The translations under genes were made by a program, and so were the position numbers. A stretch of DNA of 64,000 bases. It comes from Mobula hypostoma. Lineage: Eukaryota. The DNA is taken from the NCBI RefSeq assembly GCF_963921235.1, contig NC_086097.1:109432001-109496000 (forward strand). Direction: 5' to 3'. Positions 1-64,000 of the stretch are shown one piece after another. Under the pieces are notes generated by a model, which was not told the DNA's origin, did no database searches, and saw only the letters and a list, made by a program, of their open reading frames with translations. Numbering within the stretch: the first letter of the stretch is position 1; the number at the start of each line of letters is the position of its first letter.

Positions 1-744
1 TCACTCATTTGCAATGTAATATTCTTGTAATTGATTCCCCCCCCCCCGCCCCGCCGCCGCCAAAATGGGCTTCACAATGTTTACGAATGTTGATGAGTGA
101 GGGGATATACTATAACCATCTCAGGGTATGGAACTCTCCTCACGGTAGAGGGTTTGGGATTTATTATGTAGAAAATCAATTTGGATGCTTCATGCCCAGA
201 TGTTGATGTAAAATGATACCAGTGGAAACCTGAGACTTTAGATTTGTTCCAGTTGAGCTACGGAACTGAACCTGGAATAACCAGCCTGAGCACTATTCTT
301 TAGGCCGGTAGTAAGGTCAAACTCTGTGTCTCTCTATATTCTGAAAAGGTCGAAGAAATGTATCTATTTACTAATTACATCATTTTCCCTTTGTTGCTGA
401 CTAACTGTGGATGATTTGTAAGTATATTATCAACGATGCTCTTATCATTGTTCTAATGCATACACTTTTCATAGACTCCAAACAGCAGTAATTGATATAC
501 ATTATACCCCAGCAATCATTTGTGCAAATGCTCCTCCATGTTGCTGCTATAACTACTGAGATTATGCTAGTGAAAAATTGTTCAGTTAATTATTTTGTAT
601 GCTTGAAGTTGCTTTGTTCTTTTCAATCTCAGTATCAACCACAGTATTTTTCTATAATTCAGGGTGACATGCACGCATTTTGCAGATTGTTTTGTTTTTC
701 CTGATATAGATTTCAGATTTATATGCAGTAATATTCTGGCATTC

Positions 745-1030
745 TTTTTAAATCAAAAATAGAGAAGGTTGCAAAATACAGGCCCTGCACTACTCACTCC
801 TGCCTCTAAGGGAGAATCTGCTTCAAGAACTCTCTTGCTTAAAGCAGACTCTTTGAATATTTTTGAAGCAGAGGTAATAATTAATTGGCAAAAGAATGAA
901 AGTTTACTGCGGGTAGACAGGAAAGTAGAGTTGAGATTACAGAAAGATTAGCCATGATCTAATAAAATGGCAGAACATGCTTGAGGAACCCAATGGCCTA
1001 TTCCTGTTCCTAATTTACATTTTTTATGTT
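745..1030 (+). mobile_element. Old CR1 LINE 3' fragment
   Basis: Degenerate CR1 3' end (…aatatttttgaagcagagg…gattagccatgatct…tggcctattcctgttcctaat…ttatgttct) matching the tails of intact CR1 copies elsewhere in the window. Confidence 0.7.
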
Positions 1031-1519
1031 CTGAATATTTTAAACAAGATTTGTGTGTTTGATCTGATGTGATCATAGTTAAGCTTACTGCAAAAATTGA
1101 ATGCATAAATAAAGGTTTAAGCTTTTCCATAAACCACCATTACTGTGCTGTGTATTAGTCTGATTATATTTCTTTTCAATAATTTAGCGTAGGGGTAGCA
1201 CAATACTTTACTGTACAGAAGAACCTACTCTGCATCTCAATAAATTAAAAAAAATAAGTGTTCTTCCAGGAATATAACAATACCTTCAAGATTTTTTTAA
1301 GAATTAAAATCTCTTGTGTCTCCAATTTGAAAGTGAAGTTTTATTAATTCAGCTGAAAATGATCTTAGCACAAAACCAAATACAAATGTCCAGTCCTTCA
1401 ACTACACCTACTCTGAACTTTGAAAATGACTTTGATTAAACTATGCTGAACCTTCTGGTAGTTGGAATCAGAATCAGACTTATTATCACTGATAGGAGAC
1501 CTGTTTTGCTTCCTTAAGG

Positions 1520-2076
1520 TCATTATAGCCTGGAGTGGTAATGGGATAAGCTCCCTCCACCTGTCGAATGCTCCCAAATGCGTGCATCTCAAAAAGCCTC
1601 TGACAACCAAGGCCAGCTCCTAGCCTTTATGTGTGGCTTAGCTACTAAGCTCGATGGAACTGTTTCTACTGACAGGAAAGGGGGCAAAGGCTGGTTACTG
1701 GTGTCTTAAAACCAGTTGCTTTGAGGAGATGGGGCTCATCAGCTGTGGTTAGCAGTGGCTCATCCAGGAGAAAAAAAACTCTGATCTCAAACCTCCACTG
1801 TCCTGTGGCTACACCCACTCATGAGGAAGACTTCAGGAGTAAACCCGGAAGAAAAATCCGGAGCTGGAGTCTCCAGGGCAGTCCTACATTGAGTTCAACA
1901 CTAACTGGCATCTCCTGCGATGCTGCTGGTGCCAAACTATATCAGTTTCTGCTGTTCCTTTAGATTCATCAGCTGTGTGGAGAGGGGTAGCCTGCTGCTT
2001 GGGCAACAGATTGTTCTCCATATCGTACTGTCCAGGCTTGCATATCATGTAGGCTGCTAGGATACAATATCCATGA
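1520..2076 (+). mobile_element. Probable non-autonomous retroelement (RTE 5'-region-like)
   Basis: GC-richer non-coding block with a GCTTAG-CTA-CTAAGC hairpin. It resembles RTE-type 5' UTR repeats from memory, so the family call is tentative. Confidence 0.4.
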
Positions 2077-2089
2077 CCTGACCAACACA

Positions 2090-2540
2090 AGACTTCACAG
2101 TGCAAAGACATAAAATGACTATAAATTACAAAGATATATAAATAGTGCAAACAAATGGAATAACAATGCATGTTTATAGGTGCAAGGAACACTCAGAAAT
2201 CTGATGACAAAGGGGAAGAAACTGTTCCTGAATTATTGAGTGTGGATCTTTGGGCTTCTATACCTCCTCCATAATGTTATTAACAAGAAGAGGGCATACC
2301 CTAGTTGGTGAGAGTCCTTGTTGATGGATGCCACCTTCTTGAGGTGCAGTCTTGTGAAGATGTCCTCAGTGGTGGGGAGTGTTGTGCCTGTATGAAACTA
2401 TCTGAGTCTACCGCCGTCTGAAGCCTCTTGTGATCCTACGCACTAGAGCCTCCCTAAGATGCTGTGATGCAACCAGTCAGCATGATCTTCTGCGACACAC
2501 TGAATCTCTTCAAGCTCCTAGCAAAGTGGAGCTGTCAGTG
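2090..2540 (-). mobile_element. Rex/Babar- or L2-like LINE 3' fragment
   Basis: Same degenerate sequence (…gaagaaactgttcctgaa…gagggcata…gatggatgccaccttcttgagg…) recurs at 8620-9043/13042-13195, 15820-16170 and 52425-52770. Confidence 0.6.
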
Positions 2541-2619
2541 AAGCTATGGTGGTGAGCACATTAGTTTCTTAATAATCATACATTCAAATACTTTAAAAAT
2601 GGCCTATTACTACAATGTT

Positions 2620-2674
2620 GCCTCTCAAGTCCAACCCTATGCCCCCGTCGTGAGAGGTGGAAATGGGTAAGGAC
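2620..2674 (+). ncRNA. HDV-like self-cleaving ribozyme fold (probably inactivated copy)
   Basis: P1 GCCTCTC(2620-2626)/GAGAGGT(2652-2658) with G1·U wobble. P3 ATG/CGT closes 7-nt L3 CCCCCGT, and GG(2659-2660) can form P1.1. P2 CCCT/AGGA is imperfect. The expected catalytic C position (2667) is G. Confidence 0.6.
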
Positions 2675-2845
2675 GGCCAGCAGGGCTCTGGTGAAGCTGT
2701 ATAGGCCAATCCCCCATACAGTGGATACATTGGATTACAGAAACGTTGACGAACCCCAACCATATCATTGACTTCAGAGGACGATGGAGATGGGAAATTA
2801 TCGATGGCCTATGCTCCCCTGGGAGTTAAGGGCCCATGTGAGTAA
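2620..2845 (+). mobile_element. Short non-autonomous RTE-tailed retroelement with ribozyme head
   Basis: The 3' end TGGCCTATGCTCCCCTGGGAGTTAAGGGCCCATGTGAGTAA resembles RTE-clade tails. The 5' end folds as an HDV-like double pseudoknot. Confidence 0.6.
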
Positions 2846-3169
2846 CTATTGACATAGAAAGATTATTATATTTTTAAAGCTTCTTCAAATTCCCTTAGGA
2901 TTCACCATAAGAGGAAGCTTACAGTGGTGATTAGTTTTAATATGTGCCCACCTTTGTGAAATTACCTGGCTTCTTTAATTTTAATAAACTGACACAAACG
3001 TAAGTTCACAGAAACAGATTGCAGTGTGGTAGACTTCAACCCCAACAGTAGCCTAGAGTTGATAAACCACACTGACTGAACTTGCCAAGTCCTGGGTGCT
3101 CAGCTGCCAGAGGCAAAGATTAAATAAGCAGATCAAGAGATAAACCTATTTGTCATCCTTATTAATTTG

Positions 3170-3378
3170 AAAATTAAAACAAAACTGCAGCTGATAAAAT
3201 CTTAAATAAAAACAAAAAATGCTTGGAACATTCAGTAGATTATGGAGCACCTGTGGAAAAGGAGACAGTGATAACATTTCGGGTTAAGAACCATCTGAAG
3301 ATTCTGATGAAATGTTAACTCTCTTTCTCTAATGCTCGCCCAACGGTGTTTCCAGCTTTTTCCTGCTTCATCTGCTAT
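3170..3378. mobile_element. Degenerate Penelope-like terminal repeat fragments (inverted arrangement)
   Basis: Two opposed remnants of the PLE terminus (…cccgaaatgtt… on minus; ctgatgaaatgttaactctc…tttccagctttttcctg on plus). Confidence 0.45.
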
Positions 3379-3399
3379 TGTAGATTTATTTGTCTAAGA

Positions 3400-3479
3400 C
3401 AGGGGTTTCCAACCTTGGTTCCAAGGACCCTTTGCTTAATGGCATTGGTCCATGACATAAAGAAGATTGGAATCGCCTG
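3400..3479. mobile_element. hAT (Charlie-like) MITE
   Basis: Imperfect TIRs CAGGGGTTTCCAACCT / AGATTGGAATCGCCTG, flanked by an 8-bp TSD GTCTAAGA (3392-3399) / GTCTATGA (3480-3487). Confidence 0.8.
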
Positions 3480-4889
3480 GTCTATGATAATATCGATGGA
3501 ATTAATTACTCCATATCCATATACAGATGACGTATTCACATGCAGAATACAACCAAGGTTGTGGTAAATGTGAATGACTAGAACCGAAGTGGCCACTCAA
3601 AGCAGGATATCCATGGAAGTGAGTTATCATTAATCGGAAAATTACATCTCATCAAAATCTGAAACCTCATGCTCTAGCAAGCCATTCACTGGATTTCTGC
3701 CATGAACCAATCTGCTTCAATGAAGAATGTTTTAGTGCATTCGAGAAGTAGCAACTGATCCACTTAAAAATAATGATCCTGCTTTCTGCAGCTCAACAAC
3801 TATAAGCATGCTAAAGAGTGAAAGTCAGAAATTCAACCAATTAAATGATGCATTCTTACAAATCAATTGCTTTTCAAAGGTAAAAGGTTAGTTGTACATT
3901 AAGTGTATTTTCTAAAATGTTGGTACTAATTTAACTGTTAAACATTCACATTTGGTGAATTTAGAATCTCAACATTGTTAAAGCAAGAAGAAAGCTGTTT
4001 AGTCCGTTCTAGTCAGGACCATTTCTTACACTTTTAAATATTTACCTCCTGCCTAAATCGGTATCTGTTACACTTTTGTGGAGAGCATTCCAGATCATAA
4101 CTATTCATTACTTCAATTTGTTTTGCTTGCATCTCCCTAATCTTTTGTCTGTTTTTCAAGTCTTTTTCCTCTAGTCCTGGGCCCTGTGCTAATGGGGTAA
4201 TGATCTCTTTATTGACCTTTTCTAAACCTATCAAGATTTTGTACATATTTCTGAAATCTTCTCTCAATCTTTCTGATGCAAGAAAACTTCCATATTCCTT
4301 TAATTATAATCAGTCATTTCTAGAAACAGTCCAGCAATTTTTCTCCACAATTTGTAGAGCCTTGACATCTTTCCTAAAGTGCACTGACTAGCTATAAACA
4401 CAAACTTGGAGAAACACAGAAGTTCAGGCAGCATCTATGGAGCAAAATGAACAATTGACATTTTGGGCTGAGATCTTTCATCAGCTCCATAGATGTTGCC
4501 TCACCTGCTGAGATCCTCCTAAGCTTGTGTGTGTTCCAGCATGTGCGGTTCCCTTCCAGTCCATGTCTGTGGCTTAACCAGCTAACTGTTAAGATTGAAA
4601 GTAATCTTGTTGCTTTTGTACTTCATGATTTCTGAATTCCAGGATGTACATGGTGTATTAATTGTTTGGTCATACTTCAGAGATTTGTGCATAGATACAT
4701 ACAGAACTCTGTCCTGCACGCCTTTAGAAAATTGACTCTCCTTATTCGACTTCCATTCCTCTGTATTAACTTTCCTGTGCTCTGCATCTGTTCATCCACC
4801 AGTCTTTCTATGTCTTCAAGTAAATCAGCATCTATCCTCCTTGCATTTCCAAGATTTCTGTCACCTTTATAGTCTGAAATCCTAATTTG

Positions 4890-5230
4890 CTACACCCAGA
4901 TCCAAGTATATTAAAAATAGCAGTGGAACCACAAAAATACTACTTTATATCCCACAGTACAAAAGAACATGACCGATGCCTTATAAATCTTCAACATTAC
5001 ATCCTTACTTTTATATTCTAGTCGTTTTGAAATGAATGTGAATATTGCATTTGCCTTCCTTATCACTGATTTAACCTGCTGGTTAACCTTTAGGGAATCC
5101 TCCATGACGGTTCCCAAGCCACTTTGCACCTCTGATTTCTGAAATTGCTTCCTGATTGGGTAATAGTCTACACCTTCATTTCTTCTACCAGAGTGCATGA
5201 CAGTACACTGTATTCCATCCACCATTAACC
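4890..5230 (-). mobile_element. CR1 ORF2 fragment
   Basis: Translates to …IRKANAIFTFISKRLEYKSKDVMLKIYKA…, the CR1 post-RT region. Confidence 0.85.
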
Positions 5231-5689
5231 ATGACTTTTTTTGTTATCTGTTCATAGGACAATTTCTTATCCATCTAGTTTTGGCTTTCATTTAATGGCC
5301 TTCTGATTTGCTAATTATTCCCTGTTGTAGGATACCCAATCCCTTTTATCAATAAACAATCAGACTGGCAAAACTAAACTGCTTAACAATTCTAGTGTAC
5401 CTGGCCTGAGGCCTCAGATACAATTGACCATGCTGTGGCTGGTATTGAGTGTGCTGAGGATACCAAAACACAAGGAGATGGTTGAGTAGAAGGATAGATT
5501 TAGGATATCAGCACATTGCATGAGTGATATTGGCACTGATGGATGTTCAGGGTTGGAGGAAATGAACCTTTGGGTGATTAAGACTCAGATGACAAGTCAA
5601 GGATAAAGGGGGGAGCATTGATGTGATGGATGTGGGTGATTTACATCAGTAGAGGGAGATCTGAGTGAGAGTATTAATATGCTAGACTT

Positions 5690-7100
5690 TATTCTAAAAA
5701 TTAATCAGGTATAATTCTGGAAACTATAGACCAGTGAGTTTCACGTCAGTGGTCGGAAAGTTACTGGAGAGAATTCTTAGGGATAGGACTTATGAGCATT
5801 TGGAAAACCATGGCCTAATTAGGGAGAGCCAGTATGGCTTTGTGCAAGGCAAGTCATATCGCACTAACTTGATTGAATGTTTTTTGACGGGGTAACAAGA
5901 GTGTTTGATGAAAGTAAAGCTGTGGATATTGTCTTTATGAATCTTAATAAGGCATTTGACAAGGTCCCTTATGGTAGGCTTATCCAGAAGATGAAGATGC
6001 ATGCATTGGCCATTGGATTCAGAGCTGGCTTGCTCATAGACAACAGAGGATGGTGGTCAAAGGGCCTTATTCTAGCTGGAGGTTTGTGATTAGTGGTGTT
6101 CTGCAAGTATCTGTGCTGGGACCTCTGCTGTTTGTGATGTACATAAGTGACCTACATGAAAATGTGGATGGTTGGGTTAGTAGGCTTGCTGATACTATGA
6201 AGTTAGGTGGTGTTGGGGATTGCATAGAAAATAGGTAAAAAATACAGTGGGCTAAAGATCAGTTGTTGATAAGAGTGGAGAAAAGGCAGATGTAGTTTAA
6301 TCCAGCCAAAGGTGAAATGTTGCATCTTGGTAGGTCACGTTACACTCTTAAGGGCAAGACCCTTAATAGTGTTGATGAGCAGATGGATCTTGGATTCTAA
6401 ATTCACAGCTCCCTGAAAGTGTCTGCACAGGTTGGTAGGGTGGATAGCTAGGCATATGGAACGCTTGCCTTTACTAGTTGAGGCATTGAGATCAAAATTC
6501 AGGAAAATATTCTGCAACTTTAGAAAACTCTAGTTAGGCCACTTCTGAAGTAGTGCATACAGTTCTGGTCATCCCATTATAGGAAGGATGTCAAGACTTT
6601 GGAGAGGGTGCAGAAGAGGCTTATGAGCATGTTGCCTGGATTAAAGTGCATGTGCTATAACGAGAGATTGGATCAACCTGGGTTGTTTTCTCTGAAGCCA
6701 CTGAGGCTGAGGAGAAGAGTGATAGAGGGTTATAAGATTAAACGAGGCATGGATAGAGTAAACAGACAGCATTTTTTTCAGAGGGTTGGATTGTCCAATA
6801 CCAGAGGGCATGCATTTAAGAAGATAGGGAGTCATTTTTGAGAGACAAGTGGTTTTTTTTACACAGTGTGGTGGGTGTTTGGAATGCGCTGCCTGGGGTG
6901 ATGGTAGAGACAGAAACATTAGGGAATTTTAAGAGATGTTTAGATGGGTACAAGAATGTGAGAAAAATGGAAGGAAATGGACATTGTGTAGGCAGAAGGC
7001 ATTATATTAGTTGGCCAGTTGATTACTAATTTATTTGGTTGAGCACAACTTGTGGCCAAAGGCCCTGTTCCGATGGGTACCATTCGACGTTCTATGTTTT
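5690..7100 (+). mobile_element. Decayed 5'-truncated CR1 LINE (RT to 3' tail)
   Basis: Frameshifted RT motifs ([25 protein letters not shown]) and a tail ending ttctatgtt. Confidence 0.9.
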
Positions 7101-9043
7101 ATCTCCTATGACATTTGAGGGGAATACACATGGAGACAAAATGGATGGAGTGGGAAGTAGGGAAGCAGAATGCAGGGATGGGACTGGTGTCTGAAGAATG
7201 AAAGTGTGGATCTTGCAACCTTCCTTCTTATATTTTAATTCCTGAATTTGAGCTGAACAAAAACGCTGAATACAATGGCCAAGTCTACAACTAAGTGCAT
7301 GGAAATGTTAATTCTACTTCCCCCTCTATAGGTGGTGCATGGTCTGCTGGGGGCTGCCAGCATTTTCTGCTTTTGTTTCCATATTCCATAAGCTTTTTAT
7401 TGTTTGACAGGTAAAATGTAAACACAATACCATTCCTTTTAATTTCAAATACTAAACATTATTCATATACTGTTCTAAGCTTTAATGATTACGCATGGTG
7501 GTGATAATGCAGAGGAACCTCTCAACATCTCTATGTGAGACCAGCCATGTTCATAGTTCCCTTTCAAGTTGCTAAAAGTGGATTGAATGAAATAGGTTTT
7601 TATACTCATTTGTTCACTTGCTTTCACTTAGCAATGTAACCTTGACTAACTCAGTCTCAGTGCTTACTTTGAACTCCAACTCTATTAATGTCAGAAGTAA
7701 ACTTGGCAGAGTGTAAAACTCCTCTCTATGTATGCGTGGAAAAGCAAAAAAAAATGTTTCTATAAATCTGAAATGAAACAGCAAAGTAAGAACTACAGGT
7801 AGATGACCATCACTCCTCCATTCATGACTCCATCTTCCAATACACTTAGCTCTCTCTCTTCCCGAACAAGGGTGAGGGTGGGGAGCCAATGCCACTGTGC
7901 GCTGCTGTCCCACAGTGGAATTCCTCCAGCTAAATGCACCATCTTTGATTTCCATCACAGACTTCATTTCCCCAGGCAAGAGTCATATCCTCCTTCATGG
8001 GAACTACATGAAACCATATCAAAAATTTGCAACCTTATTGTTAAACATGGCTGTGAATTTCAGACCCAAGACAACTCATTTCCATCTGTGACATATCATG
8101 ATCCCATTCACGAAAAGTTCAGAGAGAGAAACAGTCCATTCCTGAATGCAGCAAGACCTCGTCAGTATTTGGAAATGAAATAGTAAATCATAAGTGACCA
8201 TCACACCACACTTGGAAGATAGTGCTAGTTTGGACAGCCAGACCAGATAATCCAAATACTGCCAGAAATTCAAATCTAGACCAACCAAATTTCGCACCAC
8301 AAGCAAAGATTCACGGTAGGAGCTCTGCCTGCAGAAGATCAAAGGCTTCACTGGCCGGTTCCTTTGAAAAGCTTTAACATTCAAGTTTTGTGGAGGGGGG
8401 CATTGTGTTCAGAAGCCTCCCTGAAAGTTAGACGTTCCTGGTTATATATTTTTATCAACCCCCTCCACCTCCACTTGCTAACCCTCCCCTTTATCCCTTC
8501 AGACGTCTGGCAAAAAGGCCTTGCCTTCAGATCCTATTCTTCTGGCCAGCAATTCCTACATCAAATTTTGTTACAAAATATGATAGCCTTCATTGCTATA
8601 ATAGTAAATGATTCTGGTAACCCTCAATTTCAAAGTTCAAATTTGTTGTTAAAATACATACATGTCACCATATACAAACCTGAGATTCATTTTCTTGTGG
8701 GCATAACCTTAATGATGGAATCTATGAAAGATCACGTCCAACAAAGTGGACAACCAGTGTGCAAATGCAAAAAGAAAGAAGAGGTATAATAGTAATAATA
8801 ATAATAATAAATCTATAAATATTGAGAACATGAGATGAAGAGCATTTGGAAGTAAGTTCATAGGTTGTGGGAACAGTTCAGTGATGGAGCAAGTGAATTT
8901 CAGTGAAGTTTTCCCCTCTGGTTCAGGAGCCTGATGCTTGAGGGGTAATAATTTTTCCCGAACCCAGTGGTGTATGTACTGAGACTCCTGTACCTTCTTC
9001 CTGATGGAAGCAGCGAGAAGAAAGCATGACCTGGGTGGTGGGG

Positions 9044-9245
9044 TGTTATGTTTGTTCTTAATAAGGACAAAGAGTGAGAGTAAAAATGCTAGCACATATT
9101 TATTTACAGAGAACTTCAGTAATATCTTCAGCTCATTATGAGTGTGTACAACCAGCTCCCTAATGCCACTACTGTTTCCGGGTGAATTGCCGACATTGCA
9201 CACTGGGAAGTGAAGTTCTTTATTATGTACATACATAATAACACA
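9044..9245 (-). repeat. 3' LTR of Gypsy element
   Basis: Direct repeat of 12841-13041, preceded on the minus strand by a short purine tract GGGAAGA. Confidence 0.9.
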
Positions 9246-12200
9246 TCTTCCCAGTTTAAGGAAAAAGCAAACACAAACCTGCAAGAAACAATACTTCTTT
9301 TCAGCAAAGGTATTTACATTAACTTCAATTGTAATGAGCAAATAACTGTATTTATTCACTCATAAACTCTCAGTCAGTCTCTGAGGTGGCTTAATAATCC
9401 TTTTTGGTCTGCTAATTGTTGCCACAGATGTACTGCTTTCACTTCCTGTCTTTCTGAGAACTCTGAACAAGTTAATTTTTCACATCTGCTGGCCCCTTTG
9501 GTGCACTGATAGGTGACATTTCACAGCTACGTGTTGGAGCTCGTGGTCATAGATCCACACGGTTCCTTCACAGGAGGTGCTCCTCACTCTATCTGGATCT
9601 GGTAGGAATATCCAGCAGCTTCCTCTTGCACATCTGCTTGCATAGACCATGTGCCAGAAGCGTGATCTTGGATTTGCACTCGATCTCTAGGTTTCTGGAC
9701 TGGTCGGTGTTTCATGGTCTTATCGTGATACTGGTTCTGCTTCTCTTTCCCTTTGGCTAATTTGGCCTTCTCAATCAGCTGTCAACAGGATTTCGTGCGT
9801 TGGAAGGTTAGTGAATATGCGCCAACCCATCAGCATCTGTGCTGGTGTAAGGCCATTCGCAGTGGCACACTTCTGTAAATCATCAGACTTTTGTGTAAGT
9901 CCTCTTGTCCATCATCCACCATCATGAGGACCTTCACTAGCTTGAACTCTCTGCTAGGCCATTAGATTTTGGGTGATGTGGGTTTGAAGTTATATGTCTA
10001 TACCCCCAGTCATTGGCAAATTCACTGCTGGAAAATTGTGCACCATTATCTGATACCATTTCACATGGATCTCCATGTCTCGCAAACACAGCTTTCAGGA
10101 AGGTGATAACCGCTCTGCTGGCTGTTGATTGCAGTGTTGCAACCTCTGGGTGATCAGAAAAGTAGTCTGTTACAACAATATGACTCTTCCCATTACAGTC
10201 AAACAAATCCACTCCAACTGTGAAGTATGGCCCGTCTGGTACAGGGTGTGGTGTAAGCAGTTCTGCTTGCTACTTTGGTCCGTAGGTAAGGTATATTTCA
10301 CACAAAGCAGTAATCTGGCTGATATCTTGGTTCATTCTTGGCCAGTACATCACTTCACAAGCTCTATGTTTACATTTTTCCTCACCAAGATGCCCATCAT
10401 ATGTATTCTGGAGCATTTCCTTGTGTAGTGACCCTGGAATCACAAATCAGTTCACTTTGAAGACTAAATCTTCCACTCCTGACAGTTCAGCTGTGCATAC
10501 CCAATAATCCCGTGTACACATTATACAGGCCTTCTTAGCTGCTGGCCATTCTTTCTGTATTGTCTTTTTGAGTATATTCGTTGCTTTATCTGCTGCTGTC
10601 CTATCTTCTCTGTTCTATCAGGGGATACTGGAAAGAAGGTGACAATCATATCAACATTCAGTGGTTTAGACATAATTAAAACCAGTGGTTTACAGTCTGT
10701 CTCCACTTCAAAAGCTTGACCAAAGATATATTGATGGAACTTCTTGCATGCATATGTGTTGGCAAGAAGCTCTTTCTCTATCTGTGCACAGTTGGCTTCT
10801 GCACTTGATAAAACCCTGGATGCATAAGCAATATCATGGTGCATCAACCAAGATCCTGGTACATCTCAGTATGGTTCTTCAGTTAGGATTCTTTTCAGCA
10901 TCAGGAAGCACTCTTCTTGCTTGTGAGATCAAATCCACTCATTTCACTGCTTAAGGAGTGACCTAAGTGGTGCTGACACAGTAGGCAGTTGAGGGATGAA
11001 CTTAGCCAAGTAAGTCACCACCCCCAGGAGATGTCTCACCTCCTCTTTGCTTTGGGCCCTCTCCATGTTCTCAATGGCTGACATCTTTCTTAGGCTAAGC
11101 TTCACTTCCTCTTCCGACATGATATACCCCCGCCCCCAGAATAATTTTGTCATCCATCATGGTCTCAAAGCAGGTATGCCCTCAAAGCTTATGTGGATGG
11201 TTTTATGGTTGACCTCTGGAGCGGACAGGATCCATTACAGTAACTGAAGCAAGTGATATCTTCCTTCTGGTGTGTTCAAAGTGCACAGTCTCAAACTTGC
11301 CTCAGCAAGGTTCATATGCCAAAACTCAGACACTGCGTTGAGTTTGCTAAACCACTTGGCAACTAAACACCGAGACATGATCTCCTTCTGTGTTGGCAAT
11401 TTAAGATGCTCTCTCAGTGGCTTTATTGAGATCTCTTAGGTCTAGACATATCCACAATGCTTCATTTTCCTTTTGCACAATGACCAATGAGCTCACCCAA
11501 TCTGTTGGTTTTTCAATTTTTTGAATAACATTTATCTGTTCCATGCATGCTAGTTCTTGTTTGAGTTTGTCTCAAAGTGCAAATGGAACTTTCCAGCATG
11601 TATGGACAGCGGGAGCTACTGTCTCATCTACATGAGTTTTGTGTCCACCAGGTAAGTAAAATGTGGTTATCTTTGGACTGTAAAGCCACTACAAAAACTC
11701 TTTTCACCTGGTTGAGCTTTTCACATGCTTTCAGACCAAATATTGGCTGTACAGGTGTACTCTCTTTTCTACAATCAGTACCTGTGCCTTTAGTTGCTCC
11801 CTCTTATGCTTGAAGATCACTATACAGCCCCTTTTACTGGAATGTTCTCTCCAGTATAGGTCTGTAGACAATCTTTGAATTTTTCTCCATTTCCTCAGCA
11901 ACTGTGTGCATCCTTCTCCTAGTAGCCCCAACGTGATAGCATTTTGCAAAATGGTTCTTTTCCCCAGAATTATTGCAGGACTTTCCATAAGCAGAACACA
12001 TCTTTGGGATGTGCTTACCTCCACATTTGCTGCATTTGCTGTGTGAGCCTGTCTCTTTGTTATGCTTTTGCTTTGGGAAACACCTTGAGCTCTGCCCCTT
12101 TGTTTTCACAGCATGTACTGTTGTTTCTGTCCTGTGCAGCTCCTTAGCTTGTGCTTGTGTGGTCTCTGCTGTCCTGCATGTATCCACAGCCTTTTCCAGT

Positions 12201-12827
12201 AACACATCTTTTTCATTGAGCAGTCTCTCTCTGAGCCCATTATTTAGGATTCGCAAACTACTTTGTCTCTAACTAATGAGTCTCTCAAATCTCCAAACTC
12301 ACAGGACTTACTCAGTGTGTGAAGCTCAGCTAGGTATTGGTCAAAGCTAACACCTTGTTTCTGGTCACAGGAAAAGAACTTATACCTTTCAAACGTGATG
12401 TTTTTACTTGGAACAAAGTAATCCTCATTTTTTTTTTCATCAGAGTGTCCAAAGTAAAGGCTGTCTCATTCAATTTGAAAGCTGATGTAGATATCCAAAG
12501 TACCTTCGCCAATTACATGTAGAATGTTAGATGCCTTCAATTTTGCATCCATTGCTCTGGCTCTACTCGCTGCTAAATATATAATCATTGTTTGAAGCAT
12601 TTTCAGTTTTCAGTTAGATTGCTGGTAAACTGCAAAAGTGCGGGAGGGCTTAACTTATCCATGACTGAATTTTCGGTCTCTCACCTGAATCTCTTGGTGA
12701 CATTGGTGAACAACGGCAGCTTCAGGACACAACGTGCTCTCTGGTCAGCATCTTCTCTCCATCGGAATATAGTGTCTCTTTCTTAATAACTCGTGGTACA
12801 TTTTCCTGGTGTTTAGTCCTCACGCTG

Positions 12828-12840
12828 ACTTCCGACACTA
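12828..12840 (-). promoter_or_regulatory. Primer binding site (tRNA-Leu-like)
   Basis: TAGTGTCGGAAGT immediately after the 5' LTR, 2 mismatches from TGGTGTCAGAAGT (complement of the tRNA-Leu 3' end). Confidence 0.7.
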
Positions 12841-13041
12841 TGTTATGTTTGTTATTAATAAAGACAAACAGCGTGGGTAAGAACACTGGCACATATTTAT
12901 TACAGGACACTCCAGTAATAGCTTCAGCTCAATATGAGCACGAGCAACCAGGTCCCCAACATCACTTCTGGTCCGGGGTGAATGGCCCACATTGCACTCT
13001 GGGAACTGAAGTTCTTTATTATGTACACATATAATAATACA
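12841..13041 (-). repeat. 5' LTR of Gypsy element
   Basis: Direct repeat of 9044-9245, followed on the minus strand by the PBS. Confidence 0.9.
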
Positions 13042-14004
13042 GGGGGCCCCAATGACGGATGCTGCTTTCCTGCGACAGCGCTCTGTGTAGATGTGCTCAA
13101 TGGTGGGGAGGGCTTTACCCTGATGTACTAGGCTGTATCCACCACTTTTTGTAGGATTTTCTGTTCAAGGGCATTGGTGTTTCCACACTGGGCTGCGAAA
13201 TCTGCTATGGAAATATGCAGCACAATTCTGCACAACTCAATTGTGCAGATCAACCCACAATAAATGTATAAGTAATTATCTTTAAATTGTGTGGCTGAAA
13301 GGTTTCTTCCTGCTGATCAGTCCACGATTCCAGGACATGACAAAGATTTTATGTTAAGATAGATGTCCCCATTGTAGACTGTGCTCTTGGGGTATGGTTG
13401 TTCAATGTAATGAGAAATACATGGTGGGTTAAGATGCAGTGTGATCAAAGTTGTGCATAAATGGGGACCAAAAAATGCCTGTCGCATGATTACATTTCCA
13501 CTCCTCTAGGTCACAAATGAACTTAATGGGGCATTTAAGATAATTGTCTCCAACCAAACATGACTGTCATGTACAGCCTGCTACTTCAAGAGCAGTTTAG
13601 CAGATATCACATTGAATTGAAGAAAAATATGGATAAACTGAAAAAGGACTGGAAGGTAAAACTGATGAAATTAGTTGAGGGTTGATGGGGGTAAGGCTCA
13701 TAAGAGGCACAATACAAACATGTGACAGCCAGTCTGAATGGTCTGTGTCCTTTTGTTCCACATGACAATATTGCTTCACAGCTTAGTGGTCAGTTTCTTA
13801 AAGAATGAATGCCAATGACATAATTGTATTTTTTACTAATCCTCTGTAGTAATCATCTACATTGCAAATTAAATGTTAGTGACAGACTTGAGCATTTTCA
13901 GGAAAAAGCTTGCAAATCTATAAGTGAAGATAACTATTAAGGAGTGGCACAGTGCAGAGCATTATAGATATGACATATAAAAAGTGAGTTTTCTATAGCA
14001 TTAT

Positions 14005-15125
14005 TTAGAGTCGTAGAAAACTGCAGCACAGAAACAGGCCCTTTGGCCCATCTAGCCCATGTCAGACCATCTAAACTGCCTTTCCCTTTGACTTGCACCT
14101 GGACCTTGGCCCTCCATACCTCTCCCATCTGTGAAACTACCCAAACTTCTTGAGTGTTGAAATCAAAATCACACCCACCACTGGCACTGGCAACTCATTC
14201 CACACTCTCACAGCCCTCTGAGTGAAGAAGTTCCCCCTCATGCTACCCTTAAACATTTCACATTTCACCCTTAACCCATGATCTCTAGTTGTAGCTTCAG
14301 CTCATAATTCTGTATACCTCTATCAAATCTCCTCTCGATCTTGTATTATTTGGAGAATAAAGTTCTAACCTATTCAAATTTTCTTTATAACTCTGGTCCT
14401 CCAGTCCTGACAACATCCTGGTAAATTTTCTCTGAACTCTTTCAATACTATTTGCTTCTATCCTATAGGTAGGTGACTCCTGTACTCAGTACTTTGATTT
14501 ATGAAGGTCAATGTGCCAAAAGCTTTCTTTATGACTCTATCCACCTGTGACGTTACATTCAATGGATTATAAATCTGTATTCTCTGATCCCTTTGTTCTA
14601 CTGCACTCCTCAGTGCCTTACTGTTCACTGTGTAAAACCTACCCTGGTTGGTCCTCCCAAAATGCAACTCATCACACTTGTCTGAATTAACTTCCATCTG
14701 CAAGGTCTGATAGCCTTCTTCGTTGTCCACTCCACCCCCAATCTGGGTGTTATCTGCAAATTTGTTGATCCAGTTACCCATATTATCATCCAGGTTGTTG
14801 ATATAAATGATGAACAACAAAGGACCCATTGTGGATCCCTGCATCTGTCCACTAGTCACAGGCCTCCAATCCGAGAAGCAACCATCTACAGCCACACTCT
14901 GGCTTCTCCCACAAAGAATGTCCAATCCAATTTTCCTTGAATGCCAAATGACTGAACCTTCTTGACCATCCTCCCATGTGGGACCTTGTCAAATGCCTTG
15001 CTGAAGTCCATGTAGACAACATTCACTGCCTGACCTTCATGAACTTTCCTGTTAATGTCCTTGAGAATCTCTATAGGATTGGTTAGACACGACTACCACG
15101 CACTAAGCCTTGCTGACCATCCCTA
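14005..15125 (-). mobile_element. Decayed CR1 LINE (RT to tail)
   Basis: ORF 14458-14925 has WRPVTSG…GPLLFIIYINNLDD…KFADNT. Confidence 0.9.
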
Positions 15126-16170
15126 ATTTGTTCTTTCTTTTTAAGCTTCTTAGTTTTGTTCAGCTCAGATTTGAAAATACATATTGGTTTCTTTCTGTCC
15201 AATGATAATGAGCAGCTGAATGTTCATCCGACACGCTACTGTGTGCATGAGTGTGCATGTATTCATTAGGGCTGTGAATTAATTTCCATGCTCCTGAATA
15301 AAGGAATAAATTAACACAAAAGGCGGCCGTCTCTATCTTAACTCTTCCATTATAAAGTAGCTATTCAAACTGAAATGCAAATAAGATGCTGTTCACTCAT
15401 TGTGAAAGGTATGTGCTAATGAGTTGCACACACAATTCATTTAGCAATTTTTGGCTATAGCATGCAATGTTCTAATTCGATATGTGATCTGCGTAATCAA
15501 AGGCACTTCTTTGTTTATGACATTGATGGCATTGTGTGTGGTACAATACACTCCTATTGTACTCCTAGCACGAAGAGCAGAATAAAAATTTACTCTGACA
15601 TTTGAAAGGATTCAAAGCAAAATAGGTGTAGGCACCTTGAGTCTAACTGCTCATCAATCTGGTTCAATAGCACCATTCTGCCTATTAACTCAGTTGGCAG
15701 TCCTATTCCGGAACTGTTCTGTACTGTAGCTTTGCAGGAACTTAACTTATTTAGTCATTTGTGTGAGTGCATAACCCAGTAAGAGCATGGGCCAAGCTAT
15801 CTTTCAGCTATCAATGCAGCTATAAAGAAGGCAAGACAGCAGCTATATTTTATTAGGAATTTGAGGAGATTTGGTAAGGCACCTAAAACACTGGCAAAGT
15901 TCTACAGATGTACCGTGGAGGGCATTCTAACCGGCTGCATCACCATCTGGTATGGGGATGGGGGGCGGTGGGGGGGGGGGGGGAAGGAGGATACTGCACA
16001 GGATCAAAATAAGGTGCAGAGTAAGTAAAGTAAGTCAGCTCCATCATGGTCACTAGCCTCTGTAATATCCAAGACATCTTCAAGGAGCGGTGGCTCAAAA
16101 AGGTGGTGTTCATTATTAAGGACACTTAATAGATGCCTTCTTCTCATTGTTACCATCAGGAAGAAGGTAC

Positions 16171-19100
16171 AGGAACATAGAACATAGAGAATCTACAGCA
16201 CATTACAGGTCCTTTGGCCCACAATTTTGTGCGACCATGTAACCTACTTTAAAAGCTGCCTAGAATTTCCCTACCACATAGCCCTCAATTTTTCTAAGCT
16301 CCATGCTCCTATCTAAGAGTCTCTTAAAAGACCCCGTTGCATCTGCCTCCACCACCTTCACTGGCAGTGCATTCCACACACCCACCACTCTCTGTGTGAA
16401 AAACTTACCTCTGACATCCCCCTTGTACCTACTTCCGAGCACCTTAAAACAAACCCCCCTCGAATTAGCTATTTCAGCCCTGGAGAAAAGTCTCTGACTA
16501 TCCACATGATCGATGCCTCTCATCATCTTATACACCTCTATCAGGTCACCTCTCATCCTCCGTCGCTCCAAGGAGAAAAGGCCAAGTTCACTCAAACTAT
16601 TCTCATAAGGCATGCTCTCTAATCTAGGCAACATCTTTGTAAATATCCTCAGCACCCACCCTATAGAATCCACATCCTTCCTATAATGAGGTGACCAGAA
16701 CTGGGCACAGTACTCCAAGTGGGGTCTGACCAAGGTCTTATATAGCTGTAACATTACATCATGGCTCTTAAACTCAATCCCACGGTTGATGAAGGCCAAC
16801 ACACCATATGCCTTCTTAACAACACTGTCAACCTGCGCAGCAGCTTTGAGTATCCTATGGACACGGACCCCAAGATCTCTCAGATCCTCCACTCTGCTAA
16901 GAGTCTTACCATTTATATTATATCTGTCTTCAAATTTAACCTACCGAAATGAACCACCTCACACTTATCTTGGTTGAACTCCATCTGCCAATTCTCAGCC
17001 CAGTTCTGCATCCTATCGATGTCCTGCTGTAGCCTTTGACAACCCCGCAGACTATCCACAACACCATCAACTTATGTATCATCAGCCAACTTACTCACCC
17101 ACCCTTCTACTTTCTCAACCAGGTCATTTACAAAAATCACAAAGAGGAGGGGTCCCAGAGCAGATTCCTGTGGAACACCACTGGTCACCGACCTCCATAA
17201 TACAAACGATCCACAACCACCTTCTGTGGTCAAGCCAATTCTGGTTCCACAAAGTAAGTTCTCATTGGATCCCACGCCTCATTACTTTCTGAATGAGCCT
17301 CGCATAGGGAACCTTATCAAATGCCTTACTGAAATTCATATATATTACATCCGCTGCTGTACCTTTATCAATGTGTTTTGTTACATCCTCAAAGAATTCA
17401 GTCAGGTTTATAAACCATGACCTGCCCTTGACAAAGCCATGCTGACTCTCCTTAATCAGATTATGTCTCTCCAAATGCTCATAAATCCTGCCTCTCCTGA
17501 CCTTCTCCAACAACTTGCCCACCACTCACTGGTCTATAATTTCCTAGGTTATCTCTATTCCCTTTCTTGAACAAGGGAACAACATTTTCAAACTTCCAAC
17601 CCTCTGGTACTTCTCCCGTCCCTATTGATGATGCAAATATCATTGCCAGAGGCTCAACAATCTCCTCCCTTGCTTCTTACAGTAGCCTGGGGTATAACTC
17701 ATCCAGTCCTGGCAACTTATTGAACTTAATACCTTTCAAAAGCTGTCACACATTCCTTTTCTTAATGCCTATACACTCAAGTATTTCAGTCCACTGTAAG
17801 TCATCCTTACAATTGCCAAGGTCCTTTTCTGTGATGAATACTGAAGCAAAGTATTCATTGATTACCTCTGCTACCTCCTCCAGCTCCATGCACATGTTTC
17901 CACTATCACAGCTGATTGGTCCTATACTCACACAGCTCATCCTCTTGCTCTTCACATACATGTAGAATGACTTGGGGTTTTCCTTAATCCAGCTCGCCAA
18001 AGCCTTCTTATGGCCCCTTTGAGCTCTTCCAATTTCATTCTTGAGCTTCTTCCTGGCACCCTTGTAATTTTCTAGAGCTCTAACAGTACCTAGTTTCTTG
18101 CACCTTTTGTAAGCTTTTCTTTTCTTCTTAACTATATTTTCTACATCCTTTGTACACCATGGTTCTTTTACCCTGCTATCCATTCCCTGTCTCAATGGAA
18201 CATACCTGTGCAGAATGCCATACAAATGTTCCCTGAACATTTGTCACATTTCTGCCATGCATTTCCCTAAGAACATCTGCTCCTAATTTATGTTCCCGTC
18301 CTGCCTAATAGCATCATATTTAACCCCACCCCAATTAAATGTTTTCCCAAATTTTCTGCTCCTATCCCTCTGCAGCGCTACAGTAAAGGAGATAAAGTTG
18401 TGATCACTACCTCCAAAATGCTCTCCCACTGAGAGATCTGACACCTGACCAGGTTCATTTCCCAATACCAGATCAAGTACAGCCTCTCCTCTAGTTGGCT
18501 TATCTACATATTGCATCAGGAAACCTTCCTGAACACACCTAACGAACACCATCCCATCTAAACCCCTTGCTCTAAGGAGATAGAAACATAGAAACATAGA
18601 AAATAGGTGCAGGAGTAGGCCATTCAGCCCTTCGAGCCTGCACCACCATTTATTATGATCATGGCTGATCATCCAACTCAGAACCCCGCCACAGCCTTCC
18701 CTCCATACCCCCTGATCCCCGTAGCCACAAGGGCCATATCTAACTCCCTCTTAAATATAGCCAATGAACTGGCCTCAACTGTTTCCTGTGGCAGAGAATT
18801 CCACAGATTCACCACTCTCTGTGTGAAGAAGTTTCTCCTAATCTCGGTCCTAAAAGGCTTCCCCTTTATCCTCAAACTGTGACCCCTTGTTCTGGAGTTC
18901 CCCAACATCGGGAACAATCTTCCTGCATCTAGCCTGTCCAATCCCTTTAGGAGTTTATACGTTTCAATCAGATCCCCCCTCAATCTTCTAAATTCCAACG
19001 AGTACAAGCCCAGTTCATCCAGTCTTTCTTCATATGAAAGTCCTGCCATCCCAGGAATCAATCTGGTGAACCTTCTTTGTACTCCCTCTATGGCAAGGAT

Positions 19101-21575
19101 GTCTTTCCTCAGATTAGGGGACCAAAACTTCACACAATACTCCAGGTGTGGTCTCACCAAGGCCTTGTACAACTGCAGTAGTACCTCCCTGCTCCTGTAC
19201 TCGAATCCTCTCGCTATAAATGCCAGCATACCATTCGCCTTTTTCACCGCCTGCTGTACCTGCATGCCCACTTTCAATGACTGGTGTATAATGACACCCA
19301 GGTCTCGTTGCACCTCCCCTTTTCCTAATCGGCCACCATTCAGATAATAATCTGTTTTCCTATTTTTGCCACCAAAGTGGATAACTTCACATTTATCCAC
19401 ATTAAATTGCATCTGCCATGAATTTGCCCACTCACCCAACCTATCCAAGTCACCCTGCATCCTCTTAGCATCCTCCTCACAGCTAACACTGCCACCCAGC
19501 TTCGTGTCATCCGCAAACTTGGAGATGCTGCATTTAATTCCCTCATCCAAGTCATTAATATATATTGTAAACAACTGGGGTCCCAGCACTGAGCCTTGCG
19601 GTGCCCCACTAGTCACTGCCTGCCATTCTGAAAAGGTCCCGTTTATTCCCACTCTTTGCTTCCTGTCTGCTAACCAATTCTCCATCCACATCAATACCTT
19701 ACCCCCAATACCGTGTGCTTTAAGTTTGCACACTAATCTCCTGTGTGGGACCTTGTCAAAAGCCTTTTGAAAATCCAAATATACCACATCCACTGGTTCT
19801 CCCCTATCCACTCTACTAGTTACATCCTCAAAAAATTCTATGAGATTCGTCAGACATGATTTTCCTTTCACAAATCCATGCTGACTTTGTCCGATGATTT
19901 CACCGCTTTCCAAATGTGCTGTTATCACATCTTTGATAACTGACTCCAGCAGTTTCCCCACCACCGACGTTAGGCTAACCAGTCTATAATTCCCCGGTTT
20001 CTCTCTCCCTCCTTTTTTAAAAAGTGGGGTTACATTAGCCACCCTCCAATCCTCAGGAACTAGTCCAGAATCTAACGAGTTTTGAAAAATTATCACTAAT
20101 GCATCCACTATTTCTTGGGCTACTTCCTTAAGCACTCTAGGATGCAGACCATCTGGCCCTGGGGATTTATCTGCCTTCAATCCTTTCAATTTACCTAACA
20201 TCACTTCCCTACTAACATGTATTTCGCTCAGTTCCTCCATCTCACTGGACCCTCTGTCCCCTACTATTTCTGGAAGATTATTTATGTCCTCCTTAGTGAA
20301 GACAGAACCAAAGTAATTATTCAATTGGTCTGCCATGTCCTTGCTCCCCATAATCAATTCACCTGTTTCTGTCTGTTGGAGACCTACATTTGTCTTTACC
20401 AGTCTTTTCCTTTTTAAATATCTATAAAAGCTTTTACAGTCAGTTTTTATGTTCCCTGCCAGTTTTCTCTCATAATCTTTTTTCCCCTTCCTAATTAAGC
20501 CCTTTGTCCTCCTCTGCTGAACTCCGAATTTCTCCCAGTCCTCAGGTGAACCACTTTCTCTGGCTAATTTGTATGCTTCTTCTTTGGAATTGATACTATC
20601 CCTAATTTCTCTTGTCAGCCACGGGTGCACTACCTTCCTTGATTTATTCTTTTGCCAAACTGGGATGAACAATTGTTGTAGTTCATCCATGCAACCTTTA
20701 AATACTTGCCATTGCATATCCACCGTCAATCCTTTAAGTGTCATTTGCCAGTCTATCTTAGCTAATTCACATCTCATACCTTCAAAGTTACCCCTCTTTA
20801 AGTTCAGAACCTTTGTTTCTGAATTAACTATGTCACTCTCCATCTTAATGAAGAATTCCACCATATTATGGTCACTCTTACCCAAGGGGCCTCTCACGAC
20901 AAGATTGCTAATTAACCCTTCCTCATTGCTCAAAACCCAGTCCAGAATAGCCTGCTCTCTAGTTGGTTCCTCGACATGTTGGTTCAAAAAACCATCCCAC
21001 ATACATCCAAGAAATCCTCTTCCTCAGCACCTTTACCAATTTGGTTCACCCAATCTACATGTAGATTGAAGTCACCCATTATAACTGCTGTTCCTTTATT
21101 GCACACATTTCTAATTTCCTGTTTAATACCATCTCCGACCTCACTACTACTGTCAGTCAATATAAGGAAAGTTAATCTCACCCATCACAATTATTGCACC
21201 GCTCCAGAATCTGCCCCTATCTGCTCCTCAATGTCTCTGTTACTATTGGGTGGGGGGAAGAATAGTTCCATAAAGAAACACCCAGTAGATTTATTGCCCC
21301 CTTCCTGTTTCTGACTTCCACTCACACTGACTCAGTGGACAATCCTTCCATGACTTACTCCTCTTCTGCAGCCATGATACCATCCCTCCCCCACCTCTTT
21401 TGCCTCCTTCCTTGTCCTTTTTGAGATATCTAGAGTCTGGCACACTCAGCAGCTATTCCTGCTTCCCAAGTCATCCAAGTCTCTGTAATGGCCACAGCGT
21501 CATAGTTCCACATATTGATCCACACTCTAAGTTCACTTGCCTTGTTTATGATACTCCTTGCATTAAAATAGACAC
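16171..21575 (-). mobile_element. CR1 LINE (ORF2 EN+RT, frameshifted) interrupted by a younger CR1 at 18581-21153
   Basis: EN start CVYFNARSIINKA…AITETW at ~21430-21575, GSDHN at ~18400, RT fragments at 17072-17525 and an ORF at 16260-16892. The host rejoins as ggagat|gtcagtcaat. Confidence 0.9.
18581..21153 (-). mobile_element. Young 5'-truncated CR1 LINE (774-aa ORF2 remnant, RT motifs intact)
   Basis: ORF 18678-21002 has YLDFQKAFD, GSVLGP and FADD, with an (TTCTATGT)n tail. It is near-identical to 31585-34700, with a 1-nt deletion near 21006. Confidence 0.97.
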
Positions 21576-21584
21576 ATCTCAAAC

Positions 21585-21860
21585 CCCCATCCCCCTTTTC
21601 CTTCTCCCTGACCCTCCTGTCCCATGATCCTCTCATATCCCTTTTGCCAATCATCTGTCCAGGTCTTGGCTCCATCCCTCCCCGTCCTGTCTTCTCCTAT
21701 CATTTTGGATCTCCCCTGCCCCCTCCCACTTTCAAATCTTTTACTATCTCTTCCTTCAGTTCGTCTTGACAAAGGGTCTCAGCCTGAAACGTTGACTGTA
21801 CCTCTTCCTAGAGATGCTGCCTGGCCTGCTGTGTTCACCAGCAACTTTTATGTGTGTTGC
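21585..21860 (+). mobile_element. Penelope-like element 3'/pLTR fragment
   Basis: Pyrimidine-rich tract, then a hammerhead-like core, then gagatgctgcctggcctgctg…ccagcaacttttatgtgtgttgc. The same terminus occurs at 49927-50164. Confidence 0.75.
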
Positions 21861-24189
21861 ATATACTTATTGTAATTGTTTTTCCCCCTATATTACATGT
21901 ATAGCATTGTACTATTACCGCAAAGTTAACACATTTCACGACATATGCCGGTGATATTAAACCTGGTTCAGACTGTTTGGCAGTGAGTTCATTTGTACTG
22001 ATACCAAATGGGCAACTTTAATTTATGGCCCCAGCTTCAACAAAATGGGCAGTTGCCTGACGCCAAGGCGAAGGTCCAGGCTGGCAGGGCCTATTCGGGT
22101 GCAGAGCAATCGGAAGAATGAATAGGGCTGAGCGAGGAACAGGTTTGTCCACAATGGAGGAGAGTGGTACATTTGGAGGGAATTGTGGGTGGGATTTCTC
22201 AAGGAAGCTTAGGAAACAGAAAGTACAGGCAGATTTCTAGTGGCCAGGGAGGTGGTAGTGGGGAAGGTGGGGTGTGTGAATACCTGAATCAGGAAAATTT
22301 GTGTTTATTTAATTCAATATTTCAAACAATTTGTTTCATATACAATATTGACAATGACTTCCCATTCTGCAAAGGCTTCTGCAAAACATTCATTTATCAA
22401 AGCATTAGTGTTATTGATCTCTTAATCTGGTTCTTTATCAGGCTGTTAATGGCAATTTTCTCAAACATTCTTTAAAGAATGATCAGCATCAATATACATT
22501 TTTGTTTCTGAATGTGCGACTGGTTTGTAGATTTGGTCCCATTATACAGATAAGAATTATATTCATCCTTGAGTGAAGTATGATTCCAGAGCCCTCCGAC
22601 TTAATTAGATGTGCATTGAAATAAAACAAAAGTGAGGTGAAATGAAATTAGAGAATCAGGTGTAATTTTTCAATTTGCACAATTCATGTTGAATCTACAA
22701 TGTGACTTTTAGCTAATCCATTTATGAATTTACTTTACTTTCCACTATATCTCTGACCCTGGGGATTCATAAACTTCTATGCCTGCTAAGGCATTCAGTG
22801 CCTTCTCTTTATTTATTGAGGCTTGCACAAGGCTTAAATCTTCCCCTTTGCTAAATTCTCCAACTACAAATTATGTTTTTTGGTCAATAATGATGAAAAA
22901 CATTCATTTAAGACCACTGCTGTTCCTTCTACCTCCATTTACTGATTTCCTTTTTGGCTGCAATGGGCCTGCCTCTTCCCCGATTAGTCATTTGCCTTTA
23001 ATACATTAACAGAATGCCTTCAGATTTAATGTACTCCTGTCAACCATTGTTATTTTGTGACCCTTTTTGCCTTCCTGAATACTTTTTTAAGTATCTCTCT
23101 GCAATTCTTGTAATCCTGACTAGTCATATTTGTTTTTAGTTCCCAGTACCTTTCATACAATTTCTTCCTTTTGATTGTTTTATCCTTCAATATCCAAGGT
23201 TCCTTGAGCTTCTTACTCCTGGCTTTTGCCCTCAAAGGAATGTGTTGGCCCTGATTTCGTTCACATTATTTGAATGCCTCCTGCTGCTTCCCTTCTAACA
23301 TCACAGAGCTAGATTGAACTGAACTCAGCAGAACTGAATAAGCCTGGGTTGTGCATTGGTGTTTTATACTCCCTGTTTTTCATTTGTTTTACTTTTGCTG
23401 TTTGTGTGATTTTTTTTTGCACGTTTTGCGGGGGGGTTGATTTTTTAAAAATTCAAATGGATTCCATAGTGTTTCTTTGTTTCGTGGCTGTCTGTGGGAA
23501 GACAAATCTCAGGGTTGTATACTGCATACATACTCTGAGAATAAATGTCTTTGAATCTTTGCAGATACATGGATGGGAGGTGTATGGAGGGATATGGTCC
23601 GTGTGCAGGTCAGTGGGACTAGGCAGAAAATGGTTCGGCACAGCCAAGAAGGGCCAAAAGGCCTGTTTCTGTGCTGTAGTTTCTATGGTTTCTATATGGA
23701 TCTACAGGATATGCTGCCTTAAGAAGGCAACATCTGATAACAAAGATCCCACAATCTGTGTAATGCTGTCTACCACTGTTCAGGAAGTACAGAAAGCTGA
23801 AGTCCCACACCAGCAGGTTCAAGAACAACTATTTTCCTTCAAGCATATGGCTCTTGAAGTAATGGGCAAAACTATAATACTTATAGGTTAGCAAAACTGT
23901 GAACACTTTGACAATCCAGCAAAATAATGGAGGATTTTTTGTTCTAATTGCATTCTGTGTAAAAAAAATTGCATACAATTTATGTTTGGTTTACATTATT
24001 CTCCTGAAGGATTGCATATATGATGCCATGTGCCTGTGATGCTGCAGTGTGAAGTTTTTCTTTGTACCTGCACATACAACAGTAAACTCAAATCTGGCAG
24101 GCAAGAATTTGATTTGTCTGCAAGTAGTTGCATCTGGCCAACATTTTACAGGCCACGGAGTCATAGAAAAGCATAGCACAGAAACAGGC

Positions 24190-24627
24190 ACCAGGTGCAC
24201 CGAGATGCAGCTCCTCAGGGACTGTGTTAGGGATCTGGAGCTGCAACCTGATGACCTACTGCTTATTAGGGAAAGTGAAGAGGTGATAGACAGGAGCTAC
24301 AGGGAGGTAGTCATCCCTAGGCTACAGGGGTCAGAAAACTGGGTGACTGTCAGAAGAGGGAAGGAAAATGCCCGGATAGTGGAGAGCACCCCTGTGCTGT
24401 CCCCCTCAGCAACAAGTATCTTGCTGTTGAGGGGGATGACCTGACAGGGGACGCCCATGGTGACCGGGTCTCTGGCACTGAGCCTGGCGTTGTTGTGCAG
24501 GAGGGAAGGAGGGAGAAGAGGAATGCGGTAGTCATAGGGGATTCCATCGTCAGGGGAACAGACAGGAGATTCTGTGAGCGAGATAGAGATACCCGCATGG
24601 TGTGCTGCCTCCCAGGTGCCAGGGTAT
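24190..24627 (+). mobile_element. CR1 ORF1 fragment (SGNH/GDSL esterase type)
   Basis: Translates to …VRDLELQPDDL…WVTVRRGK… and AVVIGDSIVRGTDRRFC…MVCCLPGARV. Confidence 0.85.
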
Positions 24628-25888
24628 GGGATTTTTTGAGGAAATTACAAGTAGGCTAGACAAGGGAGATGCAGTGGATGTTGTATATTTGGATTTTCAG
24701 AAGGCCTTTGACAAGGTGTCACACATGAGGCTACTTAACAAGATAAGAGCCCATGGAATTACAGGAAAGTTACATACGTGGATAGAGTGTTGGCTGATTG
24801 GCAGGAAACAGAGAGTGGGAATAAAGGGATCCTATTCTGGCTGGCTGCTGGTTACCAGTGGTGTTCCACAGGGGTCCGTGTTGGGGCTGCTTCTTTTTAC
24901 ATTTTACATCAAAGATTTGGATTATGGAATAGATGGCTTTGTGACTAAGTTTGCTGATGATACGAAGATAGGTGGAGGGGCTGGTAGTGCTGAGGAAACA
25001 GAGAGTCTGCAGAGAGACTTGGATAGATTGGAAGAATGGGCAAAGAAGTGGCAAATGAAATACAATGTTGGAAAGTGTATGGTTATGCACTTTGGCAGAA
25101 GAAATAAATGGGCAGACTATTATTTAAATGGGGAGAGAATTCAAAGTTCTGAGATGCAACGGGACTTGGGAGTCCTCGTAGTGGATACCCTTCAGGTTAA
25201 CCTCCAGGGTGAGTCGGTGGTGAAGAAGGCGAATGCAATGTTGGCATTCATTTCTAGAGGAATAGAGTATAGGAGCAGGGATGTGATGTTGAGGCTCTAT
25301 AAGGCGCTGGTGAGACCTCACTTGCAGTACTGTGGGCAGTTTTGGTCTCCTTATTTAAGAAAGGATGTGCTGACGTTGGAGAGGGTACAGAGAAGATTCA
25401 CTAGAATGATTCCGGGAATGAGAGGGTTAACATATGAGGAACATTTGTCTGCTCTTGGACTGTATTCCTTGGAGTTTAGAAGAATGAGTGGAGACCTCAT
25501 AGAAACATTTCGAATGTTGAAAGGCATGGACAGAGTGGATGTAGCAAAGTTGTTTCCCATGATGGGGGAGTCTAGTACGAGAAGGCATGACTTAAGGATT
25601 GAAGGGCGCCCATTCAGAACAGAAATGCAAAGAAATTTTTTTAGCCAGGGGGTAGTGAATCTTTGAAATTTGTTGCCATGGGCGGCAATGGAGGCCAAGT
25701 CATTGGGTGTATTTAAGGCAGAGATTGATAGGTATCTGAGTAGCCAGGGCATCAAAGGTTATGGTGAGAAGGCGGGGGACTGGGACTAAATGGGAGAATG
25801 GATCAACTCATGATAAAATGGTGGAGCAGATTTGATGGGCCGAATGGCCAATTTCTGCTCCTTTGTCTTATGGTCTTATGGTCTTATG
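24628..25888 (+). mobile_element. Young 5'-truncated CR1 LINE (RT to tail)
   Basis: ORF to 25666 has YLDFQKAFD and FADD. Tail is (GGTCTTAT)n. Confidence 0.95.
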
Positions 25889-25974
25889 GATAGGTAGCCT
25901 TGAAAAAGCAGGGAAGCTATAGAAGAACAGATTAGGAGAATGGACAAAGAAATGGCAGACGAAATTTAGTGGAA

Positions 25975-28790
25975 ACCTTTAGGGGATCCTGCAGAAATCC
26001 CTTTGCACCTCAGATTTTTAAATTCCCCACCCTTTAGAAAGTAGTCTACACTTTTAGCCTTTCAACCAAAGTACATGACATACACTTCTCAACACTGTAT
26101 TCCATCTTTCACTTACTTTCCCATTCTCCTAATATGTCTAAGTCCTTCTGTAGCTTCCCTGCTTCCTGAACACGACCTCCCCTTCACCTAACCACATCGT
26201 CCACAAACAAGGCCACAAAGCCATTAATTCCATCATCCAAATCATCGACATACAACGTAGAACGGTTGGCATGGTACTGTTGTGGTTAGCACAATGCTTT
26301 GCAGTACAGGCAATCCGAGTTCAATTCTCACCGCTGCCCGAAAGGAGTTTGTATGTTCTCCCCATGACTGTGTGGGTTTCCTCTGGATTCTCCCTTTCAT
26401 CCCACAGTCCAAAGATGTACCAGTTGGTAGGTTAATTGGTCATTGTAAATTGTCCTGTGATTAGGCTAGGATTAAATCGGGGGATTGCTAGGCCTTGTGG
26501 CTCGAAGGGCTGAAAGGGCCTATTCTGTGCTGTATCTCAATAAATAAATAGAACCAGTCCCAACACTGACCCCTGCAGAACACCACCAGTCACCAGCAGT
26601 CAATTCAGTAAAGGCTCCTTTTATTCCTACTCTCTGTCTCCTGCCAATCAGCCAATACTCTATCCATGCTGCTGTTTATCTTACTAAGCAGCCTTATGTG
26701 CAGCACCTTGTCCAAGACCTTCTGAAAATCCAAGTACATCCAACATCCACCAATTCACCTTTGCCTATCCTACATCTTATTTCCTCAAAGAATTCCAACA
26801 GAATTAGGTGAAACATTTGCAATTTCCCAGTCCTCCAGAAACATGCCAAAATCTAGTGATTCTTGAAAGACCATTACTAGTGCCTCCACAGTCTCTTCAG
26901 CTACTTCTTTCAGAGCTCTGGGGTGTACTCCATCTGGTCCAGATAACTTTTCTACCTTTAGACCTTTCAGCTTTCTAAGCACCTTCTTCCTAGTAATAGC
27001 AGCTACACTCACTTCTACCCCCTGACACTCTCAAACTTCTGGCATACTGTTAGTGTCCTCCACAGCGACAACTGACCAAAAATACTTATTCAGCTCACCT
27101 TCCATTTCCTTGTTCCCCATTACTATCTCTCCAGTGTCATTTTCCAGCAGTCCAATATCAATACTTGCCTCTCTTTTACTCTTTATATATCTGAAAAAGA
27201 ACTTTTGGTATCCTCTTTGATATTATTAGCTAGCTTACCTTCATATTTCATCTTTTCCCTGCTTATGGTTTTTTTAGTTGTCTTCTGTTGGTTTTTGAAA
27301 GCTTCCTAATCCTCCAGCTTCCCATTAATTTTTTGCTCTATTATATACCCTCTCTTTTGCTTTTATGTTGGCTATGACTTCCCTTGACAGCCACGGTTGT
27401 GCCACCCTGCCTTTAGAATACTTCTTCTTTGGGATGTATTTTCCTGCACCTTCTGAATTTATCCCAGAAGCTCCAGTCATTTCTGCTCTGCCATCATTCC
27501 TGCTAGTATTCCCTTCCAATAAGCTTTGGCCAGACTCTGTAATTCCCTTGATCCCATTCTAATACTGATACATTTGACTTTCTCTTCTCCCTCTCAAACT
27601 GCAGGGTGAATTCTATAACATTATGATCACAGCTTGCTAAGGGTTCCTTTACCTTAAGCTCCCTAATCAAATGCAGTTCGTTATTTACGACCCAATCCAG
27701 AACAGTTTATCGCCACAAGCTGCTCTGAAAAGCCATCACCTTAGGCATTCTACAACTTCTCTCTTGGGATCCAGAATCAGCACCAACCTGATTTCCCCAA
27801 TTTACTTGCATATTGAAATCCCCCATGATTATCCGAACATTACCCTTTTGACATGTATTTTCTATATCCTGTTGAAACTTGCAGACCATGTCCTGGCTAC
27901 TGTTTTGAGGGCTGTTGTAATTCGCATCAGGGTCTTTATACCTTTGAATTTCCTTAACTCTATCTATAACAATTCTACGACTTCTGATCAATGATACCTC
28001 TTTCTAAGGATTTAATTTTATTTTTTAACCAACAGAGCCATGCCACTATCTCTGCCTTCCTGCTTGTTCTTTCAATACAATGGATACTACTTACAACCAT
28101 AATCTTCTTTCAGCCATGACTCAGTGATGCCCAAAATGTCATACCTGCCAATCTCTAACTGCGCTACAAAATCAACTACCATATTCCGTCAGTCCTGCCT
28201 TCATCACCCTTTTCGACTTTGTCCCTGCAACTCATCCCACTGACTGTAATTTTGCCATGTCATCTGCCTGTCCTTCCTCACAGTCTCACTACACACTTCC
28301 TCTGCTTGTAAACGAACAGCCTATCCTCAGCCCTATCACAGAGTTTATCATCCCCATGTCAAATTAGTTGAAACCCTCCCCAACAGTTCTAGTAATTCTG
28401 CCTGCAAGAATATTGGTCCCACTTGGGTTCAAGTGCACCCAAACCCGAGGGAGGACCAATATCCTCGTACAGATCATATCTTTCCCAGAAGAGATCCCGA
28501 TAGTCAAGAAATCTTAAACTCTGCCTCCTGCACCAGTTCTTCAGCCACACATTTATCTACCAAATCATTCTATTCTTAACCTCACCAGTGCTTGGCACAG
28601 GCAGCAATCCAGAGATTACTACCCTGGAGGTCTGGCTTTTCAGCTTTCTACCTAGCTCCCTAAATCCTCTCCTCTCCATTCCTACCTATGTCATTGCTGC
28701 CAATATGCACCAAGGCTTCTAACTGCTCACCCTTCCCGCTTAGAATGCCGTGGACCCAATCTGAGGTGCCCCTGGCCTTGGCACCTGGGT
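25975..28790 (-). mobile_element. Long decayed CR1 LINE (ORF1 end, EN, partial RT) with SINE insertion
   Basis: IIMGDFNMQVNW (27707-27991), PWLSREV and GPDGVHPRALKEVA fragments, with esterase-region sequence at 28440-28790. Confidence 0.85.
26264..26548 (+). mobile_element. HE1-like V-SINE
   Basis: tRNA-like head (GAGTTCAATTC B-box), V-domain GTGTGGGTTTCCTCTGG…CCCACAGTCCAAAGATG, CR1-like tail with (TAAA)n, and TSD TAGAAC at 26258-26263 / 26549-26554. Confidence 0.85.
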
Positions 28791-28935
28791 CCTTTTACAG
28801 ATGCCCTGTAGAGGGCCTACTAACATGCTGCATCACTGCAAGGTACAGAAACTGCACTGCAGTGGACAACAAATACAGTAGTCAAAACTGCCCAGCATAT
28901 CACGGGCATCAGCTCACCCACAATCTACAACATGT

Positions 28936-29236
28936 ATACTCTCATGAGTTGAGAGTTAAAGGGCAAAAGTTCAGGGGTAACATGAGGGGGAACTTCTTTA
29001 CTCAGAGAGTGGTAGCTGTGTGGAACGAGCTTCCAGCAGAAGTGGTTGAGGCAGGTTCGATGTTGTCGTTTAAAGTTACATTGGATAGATATATGGACAG
29101 GAAAGGAATGGAGGGTTATGGGCTGAGTGCAGGTCGGTGGGACTAGATGAGAGTGAGAGTAAGAGTTCGGCACGGACTAGAAGGGCCAAGATGGCCTGTT
29201 ACCGTGCTGTAATTGTTATATGGTTATATGGTTATA
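28936..29236 (+). mobile_element. CR1 3' end nested in a Rex/L2-like fragment (28790-29580)
   Basis: HELRVKGQKFRGNMRGNFFTQRVV… with a (GGTTATAT)n tail. Flanks translate to EGLLTCCITARY… and KGIDFMKDPTH. Confidence 0.8.
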
Positions 29237-29729
29237 CAGAAAGGTGCTGGAAAAGGGCATTGATTTCATGAAAGATCCCACCCATCTTGTTCATGGACTG
29301 TTGATCCCATGTAGTATCCACAATAGGATCACCAAACTCAAAAACAGTCACCCTCCCCAAGCAGTAGGGCTGATCACCATTCTGCACCCCCCCCCACACT
29401 CCTAACCAATACCACTTTATCATTTCCTGTATATATAAGATAGCTTATGTATTTATATTCATTGTGCTTTTTTTATTGCTGTGTTCTTTATTTTATTGCG
29501 TTTTTTGTGCTGCATCAGATCCAGAGTAACAAATATTTTGTTCTCCTTTATACTTGTGTACTGGAAATAATATTAAACAATCATTTAAAATAACTCTAAA
29601 AATTAAAATTCTCAAATTATGAATCTGCATTATTTTTCCATTCATTGGTAGTTATTAATTTTGATTCGAATTGAAATTACATAATTAGGCACCTTTAATT
29701 ATCCTGCTTAACTTTTGGCAGGTGATAGA

Positions 29730-31040
29730 GTTATATACCATGGGAACAGGCCCTTTGGTTCATCCAGCAAGTCTCATTTACCTGAGTTTGGTTTGTAATC
29801 TTTGAAACTGATCCTAGCCACGTACTCTACTTGTCAACTGTATTTTAAAAGTTGTTATTGCCTCAACTACATCCTTTAGCATCCCATTCCATATACATAC
29901 TGTGTAAAAAAAAAGTTGTCCCTCAAGTCCTTATCCTTATTAAATCTTTCCTCTCTCATTTTTAAACCTAATTCTTGATTCTCGACCTTGAGAAAATGTC
30001 TGAATGCCCCTCTTGACTTCATACAGATCTATAAGATCGCCTCTCAGTCTCCTACGCTCCAAGGAGTAAATTTCTAGCCTGTCCAGCATCCTCCTATAAC
30101 TCAGTTCCCCAAGTCCTGCCAACAACCTTGTAAGTCTCCACTGCACTCTTTCCAGTTTAAATACTTCTTTGCTATGGCAACATGATCCCAAGTGTGGCCT
30201 CATCATCATCTTGTAAAATCAAAATATAAACCCTCAACATCTATGCTCAGTGCCCAGATCGATAAAGGCCAATGTGCCAGAAGCCTTCTTCACCACCCTA
30301 TCTACCTGTGACTCCACTTTCAGTGAACCATGTACTTGTACTCCAAAGTCCCTCTGTTCTATAACACTCCCCAGGGCCACTGTGAAAGTCCTACCTTAAT
30401 TCGACTTTCCGAAATGCAACGGAGATTGGGCGCCAAAGTAGCTAGACAGTTAGTGCGATGCTATTACAGCTCGGGGCACCGGAGTTCAGAATTCAATTCT
30501 GATATAATCTCTAAGGAGTCTGTTCCTTATCCCCAGGGAATGTGTGGGTTTTCTCCGTTTTCCTTCCATAGTCCAAAGACGTGTCGTTTAGTAGGTTAAT
30601 TTGTCATTGTATATTTTCCCATGATTAGGCTTGGCTTAAATCAGGATTGCTGTTTGAAGGGCTGAAATAGTCAATTTCTGTGCTGTATCATCATCTATTT
30701 CAGTGTCATCTGCAGACTTTCTAGCTGAGCCTCGTACATTCTTGTCCAAATTGTTGATATAGATGCCAAACAAAAATGGGCCAATCGCTGACCTCTGAAG
30801 CACACCATTTGTCATGGGCCTCGCGTATGAGAAACAACCATCCACCATCACACTCTACTTCCTACCATCAGGTCAATTGTATATGCAGTTAGCCAGCCCT
30901 ACCTGGATTCCAAGTGATCTAAACTTCCAGAGTAATCTACACGCGGTACATTATCAAAGGCCTTACTGAAATCTATATAAACCACACCAACCTCATTAGC
31001 TTTCTCCATCACCTCTCAAAAACTCCATCAAAATCAGCAA
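29730..31040 (-). mobile_element. Decayed CR1 LINE containing a plus-strand V-SINE (~30420-30690)
   Basis: RT fragments (GPFLFGIYINNLDK…SADDT; LERVQWRLTRLL). SINE V-domain tgtgtgggttttctcc…agtccaaagacgtg. Confidence 0.8.
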
Positions 31041-31584
31041 TTTCCATTAAGTAAAGAGCGTCTCATCTGAATTAATATCTGCTATATTCAGATAATTTCA
31101 TAACTCCTGAATATTCCTTAACAGTCCCAAAGTGCCTCCCCATGACAACCTCGATCACTTGACCTACTCTTTGGGCAATATCTGTCCTCTCCCTGCTACC
31201 TGGAGGAGACCTGGTAGGTTGCAGTGTTTCTAATGCTCTTGGTTGTTACAAATACGTGCTTGGGCTGTGCTACGTGCTCAATATGACTAAAATACATTTT
31301 GTGAACACTCACTGTCAGTCACTGGCAGAATGATCTATGTTTAAAGTAGTGCTAACTAAGTGGGATGTTTATTCCTGGATGGTACTGAACTTCTTGACGG
31401 CTTTTGGAGCTGCCAAGTGGACAATAGATAAAGTCGACTCAGTGGACGTTTTTTTTTAAGCTTGGATTTTCAGAAGGCCTTTGACAAGGCGCCACACCAG
31501 GTTGCTAAATAATATAAGAGTGCATGGTAGTCCAGGAAAGATACTAGCATTGGTAGAAGATTGGTGGAGGGGCAGGTAGTGTTG

Positions 31585-34500
31585 AAACATAGAAACATAG
31601 AAACATAGAAAATAGGTGCAGGAGTAGGCCATTCAGCCCTTCGAGCCTGCACCGCCATTTATTATGATCCTGGCTGATCATCCAACTCAGAACCCAACCC
31701 CAGCCTTCCCTCCATACCCCCTGATCCCCATAGCCAGATGGGCCATATCTAACTCCCTCTTAAATATAGCCAATGAACTGGCCTCAACTGTTTCCTGTGG
31801 CAGAGAACTCCACAGATTCACCACTCTCTGTGTGAAGAAGTTTTTCCTAATCTCAGTCCTAAAAGGCTTCCCCTTTATCCTCAAACTGTGACCCCTCGTT
31901 CTGGACTTCCCCAATTTCGGGAACAATCTTCCTGCATCTAGCCTGTCCAATCCCTTTAGGAGTTTATACGTTTCAATCAGATCCCCCCTCAATCTTCTAA
32001 ATTCCAACGAGTACAAGCCCAGTTCATCCAGTCTTTCTTCATATGAAAGTCCTGCCATCCCAGGAATCAATCTGGTGAACCTTTTTTGTACTCCCTCTAT
32101 GGCAAGGATGTCTTTCCTCAGATTAGGGGACCAAAACTGCACACAATATTCCAGGTGTGGTCTCACCAAGGCCTTGTACAACTGCAGTAGTACCTCCCTG
32201 CTCCTGTACTCGAATCCTCTCGCTATAAATGCCAGCATACCATTTGCCTTTTTCACTGCCTGCTGTACCTGCACGCCCACTTTCAATGACTGGTGTATAA
32301 TGACACCCAGGTCTCGTTGCACCTCCCCTTTTCCTAATCGGCCACCATTCAGATAATAATCTGTTTTCCTATTTTTGCCACCAAAGTGGATAACTTCACA
32401 TTTATCCACATTAAATTGCATCTGCCATGAATTTGCCCACTCACCCAACCTATCCAAGTCACCCTGCATCCTCTTAGCATCCTCCTCACAGCTAACACTG
32501 CCGCCCAGCTTCATGTCATCCGCAAACTTGGAGATGCTGCATTTAATTCCCTCATCCAAGTCATTAATATATATTGTAAACAACTGGGGTCCCAGCACTG
32601 AGCCTTGCGGTACCCCACTAGTCACTGCCTGCCATTCTGAAAAGGTCCCGTTTATTCCCACTCTTTGCTTCCTGTCTGCTAACCAATTCTCTATCCACAT
32701 CAATACCTTACCCCCAAAACCGTGTGCTTTAAGTTTGCACACTAATCTCCTGTGTGGGACCTTGTCAAAAGCCTTTTGAAAATCCAAATATACCACATCC
32801 ACTGGTTCTCCCCTATCCACTCTACTAGTTACATCCTCAAAAAATTCTATGAGATTCGTCAGACATGATTTTCCTTTCACAAATCCATGCTGACTTTGTC
32901 CGATCATTTCACTGCTTTCCAAATGTGCTGTTATCACATCTTTGATAACTGACTCCAGCAGTTTCCCCACCACCGACGTTAGGCTAACCGGTCTATAATT
33001 CCCCGGTTTCTCTCTCCCTCCTTTTTTAAAAAGTGGGGTTACATTAGCCACCCTCCAATCCTCAGGAACTAGTCCAGAATCTAACGAGTTTTGAAAAATT
33101 ATCACTAATGCATCCACTATTTCTTGGGCTACTTCCTTAAGCACTCTGGGATGCAGACCATCTGGCCCTGGGGATTTATCTGCCTTTAATCCCTTCAATT
33201 TACCTAACACCACTTCCCTACTAACATGTATTTCACTCAGTTCCTCCATCTCACTGGACCCTCTGTCCCCTACTATTTCTGGAAGATTATTTATGTCCTC
33301 CTTAGTGAAGACAGAACCAAAGTAATTATTCAATTGGTCTGCCATGTCCTTGCTCCCCATAATCAATTCACCTGTTTCTGTCTGTAGGGGACCTACATTT
33401 GTCTTTACCAGTCTTTTCCTTTTTACATATCTATAAAAGCTTTTACAGTCAGTTTTTATGTTCCCTGCCAGTTTTCTCTCATAATCTTTTTTCCCCTTCC
33501 TAATTAAGCCCTTTGTCGTCCTCTGCTGAACTCTGAATTTCTCCCAGTCCTCAGGTGAGCCACTTTTTCTGGCTAATTTGTATGCTTCTTTGGAATTGAT
33601 CGTATCCCTAATTTCTCTTGTCAGCCACGGGTGCACTACCTTCCTTGATTTATTCTTTTGCCAAACTGGGATGAACAATTGTTGTAGTTCATCCATGCAA
33701 TCTTTAAATGCTTGCCATTGCATATCCACCGTCAATCCTTTAAGTGTCATTTGCCAGTCTATCTTGGCTAATTCACGACTCATACCTTCAAAGTTACCCC
33801 TCTTTAAGTTCAGAACCTTTGTTTCTGAATTAACTATGTCACTCTCCATCTTAATGAAGAATTCCACCATATTATGGTCACTCTTACCCAAGGGGCCTCT
33901 CACGACAAGATTGCTAATTAACCCTTCCTCATTGCTCAAAACCCAGTCCAGAATAGCCTGCTCTCTAGTTGGTTCCTCGACATGTTGGTTCAAAAAACCA
34001 TTCCGCATACATTCCAAGAAATCCTCTTCCTCAGCATCTTTACCAATTTGGTTCACCCAATCTACATGTAGATTGAAGTCACCCATTATAACTGCTGTTC
34101 CTTTATTGCACACATTTCTAATTTCCTGTTTAATACCATCTCCGACCTCACTACTACTGTTATGTGGCCTGTACACAACTCCCACCAGCGTTTTCTGCCC
34201 CTTAGTGTTATGCAGCTCTACCCATATCGATTCCACATCTTCCCGGCTTATGTCCTTCCTTTCTATTGCGTTAATCTCATCTTTAACCAGCAACGCCATC
34301 CCACCTCCTTTTCTTTCATGTCTATCCCTCCTGAATATTGAATATCCCTGAACGTTGAGCTCCCATCCTTGGTCACCCTGGAGCCATGTCTCTGTGATCC
34401 CAACTATGTCATAATCATTAATAACAATCTGCACTTTCAATTCATCCACCTTGTTACGAATGCTCCTTGCATTGACACACAAAGCCTTCAGGCGCTCTTT

Positions 34501-34700
34501 TACAACTCTCTTAGCCCTTATACAATTATGTTGAAAAGTGGCCCTTTTTGATGCTTGCCCTGGATTTGTCGGCCTGCCACTTTTACTTTTCTCCATACTA
34601 TTTTTTGCTTCTACCCTCACTTTACACCCCTCTGTCTCTCTGCACTGGTTCCCATCCCCCTGTTGTGAACTAACCTCCTCTCGTCTAGCCTCTTTAATTT
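31585..34700 (-). mobile_element. Young CR1 LINE, 5'-truncated upstream of ORF2
   Basis: (TTCTATGT)n tail at 31585-31610, complete ORF2, and a QGDGNQ ORF1-end-like sequence near 34650. Confidence 0.97.
31687..34700 (-). CDS. CR1 ORF2: APE endonuclease + reverse transcriptase, uninterrupted
   Basis: Open ~1000 codons with EN motifs NARS, ITETW, GDFN, SDHN and RT motifs [23 protein letters not shown]. The first ~17 codons of the track ORF lie in the flanking element, and the true start is uncertain. Confidence 0.93.
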
Positions 34701-35592
34701 GAGGAAACTGGTAGGATGCAGAAGGACTTAGACAGATTAGGAGAATGGACAAGAAAGTGGCAAATGAAGTATAATGTTGGAAAATGCATGGTCATACACT
34801 TTGGTAGTAGAAATAAAAGTGTGCACTATTTTGTAAATGGGGGAAAAATCCAGGAATCAGAGATGCAGAGGGACTTGGGAGATCTTGTGCAGAATACCCA
34901 GAAGATTAACTTGCAGGTTGAGTTGGTGGTGAGGAAGGCAAATGCCATGTTAGCATTCATTTCAATAGGTCTCGAATACAAGAGCAAGGATGTAATGCTG
35001 AGGCTTTATAAGGCACAGGTGAAGACTCACCTTGAGTATTGTGAACAGTTTTGGGCTCCTCATCTTAGAAAAGATGTGCTGACATTGGAGAGGGTCCAGA
35101 GGAGGTTCACAAGGATGATTCCAGGAATGAAAGAGTTTTCATACGAGGAACATTTAACGGCTCTCTGTCTGTACTTGCTGGAAATCAGAAGGATGAGGGG
35201 GGACCTCATTGAAACTTTTCGAATGTTGAAAGGCCTAGACAGAATAGATGTGGAAAGGATGTTTCCCGTGGTGGAAGAGTTTAGGACAAGAGGGCACAGC
35301 CACAGAACAGAGGGGCGCCCTTGCAAAACAGAGATGTAGAGAAATTTCTTTTGCCAAAGGGTGGTGAACTTGTGCAATTTGTTGCCACATGCAGCTGTGG
35401 AGGCCAGGTTTTTGGGTATATTTAAGGCAGAGATTGATAGGTTCTTGACTGGTCATGGCATCAAAGGTTACGGGGAGAAGGCCAGGAACTGGGATTAAGG
35501 AGGAGACAGAAAAAAAGGATCAGCTATGATTGAATAGCAGAACAGACTCAATGGACCCAATGGCCTAACTCTGCTCCTATGTCTTATGGTCT

Positions 35593-37432
35593 AAGATTGG
35601 CTGACTGGCAGGAGGCAAAGAGTTGGAATAATAGAGTCCTTTTCTGGTTGGCTGCTGGTGACTAGTTCTCTTCTGCGGGGGTCTATGTTGGAACCATGCC
35701 TTTCACGTAATGTGTTAATGATTTGGATGATGGAATTGGTGACTTTGTGGCCAAATTTGTGGTAGATAGGAAGATAGGCAGAGGGACAGGCCGTGTTTAG
35801 GAAACATGGGGTCTGCAAAAGGACTTAGATGGATTAGGAGAACAGACGAAGATGGAATATAGTGCAGAGAAGTGTATGGTCATGCACGTTGGTAGAGGGA
35901 ATAAAGGTACTATTTTCTAAATGGGGAGAAAATTCAAAAATTAGAGGTGAGAAGAGACTTGGGAGTCCTCATGCTGGTTAACTTGCAGGTTGAGTCAGTG
36001 TTGAGGAAGGCAAATGCAATGTTAGCATTCATTTTGAGAGGACTAGAATATAAAAGCAAGGAGGTAATGCTGACACTTTAGAAGGCATTGGTCACACTGC
36101 TCTTTGGAGTATTGAGAGCAGAGTTGGGCCCATTATCTAAGAAAAGATGTAAAGCCTTTGGAGAAGATCCAGAGAAGGTTCACGAGAATGATTCCAGGAA
36201 TGAAATGGTGATGTATGAGGAGTCTTGGAGTTGTAATTACTTGAGTTTGGAATGAGGGGCAAATCTGTGAAGCCAAGCAGAGCTGCAGAATGGATGATGC
36301 TAATGAGAAAGATAACGAGAGACAATGGAGAACCATTCAAAATGCTAATAAGAGAGAAGAGAGAGATTAACAAGAGAGCGACATATAATTCAGTATGTGG
36401 CGTCTGCCACAAACAGTTTGCTTTGAACCTGAACTCTTCACTAACAAATCCTGCTGAGACAATAGGAAGTGTGAGGTTTGATGGACAGGTGATACCCCAT
36501 CAGGGGGATAAAAATAACGGGTTTGCTAAGGTATGACACATGCCACGAGACCCTGGAAAGAGCATTGTGCCCCACAAGTTGGTGTGAGTTTGGAGGACTG
36601 ATTCGCGGGAATCGGTCAGAGGCTCATAGGGTGTAAAGGTACAATCGGTGGGAACCTGGTGTGTGTCCGCCCTTGCCTGGGTGCGGGTTCACCATGGAAG
36701 AATGATCGCATCCGGAACGGAGGGGTCACAGTCGGTGATCACAGCGGGATCAGAAGGCATTGAAAGGTTTGCCTGAAACCAACTGTATCTCTCTCTCTCT
36801 CTCCAACGGTACAACAGCGATTACTTCGAACTACACTAGACTGAACTGAACTCTGCTTCACCTTAAGACTGATCATTTTACCCCTAGACTGCGATAGAGC
36901 TCGGTTGATTCCTATTACTCTATTTCTGTGTATATGTGTATACTATCATTGCTAACCTGTTACATTTATATCCTTGCGGTTAGTGTACTGTATTACTTAT
37001 TTCTTTAATAAAACTTTATTAGTTGCTAGTAATCACAGACTCCAACAACTGTTCCATTTCTGCTGGTTTGACAACCCAGTAACAATATCAAATATTGAAA
37101 GCTCTAGAACAGAGTGGATATGGAATGAATATTTCCTATAGCTGGGGGAGGGGTGTCTAAGACTAGAGGTCACACCCTCCGAATCGAGGAATATCCCTTT
37201 AGAATGAAGATGAGGAGGAATTTCTTTAGGCAGAGGGTGGTGAATCTGTGGAATTCATTGCCATAGACAGTTGTGCAGGCCATGTGATTGGGTATATTTA
37301 CGGCAGAGGCTGATTGATCTTTGTTCATAAAGGCATCCAATATTACAAGGAGAAGGCAGGAGAAAGGAGTTAAGAGGAATAATAAGTCAGCCAAAATGGA
37401 ATGGCCTAATTCTGTTCCTGTGTCTTATGGAT
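35593..37432 (+). mobile_element. Decayed CR1 LINE interrupted by a solo LTR
   Basis: RT and post-RT remnants at 35593-36265 resume at 37085 (atatcaaatattgaaag…) and run to the tail gtcttatgg. Confidence 0.85.
36266..37084 (+). mobile_element. Probable solo LTR (~820 bp)
   Basis: Non-coding TG…CA-bounded insert splitting a CR1, with AATAAA ~75 nt before its end. Flanks AAATC/ATATC may be an imperfect TSD. Confidence 0.7.
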
Positions 37433-37506
37433 TATTCTATAATGCTCATAGTTTGCACCTTGCAGTTGGTGTAAAGGCTTTGTGATGTCAGAAGCTGAAT
37501 CACTGG

Positions 37507-37725
37507 TGATGCTGTTTTGGTAACTCTAGAAACTAATCAAAAGAAAAACACAACACTCAGGATAATTGCCTACTTAGTTGTTTACTTTTAGTGAGACATT
37601 TGCATATGACTTGGTGGCGTAATAACATATGCCATGCATGTACTTCTTACGTATAACCCATGATGTAAACATGGCTTAATCAAGCAATATTACTCAAATA
37701 TTTCTGAAATATTAAATATACTGCA
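37507..37725. mobile_element. Possible short solo LTR
   Basis: ~220-bp AT-rich TG…CA block with a layout like the short Gypsy LTRs. No TSD confirmed. Confidence 0.35.
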
Positions 37726-38999
37726 TCATTTGGTGAGATGTGAAGGTAATTGAACATTGTGAGTACATTTCAATTTGATTCTTGCACAATCTCCTGTTCT
37801 ATTTGTGCACATCTTTACAAAAGAATAATTACCATTTGCAAAATCTTCATGTAAAACTGATACAAATTACTGAGCATTATACACAGGGTTAAATGAAGAT
37901 CACATGTGCAGTATAGAGGCACTGGCAGTGAAAATGTAGGAAAAATTTTGCTTCCAAATTCAATAGAAAAATCACAACTGCAAATTTTAACATCTTGTGA
38001 TGCTTGGCAAATTGTAGAGCAGGGTCATGCAAGCAGCGTGTGAACCTGAAGAGTGGACAATTAGTGAACCCCACCTTCATAGTTTTGATTCCACACTAGC
38101 CCTGCACCAATGTAGTTACCATCACATACACACTAGTATTTAGTTAGCCACAGGAAGAAAACTAACTTTATTTAAAAGAGCTACTTCCAGATTTGTTGGA
38201 GACTGATTCAAATTGCCTGACTTCATCTGACCTCCAAAATGGATTCCATCATGTTTTCCACACATTTGGAAGGACATCCACCAATAGTTCAAGCCACACA
38301 ATTTCAATTAGCACTGGCTAACTTTGATTCATGCTGAGAGGTCAGGAAGTTGGCTTTTGTGGACTTGTGGTAATGCAGTTCACAGTGTTTATGCATCTGG
38401 CTGGAACCTACAGTCAGCATCACAGAGGAGTTAGAATTACAATTTATATCAGTCAAACAGTTGCTTGTTAACAAAGGATCACAGTTCCATTACCTTTTTC
38501 CCAGTACCATCCAAAGTTCTCCCCAATTTTGTTTCAAATAATGCATTAAACTCAAGACCTACTCACTTGCATCATGGGATAAACATGTCCATGCAAAGGC
38601 AAAGGATTTTAAAAATTGTCATGATTACTTTCCATGTCTGAGTAACAGAGATAGTAGATTCAGGGTGTCACAGCTGACTAGGTAACCTCCTCAGTTTTAA
38701 CTTCCCTCACACTGAATAGTGGCGAACAAAATGTCAGCCAAAAGTTATAAATAATTAGAGAGAGTAAAATCCAATAAGGCTGTACTGGATTCCTTAACAA
38801 GCAAGGTACAGGCAGAAGGTCCAAAAAACTCACAAGCAAAGTCAAAATATTAAAAAACACATTAACTAGAGATTCCTACAAACAAAGACACTTCCCTTCT
38901 TCTTCTTCTTGTGTTGTTTTATGGCGGTTGTCAAACCAGCTTTAAGGTGCATTACCGCCACTTGCTAGACTTGTGGTGTTCCGATTTCAACCAAATACT

Positions 39000-39521
39000 C
39001 TACTTTAGGCAACCTAGTTCAGCCTGCAGATCTCTATTTGCATCACTCTGTAATTGCAATTCCTCTCGCGAATGCTGTATACGCTCATTAAATAGCAGTG
39101 CCACAAACTGCTTTTCTTCCCTAATTTTTGTCACATGGTTTGCAAGTAATTGCATTACCTCAATTACATTGACTTCATCTGTATCATTTGTAAGACTAAA
39201 ATCTTCTTGTTTAAGAATATTAATTATCGCATGCTTAACTTTTAAAATTGCTGTTTTTCAAGTCCATCTGCTATTTCCAAGTTTTCCTTTTCTTGAATCA
39301 TAGCCTGTAGTTGTTTACTGAGATCTCGAAGTTCTTTTTCATTTGCTTCCATATTTTCATTTTATACAGTAATCTGAATGTAGATAATTCACTTTGCAAC
39401 AATTCCTTTTCCATTTGTAACTTCGTAATAAGTTCCTCCATTTTTCCAATCTCTGTTCCAACTCACAGTTGTTCTTATTGAGAACTTCTATTTGTTGTTG
39501 GAGCTCTGCACAGTTACCCTG
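39000..39521 (-). pseudogene. GCC2: Captured coiled-coil coding fragment resembling golgin GCC2 (GCC185)
   Basis: With three +1 repairs it reads QGNCAELQQQIEVLNKNNCELEQRLEKMEELITKLQMEKELLQSEL…LSKQLQAMIQEKENLEIADGLEKTAILKVKHAIINILKQEDFSLTNDTDEVNVIEVMQLLANHVTKIREEKQFVALLFNERI…*. This is colinear with the central human GCC2 region as recalled from memory; not database-checked. Confidence 0.65.
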
Positions 39522-39636
39522 GGTTTCTTGTATACATAAAATCTGAGGTTTTTCCTTAAGTTCTGATACATATTTCTTAAATTCTTGACCATTTGCAATA
39601 AGACCCCTTGCATTCATTGTAAAATATATACTGCCA

Positions 39637-40806
39637 TTAATATCCCACCTCCCTGCCTGTGAACTGTTTGATCTTCCATTCAGCGTTTCTTTGACTACTT
39701 CCAACCTAAGCCCTGTAATACCAAGATATTTTTCTGCAGACTTGACTATAATTTTAATTTTTCAGTTCTTTTGTTTGTTTGCGCTGAGTAGTTAATTGCA
39801 TTTACCATAAACAGTACGAAATCCTTTCTAATCATTATTAGTGTATCCTTATTTATCATATTACAGCCATCACAATTCACCAGTTTATTATTCCCTGTAT
39901 TTGTTTACTTGATAGCCTTCTCCTTTTCAGCAAATCCTTTCACTGCCTCTGCGTAACTGATCCCTTGAGTTACTTTTACATATTGTAACTCAGCTGCCTT
40001 CTTGGTATTAATGCACCCTCGGTAAACTGCACTGTGTTCCTCGCCACAATTGCTCCCGCCTTACATTTCCCATATTCATGTTCTCCAGCCCATCTCCCAC
40101 ATCTTTGTCTCCCCCTGCAAACCGCTGCAATGCGCCCGAATTTCTGACATTTAAAGCATCTTAAAGACGATGGTATATATATTCTGACCTCATAACACAT
40201 ATGCCCTGAATAAACTTTAGTCGGCAATCTCTCTTCATCAAATTTAATCATAACCAATAAACTATCACGCTCTTTTCCGTTTCTTGTAACTTTCAAACGT
40301 TTGGCCTCAATAATTTTTGCTCCTTTTATGTTCTGTTTAATTTCATCCATAGTAACTTTTGTTGGTATCCCTGAAACATCTCCTCTAGTCCACTTTCTAT
40401 TGTTGGGTATTGAGCATTGTACTTTTTTGCCATCTATTTTATTTAATCTTATCACTTTGCCTTGTTGAGCACTGTCCCGACAAATCACTAATAGCAAACC
40501 ATTTCGTAAAATCTTTGCTCTTTTGACCTCACCTATAAGTTTGTTGATCATGTTCGTCAAATGAATCGAGTTTCAATCACCAAAAGATTCGCTCGGTTTT
40601 ATAATTGCTTTAATCTCATCTTCTTTCCATTGTTTTGCTATCCTATTTTGATCATCACCTGACTCCTCAGGGTTTGACATCTCATACCTCTGTTTTCTTT
40701 TCTTACTCTTTCCACTCCATTCCTCTTTCCCTCCAAACTCCATCTCTAACTCACTTCCACTAACTGGTTCACCTCCGACCAAAACTCTCCACGCCACCTT
40801 ACTCAT
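39637..40806 (-). pseudogene. Nimb/I-type ORF1 (gag-like, Zn knuckles), disrupted
   Basis: RCFKCQKFGRIAAVC, RCGRWAGEHEYGKC, (C)NCGEEHSAVYRGC, SYAEAVK, with a stop and frameshifts. Confidence 0.85.
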
Positions 40807-41084
40807 CCTGCCGGTGGTCTTGTGACCTGAGCTACTGAGTATCCAACCAGACCCAGCCGAGCGGTTCCAGCCCAAAGGCAATTCCGAGGCTGAGCAAAGA
40901 AGTAAAGGAGAAAGGACTTAGATAGGGCTATAAACAAAGCACAGGTGATAACAAGTAACTAATAATTAGCCTAAGAGACAGATGAGCAGGAAGGGGTTGG
41001 CCTTGTTATCTCTGCCTCCCACTGGTGGCCAGTTTGAGGTGTGACACAAGGTTGGAATATGCAAATAAATCATAGAGAAGAGGA

Positions 41085-41875
41085 TCACAGAAGACTGCAG
41101 ATGCTAGAATCTGGAGCAAGAAAGGAGTTGCTGGAGAAACTCAAGTAGTCAGACAGCATCTGTTGAATGAAATGGGCAGTCAACATTTTGGATCATGACC
41201 CTTGATTGGAACTGAAAGAGGAGAAGGGAGGTAGCCAGTATAAAGAGGTGTGTGGGAGGGGTGGGAGAAGAACAGCCAGGTGAGGGAGTGTAGGTTGGCG
41301 ACAGGAGGAGGTAATAAGGGCTGCAAATTGTAGAATATGATGAGAAGGAAAGGTGAAGAGGAATCAAATAAAAGAGGTATGATGGACAGCTGGCAACAGT
41401 AGGGGAGAGGACCTGGTGGCAGGAATGTACATGTGATGGGCAGATAGTGTAGGCGGGGTAAGGGAAAAGAAACTGGGAGATGGGGGGCTGCAGGGTGTGA
41501 GGGTGACTTGAAAAGAAAGGTATCTGTGAGAAAAGTTGGATAATCAGAAAGAGAGCAGAAAAAAAAGAAGAGGAAAAAGTTTCTGCAAGTTCAATGTTCA
41601 TGACGTTGGGTTATAGACTATCCAGGCAGAATATGACCTGTTGTTCTTCTAGCCTGCATTTGGCCTTATCTTTGCAGTGGAGGAGGTCGAGGACAGGCAG
41701 GTCAGTATAGGATTGGGGAAGGGAATTAAAATGGCTTGCAACCAGGAGTTCCAGATAGCCATGGAGGATATGTGGGTACTTGACAAAGCAGTTGGCTAGT
41801 CTCTGCTTGGTCTCACAGATGCAAAGAAGATCATGTTGAGAGCACAGAATGCAATAGACTAGGTTGGAGAAAGTT
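41085..41875 (-). mobile_element. Penelope-like element fragment (GIY-YIG C-terminus + 3' region)
   Basis: Minus strand gives …HFNSLP…LLHCKDKAKCRLEEQQVIFCL…PNVMNIELA, then a pyrimidine tract and the PLE terminus. Confidence 0.8.
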
Positions 41876-43334
41876 TGATCTCTTAGAATCAGAGAACTGC
41901 TAAAACCAAATTAAATATATTGTGACATATAGATTTTAAAGCAAAGTCTGTAAATGGGTTGGATTAAATAAGATTTCATAAATAGTTGCTTGAACATCCC
42001 TTAACAATGAAATTATTTCTTTATGTTTCTTTAAAAGCATAACATTTTATCTGAGTCTTTTACTTACTTTCTGAAAGTTCTGCAATTTTAAAAATATTTT
42101 TCTTTCTGCTTGCAGCTACAGTTGAAGTTCTTATTTCTATTAGCATCCAGACCACCATAACTCAGTTGGACTTAACTTGAGCAATAGGGTAGAAACATCA
42201 AGAAAACACTAAGTGTTCCAGTTAGGTGAATAGTATGAAGACCTACATTTGAACGTGACAACTCAAGATGTTTTCATAAACAGCACTTCATTAAAATAAA
42301 TGAATATACAAATTAGCATCTGACTACGTGTATAAAACACAGGTGGACGGTTGATTGATGTTTACAACCAATGTGCTCTTTCCTCTCATCTTTCCATTTG
42401 CAAATGCTCTCTGTCTTCCCATTGTTCCTTTTTTTCGTACCTGTAATCATGTTTCAGGGTGAATTTATGAAGACATCAAAGCTTTCTAGATCCTAAAATC
42501 GCAAGGATTTTTATTTTCAAATTATGCAAATTGTGTTCTGCTTCACTGCATGCATTCAATAGCATTGAATTCTCTGGGTATATGAGGTAGAAAGAGATGG
42601 AGGTCTAATAATTTATCTGCAGCAGACAACATTGTTGTGTGTGACTCAAGTGCATCTTGATATTTATATATGCCAATTGTAGAATGGTGGCCATTGTGTG
42701 CAATTTGCAATGTCTGCAAAATTCCATTTACGTGCTTGATACACTTTGATCATGTAGAATATGTGTTTCAGATGACAGAGTAAACTCAAAGGTTCAAAGG
42801 GTTCATTTTATTGTCAAAGTGTGCATGTACAATACAACTGTGATATTTGTCTTCTCCAGATAGCCATGAAATACAGAAAAAACATGGGAGTCATTGAAAG
42901 AAAAAAACATTAACCCCCCCCAACATGAAAAGGAAAACAAAACAAAATAGGCAAACCCCAAAACCCCAACACCCTCCCTTGCAAAAAATCAGTGACAATA
43001 ACATCAAACCCCATCACTTGTTATGGAATACTTATATGGGGCATTAGCAGTCACATTTTGCTTTGGAAGTATTGTGAAACAGTGGAGAGAAATCAGATTT
43101 TCATGGCATTCTATTCACTCCATTCATCTTCAAATGGACCATACAGCCACTTTACACACCCTAAAGTACTGCACTTTGGCAGCGATTTGAGGAACTGGAA
43201 CTGGAAGGTTATACAATGCAGTCACTGCTGCAAATACATTGGATACATTGACAGCAAACATCCTTTGTAAAGAAACACACAAACTTTTTCATCTTGTTTT
43301 CCCATTGCTGGTGACTGATCTACCCATTTAGTTT

Positions 43335-45025
43335 TGGTTTTGGTGATAATTTACCAAAATTCTCTGGACTCTGAGCAAGTCCCAGCGGATTGGAAGAAGG
43401 CAAATGTCACACCACTGTTCAAAAAAGGATGTAGGCAAAATGCAGGTAACTATAGACCAGTTAGTTCAACATCTACAGTTGGGAAAATGCTTGAAACTAT
43501 CATTAAAGAAGCAATAGTGAGGCATCTGGAAAGAAACGGATCCATCAGGCAGACACAGCATGGATTCAGCAAAGGCTGTTTGTTTGTTTGTTTAACAAAC
43601 TTTCTGAAGTTCTTTGAGGATATAATGAGTGCAGTGAATAGAGAGGAACAGATGGATGTTATTTACTTGGATTTCCAGAAGGCGTTCGATAAGGTGCCAC
43701 ATAAGATATGGATGCATAGAGTTGGGGGATATGTATTAGCATGGATAGAGAATTGGTTAGCCATTAGAAAGCAAAGAGTTGGGATACATGTGTTGTTTTT
43801 CTGGTTGGCAATCAGTGGTGAGCAAAGTGCTGCAGGGGTCGGTGCTCAACCTGCAACTGTTCACAATAGTCATAGTCATACTTTATTGATCCCGGGGGAA
43901 ATTAGTTTTCATTACAGTTTCACCATAAATAACAAATAGTAATAGAACCATAAATAGTTAAATAGTAATATGTAAATTATGCCAGTAAATTATGAAATAA
44001 GTCCAGGACCAGCCTATTGGCTTAGGGTGTCTGATCCTCCAAGGGAGGAGTTGTAAAGTTTGATGACTTCCTATGACGCTCTGTTAATAGTCATTAACAA
44101 TCTGGAAGAGGGGACAAGTGTATCGAAGTTTGCTGATGACACTAAATTCAGTGGAAATGCAAATTGTGCAGAGCTTATAGAGAGTCTGCAGAGAGACATA
44201 GATAGGTTAAGTGAGAGGGCAAGGGTCTGGAGATGGAATTCAATGTTGGTAAATGCTAGGTCATCCTGTTTGTAAGGGAAAATGGAAGATCAGATTATTA
44301 TTTAAATAGTAAAAGATTGCAGCTTGCAGCTGTGCAGAAGGACTTGGGAGTGCTTGTGCATGAATTGCAAAAGGTTGGTTTGTAGCTGCAGCAGGCATCA
44401 AGAAGGCAAATGGAATGTTGGCCTTCATTGCTAGAGGGATTGAATTTTAGAGCAGGGGGTTATGCTGCAACTGTACAGGGTACTGGTGAGGCAGTATCTG
44501 GAGTAATGCAGGCAGTTCTGGTCTCCTTACTTGAGGAAGGATATACTAGCTTTGGAGGTGGTGCAGAGGAGGTTCACCAGGTTGATTCCAGAGATGAGGG
44601 GGTTAGACTATGAGGAGAGATTGAGTCACCTGGGACTGTACTCACTGGAATTCGGAAGGATGAGAGGAAATCTTAAAGAAACATAAAATTATGAAAGGGA
44701 TAGATAAGATAGAGACAGGAAAGTTGTTTCCATTGGCCTCAGGATTCAGGGGAGTAAATTTAGGATGGAGATGAGGAACTGCTTTTCACGAAGAGTGGTG
44801 AATTGGTGGAATTCTCTGACCAATGAAGCAGTGGAGGGTACCTCAGTAAATATATTTAAGACAAGGTTAGATAGATTTTTGCACAGTAGGGGAATTAATG
44901 GTTATGAGGAAAAGGCAGGTAGGTGGGGATGAGTCCATAGCCAGATCAGCCATGATCTTATTGAATGATGGAGCAGGCTCAACGGGCCAGATGGCTGACT
45001 CCTGCTCCTATTTCTTATGTTCTTG
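43335..45025 (+). mobile_element. Decayed CR1 LINE with Rex1 tail insertion
   Basis: WKKANVTPLFKKG…NYRPVS…YLDFQKAFDKVPH and KFADDT, ending in a ttcttatgttctt tail. Confidence 0.9.
43865..44085 (-). mobile_element. Rex1-like 3' fragment
   Basis: Reverse complement of 59325-59550 with a (GACTAT)n tail. AATAGTCAT is repeated at both junctions. Confidence 0.85.
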
Positions 45026-45669
45026 TGTCTCTTTGTTTCTAGGGTATAGCCCTATGACTCCAATTGGCGACAAAGGAGAGTTTGATGGGATTGAATTAAA
45101 ACTATCTTGACACATGGGACGTAACGAGACTCTACCAGAATCACTGGCATTGAGGTGACCAATTCTCAACTGGAAAGAAATGTTCCTAATTCTGTAGGAA
45201 TTCTGTGAGCGGCTAGAAAAGAATTCCCCATTATCCCTGGCACCTCTTTCAGGCTGTGAGCAGGTCAGAAATTCACCCTGTACATCAAATTGTTTTTCCA
45301 CCAGCTTGCTGAAGTGTACACTGCTATTGCAATTCTCATGTACTTCCAGTCAAGATAGCACTGAACTGCAGTCTCTGTCCAGTCATGGCTCAGATTTGGT
45401 TGCTTTTTAGGTTTGTAGGGATGGATTTGGGGACAGAGAGGGGAGTTAGGGATCAGGTTCAAAGGTTCATTATCAAAGTATACAACTCTGAAGTTTTTCT
45501 TGTCCAGATAGCCATGAAATCAAGAAAGAAAAGAACGGCAACATGATCATCAACTCCCAAATCCCTCCATCCCCGCACAAAAAAAAAATGGAACGGGCAC
45601 ATCGACCTCCAAATCCCTGTCTGCTGCACATGAAAAAACAAGAAAGATCAAGCAAAAATCAAGAATGTA

Positions 45670-46165
45670 ACTTGTTACATACACCTGTTAGGGTGCATTC
45701 TCCAGTTACCTTATAAGGTAACCGTGTCCTTCAGCCAGGAGCAGATGTCATCGGGTGGTTCCCTACCTTCACCGAGTGTTTAGACCCTTAACCACGACAC
45801 TCTCCAGTTGGTGGGCTGGCAGTGGTGGTGGCGAAATCACTGCCAATCTGCTCCTGGCTTCCAGCTTCCCTCCTTTTGCCTACTCCAAATCCAACAAGAG
45901 GCTCGTTCTGCCTCTTCCCCCATCATACGAGCTGCTTGTTTTTTTGCTCCTTTTGTCCAGGCCCAGATCTGACAACAACCGCCATGCTGATTTGGCTGGG
46001 AAACCTCTGCAGCTGATCTCCACAGGGAACAACCATCCCTTGTCTTTATACTCCTGCACTAAGGGCTGGTACTTCAAGGCCTTTCTTTCATGGGCCTCTT
46101 CCCATCCCTCCTCCCATGGCACAGTCAGCTCAACCAGAATTATTTTCTTGTCTTCGGACTGGAAT
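45670..46165 (-). mobile_element. Hero (R2-superfamily, RLE) non-LTR retrotransposon 3' fragment
   Basis: KKIILVELTVPWEEGWEEAHERKALKY…GWLFPVEISCRGF… is the restriction-like endonuclease signature. Confidence 0.85.
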
Positions 46166-46204
46166 AAGACTGGTAAAAAAGTCTATAGTCCAAGTCCATA
46201 TCCA

Positions 46205-46496
46205 AAATGCAGAAAACAAGAGGGCACAGTTTTAAGGTGCTGGGGAGTAGGTACAGAGGAGACGTCAGGGGTAAGTTTTTTACTCAGAGAGTGGTGAGTG
46301 TGTGGAATGGGTTGTCAGCGACGGTGGTGGAGGCGGATACAATAGGGTCTTTTAAGAGACTTTTGGATAGGTACATGGAGCTTAGAAAAATTGAGGGCTA
46401 TGGGTAAGCCTAGTCATTGCTAAGGTAGGGACATGGTTCAGCACAACTTTGTGGGCCGAAGGGCCTATATTATGCTGTAGGTTTTCTATGTTTCTA
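46205..46496 (+). mobile_element. CR1 3' end
   Basis: TRGHSFKVLGSRYRGDVRGKFFTQRVV…GYG*, with a ttctatgtttct tail. Confidence 0.9.
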
Positions 46497-48214
46497 AAAC
46501 CTGGGCAACATTCTTTAGGCACAGTGGCAGATCTTTCCCCCTCTGGCAGCAGAGTGATCTGCCAGCGATGAAAAGGCAGTCTCCCTTGTCCGGTAGCAGA
46601 GCAATCTCGCTAGCAGACAGGCCGCTGGCACTCACCTCCCGCATTCACCTCAATGTCTCAATTTCCCTCGTTGCTTTAAACAGCGAAATAGAGTCGAACA
46701 TTGGTTCATGCCCCATCCCGCAGCCTTTTCTCTACAAGATTCATGCACACTACCTCTGCCTCCTGGAATTCTCTTGGAGACTACAGAGCACTGAAACACC
46801 CAAATGATCTCCAAACTGCCAATTACAGGCTCCAACAGTTTCAGAATCACTTTCAAGACAAAAAGAAAACAAATGTAAAAGATATGAAAGAAGTGAAATA
46901 TGCTTTTTTGTAATTTATTTTTTATTGAAGTTCATCAGCAAACAAAACTTTCCATAAGATGTATTTCAGATACTGTACATATATCAATGATCTATCCAGA
47001 AGATGTCGACTGAAGGAGGGGTTGTATGCAGGTATCATCTTGACTGGAAGACCGGGTTAGGGTTAGGATTTATGGAGAGGGATGTGGGGGAATTAGAGAT
47101 TAGGCTGAACTATGGGCATCCCTCCGTGCTGAAACACCATTGACGAGGACATGGGATAAAGAACGTTTGTAATCAGAATGTTGGGCTGGCAGACTGGTGG
47201 CACTCCCAGGTCAACAAGTTGTTAGCAAGTTCCAGAATCAGAGTTTCATGTGGACAAGAGGCACGAGGGCCACTGACCCCTAGGTATGAGTTGGTGAGGA
47301 CGAAGTTCAAGTTTAGAGTTCGTGGTCCAATCATTGGTGAGTCCATTGTTCAAGGCCTGGAGCTTAGAGTCCTTCCCCTTTTCAGCAGTGAGTCCTGGGG
47401 TCTGTTAGTGACTATTGATGTTCTCCAATTATTCTCTTCCCTGTAAGCAAAATTTTCTTTGTACCCCTTTTATCAAAACCTTTCAGAATAATAAAGATCT
47501 TTGTTAAGTCACTGCCCCTACCCAACCCTTCAACCTCTTCTGAAGAGAAAAGAAACTCAGTCTGTTCATTGCTTCTTGAGTTGAGCATGCTCATATTATG
47601 GTTTTACTGTAAATCTCAAATGCACCTTCTCACCGCCCCATATCCTTATTTAATTAAATGTCCACCTGAATGGTACATAGCCCACTGTGAACTAAGTTTG
47701 CAATGAGGTTTGCTATCTTTTTTCTACTTTTCTGTTCTATTCCTCTGGAAATAAACTCAAGGACTTAGATTGCCTTTTCATAGCTTTGCTGATCTGTTTT
47801 GTAACCTTTGACAGTTTTGAGGTCTGAGGTCCTTCTGTTCCTCTATTCCACCTAGACTAGCCTCTTTTCTTTCTTTTTAAAAATATTGCCCCAAATTTAC
47901 TCAGATCTAAGATAAACAGCGTTATAAGAAACACAAACTTCCTCTGTTTTAGGTATAAATCCAGCCAGTGGTGATTTCTTAACTTACCTGCTATAGGTTT
48001 TCATTTTACTTGGGCTTTTTGATAGTCAAATACTGCTTTGATGAAAGAATAGCTGTATCTTTCACCTCAGCTCCACAATTCAACTTTTTTGTCCAAAGCT
48101 GTAGGGAAGTCCAGAGTTAAGTTGGTGTGAAAGAGTCCAAACTATGCAACTGTGAGCAGATTATTGGTGAAAATGTTTTACCTGATAGCAATGACATCTT
48201 TTTTCACTTTGCTA

Positions 48215-48722
48215 ATGATAGGGAAGACACTTTTGTGCCAAGATGAGGCCACCTTCAGGGTGGAGGAGCAACACCTTATAATCTGTTTGGGTATCCTCCA
48301 ACCCAATGGCATAAATATTGATTTCTCCTTCCAGTAGCTTTTTTTCTCCTCCTCCTTCCCTCTTCTCCTATTTCCCACTCTGCCGTTTCATCTCTTCTTA
48401 TCTACCTATCTCTTCCCCCTGGGTCCCCCGCTCTTCCCGTTCTCCAATGGTCCAGTCTCCTCTCCTATCAGATTCCTTCTTCTCCAGCCCTTGACCTTTC
48501 CCACCCACCTGGCTTCACCTATCGCCTAGCTAGTATCCTTCCCCTCCCCTCACCTTTTTATTCTGGCATCTTCCCCCTTACTTTTCAGTCCTGATGAAGA
48601 ATCACAGCCCAAAATGTCAGCTGTTTATTCATTTCCATAGATGCTGCCTCACCTGCTCAATTCCTGCAGCATTTTGTGTGTGTTGATTTTGATTTCCAGC
48701 ATCTGCAGACTTTCTTGTGTTT
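48215..48722 (+). mobile_element. Penelope-like element 3' fragment
   Basis: LLCQDEATFRVEEQHLIICLGILQPNGINIDFS (GIY-YIG C-terminus), followed by a terminus with a CTGATGA core. Confidence 0.85.
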
Positions 48723-48823
48723 CCTTTTGGGATAAATAATTGTTTAGAGTAGATTTGTTCATATGCTTCATGCCAGGCTATGCATTATAACTGGATCATT
48801 ATGAGGGACGATCATGTTCATTG

Positions 48824-49016
48824 GACCAGCCAATCGGCACCGGACTTCAAGGAAGTTGATCGTGAGTTCGAACCCAGCTGGGTCCCAACATGGCCAGCAG
48901 CAGTATGTGTGCAGAAGAAAGTCCTGGGCAACCTATCTCGCCATGAAAACACCATGGACCCTATGGTCCATGAGGTCACGAGGAGTCCGACTCGACTTCG
49001 CGACTGAACAACAGCA
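48824..49016 (+). mobile_element. tRNA-headed SINE with RTE-BovB-like tail
   Basis: B-box GTTCGAACC (48866-48874), tail GTCCATGAGGTCACGAGGAGTCCGACTCGACTTCGCGACTGAACAACAGCAA, and TSD ATGTTCATTG / ATATTCATTG. Confidence 0.7.
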
Positions 49017-49289
49017 ATATTCATTGTATACAAAATGATCATCTTTTTGCCACACTGCATCCTCAATCAAAGTAGCTGAAGAAAGTGGTGATAGAAACAT
49101 GAGACTGAAATGGATCATTCATTTCCTTCACCTGGAGGTGGATACAATCATTTCAATTGTATTTTTTGCTATTATCCATTGGGCTCTGCCTTTATGGAGA
49201 ATCAGAATATCCTTGGAGAATATTTTGGCTATGTATCTGCCATCTGTGCAATAGAATGCAGCAGGAGCACAGAGTTTTGATATGATCCA

Positions 49290-49820
49290 GTAAATTTGCA
49301 GCTAATGGATTACTTTCATACAATGCTTTAAATGACTGCGTCTTCCAAATCAACACTTTCATTGTAACATTCAAGGTGACTGTTGATATTTTCAAATTCC
49401 TCGTAGTTCCTAACTTGAAATAGTGAACTTATTCTTTTTCACTCTGGGCTGTTCCTGACATCTCCAAGCCTGAATGCTTGAAACCGCAGTGGCAAAACAG
49501 TTCCGAATTCTGAATTATTTCTTGTCAACTACTAGTGGCAAAAATCACTGCTTTTTGAACACAAATACACACAACTGATGCTATTTTAAAAACTGATTGC
49601 TCTAAGCATAATGTGATGTCTAACGGCTATGCAAGTGCATGCAACTCATGCTAGTTAGAAATTGTTTGGCGACAGTTCCTTGCCCCAGTTAAGTGGCATG
49701 GTATCCCCAGTAAACAAAGGGAATCTCAGCTATTTTAATGATTTAGTTTTTGTTCTTTCAGAGTTGTTCCAAGTAAGCAGCTGCCCCTATCAATAGATGG
49801 CCAGTTAACTGGAATCACAC
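49290..49820 (-). mobile_element. Probable Tigger/pogo DNA transposon relic
   Basis: Minus-strand remnants IRNCF… and acidic NYEEFENINSHLECYNESVDLEDAVI, with a TIR-like end ttaactggaatca. Confidence 0.5.
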
Positions 49821-49926
49821 CAGCAATTACTATGGGTGTTTTGACAGAAGAGTGTGGGATATTAACAAAAACATACAATTCTGTGAATATAACAACGCTA
49901 TTGACCAAAAAACATAATATGTTTGA

Positions 49927-50164
49927 CATATAAAAGTTGCTGGTGAACGCAGCAGGCCAGGCAGCATCTCTGGGAAGAGGTGCAGACCCAGAGCCATCAA
50001 ACACTCCTCATATGATAAGCCTTTTATTCCTAGAATCATTCTCATGAACCTCCTCTTCCTAGAGATGCTGCCTGGCCTGCTACGTTCACCAGCAACTTTT
50101 ATGTGTGTTGCTTGAAATTCCAGCCTCTGCAGATTTCCTCATGTTTGCGTTTTTAAAACAAAAC
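49927..50164. mobile_element. Penelope terminus insertion with inverted arms and templated filler
   Basis: ~55-bp inverted arms around a ~75-bp copy of 50872-50948, with an 11-bp TSD AATATGTTTGA. Confidence 0.8.
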
Positions 50165-50584
50165 AATATGTTTGAGCCTGTACCACCTTTATATTGAATT
50201 TGAATATTTGATAGAATTTGAAAAGATCTCCGCTGATAGACTCAGCAAGGCAAATACCTTTTTGGTACAGATTCAAGTTCGCTCTTTAAGGTCAGGATAT
50301 TTATAGGTACCTGTCATTTCTGATGACAAAATGTTATATGTAGTGCTATTGTTTAGCAGAGCAGATTCATCAAAAGTAAACATAGTTCTCTTCCTTTTGC
50401 TGTATCTGAAACTAGGATTAATTTTCTTTAATGAGCTAACCTTCTTGAAAGAGTGGACATTCTTATTCATTAGAGGTTAAATTAATTTTAAAGCTCAGCC
50501 TTTGTCCAATGACAAATGATGAGAATGAATAATAACCACTATTGTTAGTGACATCTTCAAATGCTGCAAGTGAAGCCAGTTAAA

Positions 50585-51095
50585 CCATGAGACATAGGAG
50601 CGGAATTAGGCCATTCAGCCCATTGAGTCTGCTTTGCCATTTAATCATGCCTGATCTCTCAACCTCACTCTCCTGCCTTTTCTCCATAACCTTTAACATC
50701 CTAACCAATCAAGAACCTATCAACCTCTGCCTTAAGTACACCCAATGACCTGGCCTCCACAACCACCTGTGGCAATGAATTCTGCACCCTTTCCACAACC
50801 ACTCCATCTAGGCTTTTCAAGATTCGATAGGTTTCAATGAGATCCCCCGTCATTCTTCTAAATTCTAGTGAGTGCAGGCCCAGAGCCATCAAACACTCCT
50901 CATATGATAAGCCTTTTATTCCTAGAATCATTCTTGTGAACCTCCTCTGAAACTTCTCCAATGTCAACACATCCTTTCTTAAATAAGGGACCCAAAACTG
51001 CCCACATTACTCTAAGTGAGGCCTCACCAGTGCCTTATAAAGCCTCAGCATTAAATTCTTGCTTTTATATTCTAATCCTCCAATGAAAATTAAAT
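50585..51095 (-). mobile_element. CR1 3' fragment
   Basis: LEKFQRRFTRMILGIKGLSYEECLMALGLHSLEFRRM… plus tail. Confidence 0.9.
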
Positions 51096-51487
51096 GACAA
51101 TTCACTGATCCTAACTGACTAAAGTAAAGATTCAACAGTCTGCTCTCTATTTGGAAATCCCAATGGTTTGACATGTAGTGCATCATCTTTTTCAACTCAG
51201 AAAGACGCATTCTTGTGGTCCCCTTTCAGCTCACAGGTGGTTCCATTTTCTTGCATTCCCTTAAAACTCACTATAGCCTGTGTTCCACCTTCCCTCTAAA
51301 CTATCCATAATCCCATTTTGTTTGTTCCTTTTAAACTCATTGTGTTCACTGGGAAATACATTGCAATATTAAGGTCAGTGCCCATGATGGAGCTAACTAA
51401 GTTTACAGCTCTCTGCAGCTTATTTTGATCCTCCACCACTCCCATACCAGTTGGTGATGTGGCCAGTTAGAATGCTCTCCAAGGTAT

Positions 51488-52372
51488 AGAACATAGAAAA
51501 CCTACAGCACAGTACAGGCCCTTTGGCCCACAATGCTGTGCCGAACATGTACTTACTTTAGAAATTACCCAGGATTACCCTTCTAAGCTTAATGTACCTA
51601 TCCAGGAGTCTCTTAAAAGACCCTATCGTATCCGCCTCCACCACCATCGCTGGCAGCCCATTCCACGCACTCACCACTCTCTCCATTAAAAAAAAACAAC
51701 AACTTATCCCTGACATCTCCTCTATACCTACTTCCAAGCACGTTAAAACTATGCCCTCTCGTGCTGGCCATTTCAGCCCTGGGAAAAAGCCTCTGACTAT
51801 CCACACGATCAATGCCTCTCATCATCTTATACACCTCAATCAGGTCACCTCTGATCCTCCGCTGCTCCAAGGAGAAAAGGCTGAGTTAACTCAACCTATT
51901 CTCATAAGGCATGCTCCCCAGTCCAGGCAACATCCTTGTAAATCTCCTCTGCACCCTTCGTATAGTTTCCACATCCTTCTAGTGAGGCGACCAGAACTGA
52001 GCACAGTACTCCAAGTGTGGTCTGACCAGGGTCCTACATAGCTGTAGGACTCTGCTCCTAAACTTAATCCCATGATTGATGAAGGCCAATGTACTGTATG
52101 CCGCCTTAACCACAGAGTCAACCTGCGCAGCTGCTTTGAGTGTCCTTTGGACTTGGACCCCAAGATCCCTCTGATCCTTCACACTGCCAAGAGTCTTACC
52201 ATTAATGTTATATTCTGCCATCATATTTGACTGACCAAAATGAACCACCTCACACTTGTCTAGGTTGAACTCCATCTGCCACTTCCCGCCCATTTTATCA
52301 TCCTATCAATGTCCCGCTGTAACCTCTGACAGCCCTCCGTACTATCCACAACACCCCCAACCTTTGTGTCGT
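51488..52372 (-). mobile_element. 5'-truncated CR1 LINE
   Basis: [10 protein letters not shown]…KWQMEFNLDKCEVVHFG…RPHLEYCAQFWSPH plus tail. Confidence 0.9.
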
Positions 52373-53044
52373 ATGTCCTTAGAAATTTCCGAGTGCCTTT
52401 GGTGGCATACCTAATCTCTGTAGTACCTAGGACAATCTTCAAGGAGCGATGCCTCAAGAAGGCGGAATCCATCATTAAGGACCCCTGTCACTCAGGACAT
52501 GACCGCTTCTCATTGTTACCATCAGGAAGGAGGTACAACTCAGCAATTCAGTAACAGCTTCTTCCCCTCTACCATTCGATTTCTGAATGGACATTGAACC
52601 CATGAACACTACTACACTACTTTTTTTAATTTTTCTACCAATTATTTACTTATTTAATTTAACTATATATATAGTAATTCATAATTTTTGCTCTATTATT
52701 TTGTATTGTACTGGTGCTGCAATGACATCAAATTCCACAACATTTGCCGGTGATATTAATTCTGATTCTGAAATGAAGTGAATTATGTGTGTTGGCATAT
52801 TAATATAACATCCAATAGTGTGGAAATGATCCTAGCCCAGTACCATTAAAGTCCTGAGCTTGCTGGATGATTAGAGTTTACTCTATTGCATTATGCTTGT
52901 GAAGTCTCAAATTTGTTAAAGCCAGCAACAATTTAGAGCTGGAATAACACTCACTGATGTTTGCAACAAGGCACGTAGCATGAACTTGAATGTTTTATTG
53001 TCTGGTTCAGCTTGGAGATATTTTCTAATCTGTGTTCAGCAAAA

Positions 53045-53518
53045 TGGTGTATAAAATGATGAAAGGCATTGTTTGTGTGGATAGCCAGAGGCTATTTTCC
53101 AGGGTTGAGATGGCTAACATGAAGGGGTATGGTTTTAAGGTACTTGGAAGCAGGTTCAAGGGGGATGTCAGAGGTAAGTTTTTGACACAGAGAGCGGTGG
53201 GTGCGTGGAATGCACTGCCAGCGAAGGTGGTAGAGGCGGATACAATAGGGTCTCTTAAGAGACTCTCAGGGGCTTCTTCACGCAGAGAGTGGTGAGAGTG
53301 TGGAATGAGCTGCCAGATGAAGTGGTAAATGCGGGCTCACTTTTAACATTTAAGAAAAACTTGGACAGGTACATGGATGAGAGGTGTATGGAGTGATATG
53401 GTCAGTGGGACTAGGCAGTAAAATGGTTCGGCATGGCAAAGGAGGGACAAAAGGCCTGTTTCTGTGCTGTAATGTTCTATGGTTCTAGGTACATGGAGCT
53501 TAGAAAAATAGAGGGCTT
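53045..53518 (+). mobile_element. CR1 3' end with a second CR1 3' end nested inside (~53270-53487)
   Basis: FxTQRVV-type sequence occurs twice, and the first copy resumes as aggtacatggagcttagaaaaatagagggct after the second tail. Confidence 0.8.
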
Positions 53519-54654
53519 TTATTTTAACAAAATCTTCATTTTCTCTTCTTAACAGAGACATTTTTAAAATATACTTTCCACTTCTGCCTGAATCATTACT
53601 CTTCTGTAATTGTTAATACCACCAGTTAGAGCATCCCTCACTCAAATAGCATCAGTCAGTTAACTATATGTGAACTTCAGTAGTCTGGGTTATACATGGA
53701 TTGCTGATTATTGTCACAGAATTTCACTGATGATAGAAATATAAAACCACAACTTTCCATGTAAACTTTTTGGAGTCTTTTTGAGAAAATTCAAAACCTA
53801 TAGGAACTATCATGTATAAAATAGAAACATAGAAAACCTACAGCACAATACAGGCCCTTCGGCCCACAAAGCTGTGCCGAACATGTCCTTACCCTAGAAC
53901 TACCTAGGCTTACCCATAGCCCTCTATTTTTCTAAGCTCCACGTAGCCATCCAGGAGTCTCTTAAAAGACCCTAACGTTTCCGCCTCGACCACCGCCGCT
54001 GGCAGCCCATTCCACGCACTCACCACTCTCTGCGTATATAAAAAAAATTACCCTGACATCTCTTCTGTACCTACTTCCAAGCACCTTAAAACTATGCCCT
54101 CTCGTGCTAGCCATTTCAACCCTGGGAAGAAGCCTCTGACTATCCACACGATCAATGCCTTTCATTATCATATTATCAGGTCACCTCTCATCCACCGTTG
54201 CTCCAAGGAAAAAAGGCCGAGTTCACTTAACCTGTTCTCATAAGGTATGCTCCCCAATCCAGGCAACATCCTTGGAAATCTCCTCTGCACCCTTTCTATA
54301 GTGTCCATGTCCTTCCTGTAGTGAGGCGACCAGAATTGAGCACAGTACTCCAAGTGGGGTCTGACCAGGGTCCTATATAGCTGCAACATTACCTCTTGGC
54401 TCTTAAACTCAATTCCACGATTGATGAAGGCCGATGCACCTTATGCCTTCTTAACCACAGAGTCACCTGTGTAGCAACTTTGAGCGTCTATGGATTCGGA
54501 CCCCAAGATCCCTCTGATCCTCCACACTGCTAAGAGTCTTATCATTAATTTTATATTCTGCCATCATATTTGACCTACCAAAATGAACCACCTCACACTT
54601 ATCTGGGTTGAACTCCATCTGCCACTTCTCTGCGCAGTTTTGCATCCTATCAAT

Positions 54655-57486
54655 AGACAATAGACAATAGGTGCAGGAGTAGGCCATTCGGCCCTTCGAG
54701 CCAGCAACGCCATTCACTGTGATCATGGCTGATCATCCACAATCAGTATCCAGTTCCTGCCTTATCCCCATAACTTTTGATTCCACTATCTTTAAGAGCT
54801 CTATCCATCTCTTTCTTGAAAGCATCCAGAGACTTGGCCTCCACAGCCTTCTGGGGCAGAGCATTCCATATATCCACCATTCTCTGGGTGAAAAAGTTTT
54901 TCCTCAACTTCGTTCTAAATGGCCTACCCCTTATTCCTGTTGTTTCCCTTATTCTTAAACTGTGGCCTCTGGTTCTGGACTCACCCATCAGCGGGAGTAT
55001 GCTTCCTGCCTCCAGCGTGTCCAATCCCTTAATAATCTTATATGTTTCAATAAGATCCCCTCTCAGCCTTCTAAATTCCAGAGTATACAAGCCCAGTCGC
55101 TCTAAGCTTTCAACATATGACAGTCCCTCCATCCCAGGAATTAAACTTGTGAACCTAAGCTGCACTCCCTCAATAGCAAGAATGTCCTTCCTCAAATTTG
55201 CAGACCAAAACTGCACACAGTACTCCAGGTGTGGTCTCACCAGGGCCCTGTACAGCTGCAGAAGGACCTCTTTGCTCTTATACTCAATTCCCCTTGTTAT
55301 GAAGGCCAGCATGCCATTAGCTTTCTTCACTGCCTGCTGTACTTGCACGCTTGTTTTCACTGACTGATGTACAAGCACACCAAGATCTTGTTGTGCTTCC
55401 CCTTTTCCTAACTTGACTTCATTTAGATAATAATCTGCCTTCCCGTTCTTACCACCAAAGTGGATAACCTCACATTTATCCACCTTAAACTGCATCTGCC
55501 ATGCATCTGCCCAATCACTCAGCCTGTCCAAGTCACCCTGTATTCTCATAACATCCTCCTCACATTTCACACTGCCACCCAGCTTTGTGTATTTGCTAAT
55601 GTTACTTTTAATTCCCTCATCTAAATCATTAATATATATTGTAAACAGCTGTGGTCCTAGCACTGAACCCTGCGGTACCCCACTGGTCACCGCCTGCAAT
55701 TCCAAAAGGGACCTGTTAGTCGCTACTCTTTGTTTTCTGTCAGCCAGCCAATTTTCAATCCATGTCAGTACTCTGCCCCCAATACCATGTGCCCTAATTT
55801 TGCCCACTAATCTCCTATGTGGGACTTTATCAAAGGCTTTCTGAAAGACCAGGTACACTACATCCACTGGCTCTCCCTTGTCCATTTTCGTAGTTACATC
55901 CTCAAAAAATTCCAGAAGATTAGTCAAGCACGATTTCCCCTTCGTAAATCCATGCTGACTTGGACCAATTATGTTACTGCTATCCAGATGTGTTGTAATT
56001 TCATCTTTTATAATTGACTCCAGCATCTTTCCCACTACCGACGTCAGGCTAACTGGTCTATAATTCCCTGTTTTCTCTCTTCCTCCTTTCTTAAAGAGAG
56101 GGACAACATTAGCCACCCTCCAATCCACAGGAACTGGTCGTGAATCTATAGAACATTGGAAAATGATTACCAATGCGTCCACGATTTCTAAAGCCACCTC
56201 CTTAAGTACCCTGGGATGCAGACCATCAGGTCCCGGGGACTTATCAGCCTTCAGACCCAACAGCCTATCCAACATCATTTCCTGCCCAATATAAATTTCC
56301 TTCAATTCATCCATTACCCTCGGTCCTTTGGCCACTGTTACATCTTGGAGATTGTTTGTGTCTTCCCTAGTGAGGACAGATCCGAAGTACCTGTTCAACT
56401 CATCTGCCATTTCCTTGTCGCCCATAATAAGTTCACCCACTTCTATCTTCAAGGGCCCAGTTTTGGTCTTAACTATTTTTTCCCTCTTCACATACCTAAA
56501 GAAGTTTTTACTATCTTCCTTTATATTCTTGGCTAGTTTACCTTCGTACCTCATTTTTTCTCCGCGTATTGCCCTTTTAGTTACCTTCTGTTGCTCTTTA
56601 AAAGTTTCCCAATCCTCCAGCTTCCCACTCGTCTTTGCTATGTTATACTTCTTCTCTTTTATTTTTATACTGTCCGTTACTTCCCTTGTCAGCCATGGCC
56701 TCCCCTTACCCCCCTTAGGATCTTTCTTCCTCTTTGGAACGAACTGATCCTGCACCTTCCGCATTATTCCCAGAAACACTTGCCATTGCTGTTCCACTGT
56801 CATCCCTGCTAGGGTATTGTTCCATTGAACTTTGGCCAGCTCCTCCCTCATAGCACCATAGTTCCCTTTGTTCAACTGTAATATTGACACTTCCGAGTTT
56901 CCCTTCTCCCTCTCAAATTGTAGAGTAAAACTTATCATATTATGGTCACTACCTCCTAATGGCTCCTTTACCTCAAGGTCCCTGATCAAATCCGATTCAT
57001 TGCACAACACTAAATCTAGAATTGCATTCTCTCTGGTAGGCTCCAGTACAAGCTGTTCTAAGAATCCATCTCGGAGGGACTCCACAAACTCCCTTTCTTG
57101 GGGAAAGGGACCAACCTGATTTCTACAGTCTACCTGCATGTTGAAGTCCCCCATAACAACTGTAGCATTACCCTTGCGACATGCCAATTTTAACTCTTGA
57201 TTCAACTTACACCCTACATCCAGACTACTGTTTGGGGGCCTGTGGATAACTTCCATTGGGGTCTTTCTACCTTTAGAATTTCTCAGTTCTATCCCTACTG
57301 ACTCTACGTCTCCTGATTCTATGTCCCCCCTCGCAAGGGACTGAATGTCATTCCTCACCAACAGAGCCACCCCACCTCCTCTGCCCATCAGTCTGTCCTT
57401 TCGATAGGACATATACCCTTGAATATTCATTTCCCAGGCCCTGTCCACTTGAAGCCATGTCTCTATTATTCCCACAACATCATACT
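54655..57486 (-). mobile_element. CR1 LINE (third subfamily), 910-aa open ORF2 remnant with dead RT
   Basis: (CTATTGT)n tail and TSD CTATCAATA. The ORF 54743-57475 has YLVFQKAFD and ISKYTKLGG (FADD lost). Confidence 0.95.
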
Positions 57487-57824
57487 ATCAATATCCCATT
57501 GTAACCTCTGACAGCCCACCACACTATCCACAACACCCCAACCTTTGTGTCATCAGCAAATTTACTAACTCATCCCTCCACTTCCTCATCCAGGTCATTT
57601 ATAAAAATCATGAAGAGTAGGGGTCCCAGAACAGATCCCTGAGGCACTCCCTGAGGCACACCACTGGTGACCGACTTCCATGCAGAATACGACCCATCTA
57701 CAACCACTCTTTGCCTTCTGTGGACAAGCCAGTTCTGGATCCACAAAGCAATATCCCCTTGCATCCTATGTCTCCTTACTTTCTCAATAAGCCTTGCATC
57801 AGTTACCTTATCAAATGTCTTGCT

Positions 57825-57910
57825 GAAATACATATACACTACATCTACTGTTCTTAGAAATCCATATACACTACATCTACTGTTCTTAGAAATCCATATA
57901 CACTACATCT
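57825..57910. repeat. 32-bp tandem repeat (~2.7 copies)
   Basis: GAAATCCATATACACTACATCTACTGTTCTTA repeated within a CR1 RT. Confidence 0.9.
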
Positions 57911-59086
57911 GCATCAATGTGCTTAGTCATATCCTCAAAAAATTCAATCAGGCTCGTAAGGCACAACCTGTCTTTCACCAAAGCTATGCTGACTATTCCT
58001 AATCATATTATGCCTCTCCAAATGTTCATAAATTCTGCCTCTCAGGACCTTCTCCACCAATTTACCAACCACTGAAGTAAGACTCACTGGCCTATAATTT
58101 CCTGGGCTATCTCTACTCCCTTTCTTCAATAAAGGAACAACATTTGCAAACCTCCAATCTTTTCAAACCTCTCACTGATGGTGCAAAGATCATTGCTAGA
58201 GGCTCAGCAATCTCCTCCCTCGCTTCCTACAGTAGCCTGGGGTATATCCTGTCCGGTCCCGATGACTTAACCAACTGGATGCTTTCCAAAAGCTCCAGCA
58301 CATCCTCTTTCTTAATATCTACATTCTCAAGCTTTTCAGTCCACTGAAAGACATCCCTACAATAGCCAAGATCCTTTTCCATAGTGAATACTGAAGCAAA
58401 GTATTCATTAATTACCTCTGCTATTTCTTCTGGTTCCATACACACTTTTCCAGTGTCACAATTGATTGGTCCTATTCTCTCACGTCTTATCTTCTTGCTC
58501 TTCACATACTTGTAGAATGCCTTGGAGTTTTCCTTAATCCTGTCCACCAAGGCCTTCTCGTAGCCCCTTCTGGCTCTCCTAATTTCATTCTTAAGCTCCT
58601 TTCTGCTAGCCTATAATCTTCTAGATTCATATCAATACCTAGTTTTTTGAACCTATCGTAAGCTCTTCTTTTCCTCTTGACTAGATTTACAATAGCCTTT
58701 GTGCACCATGGATCTTGTACCCTACCATCCTTTCCATGTCTTATTGGAACGTACCTGCTCAGAACACCACGCAAAATCCCCTGAACATTTGCCACATTTC
58801 GTTGGTACGTTTCCCTGAGAACATCTGTTCCCAATTTATGCTTCCAAGTTCCTGTCTGATACCATCATAGCTCCCCTTACTTAAATTAAACTTTTCCCTA
58901 ACATGTCTGTTCCTATCCCTCTCCAATGCTATGGTAAAGGAGATAGAATTGTGATCGCTATCTCCAAAATGCTCTCCCACTGAGAGACCTGACACCTGAC
59001 CAGGTTCATTTCCCAATACCAGATCAAATACAGCCTCTCCTCTTGCAGGCTTTTCTACACATAGTGTTAAGTAACCTTCCTGAACA

Positions 59087-59563
59087 TGTTTGCTGTTGTG
59101 TGCTGGGGCAGCAGGCTGAGGGTAGCAGACACCAACAGAACCAACAAACTCATTCGTAAGGCCAGTGATGTTGTAGGGATGGAACTGGACTCTCTCACGG
59201 TGGTGTCTGAAAAGAGGATGCTGTCCAAGTTGCATGCCATCTTGGTCAATGTCTCCCATCCACTACATAATGTACTGGGTGGGCACAGGAGTACATTCAG
59301 CCAGAGACTCATTCCACCGAGATGCAACACAGAGCGTCATAGGAAGTCATTCCTGCCTGTGGCCATCAAACTTTACAACTCCTCCCTTGGAGGGTCAAAC
59401 ACCCTGAGCCGATAGGCTGGTCCTGGACTTATTTCATAATTTACATATTACTATTTAACTATTTATGGTTCTATTACTACTTATTATTTATGGTGCAACT
59501 GTAACGAAAACCAATTTCCCCCGGGATCAATAAAGTATTACTATGACTATGATTATGACTACT
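59087..59563 (+). mobile_element. Rex1/Babar LINE 3' fragment
   Basis: FAVVCWGSRLRVADTNRTNKLIRKASDVVG…SHPLH…RKSFLPVAIKLYNSS, then CCCGGGATCAATAAAGT and a (GACTAT)n-like tail. Confidence 0.9.
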
Positions 59564-60524
59564 AATAAACTCCACCCAATCTAAACCCCTCACTCTAGGG
59601 AGATGCCAATCAATATTTGGGAAATATAAATCTCCCACCACAACAACCCTGTTATTATTACTCCTTTCCAGAATCTGTCTCCCTATCTGCTCCTAACACG
59701 GTCTCTAAGGAGCTGCAGCTTGACGCACCTGGTGCAGATGTGGTCATCTGGGAGGCTGGGGGCTTTCTAGGACCTCCCACATCTGACACCGAGCACAGAA
59801 AACCGGCCTCACACACATATTCTCTGTCTTTATTTTAAACAGATAACCTACCTGGCCTCGACCCTTTATTGCAGAAGCCCTGTCGAGCCAAAGCCTTCCT
59901 ACTCTGTCTCCCACTGCTCTGACACCCGCTCCTCCGATGCCCGCTCTGTAAATCTGTCTTCCTTTTAAACTCTTCCCGCTGTTCTCACTGGCTGACCTCC
60001 ATGCGCTTGCGCAGTCGTGCCCTGTTTAAATTGCTGAAGAAATAACCTAGAATGGCCTAGAATTTCCTGGTAATGATACACTGTCCAACCTGTCACTGCC
60101 CTGCTAACACATCTGCAATCATTGTTTGCAGATCTTTCAGAAACAATCACATCTGACCATGTCAATGAGTCATTGCATTGTGCAAGACCTTCTGATCACA
60201 ATAGTATCACCAGATGGTGTCCAAACAGATTTTGTCTATCGAAGTACAGTACTTCAACAGTTGATGTCTCACTCCCCTTTGACTTGCCAATTCTGCTTCC
60301 CATGTTCATTTTAAGCACACTTAGGCACATTTGCTGCACTCCCTTTCGATCATATCTCAGCCCCAATTCATGCAGTCTCGTTAAACTCATCAGGGCCCTG
60401 TTGTCTGCACTCACCTTAAATTCACCAAGGCCTATTTCCCACTCCCCTTGTAAATTGACCGGATACTGTTTCCTCTGCCAGGTTCATTGCATAATTAATT
60501 ACTATGTGTGTAATATCTAACAAA

Positions 60525-62063
60525 AATTGAATCCGGGACCAGATGAGATGTACCCCAGGCTACTGTGGGAGGCGATGGAGAAGATTGTTGAGCCTCTGGT
60601 GATGTTCTTTGCATCATCAATGGGGAAGGGAGAGGTTCCAGAGGATTGGAGGGTTGCGAATGTTGTTCCTTTATTCAAGAAAGGGAGTAGAGATAGCCCA
60701 GGAAATTATAGACCAGTAAGTCTTACCTCAGTGGTTGGTAAGTTGATGGAGAAGATCCTGAGAGGAGGATTTATGAACATTTGGAGAGGTATAATATGAT
60801 TAGGAATAGTCAGCATGGCTTTGTCAATGACAGGTTGTGCCTTACAAGCCTGATTGAATTTTTTGAGGATGTGATCAAACGCATTGATGAAGGAAGAGCA
60901 GTAGATGTAGTATATATGGATTTCAGCAAGGCATTTGATAAGTTACCCCATGCAAGGCTTATTGAGAAAGTAAGGAGGCATGGGATCCAAGGGGATATTG
61001 CTTTGTGGATCCAGAACTGGCTTGCCCACAGAAGACAAAGAATGGTTGTAGAGGTTGGTCACCAGAGGTGTGCCTCAGGGATCTGTTCTGGGACCCTTAT
61101 GCTTCGTGAATTTTATAAATGAGCTGGATGAGGAAGTGGAGGGATGGGTTAGTAAGTTTGCTGATGACACAAAGGTTGGAGGTGTTGTGGATAGTGTGGA
61201 GGGCTGACACAGGTTACAGCGGGACATTGATAGGATGCAAAACTGGGCTGAGAATTGGCAGATGGAGTTCAACCCAGATAAGTGTGAAGTGGTTCATTTT
61301 GGCAGGCCAAATATGACGGCAGAATATAGTATTAATGGTAAGACTCTTGGCAGTGTGGAGGATCAGAGGGATCTTGGGGTCCGAGTCCATAGGACGCTCA
61401 AAGCAGCTGTGCAGGTTGACTCTGTGGTTAAGAAGGCATACGGTGTATTGGCCTTCATCAATCGTGAAACTGAAATTAGGAGCCGAGAGTTAATGTTGCA
61501 GCTATATAGGACCCTGGTCAGACCCCACTTGGAGTACTGTGCTCAGTTCTGGTCGCCTCACTACTGGAAGGATGCAGAAGCCATAGAAAGGGTGCAAAGG
61601 AAATTTACAAGGATATTGCCAGGATTGGGGAGCATGCCTTATGAGAATAGGTTGAGTGAACTTGGCCTTTTCTCTTTGGAGCGATGGAAGATGAGAGGTG
61701 ACCTGATAGAAGTGTGTAAGATGATGAGAGGCATTGATCATGTGGGTAGTCAGAGGCTTTTCCCAGGGCTGAAATGGTTGCCACATGAGGGCACAGGTTT
61801 AAGGTGCTGGGGAGTAGGTACAGAGGAGATGTCAGGGGTAAGTTTTTTACTCAGAGAGTGGTGAGTGCATGGAATGGGCTGCCGGCAACGGTGGTGGAGG
61901 TGGATACGGTAGGGTCTTTTAAGAGACTTTTAGATAGGTGCATGGAGCTTAGAAAAATAGAGGGCTATGTGTAAGCCTAGTAATTTCTAAGGTAGGGACA
62001 TGTTCAGCACAACTTTGTGGGCTGAAGGGCCTGTATTGTGCTGGAGGTTTTCTATGTTTCTAT
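60525..62063 (+). mobile_element. 5'-truncated CR1 LINE (RT to tail), frameshifted
   Basis: PGPDEMYPRLL…NYRPVSLTS, YMDFSKAFD and KFADDT, ending in a ttctatgtttct tail. Confidence 0.93.
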
Positions 62064-62411
62064 TGAAAATATTCACTGCCAGAACAATAGTCCAGAAAAC
62101 TCTGCCCGCCTAGTCCACTAGTATCCTAACCAGGCCAGATTCTCAGATTATAAATAATTCAGAAAAAAATACCTGAAACCAATTTCTTATGCTTCCCTCA
62201 CAACAGTTCCTTTCCATTGAAAGGAGAGAGGCCACTGGATGTATGCCAGGATTAACTGATGAATGTGAACCCTGAAAGTACTCCAGGATTAACCCTCCGT
62301 GAGCGAATCTCCCCATCATAACTGCAGAATGCAATGGAGAGCTCCCAGCTCACACTGAGGAGTCTACGTCTGGAGCATAGGCATTGGTGGGAGCAAGTTT
62401 TAACTCCCATG

Positions 62412-62632
62412 CTTTTTTATTTATTGAGATACAGCATGGAATAGGCCCTTCTGGCTCCTCGAGCCACACTACCCAGCAGCCCCTGATCTAACCCTAGCCC
62501 AATCACAGCATTATTTACAATGACCACTTAACCTACCAACCGGTATGACTTTGAACTGTGGGAGGAAACTGGAGCACCCAAAGGAAACCTACAAGGTCAT
62601 GGGGAGAACGTACAAACTCCTTACAGGCAGTC
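62412..62632 (-). mobile_element. HE1-like V-SINE
   Basis: Reverse complement of the 26264-26548 type (GGGTGCTCCAGTTTCCTCCCACAGTTCAAAG…GTATCTCAATAAATAAAA). Confidence 0.85.
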
Positions 62633-63107
62633 TTGACAACTGGACTTCTGGCTCAGAGCTGGAGCCATTGAGTACACATGGCCTAATGTCATATGGGTTG
62701 TTACAGAACACTGTACACAGTAAACCTCTCATCTTACTCCCATTGGCAGTGCTCTCAACAACAAGAGGGAAGAGGTGTAAGGTGAGAGGAGGAAGTTTTA
62801 AAGGTATCTGAGGTGAAGTTCCTTCTTACACTGGCTGCATCACAGCCTGCTACGGAATCACCAATGCCCTTGAATGGGAAATCCTACAAAAAGTAGTGGA
62901 CTTGGCTCTTAACAACTATGAATACAGTATTAGCAAGTTCACATGGAGCTGCCATCATTTCCCAGACAAGCTCAGGCCATCATAATAGTGTAACGTCTCA
63001 TAACCTGAGAGTTACTTACAATTGTAAAGCTGAGCTTTCGAACACTTCAGCAGCTTTTGTGTTTATTATTATTGTGCACAATTTATGCTCCAAGAAACTC
63101 AATGGCT

Positions 63108-63121
63108 CCACCAAGTGGCAG
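63108..63121 (+). promoter_or_regulatory. Candidate CTCF site
   Basis: CCACCAAGTGGCAG matches 13/14 positions of CCASYAGRKGGCRS, in non-repetitive-looking sequence. Confidence 0.4.
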
Positions 63122-64000
63122 ATGTTCAACATTTAACAAGTGCCACTGGGCACTTCCTAAAAATGGATTCAGGAATCACAGCAAAACTTAACCTCATAAC
63201 TAACAGAAAACTTACATTCAATATGTTGGAGTGTGGGCGAGATTAATAGCTGCCTACCAAAGGGCTTTGAACAGTGTAAGTGTGGCTAAACCCCTTCAGC
63301 CACATATACATATGGCCAGCATTCAGCATCTGAAAACTGATGTTGGGATTTCCAGCAATCCATCATCTGAATGGTGCAAAGGAACTTCGCACTGGTTGAT
63401 GCCAGTGGTTTACAGTATTCCATAGCACTTTATTAATCCATCGGCAGCTTATTTACATATTTATACATAAATATATGTTACATTTGTCTGGTTGTGTTTT
63501 TACTAATATTCTATATGTGCTTGTATATGTGTGGACTGGGCCTCTAAGCCATGGTATTACCTAGTAGGTTTGGGGCAGGTCATCAGATGATATTGACGGG
63601 CTGGGCGGGAGGGACATATTCTGCACCGTATTTTACTGATATTCTATGTATGTGCAAAGACTGGGCATCAATTTGCAGGGAGGGGTGGTCAAGACTCTTT
63701 TATTCTGTGCATGTGTTCTTGCATGTGACTGTTGTTACTGTGTTTTAGCACATTGGCCCCATGGTAATGCTGTTTTGTTTGGTTGTATTCATGAGTATTC
63801 ATGTACAGTTGAGTGACAATTCAACTTGAATCAAACTGAATTTCAATAAAGTAGACTGGAAGCAATGACTTGAAGATAAAACAATTTTCTGGAGAAGGGG
63901 ATTCAAAAGGAACACTGTGTATATTCCCACAAAGGAAAAAAAAGTATGGCTGGCAGATCTAGAGTACCTACAGGATAGGACAGGGCAGAAAGCGGAATAC

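What the first reader, a model, noticed from the sequence alone, without database searches (positions are those of the whole stretch)
2620..2845. ~225-bp retroelement made of an HDV-like ribozyme head and an RTE tail
Seen: the nested double-pseudoknot order P1-P2-P3-L3-P3'-P1'-GG is present. P1 is a 7-bp helix starting with the hallmark G·U pair, and the 7-nt L3 ends in CGT as in the CPEB3 ribozyme. P4 is almost absent (AAATGG), and J4/2 reads GGTA where GCTA would supply the catalytic C. GTCC(2629-2632)/GGAC(2671-2674) offers an alternative P2 pairing. Known: RTE and R2 retrotransposons use 5' HDV-like ribozymes. Inference: a promoterless SINE-sized element that cuts itself out of read-through transcripts, with a minimal P4-less ribozyme. 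This copy is probably dead.
Basis: partly seen in the sequence, partly recalled or inferred. Interest (0 to 1): 0.7.

Follow-up and report, generated by a model that had tools for sequence, protein, structure and literature searches.

The report
Self-cutting mini-RTE with clasped ends
This is one worn copy of a 220-base jumping element, present about a thousand times or more, made of the two ends of a longer RTE-type retrotransposon; its front is predicted to fold into a self-cutting RNA (a known arrangement, though with a different catalytic base than first proposed), and its two ends likely pair with each other.

Summary
The element is real. Window 2620-2845 is one of at least 930 (about 1,200-1,400 estimated) copies of a family. 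Its first 156 and last 64 bases are 97% identical to the two ends of a decayed 3.2-kb RTE LINE in the same genome. Copies start at G2620, and target-site duplications abut it. The HDV-like fold is supported by compensatory changes in related RTE heads from metagenomes. P4 is a 3-bp hairpin (2664-2675) that grows to about 105 nt in relatives. The predicted catalytic C is 2677, intact here. This copy is still likely dead, through changes at 2642, 2673 and 2680. The architecture is known (bipartite RTE elements, R2 SIDEs, NARTc). A 5'-3' helix spanning the deletion point covaries across five RTE families. That lead came from earlier scan notes, which report the same architecture and helix on other, longer elements in this genome and in others; I tested it here. 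Cleavage is not shown.

The parts
2620..2845 (+). Whole element: bipartite non-autonomous RTE, 91% identical to its 220-nt family consensus, plus a worn short tandem tail
2620..2774 (+). 5' part = first 156 nt of the parent RTE (96.8% consensus to consensus)
2775..2838 (+). 3' part = last 64 nt of the parent RTE (96.9%); holds the last 16 codons and stop of the RTE ORF (2779-2829)
2836..2845 (+). Degenerate (TAAG)n / (AAG)n tail; no target-site duplication recognised for this copy
2620..2685 (+). Predicted HDV-like ribozyme: P1 2620-2626/2652-2658, P2 2635-2638/2682-2685, P3 2639-2641/2649-2651, L3 2642-2648, P1.1 2643-2644/2659-2660
2664..2675 (+). P4: 3-bp stem with 6-nt loop (broken at 2673 in this copy); replaced by a 100-104 nt structured insert in 5 of 10 metagenome relatives
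2676..2681 (+). J4/2, 6 nt; predicted catalytic C at 2677 (C in 50 of 53 copies, 11 of 11 family rows); conserved A at 2680 is G in this copy
2696..2722 (+). Predicted 10-bp hairpin with a 7-nt loop, with compensatory changes in relatives; function unknown
2744..2757 (+). 5' arm of the predicted end-to-end helix (follows the RTE-wide TACAGAAA motif)
2793..2806 (+). 3' arm of the predicted end-to-end helix; 13 of 14 pairs in the consensus, 10 of 14 in this copy

Best explanation
The element is an internally deleted RTE retrotransposon (first 156 and last 64 bases of a 3.2-kb parent in the same genome) whose 5' end is predicted to be an HDV-like ribozyme that likely cut the RNA free at G2620, after which the parent's protein likely copied it into new sites. 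Shown: two-part origin, copy number, uniform 5' end, target-site duplications, compensatory changes in P1, P2 and P4. Inferred: transcription by read-through from host promoters; self-cleavage with C2677 as the catalytic base; target-primed reverse transcription in trans; pairing of a 5'-UTR arm with the last coding bases, which would hold both ends together and favour deletions that keep both. The family looks old and extinct, and this copy is likely inactive.
For: Parent: head and tail of the short element flank endonuclease and RT remnants in L047, L127, L128, L134, L142, L269, L272; a 14-copy majority is 3,186 nt and matches an intact 1,018-aa RTE protein over residues 26-410 and 436-1017. 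Copies: 75 exact and 930 near matches of one 25-mer, controls 0. 5' end: 23 of 28; the same edge in 4 of 4 runs laid from four other organisms. TSDs in 16 of 47 against 0.89 in mismatched pairs, 13 of 16 ending at base -1. Ribozyme: P2 pair 4 is U-A in 5 and C-G in 5 of 11 rows, P4 pair 2 G-C in 4 and A-U in 7, P1 pair 6 U-A in 2 and C-G in 9; C2677, both following A's, and the L3 U and G are invariant in 11 of 11, while 2678 varies; long inserts fall only inside P4. An elongated J4/2 was active in a theta ribozyme (PMC10879173, passages).
Against: No cleavage assay. No Rfam hit. P2 is only 4 contiguous pairs, the first P3 pair is U-U in 4 of 11 rows and J4/2 is one base longer than usual. The 11 rows are related, so the compensations may be three or four events, and the 5' strand of P1 was chosen by best pairing, which inflates the shuffle result. 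0 of 53 copies keep every pair and core base; 12 of 53 keep the core under a tolerant rule. No intact parent ORF was seen among the copies fetched. For the end helix, counting G-U lets a cross-family pair tie a cognate one, and the tail was the best site in only 5 of 8 long copies.
Confidence: 0.8

Rival explanations
1. The exact 5' end comes from an internal RNA polymerase II promoter in the RTE 5' UTR, alone or together with the ribozyme, as for Pr77/L1TcRz of L1Tc and NARTc; the element is then not promoterless.
For: Precedent in PMC3383444 (abstract and opening); Kojima 2018 expects Pol II transcription of bipartite LINEs (passage). A CCAAT-like word is kept in the 2696-2722 region in most relatives.
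Against: The CCAAT-like word sits in the loop of a covarying RNA hairpin; the first 66 nt covary as an RNA fold; copies in the RNA-type contigs mostly carry unrelated upstream sequence (the runs are only guessed to be RNA and the copies are decayed).
Confidence: 0.12
2. One reading: a minimal P4-less ribozyme with J4/2 at 2666-2669 and catalytic C at 2667.
For: The spacing fits minimal HDV-like ribozymes, which exist (PMC10879173; PMC3774820).
Against: C at 2667 in 0 of 53 copies and 0 of 11 family rows; its P2 exists in 1 of 53 copies; 100-nt inserts open at this place in relatives.
Confidence: 0.02
3. The head is a conserved pseudoknot bound by the RTE protein that lost or never had cleavage in this lineage.
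For: Short P2, 6-nt J4/2, U-U in P3 in some relatives; an R2 5' pseudoknot also binds protein (PMC6765202, passage).
Against: The invariant bases are the catalytic set (C2677, the A three bases on, L3 U and G), and the element begins exactly at the predicted cut site.
Confidence: 0.06

Closest known systems
Bipartite ORF-less non-autonomous RTE elements (RTE-N2_Lch, RTESINE1/2, WALLSI3, MAR4_MD, Bov-A; Kojima 2018, PMC5786205: part 2 of 5, passages, one supplement search; Kojima 2020, PMC7245038: passages)
   Same: 5' end plus 3' end of an RTE, no Pol III head; RTE-N2_Lch is 214 + 70 bp against 156 + 64 here. Kojima notes that such elements usually keep the LINE's 5' end and links this to predicted 5' ribozymes.
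   Different: Another family; here the ribozyme is parsed and backed by covariation, and an end-to-end helix is proposed where Kojima says such deletions arise 'for unknown reasons'. Repbase and Dfam could not be searched, so the family may already have a name.
R2 SIDEs of Drosophila (Eickbush and Eickbush 2012, PMC3414825: abstract)
   Same: HDV-like ribozyme plus the 3' end of the parent LINE, copied in trans.
   Different: SIDEs are R2-derived, rDNA-specific and rare; this one is RTE-derived, dispersed and in about a thousand or more copies.
NARTc / L1Tc of Trypanosoma cruzi (PMC3383444: abstract and opening)
   Same: Short non-autonomous partner sharing a compact (77-nt) HDV-like ribozyme head, cut at +1.
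   Different: Ingi clade; activity and an internal promoter were shown there, neither here.
HDV-like ribozymes of RTE elements (Ruminski et al. 2011; not held; seen only as cited in PMC6765202 and PMC5786205)
   Same: HDV-like ribozyme at the 5' end of RTE LINEs said to lack their own promoter.
   Different: Whether this head type (3-bp or 105-nt P4, 6-nt J4/2) is among those described could not be checked.
Minimal (P4-less) and theta ribozymes (PMC10879173: passages)
   Same: Compact size; an elongated J4/2 is tolerated.
   Different: This ribozyme has a P4, so it is not a minimal one.

Membership tests
Bipartite non-autonomous RTE | 5' part equals the 5' end of an RTE LINE | tested here: met
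   96.8% over 2-156 to the parent majority
Bipartite non-autonomous RTE | 3' part equals the 3' end of the same LINE, with microsatellite tail | tested here: met
   96.9% over 157-220; (TAAG)n/(AAG)n tails
Bipartite non-autonomous RTE | Many dispersed copies with one junction and target-site duplications | tested here: met
   930 near matches; TSD in 16 of 47 against 0.89
Bipartite non-autonomous RTE | Mobilised in trans by the RTE protein | not testable with these tools
   inferred from shared ends
RTE clade (parent) | Single ORF with AP endonuclease and RT, RTE-type C-terminus | tested here: met
   PF20049 hits; 49-56% identity to an intact single-ORF protein of a sister family. No tree was built; reading PF20049 and the C-terminus as RTE marks is recalled
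Classical SINE (tRNA/5S/7SL head, Pol III) | RNA-derived head with A and B boxes | tested here: not met
   no tRNA in 6 of 6 loci; no A/B box pattern in the consensus; head is RTE 5' UTR
HDV-like ribozyme | Nested double pseudoknot P1, P1.1, P2, P3, P4 | tested here: met
   173 of 187 cells pair; two-sided changes in P1, P2, P4
HDV-like ribozyme | Catalytic C and constrained A in J4/2; U and G of L3 | tested here: met
   11 of 11 family rows; this copy lacks the U (2642) and the A (2680)
HDV-like ribozyme | Cut site at the G that opens P1 marks the 5' end | tested here: met
HDV-like ribozyme | Self-cleavage dependent on the catalytic C | not testable with these tools
   needs an assay
HDV-like ribozyme | Match to an Rfam model | tested here: not met
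   no ribozyme family hit in the window stretch or 7 loci; the models do not score pseudoknots
Minimal P4-less HDV-like ribozyme | No P4; catalytic C shortly after P1.1 | tested here: not met

The most novel reading that the evidence does not exclude
RTE RNAs clasp their ends: a 9-14 bp helix joins the 5' UTR (just after the conserved TACAGAAA motif) to the last codons 3 kb away, the RTE protein recognises this joined structure, and that is why RTEs, unlike most LINE clades, spawn two-ended parasites. This 220-nt element would then be close to the smallest complete RTE template (ribozyme, hairpin, clasp, tail) and a design guide for RTE-based gene-writing templates, which already use both UTRs.
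Probability: 0.45. Interest if true: 0.68.

Novelty: new member of a known kind. Interest (0 to 1): 0.42.

Why it matters
The element itself is an ordinary kind: ribozyme-headed two-ended LINE derivatives are in print for R2 and L1Tc, and two-ended RTE derivatives are common. It adds a 66-nt vertebrate-genome HDV-like ribozyme candidate with covariation support, a P4 that switches between 3 bp and about 105 nt, and a 6-nt J4/2, all easy to assay. The wider point is the end-to-end helix: if real, it answers why RTEs keep both ends, which Kojima 2018 leaves open, and bears on RTE gene-writing templates that carry both UTRs (PMC13708176, passages).

Tried and rejected
Rfam scans: no ribozyme hit. 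No second copy in the window. Viral contigs: 102 pattern matches, no relative. GTDB genomes: 10 exact core matches, none continuing into P1', GG or J4/2, so chance. Sequencing runs: no RNA holder listed for this copy; the runs guessed to be RNA are contigs and cannot show RNA starts. MAFFT misplaced P4' and P1, so helices were parsed by anchors; L169, L186 and L187 were left out there for missing 5' parts. In one search the L225 row was mis-anchored and the L189-type rows are shifted by one base. A two-copy majority was uninformative and replaced. Rejected: P4-less parse, the 2629-2632/2671-2674 pairing, a tRNA or Pol III head, and selection on the catalytic C after insertion (change rate 0.057 against 0.091 at non-CpG sites, 0.17 at the conserved A). 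Seven literature searches listed no paper on this family or on an RTE end-to-end helix; Ruminski 2011, Repbase, Dfam and patents could not be read.

Full report
Observation. A descriptor for them finds only this site in the 64-kb window, against 0.02 hits per shuffle in 100 shuffles. Rfam lists no ribozyme family here or in 7 other loci.

A repeat family. A genome search gave 1,700 candidates, of which 40 were scored; the 39 other copies are 82-85% identical over nearly the whole stretch. One internal 25-mer has 75 exact and 930 near matches (up to 3 mismatches), with 0 for the reversed control. A binomial model without indels gives about 1,200-1,400 copies, long ones included. Thirty copies align from G2620 to a short tandem tail, with unrelated flanks. 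Of 28 further copies picked by the mid-element word, and so not selected for their 5' end, 23 begin at base 1-4 and 5 do not. Target-site duplications were found in 16 of 47 full-length copies (11 of 58 left out as interrupted or of other length), against a mean of 0.89 for mismatched flank pairs; 13 of the 16 end at base -1; this copy has none recognisable. Copies differ from the consensus by 10.6% at non-CpG sites of the head (23 copies), and the closest pair is 88.5% alike, so the family is old. Four runs from four other organisms and studies hold the same element with loose ends piling at its first base; two of them also hold the flanks of one insertion.

The parent. Searching with PF20049 gave 145 matches of 150 scored; of 30 loci, 5 end in the element's tail and one of them also starts with its head. 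Longer fetches showed head and tail around endonuclease and RT remnants. A majority of 14 such copies is 3,186 nt; the short element matches its 5' end (2-156, 96.8%) and 3' end (157-220, 96.9%). All parent copies seen are broken. No tRNA or Pol III box was found. So this is a two-ended deletion derivative, not a classical SINE.

The ribozyme. A scan of metagenome contigs with the endonuclease region gave 187 relatives, of which the best 80 were kept; 13 carry a recognisable part of this head, one 85.9% identical over 156 nt. Ten with complete heads plus the family consensus parse as GG, NAA, a 3-bp P4, a 6-nt J4/2 and a 4-bp P2'. Five have a 6-nt P4 loop and five a 100-104 nt structured insert at that same place. 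Two-sided changes occur in P2 (U-A 5, C-G 5, one mismatch), P4 (G-C 4, A-U 7) and P1 (U-A 2, C-G 9). The C at 2677, the two A's after it and the U and G of L3 are invariant; 2678 varies. 173 of 187 cells pair against 159 in row shuffles (0 of 20,000 reach it; 4 of 20,000 with one row per family), but the rows are related and P1's 5' strand was chosen by best fit, so these are not probabilities. Against the fold: the first P3 pair is U-U in 4 of 11 rows, P2 is short and J4/2 is one base long. A theta ribozyme with an elongated J4/2 was active (PMC10879173, passages), and R2 ribozymes vary widely in P4 (PMC3774820, passages).

This copy. C2677 is intact, but the L3 U is C (2642), the conserved A is G (2680) and P4 is broken (2673). 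In the antigenomic HDV ribozyme only four changes of that U-G pair kept activity, and C-G is not among them (PMC3386971, passages). It is likely dead. Twelve of 53 copies keep the core under a tolerant rule, none keeps everything.

Further structure. A 10-bp hairpin at 2696-2722 has compensatory changes in relatives. Earlier scan notes on other elements proposed a helix between the two ends. I tested it here. In this family the 14 nt after the TACAGAAA motif pair with the last codons in 13 of 14 places, with pair probabilities of 0.71-1.0 at 11 of them, and the deletion point lies between the arms. The same positions pair in a second own-genome family (12 of 14), two metagenome elements (12 and 11 of 14) and a third own-genome family (8 of 11). 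Over 11 positions Watson-Crick pairs are 8-9 for cognate and 3-7 for the 12 cross-family combinations; with G-U counted one cross pair ties. The tail was the best site for the 5' arm in 5 of 8 long copies; in two misses the arm is partly deleted. Six other deletion derivatives keep both arms (L075, L078, L088, L160, L225, L239), one with 3 nt between them. Any deletion keeping 140 nt of head and 46 nt of tail would do so too, so this point is weak.

Mechanism. Most likely the element is transcribed by read-through (inferred), cuts itself at G1 (predicted), is bound by the parent protein through the tail and probably the clasp (inferred), and is inserted by target-primed reverse transcription (from TSDs and tail). 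An internal promoter as in L1Tc/NARTc is not excluded (PMC3383444, abstract and opening).

Comparison. Two-ended RTE derivatives are called common, and their 5' ends are linked to predicted ribozymes, in Kojima 2018 (PMC5786205; part 2 of 5, passages, one supplement search) and Kojima 2020 (PMC7245038, passages). R2 SIDEs are the same design (PMC3414825, abstract). A review lists RTE ribozymes (PMC6765202, passages). Seven searches listed nothing on this family or the clasp; Ruminski 2011 and Repbase were out of reach.

Verdict: new member of a known kind, with a corrected ribozyme parse; interest 0.42.

Noticed in passing
L239:596-1160, L225:594-1194, L163, L170: Metagenome contigs of unknown host carry RTEs whose non-coding head is 79-86% identical to this family's; L239 and L225 are themselves two-ended derivatives of about 565-600 bp. 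Suggests horizontal transfer or strong constraint; hosts unknown, no tree built.
   Followed up: partly
L091:2760-5813 (-) and L144-L161: A second RTE family with one 1,018-aa open frame; its head is not HDV-like by my descriptor reading but shows a possible H-type pseudoknot; no Rfam hit in 3 loci.
   Followed up: partly
L160:1500-1700 (-): Two-ended derivative of that second family, with only 3 nt between the two helix arms.
   Followed up: partly
L254, L264: A third RTE family (copies 91-93% alike) with yet another 5' head; a fourth family is seen from 3' ends only (L255-L261).
   Followed up: partly
L075, L078, L088: Other deletion lengths of the same parent (about 340, 400 and 175 bp), each seen once.
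   Followed up: partly
L134:1966-2043: An inverted copy of the element's first 80 nt inside a long parent copy.
   Followed up: no
L047:760-1328: A repeated insertion of about 570 bp with many genomic copies; possibly a solo LTR, not classified.
   Followed up: no
window 18580-21153 and 31589-34791: Two young LINE copies, 97.9% alike over 2.6 kb, with open frames of 781 and 1,034 aa; another of 913 aa at 54743-57484.
   Followed up: no
window 2783-2836: In run X23 (guessed RNA) the tail region reaches a depth of about 4,500 against a few hundred elsewhere, from a contig of another copy; perhaps a copy inside an abundant transcript.
   Followed up: no

Follow-up and report, generated by a model that had tools for sequence, protein, structure and literature searches.

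A non-autonomous half-LINE with a host exon piece

The window, i.e., the whole stretch of 64,000 nucleotides of Mobula hypostoma DNA that was analysed, contains on its minus strand, at 38896-40872, a chimeric element in which the 5′ part of a LINE is followed by approximately 0.5 kb of GCC2 coding sequence and then by a LINE 3′ end with (AAG)5. This copy is very probably an old, broken member of subfamily A of a non-autonomous half-LINE family. Taken as a whole, the explanation in which we have high confidence is that the half-LINE has kept ORF1, has lost the reverse transcriptase (RT), carries a piece of an exon of the host gene GCC2 and shares its ends with an autonomous parent. The parts of the window copy are the following:

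40873-40885, no strand assigned: candidate 5′ copy of the target site duplication (TSD), 13 bp, GGAATTGCCTTTG on the minus strand, 11/13 match to 38895-38883
40807-40872, minus strand: 5′ leader of the window copy, boundary uncertain; other copies align only from 40823 downward
39637-40806, minus strand: ORF1 remnant from ATG at 40806 to TAA at 39639-39637, from a three-frame reading; broken in this copy
39635-39639, minus strand: TAATG, the ORF1 stop overlapping the ORF2 start, by direct reading
39522-39637, minus strand: stub of the parent ORF2 (N-terminus of the APE endonuclease, EN), from alignment with parent copies; private 1-nt and 11-nt deletions
39002-39521, minus strand: sense-strand fragment of a host GCC2 coding exon, from protein and DNA matches; the last 3-4 nt are filler
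38970-39001, minus strand: remnant of a 44-nt piece of the parent RT domain (..YLVENGTPQG..), with 12 nt missing in this copy
38911-38969, minus strand: 3′ terminal sequence of the parent LINE with the inverted repeat GUGGCGGU/ACCGCCAU, 92-93% identical to parent 3′ ends
38896-38910, minus strand: (AAG)5 terminal repeat, by direct reading; an (AAG)n-like run is found in all tail-bearing copies and in the parents
38883-38895, no strand assigned: candidate 3′ TSD copy, GGAAGTGTCTTTG on the minus strand, pairing with 40885-40873

Re-read directly on the minus strand, the parts come in the order given in the earlier note, namely leader, ORF1, TAATG, the APE N-terminus to ...ILCIQET, a coiled-coil coding sequence, a TAG stop (39002-39000), an inverted repeat (GGCGGT/ACCGCC) and (AAG)5; the RT-domain remnant between the GCC2 part and the tail, which is 32 nt long in the window and 44 nt in other copies, had been missed. 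The TAATG overlap is also present in other copies and in the parent, where ORF1 ends in ..AGEAGN* and ORF2 begins with MAVYILQWNARSL.

The TSD and the 5′ end of the window copy are weakly supported, and the TSD is insufficient to fix the ends. The 13-bp duplication proposed previously does exist as an 11/13 repeat, but it is statistically weak, being reached in 26 of 1000 shuffles when the repeat has to start no more than 8 nt from the tail and in 40 of 500 under looser rules, and it has a rival in a direct repeat with an 11/12 match at 40939-40928 / 38887-38876. Because the sequence upstream of 40823 is common to no other copy (matches start at query position 138 or higher; q50-77 in a second comparison), nothing corroborates a 5′ end at 40872. 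Upstream of about 40761 (~q112), the parent and the majority of the subfamilies are divergent. Homology of the upstream 150 nt of the window to a ~160-nt module of seven subfamily C copies was considered and rejected, with alignment scores of 11-20 against shuffle maxima of 16.5-20.

By sequence comparison, the GCC2 origin of the insert is certain. All three proteins matched by its 84-aa translation are GCC2 proteins, the best being that of a stingray (81% identity, E 1e-30), and a profile search of the all-protein library with the same piece yielded a single match, at the homologous position of shark GCC2 (45% identity). Comparison of the insert DNA with the species' own GCC2 exon (L031:3043-3672) gave 73/77 (95%) and 391/435 (90%) identical sites, so the GCC2 derivation suggested in the earlier note is borne out by both protein and DNA. 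The gene segment itself is identical at 210 of 210 positions to P0002, a ray GCC2 of 1721 aa; on this protein, the insert covers residues 655 to ~867, with nt 78-204 of the gene segment deleted. The donor exon comprises 833 codons (~2.5 kb, L031:1492-3993), and the captured ~640 nt lie wholly inside it, each end of the piece (L031:3043 and about 3682) being separated from the exon border on its side (1492 and 3993) by over 300 nt.

The half-LINE family and its autonomous parent

Searches of the genome with 34-mers, allowing up to 3 mismatches, found 429 occurrences of the LINE|GCC2 5′ joint, 286 of the joint between GCC2 and the RT piece, and 32 of the uninterrupted parent site (0 for the reversed-pattern control in each case). 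The LINE part is combined with the GCC2 part at 27 of 29 non-self loci, whereas the other two run on into ORF2 and are parent copies. The joint ..GAAACC|CAGGGT.. is common to all 36 aligned chimeric copies, and nine of the 16 copies inspected are bounded by unique direct repeats of 12-16 nt with at most 1 mismatch and have unrelated flanks. These joints and target duplications confirm the previously suspected multi-copy family with the same chimeric joints in different surroundings.

At the family level, the element consists of a 5′ leader, ORF1, the first 43 codons of ORF2 (to ..ILCIQETWLKP), ~640 nt of GCC2 in sense orientation, 44 nt of the RT domain, the last ~75 nt of the LINE and (AAG)n. 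Several hundred insert copies, in sense and antisense, are still 87-94% identical to the GCC2 gene. Subfamilies A and C are marked by a 127-nt deletion in the insert, subfamily C in addition by the loss of 15 nt from the EN stub, and internal tandem duplications are among the other subfamily changes; in subfamily B, the 3′ end has been replaced by the tail of a sister LINE and the last 39 nt of the GCC2 part are gone. The majority indels per subfamily in the GCC2 part include frameshifts (127 or 128 nt, 1 nt). None of the approximately 60 loci read is an intact master copy, each having a broken ORF1 or a broken insert. Contigs of sequencing runs under four organism labels bridge chimera-specific joints; the X3 contig bridges the 5′ joint by just 30 nt on one side, neither the 5′ joint nor the GCC2-to-RT-piece joint is bridged by 31 nt on both sides in the X14 contigs listed, and no RNA run is among the listed holders of the chimeric stretch.

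Parent copies continue past the stub, through ..WLKPQLDFVLQGY.., into the Pfam domains Exo_endo_phos_2, RVT_1 and RNase_H (E 8e-15 for the last). In five such copies (L041, L042 and L055-L057), identity to the element is 86-92% across positions 114-1350 and 87-93% across the last 76 nt; for the window tail, (AAG)5 included, it reaches 92-93% over 76 nt when compared with the 3′ ends of L041, L042 and L055. The RT piece (28 nt matched) lies inside the parent ORF2, ~1.85 kb upstream of the parent tail, in L042 and L055. No intact ORF2 was found among the five parent places, and no RT domain was found in the half-LINE, in which only 43 ORF2 codons and the 44-nt RT remnant are left. The parent architecture, with a separate ORF1, with APE, RT and RNase H in ORF2, and with the TAATG overlap, appears I-group-like. 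According to the part of the source consulted, the zebrafish element Nimb-2_DR (Nimb clade, I group) is an ORF1/ORF2 LINE with TSDs of 10-15 bp that peak at 12-13 bp (PMC4245944); the half-LINE TSDs of 12-16 bp agree with this size, a likeness of architecture and TSD length and not of compared sequences. Of the stem-loop/(AAG)n tail reported previously, the inverted repeat and the (AAG)5 are present, but the fold of tail A is no better than that of shuffles (z -1.09), with a compensatory change in one of ten pairs.

Mobilisation and origin of the joints

Judging by the shared ends, the ORF2 protein of the autonomous partner would supply reverse transcription and integration in trans; it would recognise the shared 3′ end together with (AAG)n and thereby yield the target duplications of 12-16 bp. 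A single founding event left at least three novel joints that are shared by hundreds of copies. The double template switching onto an mRNA that was proposed in the earlier note is possible, but at least three joints are required, not two. With about an even chance, the joints arose through serial RT template switches between the LINE RNA and a GCC2 transcript.

The alternative, which we consider somewhat short of an even chance, is that repair or recombination at the DNA level in a master copy created the joints, e.g., that a break in a master LINE was repaired with GCC2 DNA or cDNA and a short LINE filler. The joints show 0-2 nt of microhomology and 3-4 nt of filler, as end joining also yields, and the donor segment lies within one exon, without an intron, so that there is no intron loss to mark an RNA origin. 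Against this stand the sense orientation of all parts and their LINE 5′-to-3′ order, which serial switches predict and random DNA capture would give only half the time, and the double template jumps of LINE RTs that are documented in the available part of PMC2104539. No A-rich or (AAG)n run is found at any internal joint, and the LINE 3′ end comes last. Either route, template switching on RNA or joining of DNA, would have left the same sequence in this case.

Selection on ORF1 and non-coding evolution of the captured piece

Judged by codon positions, the master elements retained a selected ORF1, with exchange of 5′ parts with partners as a caveat, whereas the GCC2 piece evolved as a non-coding stuffer. 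Between groups A, B and C, the counts of variable columns at codon positions 1, 2 and 3 are 19/24/48 for ORF1 (p 0.0004) vs 23/22/19 for the GCC2 part (p 0.82), a contrast with a Fisher p of 0.005. The group-majority states, derived from small samples of 6, 9, 17 and 3 copies, keep ORF1 open over 382 codons in groups A and B and in the parent, and the dN/dS of ORF1 between chimera groups is 0.24-0.32 vs 0.68-2.65 in the wrong frames. In the GCC2 part, the pN/pS of 0.47-0.56 does not differ from that in the wrong frames (0.45-0.62). As a reservation, copies set against the majority of their own group likewise have a pN/pS of 0.44-0.50, which puts the neutral baseline of the measure below 1. The excess of third-position changes in ORF1 and the lack of it in the GCC2 part thus fit an ORF1-keeping half-LINE with a host-exon stuffer, which is out of frame at the founder-type joint and in which frameshifts have been fixed in subfamilies.

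That the third-position excess stems from repeated re-acquisition of 5′ parts from autonomous partners, and not from selection on the half-LINE's own ORF1, is unlikely. The leaders do differ among subfamilies upstream of about q112, the ORF1 tree places the parent clade within the chimera groups, and the 3′ end was demonstrably swapped once. However, the same EN|GCC2 joint lies just downstream of ORF1 in all groups, so that any 5′ exchange ended within 1.2 kb upstream. The ORF1 constraint might partly come from exchange of 5′ parts with autonomous partners.

It is improbable, too, that the GCC2 piece has been kept for a service in cis at the RNA level (spacer, stability, transport) instead of being an inert passenger. 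Such a role would fit the persistence of 460-640 nt in all subfamilies over a long evolution of the master lineage, in which the group majorities have already moved 29/502, 46/538 and 64/488 sites away from the gene; however, the subfamilies vary in what they have deleted (45, 127 or 128 nt, and in B the last 39 nt), and some carry tandem duplications. Still more speculative is a scheme in which the insert, as part of an element under obligatory germline silencing, would give rise to small RNAs that cross-target the host GCC2 mRNA, or would be retained for aiding the element RNA, with the half-LINE as a long-lived ORF1-only parasite that switches autonomous partners. If true, the host exon cargo would have consequences for the host GCC2.

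The window copy and its apparent fusion frame

Compared with five subfamily A copies, ORF1 of the window differs by 47 substitutions in 1100 columns, has private deletions of 2 nt (~40588), 16 nt (~40054) and 1 nt (~39763), and is also interrupted by stops. Three CCHC-type knuckles are recognisable at the family level, e.g., in L002 (CFKCQKFGHIAAVC..CGSCAGEHDYGKC..CCNCGEEHSTAYRGC), and Pfam zf-CCHC stays below threshold in other copies (E 0.004-0.012). The description of ORF1 as carrying three Zn knuckles is true of the family, but all three are damaged in the window copy: the first is without its H, the second lacks a C and the third is disrupted by the 16-nt deletion. Pfam searches with the window pieces gave no above-threshold match for ORF1 or for the GCC2 piece.

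The earlier note had read ~34 codons of the EN stub as running, with no break of frame, into ~173 codons of coiled coil. A frame from the ATG at 39617 indeed passes from EN-like residues into QGNCAELQQQIEVLNKNNCELEQRLEK without a stop, but it is open for 86 codons, of which only ~26 follow the GCC2 frame. Compared with the gene, the GCC2 part of the window undergoes three frame changes: at ~39445 through the 127-nt deletion, at ~39368-39364 through an insertion of 5 nt that is private to this copy, and at ~39240 through the loss of 1 nt. The frame from the ATG of TAATG, the ORF2 start of the family, encodes only MAVYILQ* in the window. The in-frame look of the junction is due to the 11-nt deletion, which is found in the window only, i.e., in one of 36 aligned copies; from these alignments, the "EN-stub::golgin" ORF is to be read as the product of this private deletion and of the private 1-nt deletion, an accident of one copy.

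An in-frame fusion protein that is encoded by the family and works in the element is accordingly most improbable: the uninterrupted passage in the window frame speaks for it, but that frame departs from GCC2 after ~26 codons, and 29 of the 32 copies have GCC2 in a phase other than that of the ORF2 ATG. The founder-type joint sets GCC2 one base out of the EN frame. With respect to the ATG of TAATG, phase 2 is found in 22 copies, phase 1 in seven and phase 0 in three, and each of the last three owes its phase to private indels. Together with the subfamily-wide fixed frameshifts in the insert and its even codon-position counts (23/22/19), these phases answer in the negative the question of whether a fusion ORF is open at the family level, and ORF2 was not replaced in frame. 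The idea that the window holds the real GCC2 locus, or a GCC2 pseudogene beside LINE debris, has nothing for it except the similarity to GCC2 itself and is refuted, the gene being on another contig, C21, with further exons that match only at C21:134.50-134.54 Mb, and the joints recurring 429 and 286 times on many contigs.

Comparison with known elements

HAL1, in the part of the source consulted, is a multi-copy, non-autonomous LINE derivative that encodes only ORF1p and arose from its partner (PMC5753468). Like HAL1, the half-LINE shares its ends with an autonomous LINE, lacks the RT and has ORF1 as the sole part under coding constraint. Unlike HAL1, it derives from a parent with RNase H and CCHC knuckles, in place of the lost ORF2 it carries host coding sequence together with an RT remnant of 44 nt, and one of its subfamilies took the 3′ end of a sister LINE. 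Vertebrate L1 is not known to have an RNase_H domain or CCHC knuckles in ORF1. Because the parent, with RNase_H (E 8e-15) and a CCHC ORF1, is not L1-like, the half-LINE is not classed as a HAL1 but only as working like one.

A host-gene exon is also part of an amplified non-autonomous non-LTR retrotransposon in SVA_F1, which recruited the first exon of MAST2 (PMC5753468, as far as seen). There, the exon lies at the 5′ end and was gained from the MAST2 promoter by transcription or splicing, whereas the half-LINE piece is internal, ends >300 nt inside the exon, used no splice site and is present in several hundred copies. Capture by 5′ transduction or splicing of this type was rejected for the half-LINE, the piece being internal with ends that are not at exon borders.

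Chimeras formed by template switching of LINE RTs, bipartite or tripartite, among them U6/L1 and mRNA/L1 fusions, are reported from Magnaporthe and mammals, with double jumps documented, in the accessible parts of two studies (PMC2104539; bioRxiv 10.1101/2025.02.02.635956). As in these chimeras, the parts of the half-LINE are fused directly, in the same orientation, without an internal tail and with the LINE 3′ end last. The known chimeras are mostly dead-on-arrival single insertions in which the LINE part is only 3′; the half-LINE, unlike them, went back to the LINE 5′ part, retained ORF1 and persisted as a mobile family over a long time.

RIME is an internal-deletion derivative that keeps both ends of its autonomous partner ingi. 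NARTc is a truncated version of L1Tc (PMC5814959, from the part consulted). Both pairs resemble the half-LINE and its parent in that the non-autonomous member has retained both partner ends. We know of no report of foreign host coding sequence in RIME/ingi or NARTc/L1Tc. Retention of ORF1 under selection is not a hallmark of RIME/ingi and NARTc, unlike the half-LINE.

Capture and amplification of gene fragments is well documented for DNA transposons such as Helitrons and Pack-MULEs. Pack-MULEs, Helitrons and CACTA elements amplify host gene fragments likewise, but they are DNA transposons with other capture mechanisms, whereas the half-LINE is a non-LTR retrotransposon. In the literature searched, at the level of abstracts, LINE-type capture with amplification is rare, the nearest cases being single chimeric insertions and the SVA/MAST2 subfamily. 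Titles and abstracts on GCC2, retrotransposons and LINEs held nothing relevant, and those found for Mobula and transposable elements held nothing on the half-LINE.

The half-LINE offers a clean natural case, from a cartilaginous fish, of a LINE that lost ORF2 to a host exon piece and yet was long mobile. One and the same element shows selection on ORF1, none on the captured piece, and a later exchange of the 3′ recognition end. It opens the testable questions of whether non-L1 LINEs require ORF1 in cis, how strictly 3′ ends are recognised in the group of the parent LINE, and whether the captured host sequence has any bearing on the element or on the host gene. For annotation, caution is in order: the GCC2-like fragments that this genome contains by the hundreds are cargo of a transposon and not paralogues.

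The host gene

Faster evolution of GCC2 driven by the element in the captured part was considered and rejected, since in all pairs compared, those with shark and sawfish included, conservation within GCC2 is lowest in this stretch (captured stretch vs rest: 91.0 vs 93.7-95.3%, 75.6 vs 84-90% and 57.3 vs 64.5-78.4%). The element copies keep the ancestral GCC2 residue at six of the eight sites where the species' own gene is derived.

Chimeric element and reading of its frames

The element studied belongs to a non-autonomous family, the half-LINE, composed of a LINE leader, ORF1, a stub of the APE endonuclease (EN), a GCC2 piece, a reverse transcriptase (RT) piece and a LINE tail. The copy in the window is laid out as follows.

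Features of the window element (minus strand, parts in order)
40872-38896, minus: whole element (direct reading)
5' end of 40872-38896, minus: short leader (direct reading)
from ATG at 40806, minus: ORF1-like frame, broken by stops and frameshifts (frame reading)
39639-39635, minus: TAATG pentamer (direct reading)
after TAATG, minus: APE-endonuclease N-terminus, ..NARGLIANGQEFKKYVSELKEKPQILCIQET (frame reading)
up to TAG at 39002-39000, minus: coiled-coil coding sequence, ending in TAG (frame reading)
between TAG and (AAG)5, minus: inverted repeat GGCGGT/ACCGCC (direct reading)
38910-38896, minus: (AAG)5 (direct reading)

The earlier note read the coiled coil without a frame break, a reading that is obtainable in the window only with three frame changes; the longest open frame spanning the junction comprises 86 codons (39617-39357). 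The window also contains several remnants of other LINE ORF2s that retain long open frames and are unrelated to the half-LINE at the DNA level, at 31690-34791 (-), 54746-57484 (-), 18681-21023 (-), 24587-25663 (+) and 43319-43936 (+); two of the remnants (1034 and 913 aa) contain APE plus RT, and those of 781, 359 and 206 aa contain RT. GC skew is strong at 16001-22000, 24001-28000, 32001-34000 and 54001-60000 (from -0.33 to -0.37, and +0.33; 2-kb windows), and these blocks overlap the long LINE ORFs in part.

A dispersed family and its autonomous parent

Querying the assembly with the complete element returned 63 matches out of 1252 first-look candidates, and both the LINE part and the GCC2 part are present in 27 of the 29 loci fetched besides the window itself. 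In the remaining two (L027 and L029), the match ends at element position 1350 and continues into an ORF2. The autonomous parent, which shares the 5' part and the 3' end of the half-LINE, encodes an ORF2 with Exo_endo_phos_2, RVT_1 and RNase_H domains, and the last 76 nt of its copies are 92-93% identical to the window tail.

Genome-wide counts with 34-mers allowing up to 3 mismatches, for which reversed controls gave 0, yielded 429 occurrences of the EN-GCC2 joint (41 exact) on many contigs, 286 of the joint between GCC2 and the RT piece, and 32 (14 exact) of the uninterrupted parent sequence at the position of the EN joint. The 3' flanks vary among copies, and 9 of 16 inspected copies lie between unique direct repeats 12-16 nt long, with no more than 1 mismatch; the target site duplication (TSD) lengths given for the zebrafish I-group LINE Nimb-2_DR, an element assayed for retrotransposition in cultured cells, cover the same range (PMC4245944). 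These data bear out the earlier suggestion of a multi-copy family with the same chimeric joints: the half-LINE comprises several hundred dispersed copies with TSDs, and its joints are of single origin. Three subfamily-A-like copies (L045, L046 and L047) lie within 100 kb (G000:C91:29.48-29.58 Mb); two of them have an identical match structure in opposite orientation and look less like independent insertions than like an inverted local segmental duplication.

GCC2 as the donor

In a protein search, the terminal 84 codons of the insert match three proteins, those of stingray, devil ray and sawfish, all named GCC2 (best match 81% identity over 96% of the query, E 1e-30). An exhaustive protein library gave one match to the 84-aa piece, with 45% identity and lying at the homologous position in a protein of 1691 aa, which is named GCC2 in two sharks. 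The ray's own GCC2 gene is located on contig C21 of the 3.48-Gb assembly that contains the window, with an exon of 833 codons (residues 98-930) and further exons 30-40 kb downstream, which rules out that the window is the real GCC2 locus. DNA alignment of the window insert with this exon shows 73/77 and 391/435 identical bases, and the gene segment is identical to residues 655-864 of the devil-ray protein P0002 (210/210). The donor identity proposed earlier is thus confirmed. The donor segment moved from the gene into the element, as is evident from its conservation in shark GCC2 and from the repeat nature of the element. In all pairwise comparisons of four GCC2 proteins (P0001-P0004: two rays, sawfish, shark), the captured stretch (approximately P0002 residues 655-867) is the least conserved part.

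Joints and formation of the founder

At the 5' joint (colon), the parent reads ..CAAGAAACATGGTTGAAACC:AC(A/G)ATTAGATTTTG.., the GCC2 gene ..ACAGAGGAG:CAGGGTAAATGTGCAG.. and all 36 aligned chimeric copies ..GAA(A/G)CC:CAGGGTAAATG.., with no clear microhomology. On the 3' side, gene homology stops at ..GAACTAGGT and is followed by ~10 nt still spelling the ancestral G-C-L of GCC2, then by 44 nt identical to the interior of the parent RT domain (..YLVENGTPQG..), the source of which lies ~1.85 kb upstream of the tail in parent copies, and finally by the last ~75 nt of the parent, joined to the RT piece at a shared AG. The RT piece was missed in the earlier note; in the window, 32 nt of it are left after a private 12-nt deletion. 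From the anatomy of the EN-GCC2, GCC2-RT piece and RT piece-tail joints, it follows that the founder carried three novel joints or more.

The founder could have formed through serial template switches, which are documented for LINE reverse transcriptases (PMC2104539; bioRxiv 10.1101/2025.02.02.635956). Alternatively, DNA-level repair could have assembled it; as the donor segment is intronless, the two routes are inseparable in these data. The half-LINE would supply ORF1p itself, and reverse transcription and integration would be carried out in trans by the ORF2 protein of its partner, which would recognise (AAG)n and the 3' end common to both elements.

In working as an ORF1-only derivative of an autonomous LINE, the half-LINE resembles HAL1, described as such a derivative of L1 (PMC5753468); however, it is no HAL1, since RNase H and CCHC knuckles are present in the parent of the half-LINE. 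An SVA subfamily that recruited exon 1 of MAST2 likewise amplified a host exon (PMC5753468), whereas the GCC2 piece is internal and lacks splice-site borders. Searches of openly accessible literature listings and abstracts gave no description of a GCC2-carrying retrotransposon or of this ray family.

Coding status of the EN stub, the insert and ORF1

Across the founder-type joint, the EN frame gives ..ILCIQETWLKPRVNVQNSNNK*, with the GCC2 codons offset from it by one base. The GCC2 part of the window copy is in an EN-like frame because of an 11-nt deletion (ATGGTTGAAAC, between two GAAAC repeats) found in the window only (1/36 copies), and a further private 1-nt deletion causes the family ORF2 start to read only MAVYILQ* there. 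Of the 32 copies in which both landmarks were found, 22 have GCC2 in phase 2 relative to the ATG of TAATG, 7 have it in phase 1, and 3, through private indels, have it in phase 0. The in-frame fusion of EN stub and golgin envisaged earlier is accordingly refuted.

Subfamily C (17/36 copies) has a 15-nt deletion in the EN stub; its GCC2 joint lies 86-88 nt from the TAATG ATG, not 128 (for example, in loci L021, L025 and L006), and the stub reads MAVYLSQMVKNLRNVSELKENPQILWLKPR.., its endonuclease likeness being lost in the ATG frame, so that the ORF2 stub itself is not conserved as coding. In the insert of subfamily A, gene nt 77-203 (127 nt) are missing, along with a single T from a T-run; this subfamily includes the window copy with its additional private 5-nt insertion. 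In subfamily C 128 nt are missing and further indels occur, and in the oldest-looking forms, subfamily B and the L033 type, only 45 nt are missing.

Copies were grouped by a tree of the ORF1 region (6, 9, 17 and 3 copies), and the per-column majority states of the groups were compared. ORF1 is open over 382 codons in the majority states of A, B and the parent; that of C has one stop. Comparisons of the chimera groups with one another give a dN/dS of 0.24-0.32 for the ORF1 frame vs 0.68-2.65 for the two wrong frames. In ORF1, the columns variable among A, B and C number 19, 24 and 48 at codon positions 1, 2 and 3 (p 0.0004); in the GCC2 part, the numbers are 23, 22 and 19 (p 0.82; Fisher p 0.005), and pN/pS is 0.47-0.56, the same as in the wrong frames (0.45-0.62). 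ORF1 was thus retained as a gene during lineage diversification and the GCC2 piece was not, with the caveats on the selection signal that the groups are small and that copies compared with their own group majority give pN/pS of 0.44-0.50. The ORF1 signal could also stem in part from 5' parts having been exchanged with autonomous partners.

Exchange of the 3' end and rearrangements

Subfamily B retains gene nt 1-159 and 205-591 and, after GCC2, passes through a short AATTA-like overlap into another 3' end, ATTATACATCCTGCGGAGGGCAG..CTGCCGGAAATAG(AAG)n (tail B; L020:3336-3405, L032, L034, L036, L030, L059, L026, L028, L061, L060). The genome contains 194 occurrences of the tail-B core and 45 of the GCC2-tail B joint. 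In a variant of tail B, both stem arms are changed in a compensating manner (GGGCAG..CTGCC vs GGGCTG..CAGCC); this variant terminates a different LINE (L062:2960-3050), the last ORF of which resembles the RNase-H/C-terminal region of the parent. Subfamily B has therefore replaced the 3' recognition end of the half-LINE with the one used by a sister LINE. The GCC2 part is internally duplicated in tandem in L024, L037, L038, L040 and L058, and the same backward joint with the same 15-17 linking letters occurs in contigs of the public runs X1, X3 and X14 (on L007:2490-2929).

A stretch of ~160 nt upstream with a CATAAATAG motif is common to 7/16 inspected subfamily-C copies (L004, L006, L009, L011, L014, L016 and L025), and in these seven a 12-16 nt GCYTCWGNGGCTG-like motif recurs right after the (AAG)n tail. 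Behind the tail of L004 and L016 comes another LINE, represented by its 5' part and ORF1, L010/L024 are two chimeric copies arranged head to tail, and L033 (200-285) lies directly behind the (AAG)n tail of another element. These arrangements suggest that head-to-tail arrays may have formed where copies inserted into elements already in place, at their tails or 5' ends.

Age and spread

Inserts diverge from their own group majority by 3.2-4.6%, and the sites at which the group majority departs from the GCC2 gene number 29/502 in A, 46/538 in B and 64/488 in C. The ray's own gene departs from the state common to stingray and sawfish GCC2 at 8 residues; the half-LINE retains the shared state at 6 of these and has the unambiguous own-lineage state at none, so the capture is older than most of the host-gene changes in the lineage of this ray. 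For the chimeric stretch, the fraction of sampled words present in public runs of four coded organism labels, one of which may be the source species itself, is 0.20-0.39. Contigs of these runs bridge chimera-specific joints, namely the 5' joint and both 3' joints for label A, both 3' joints for labels B and C, and only the joint between RT piece and tail for label D.
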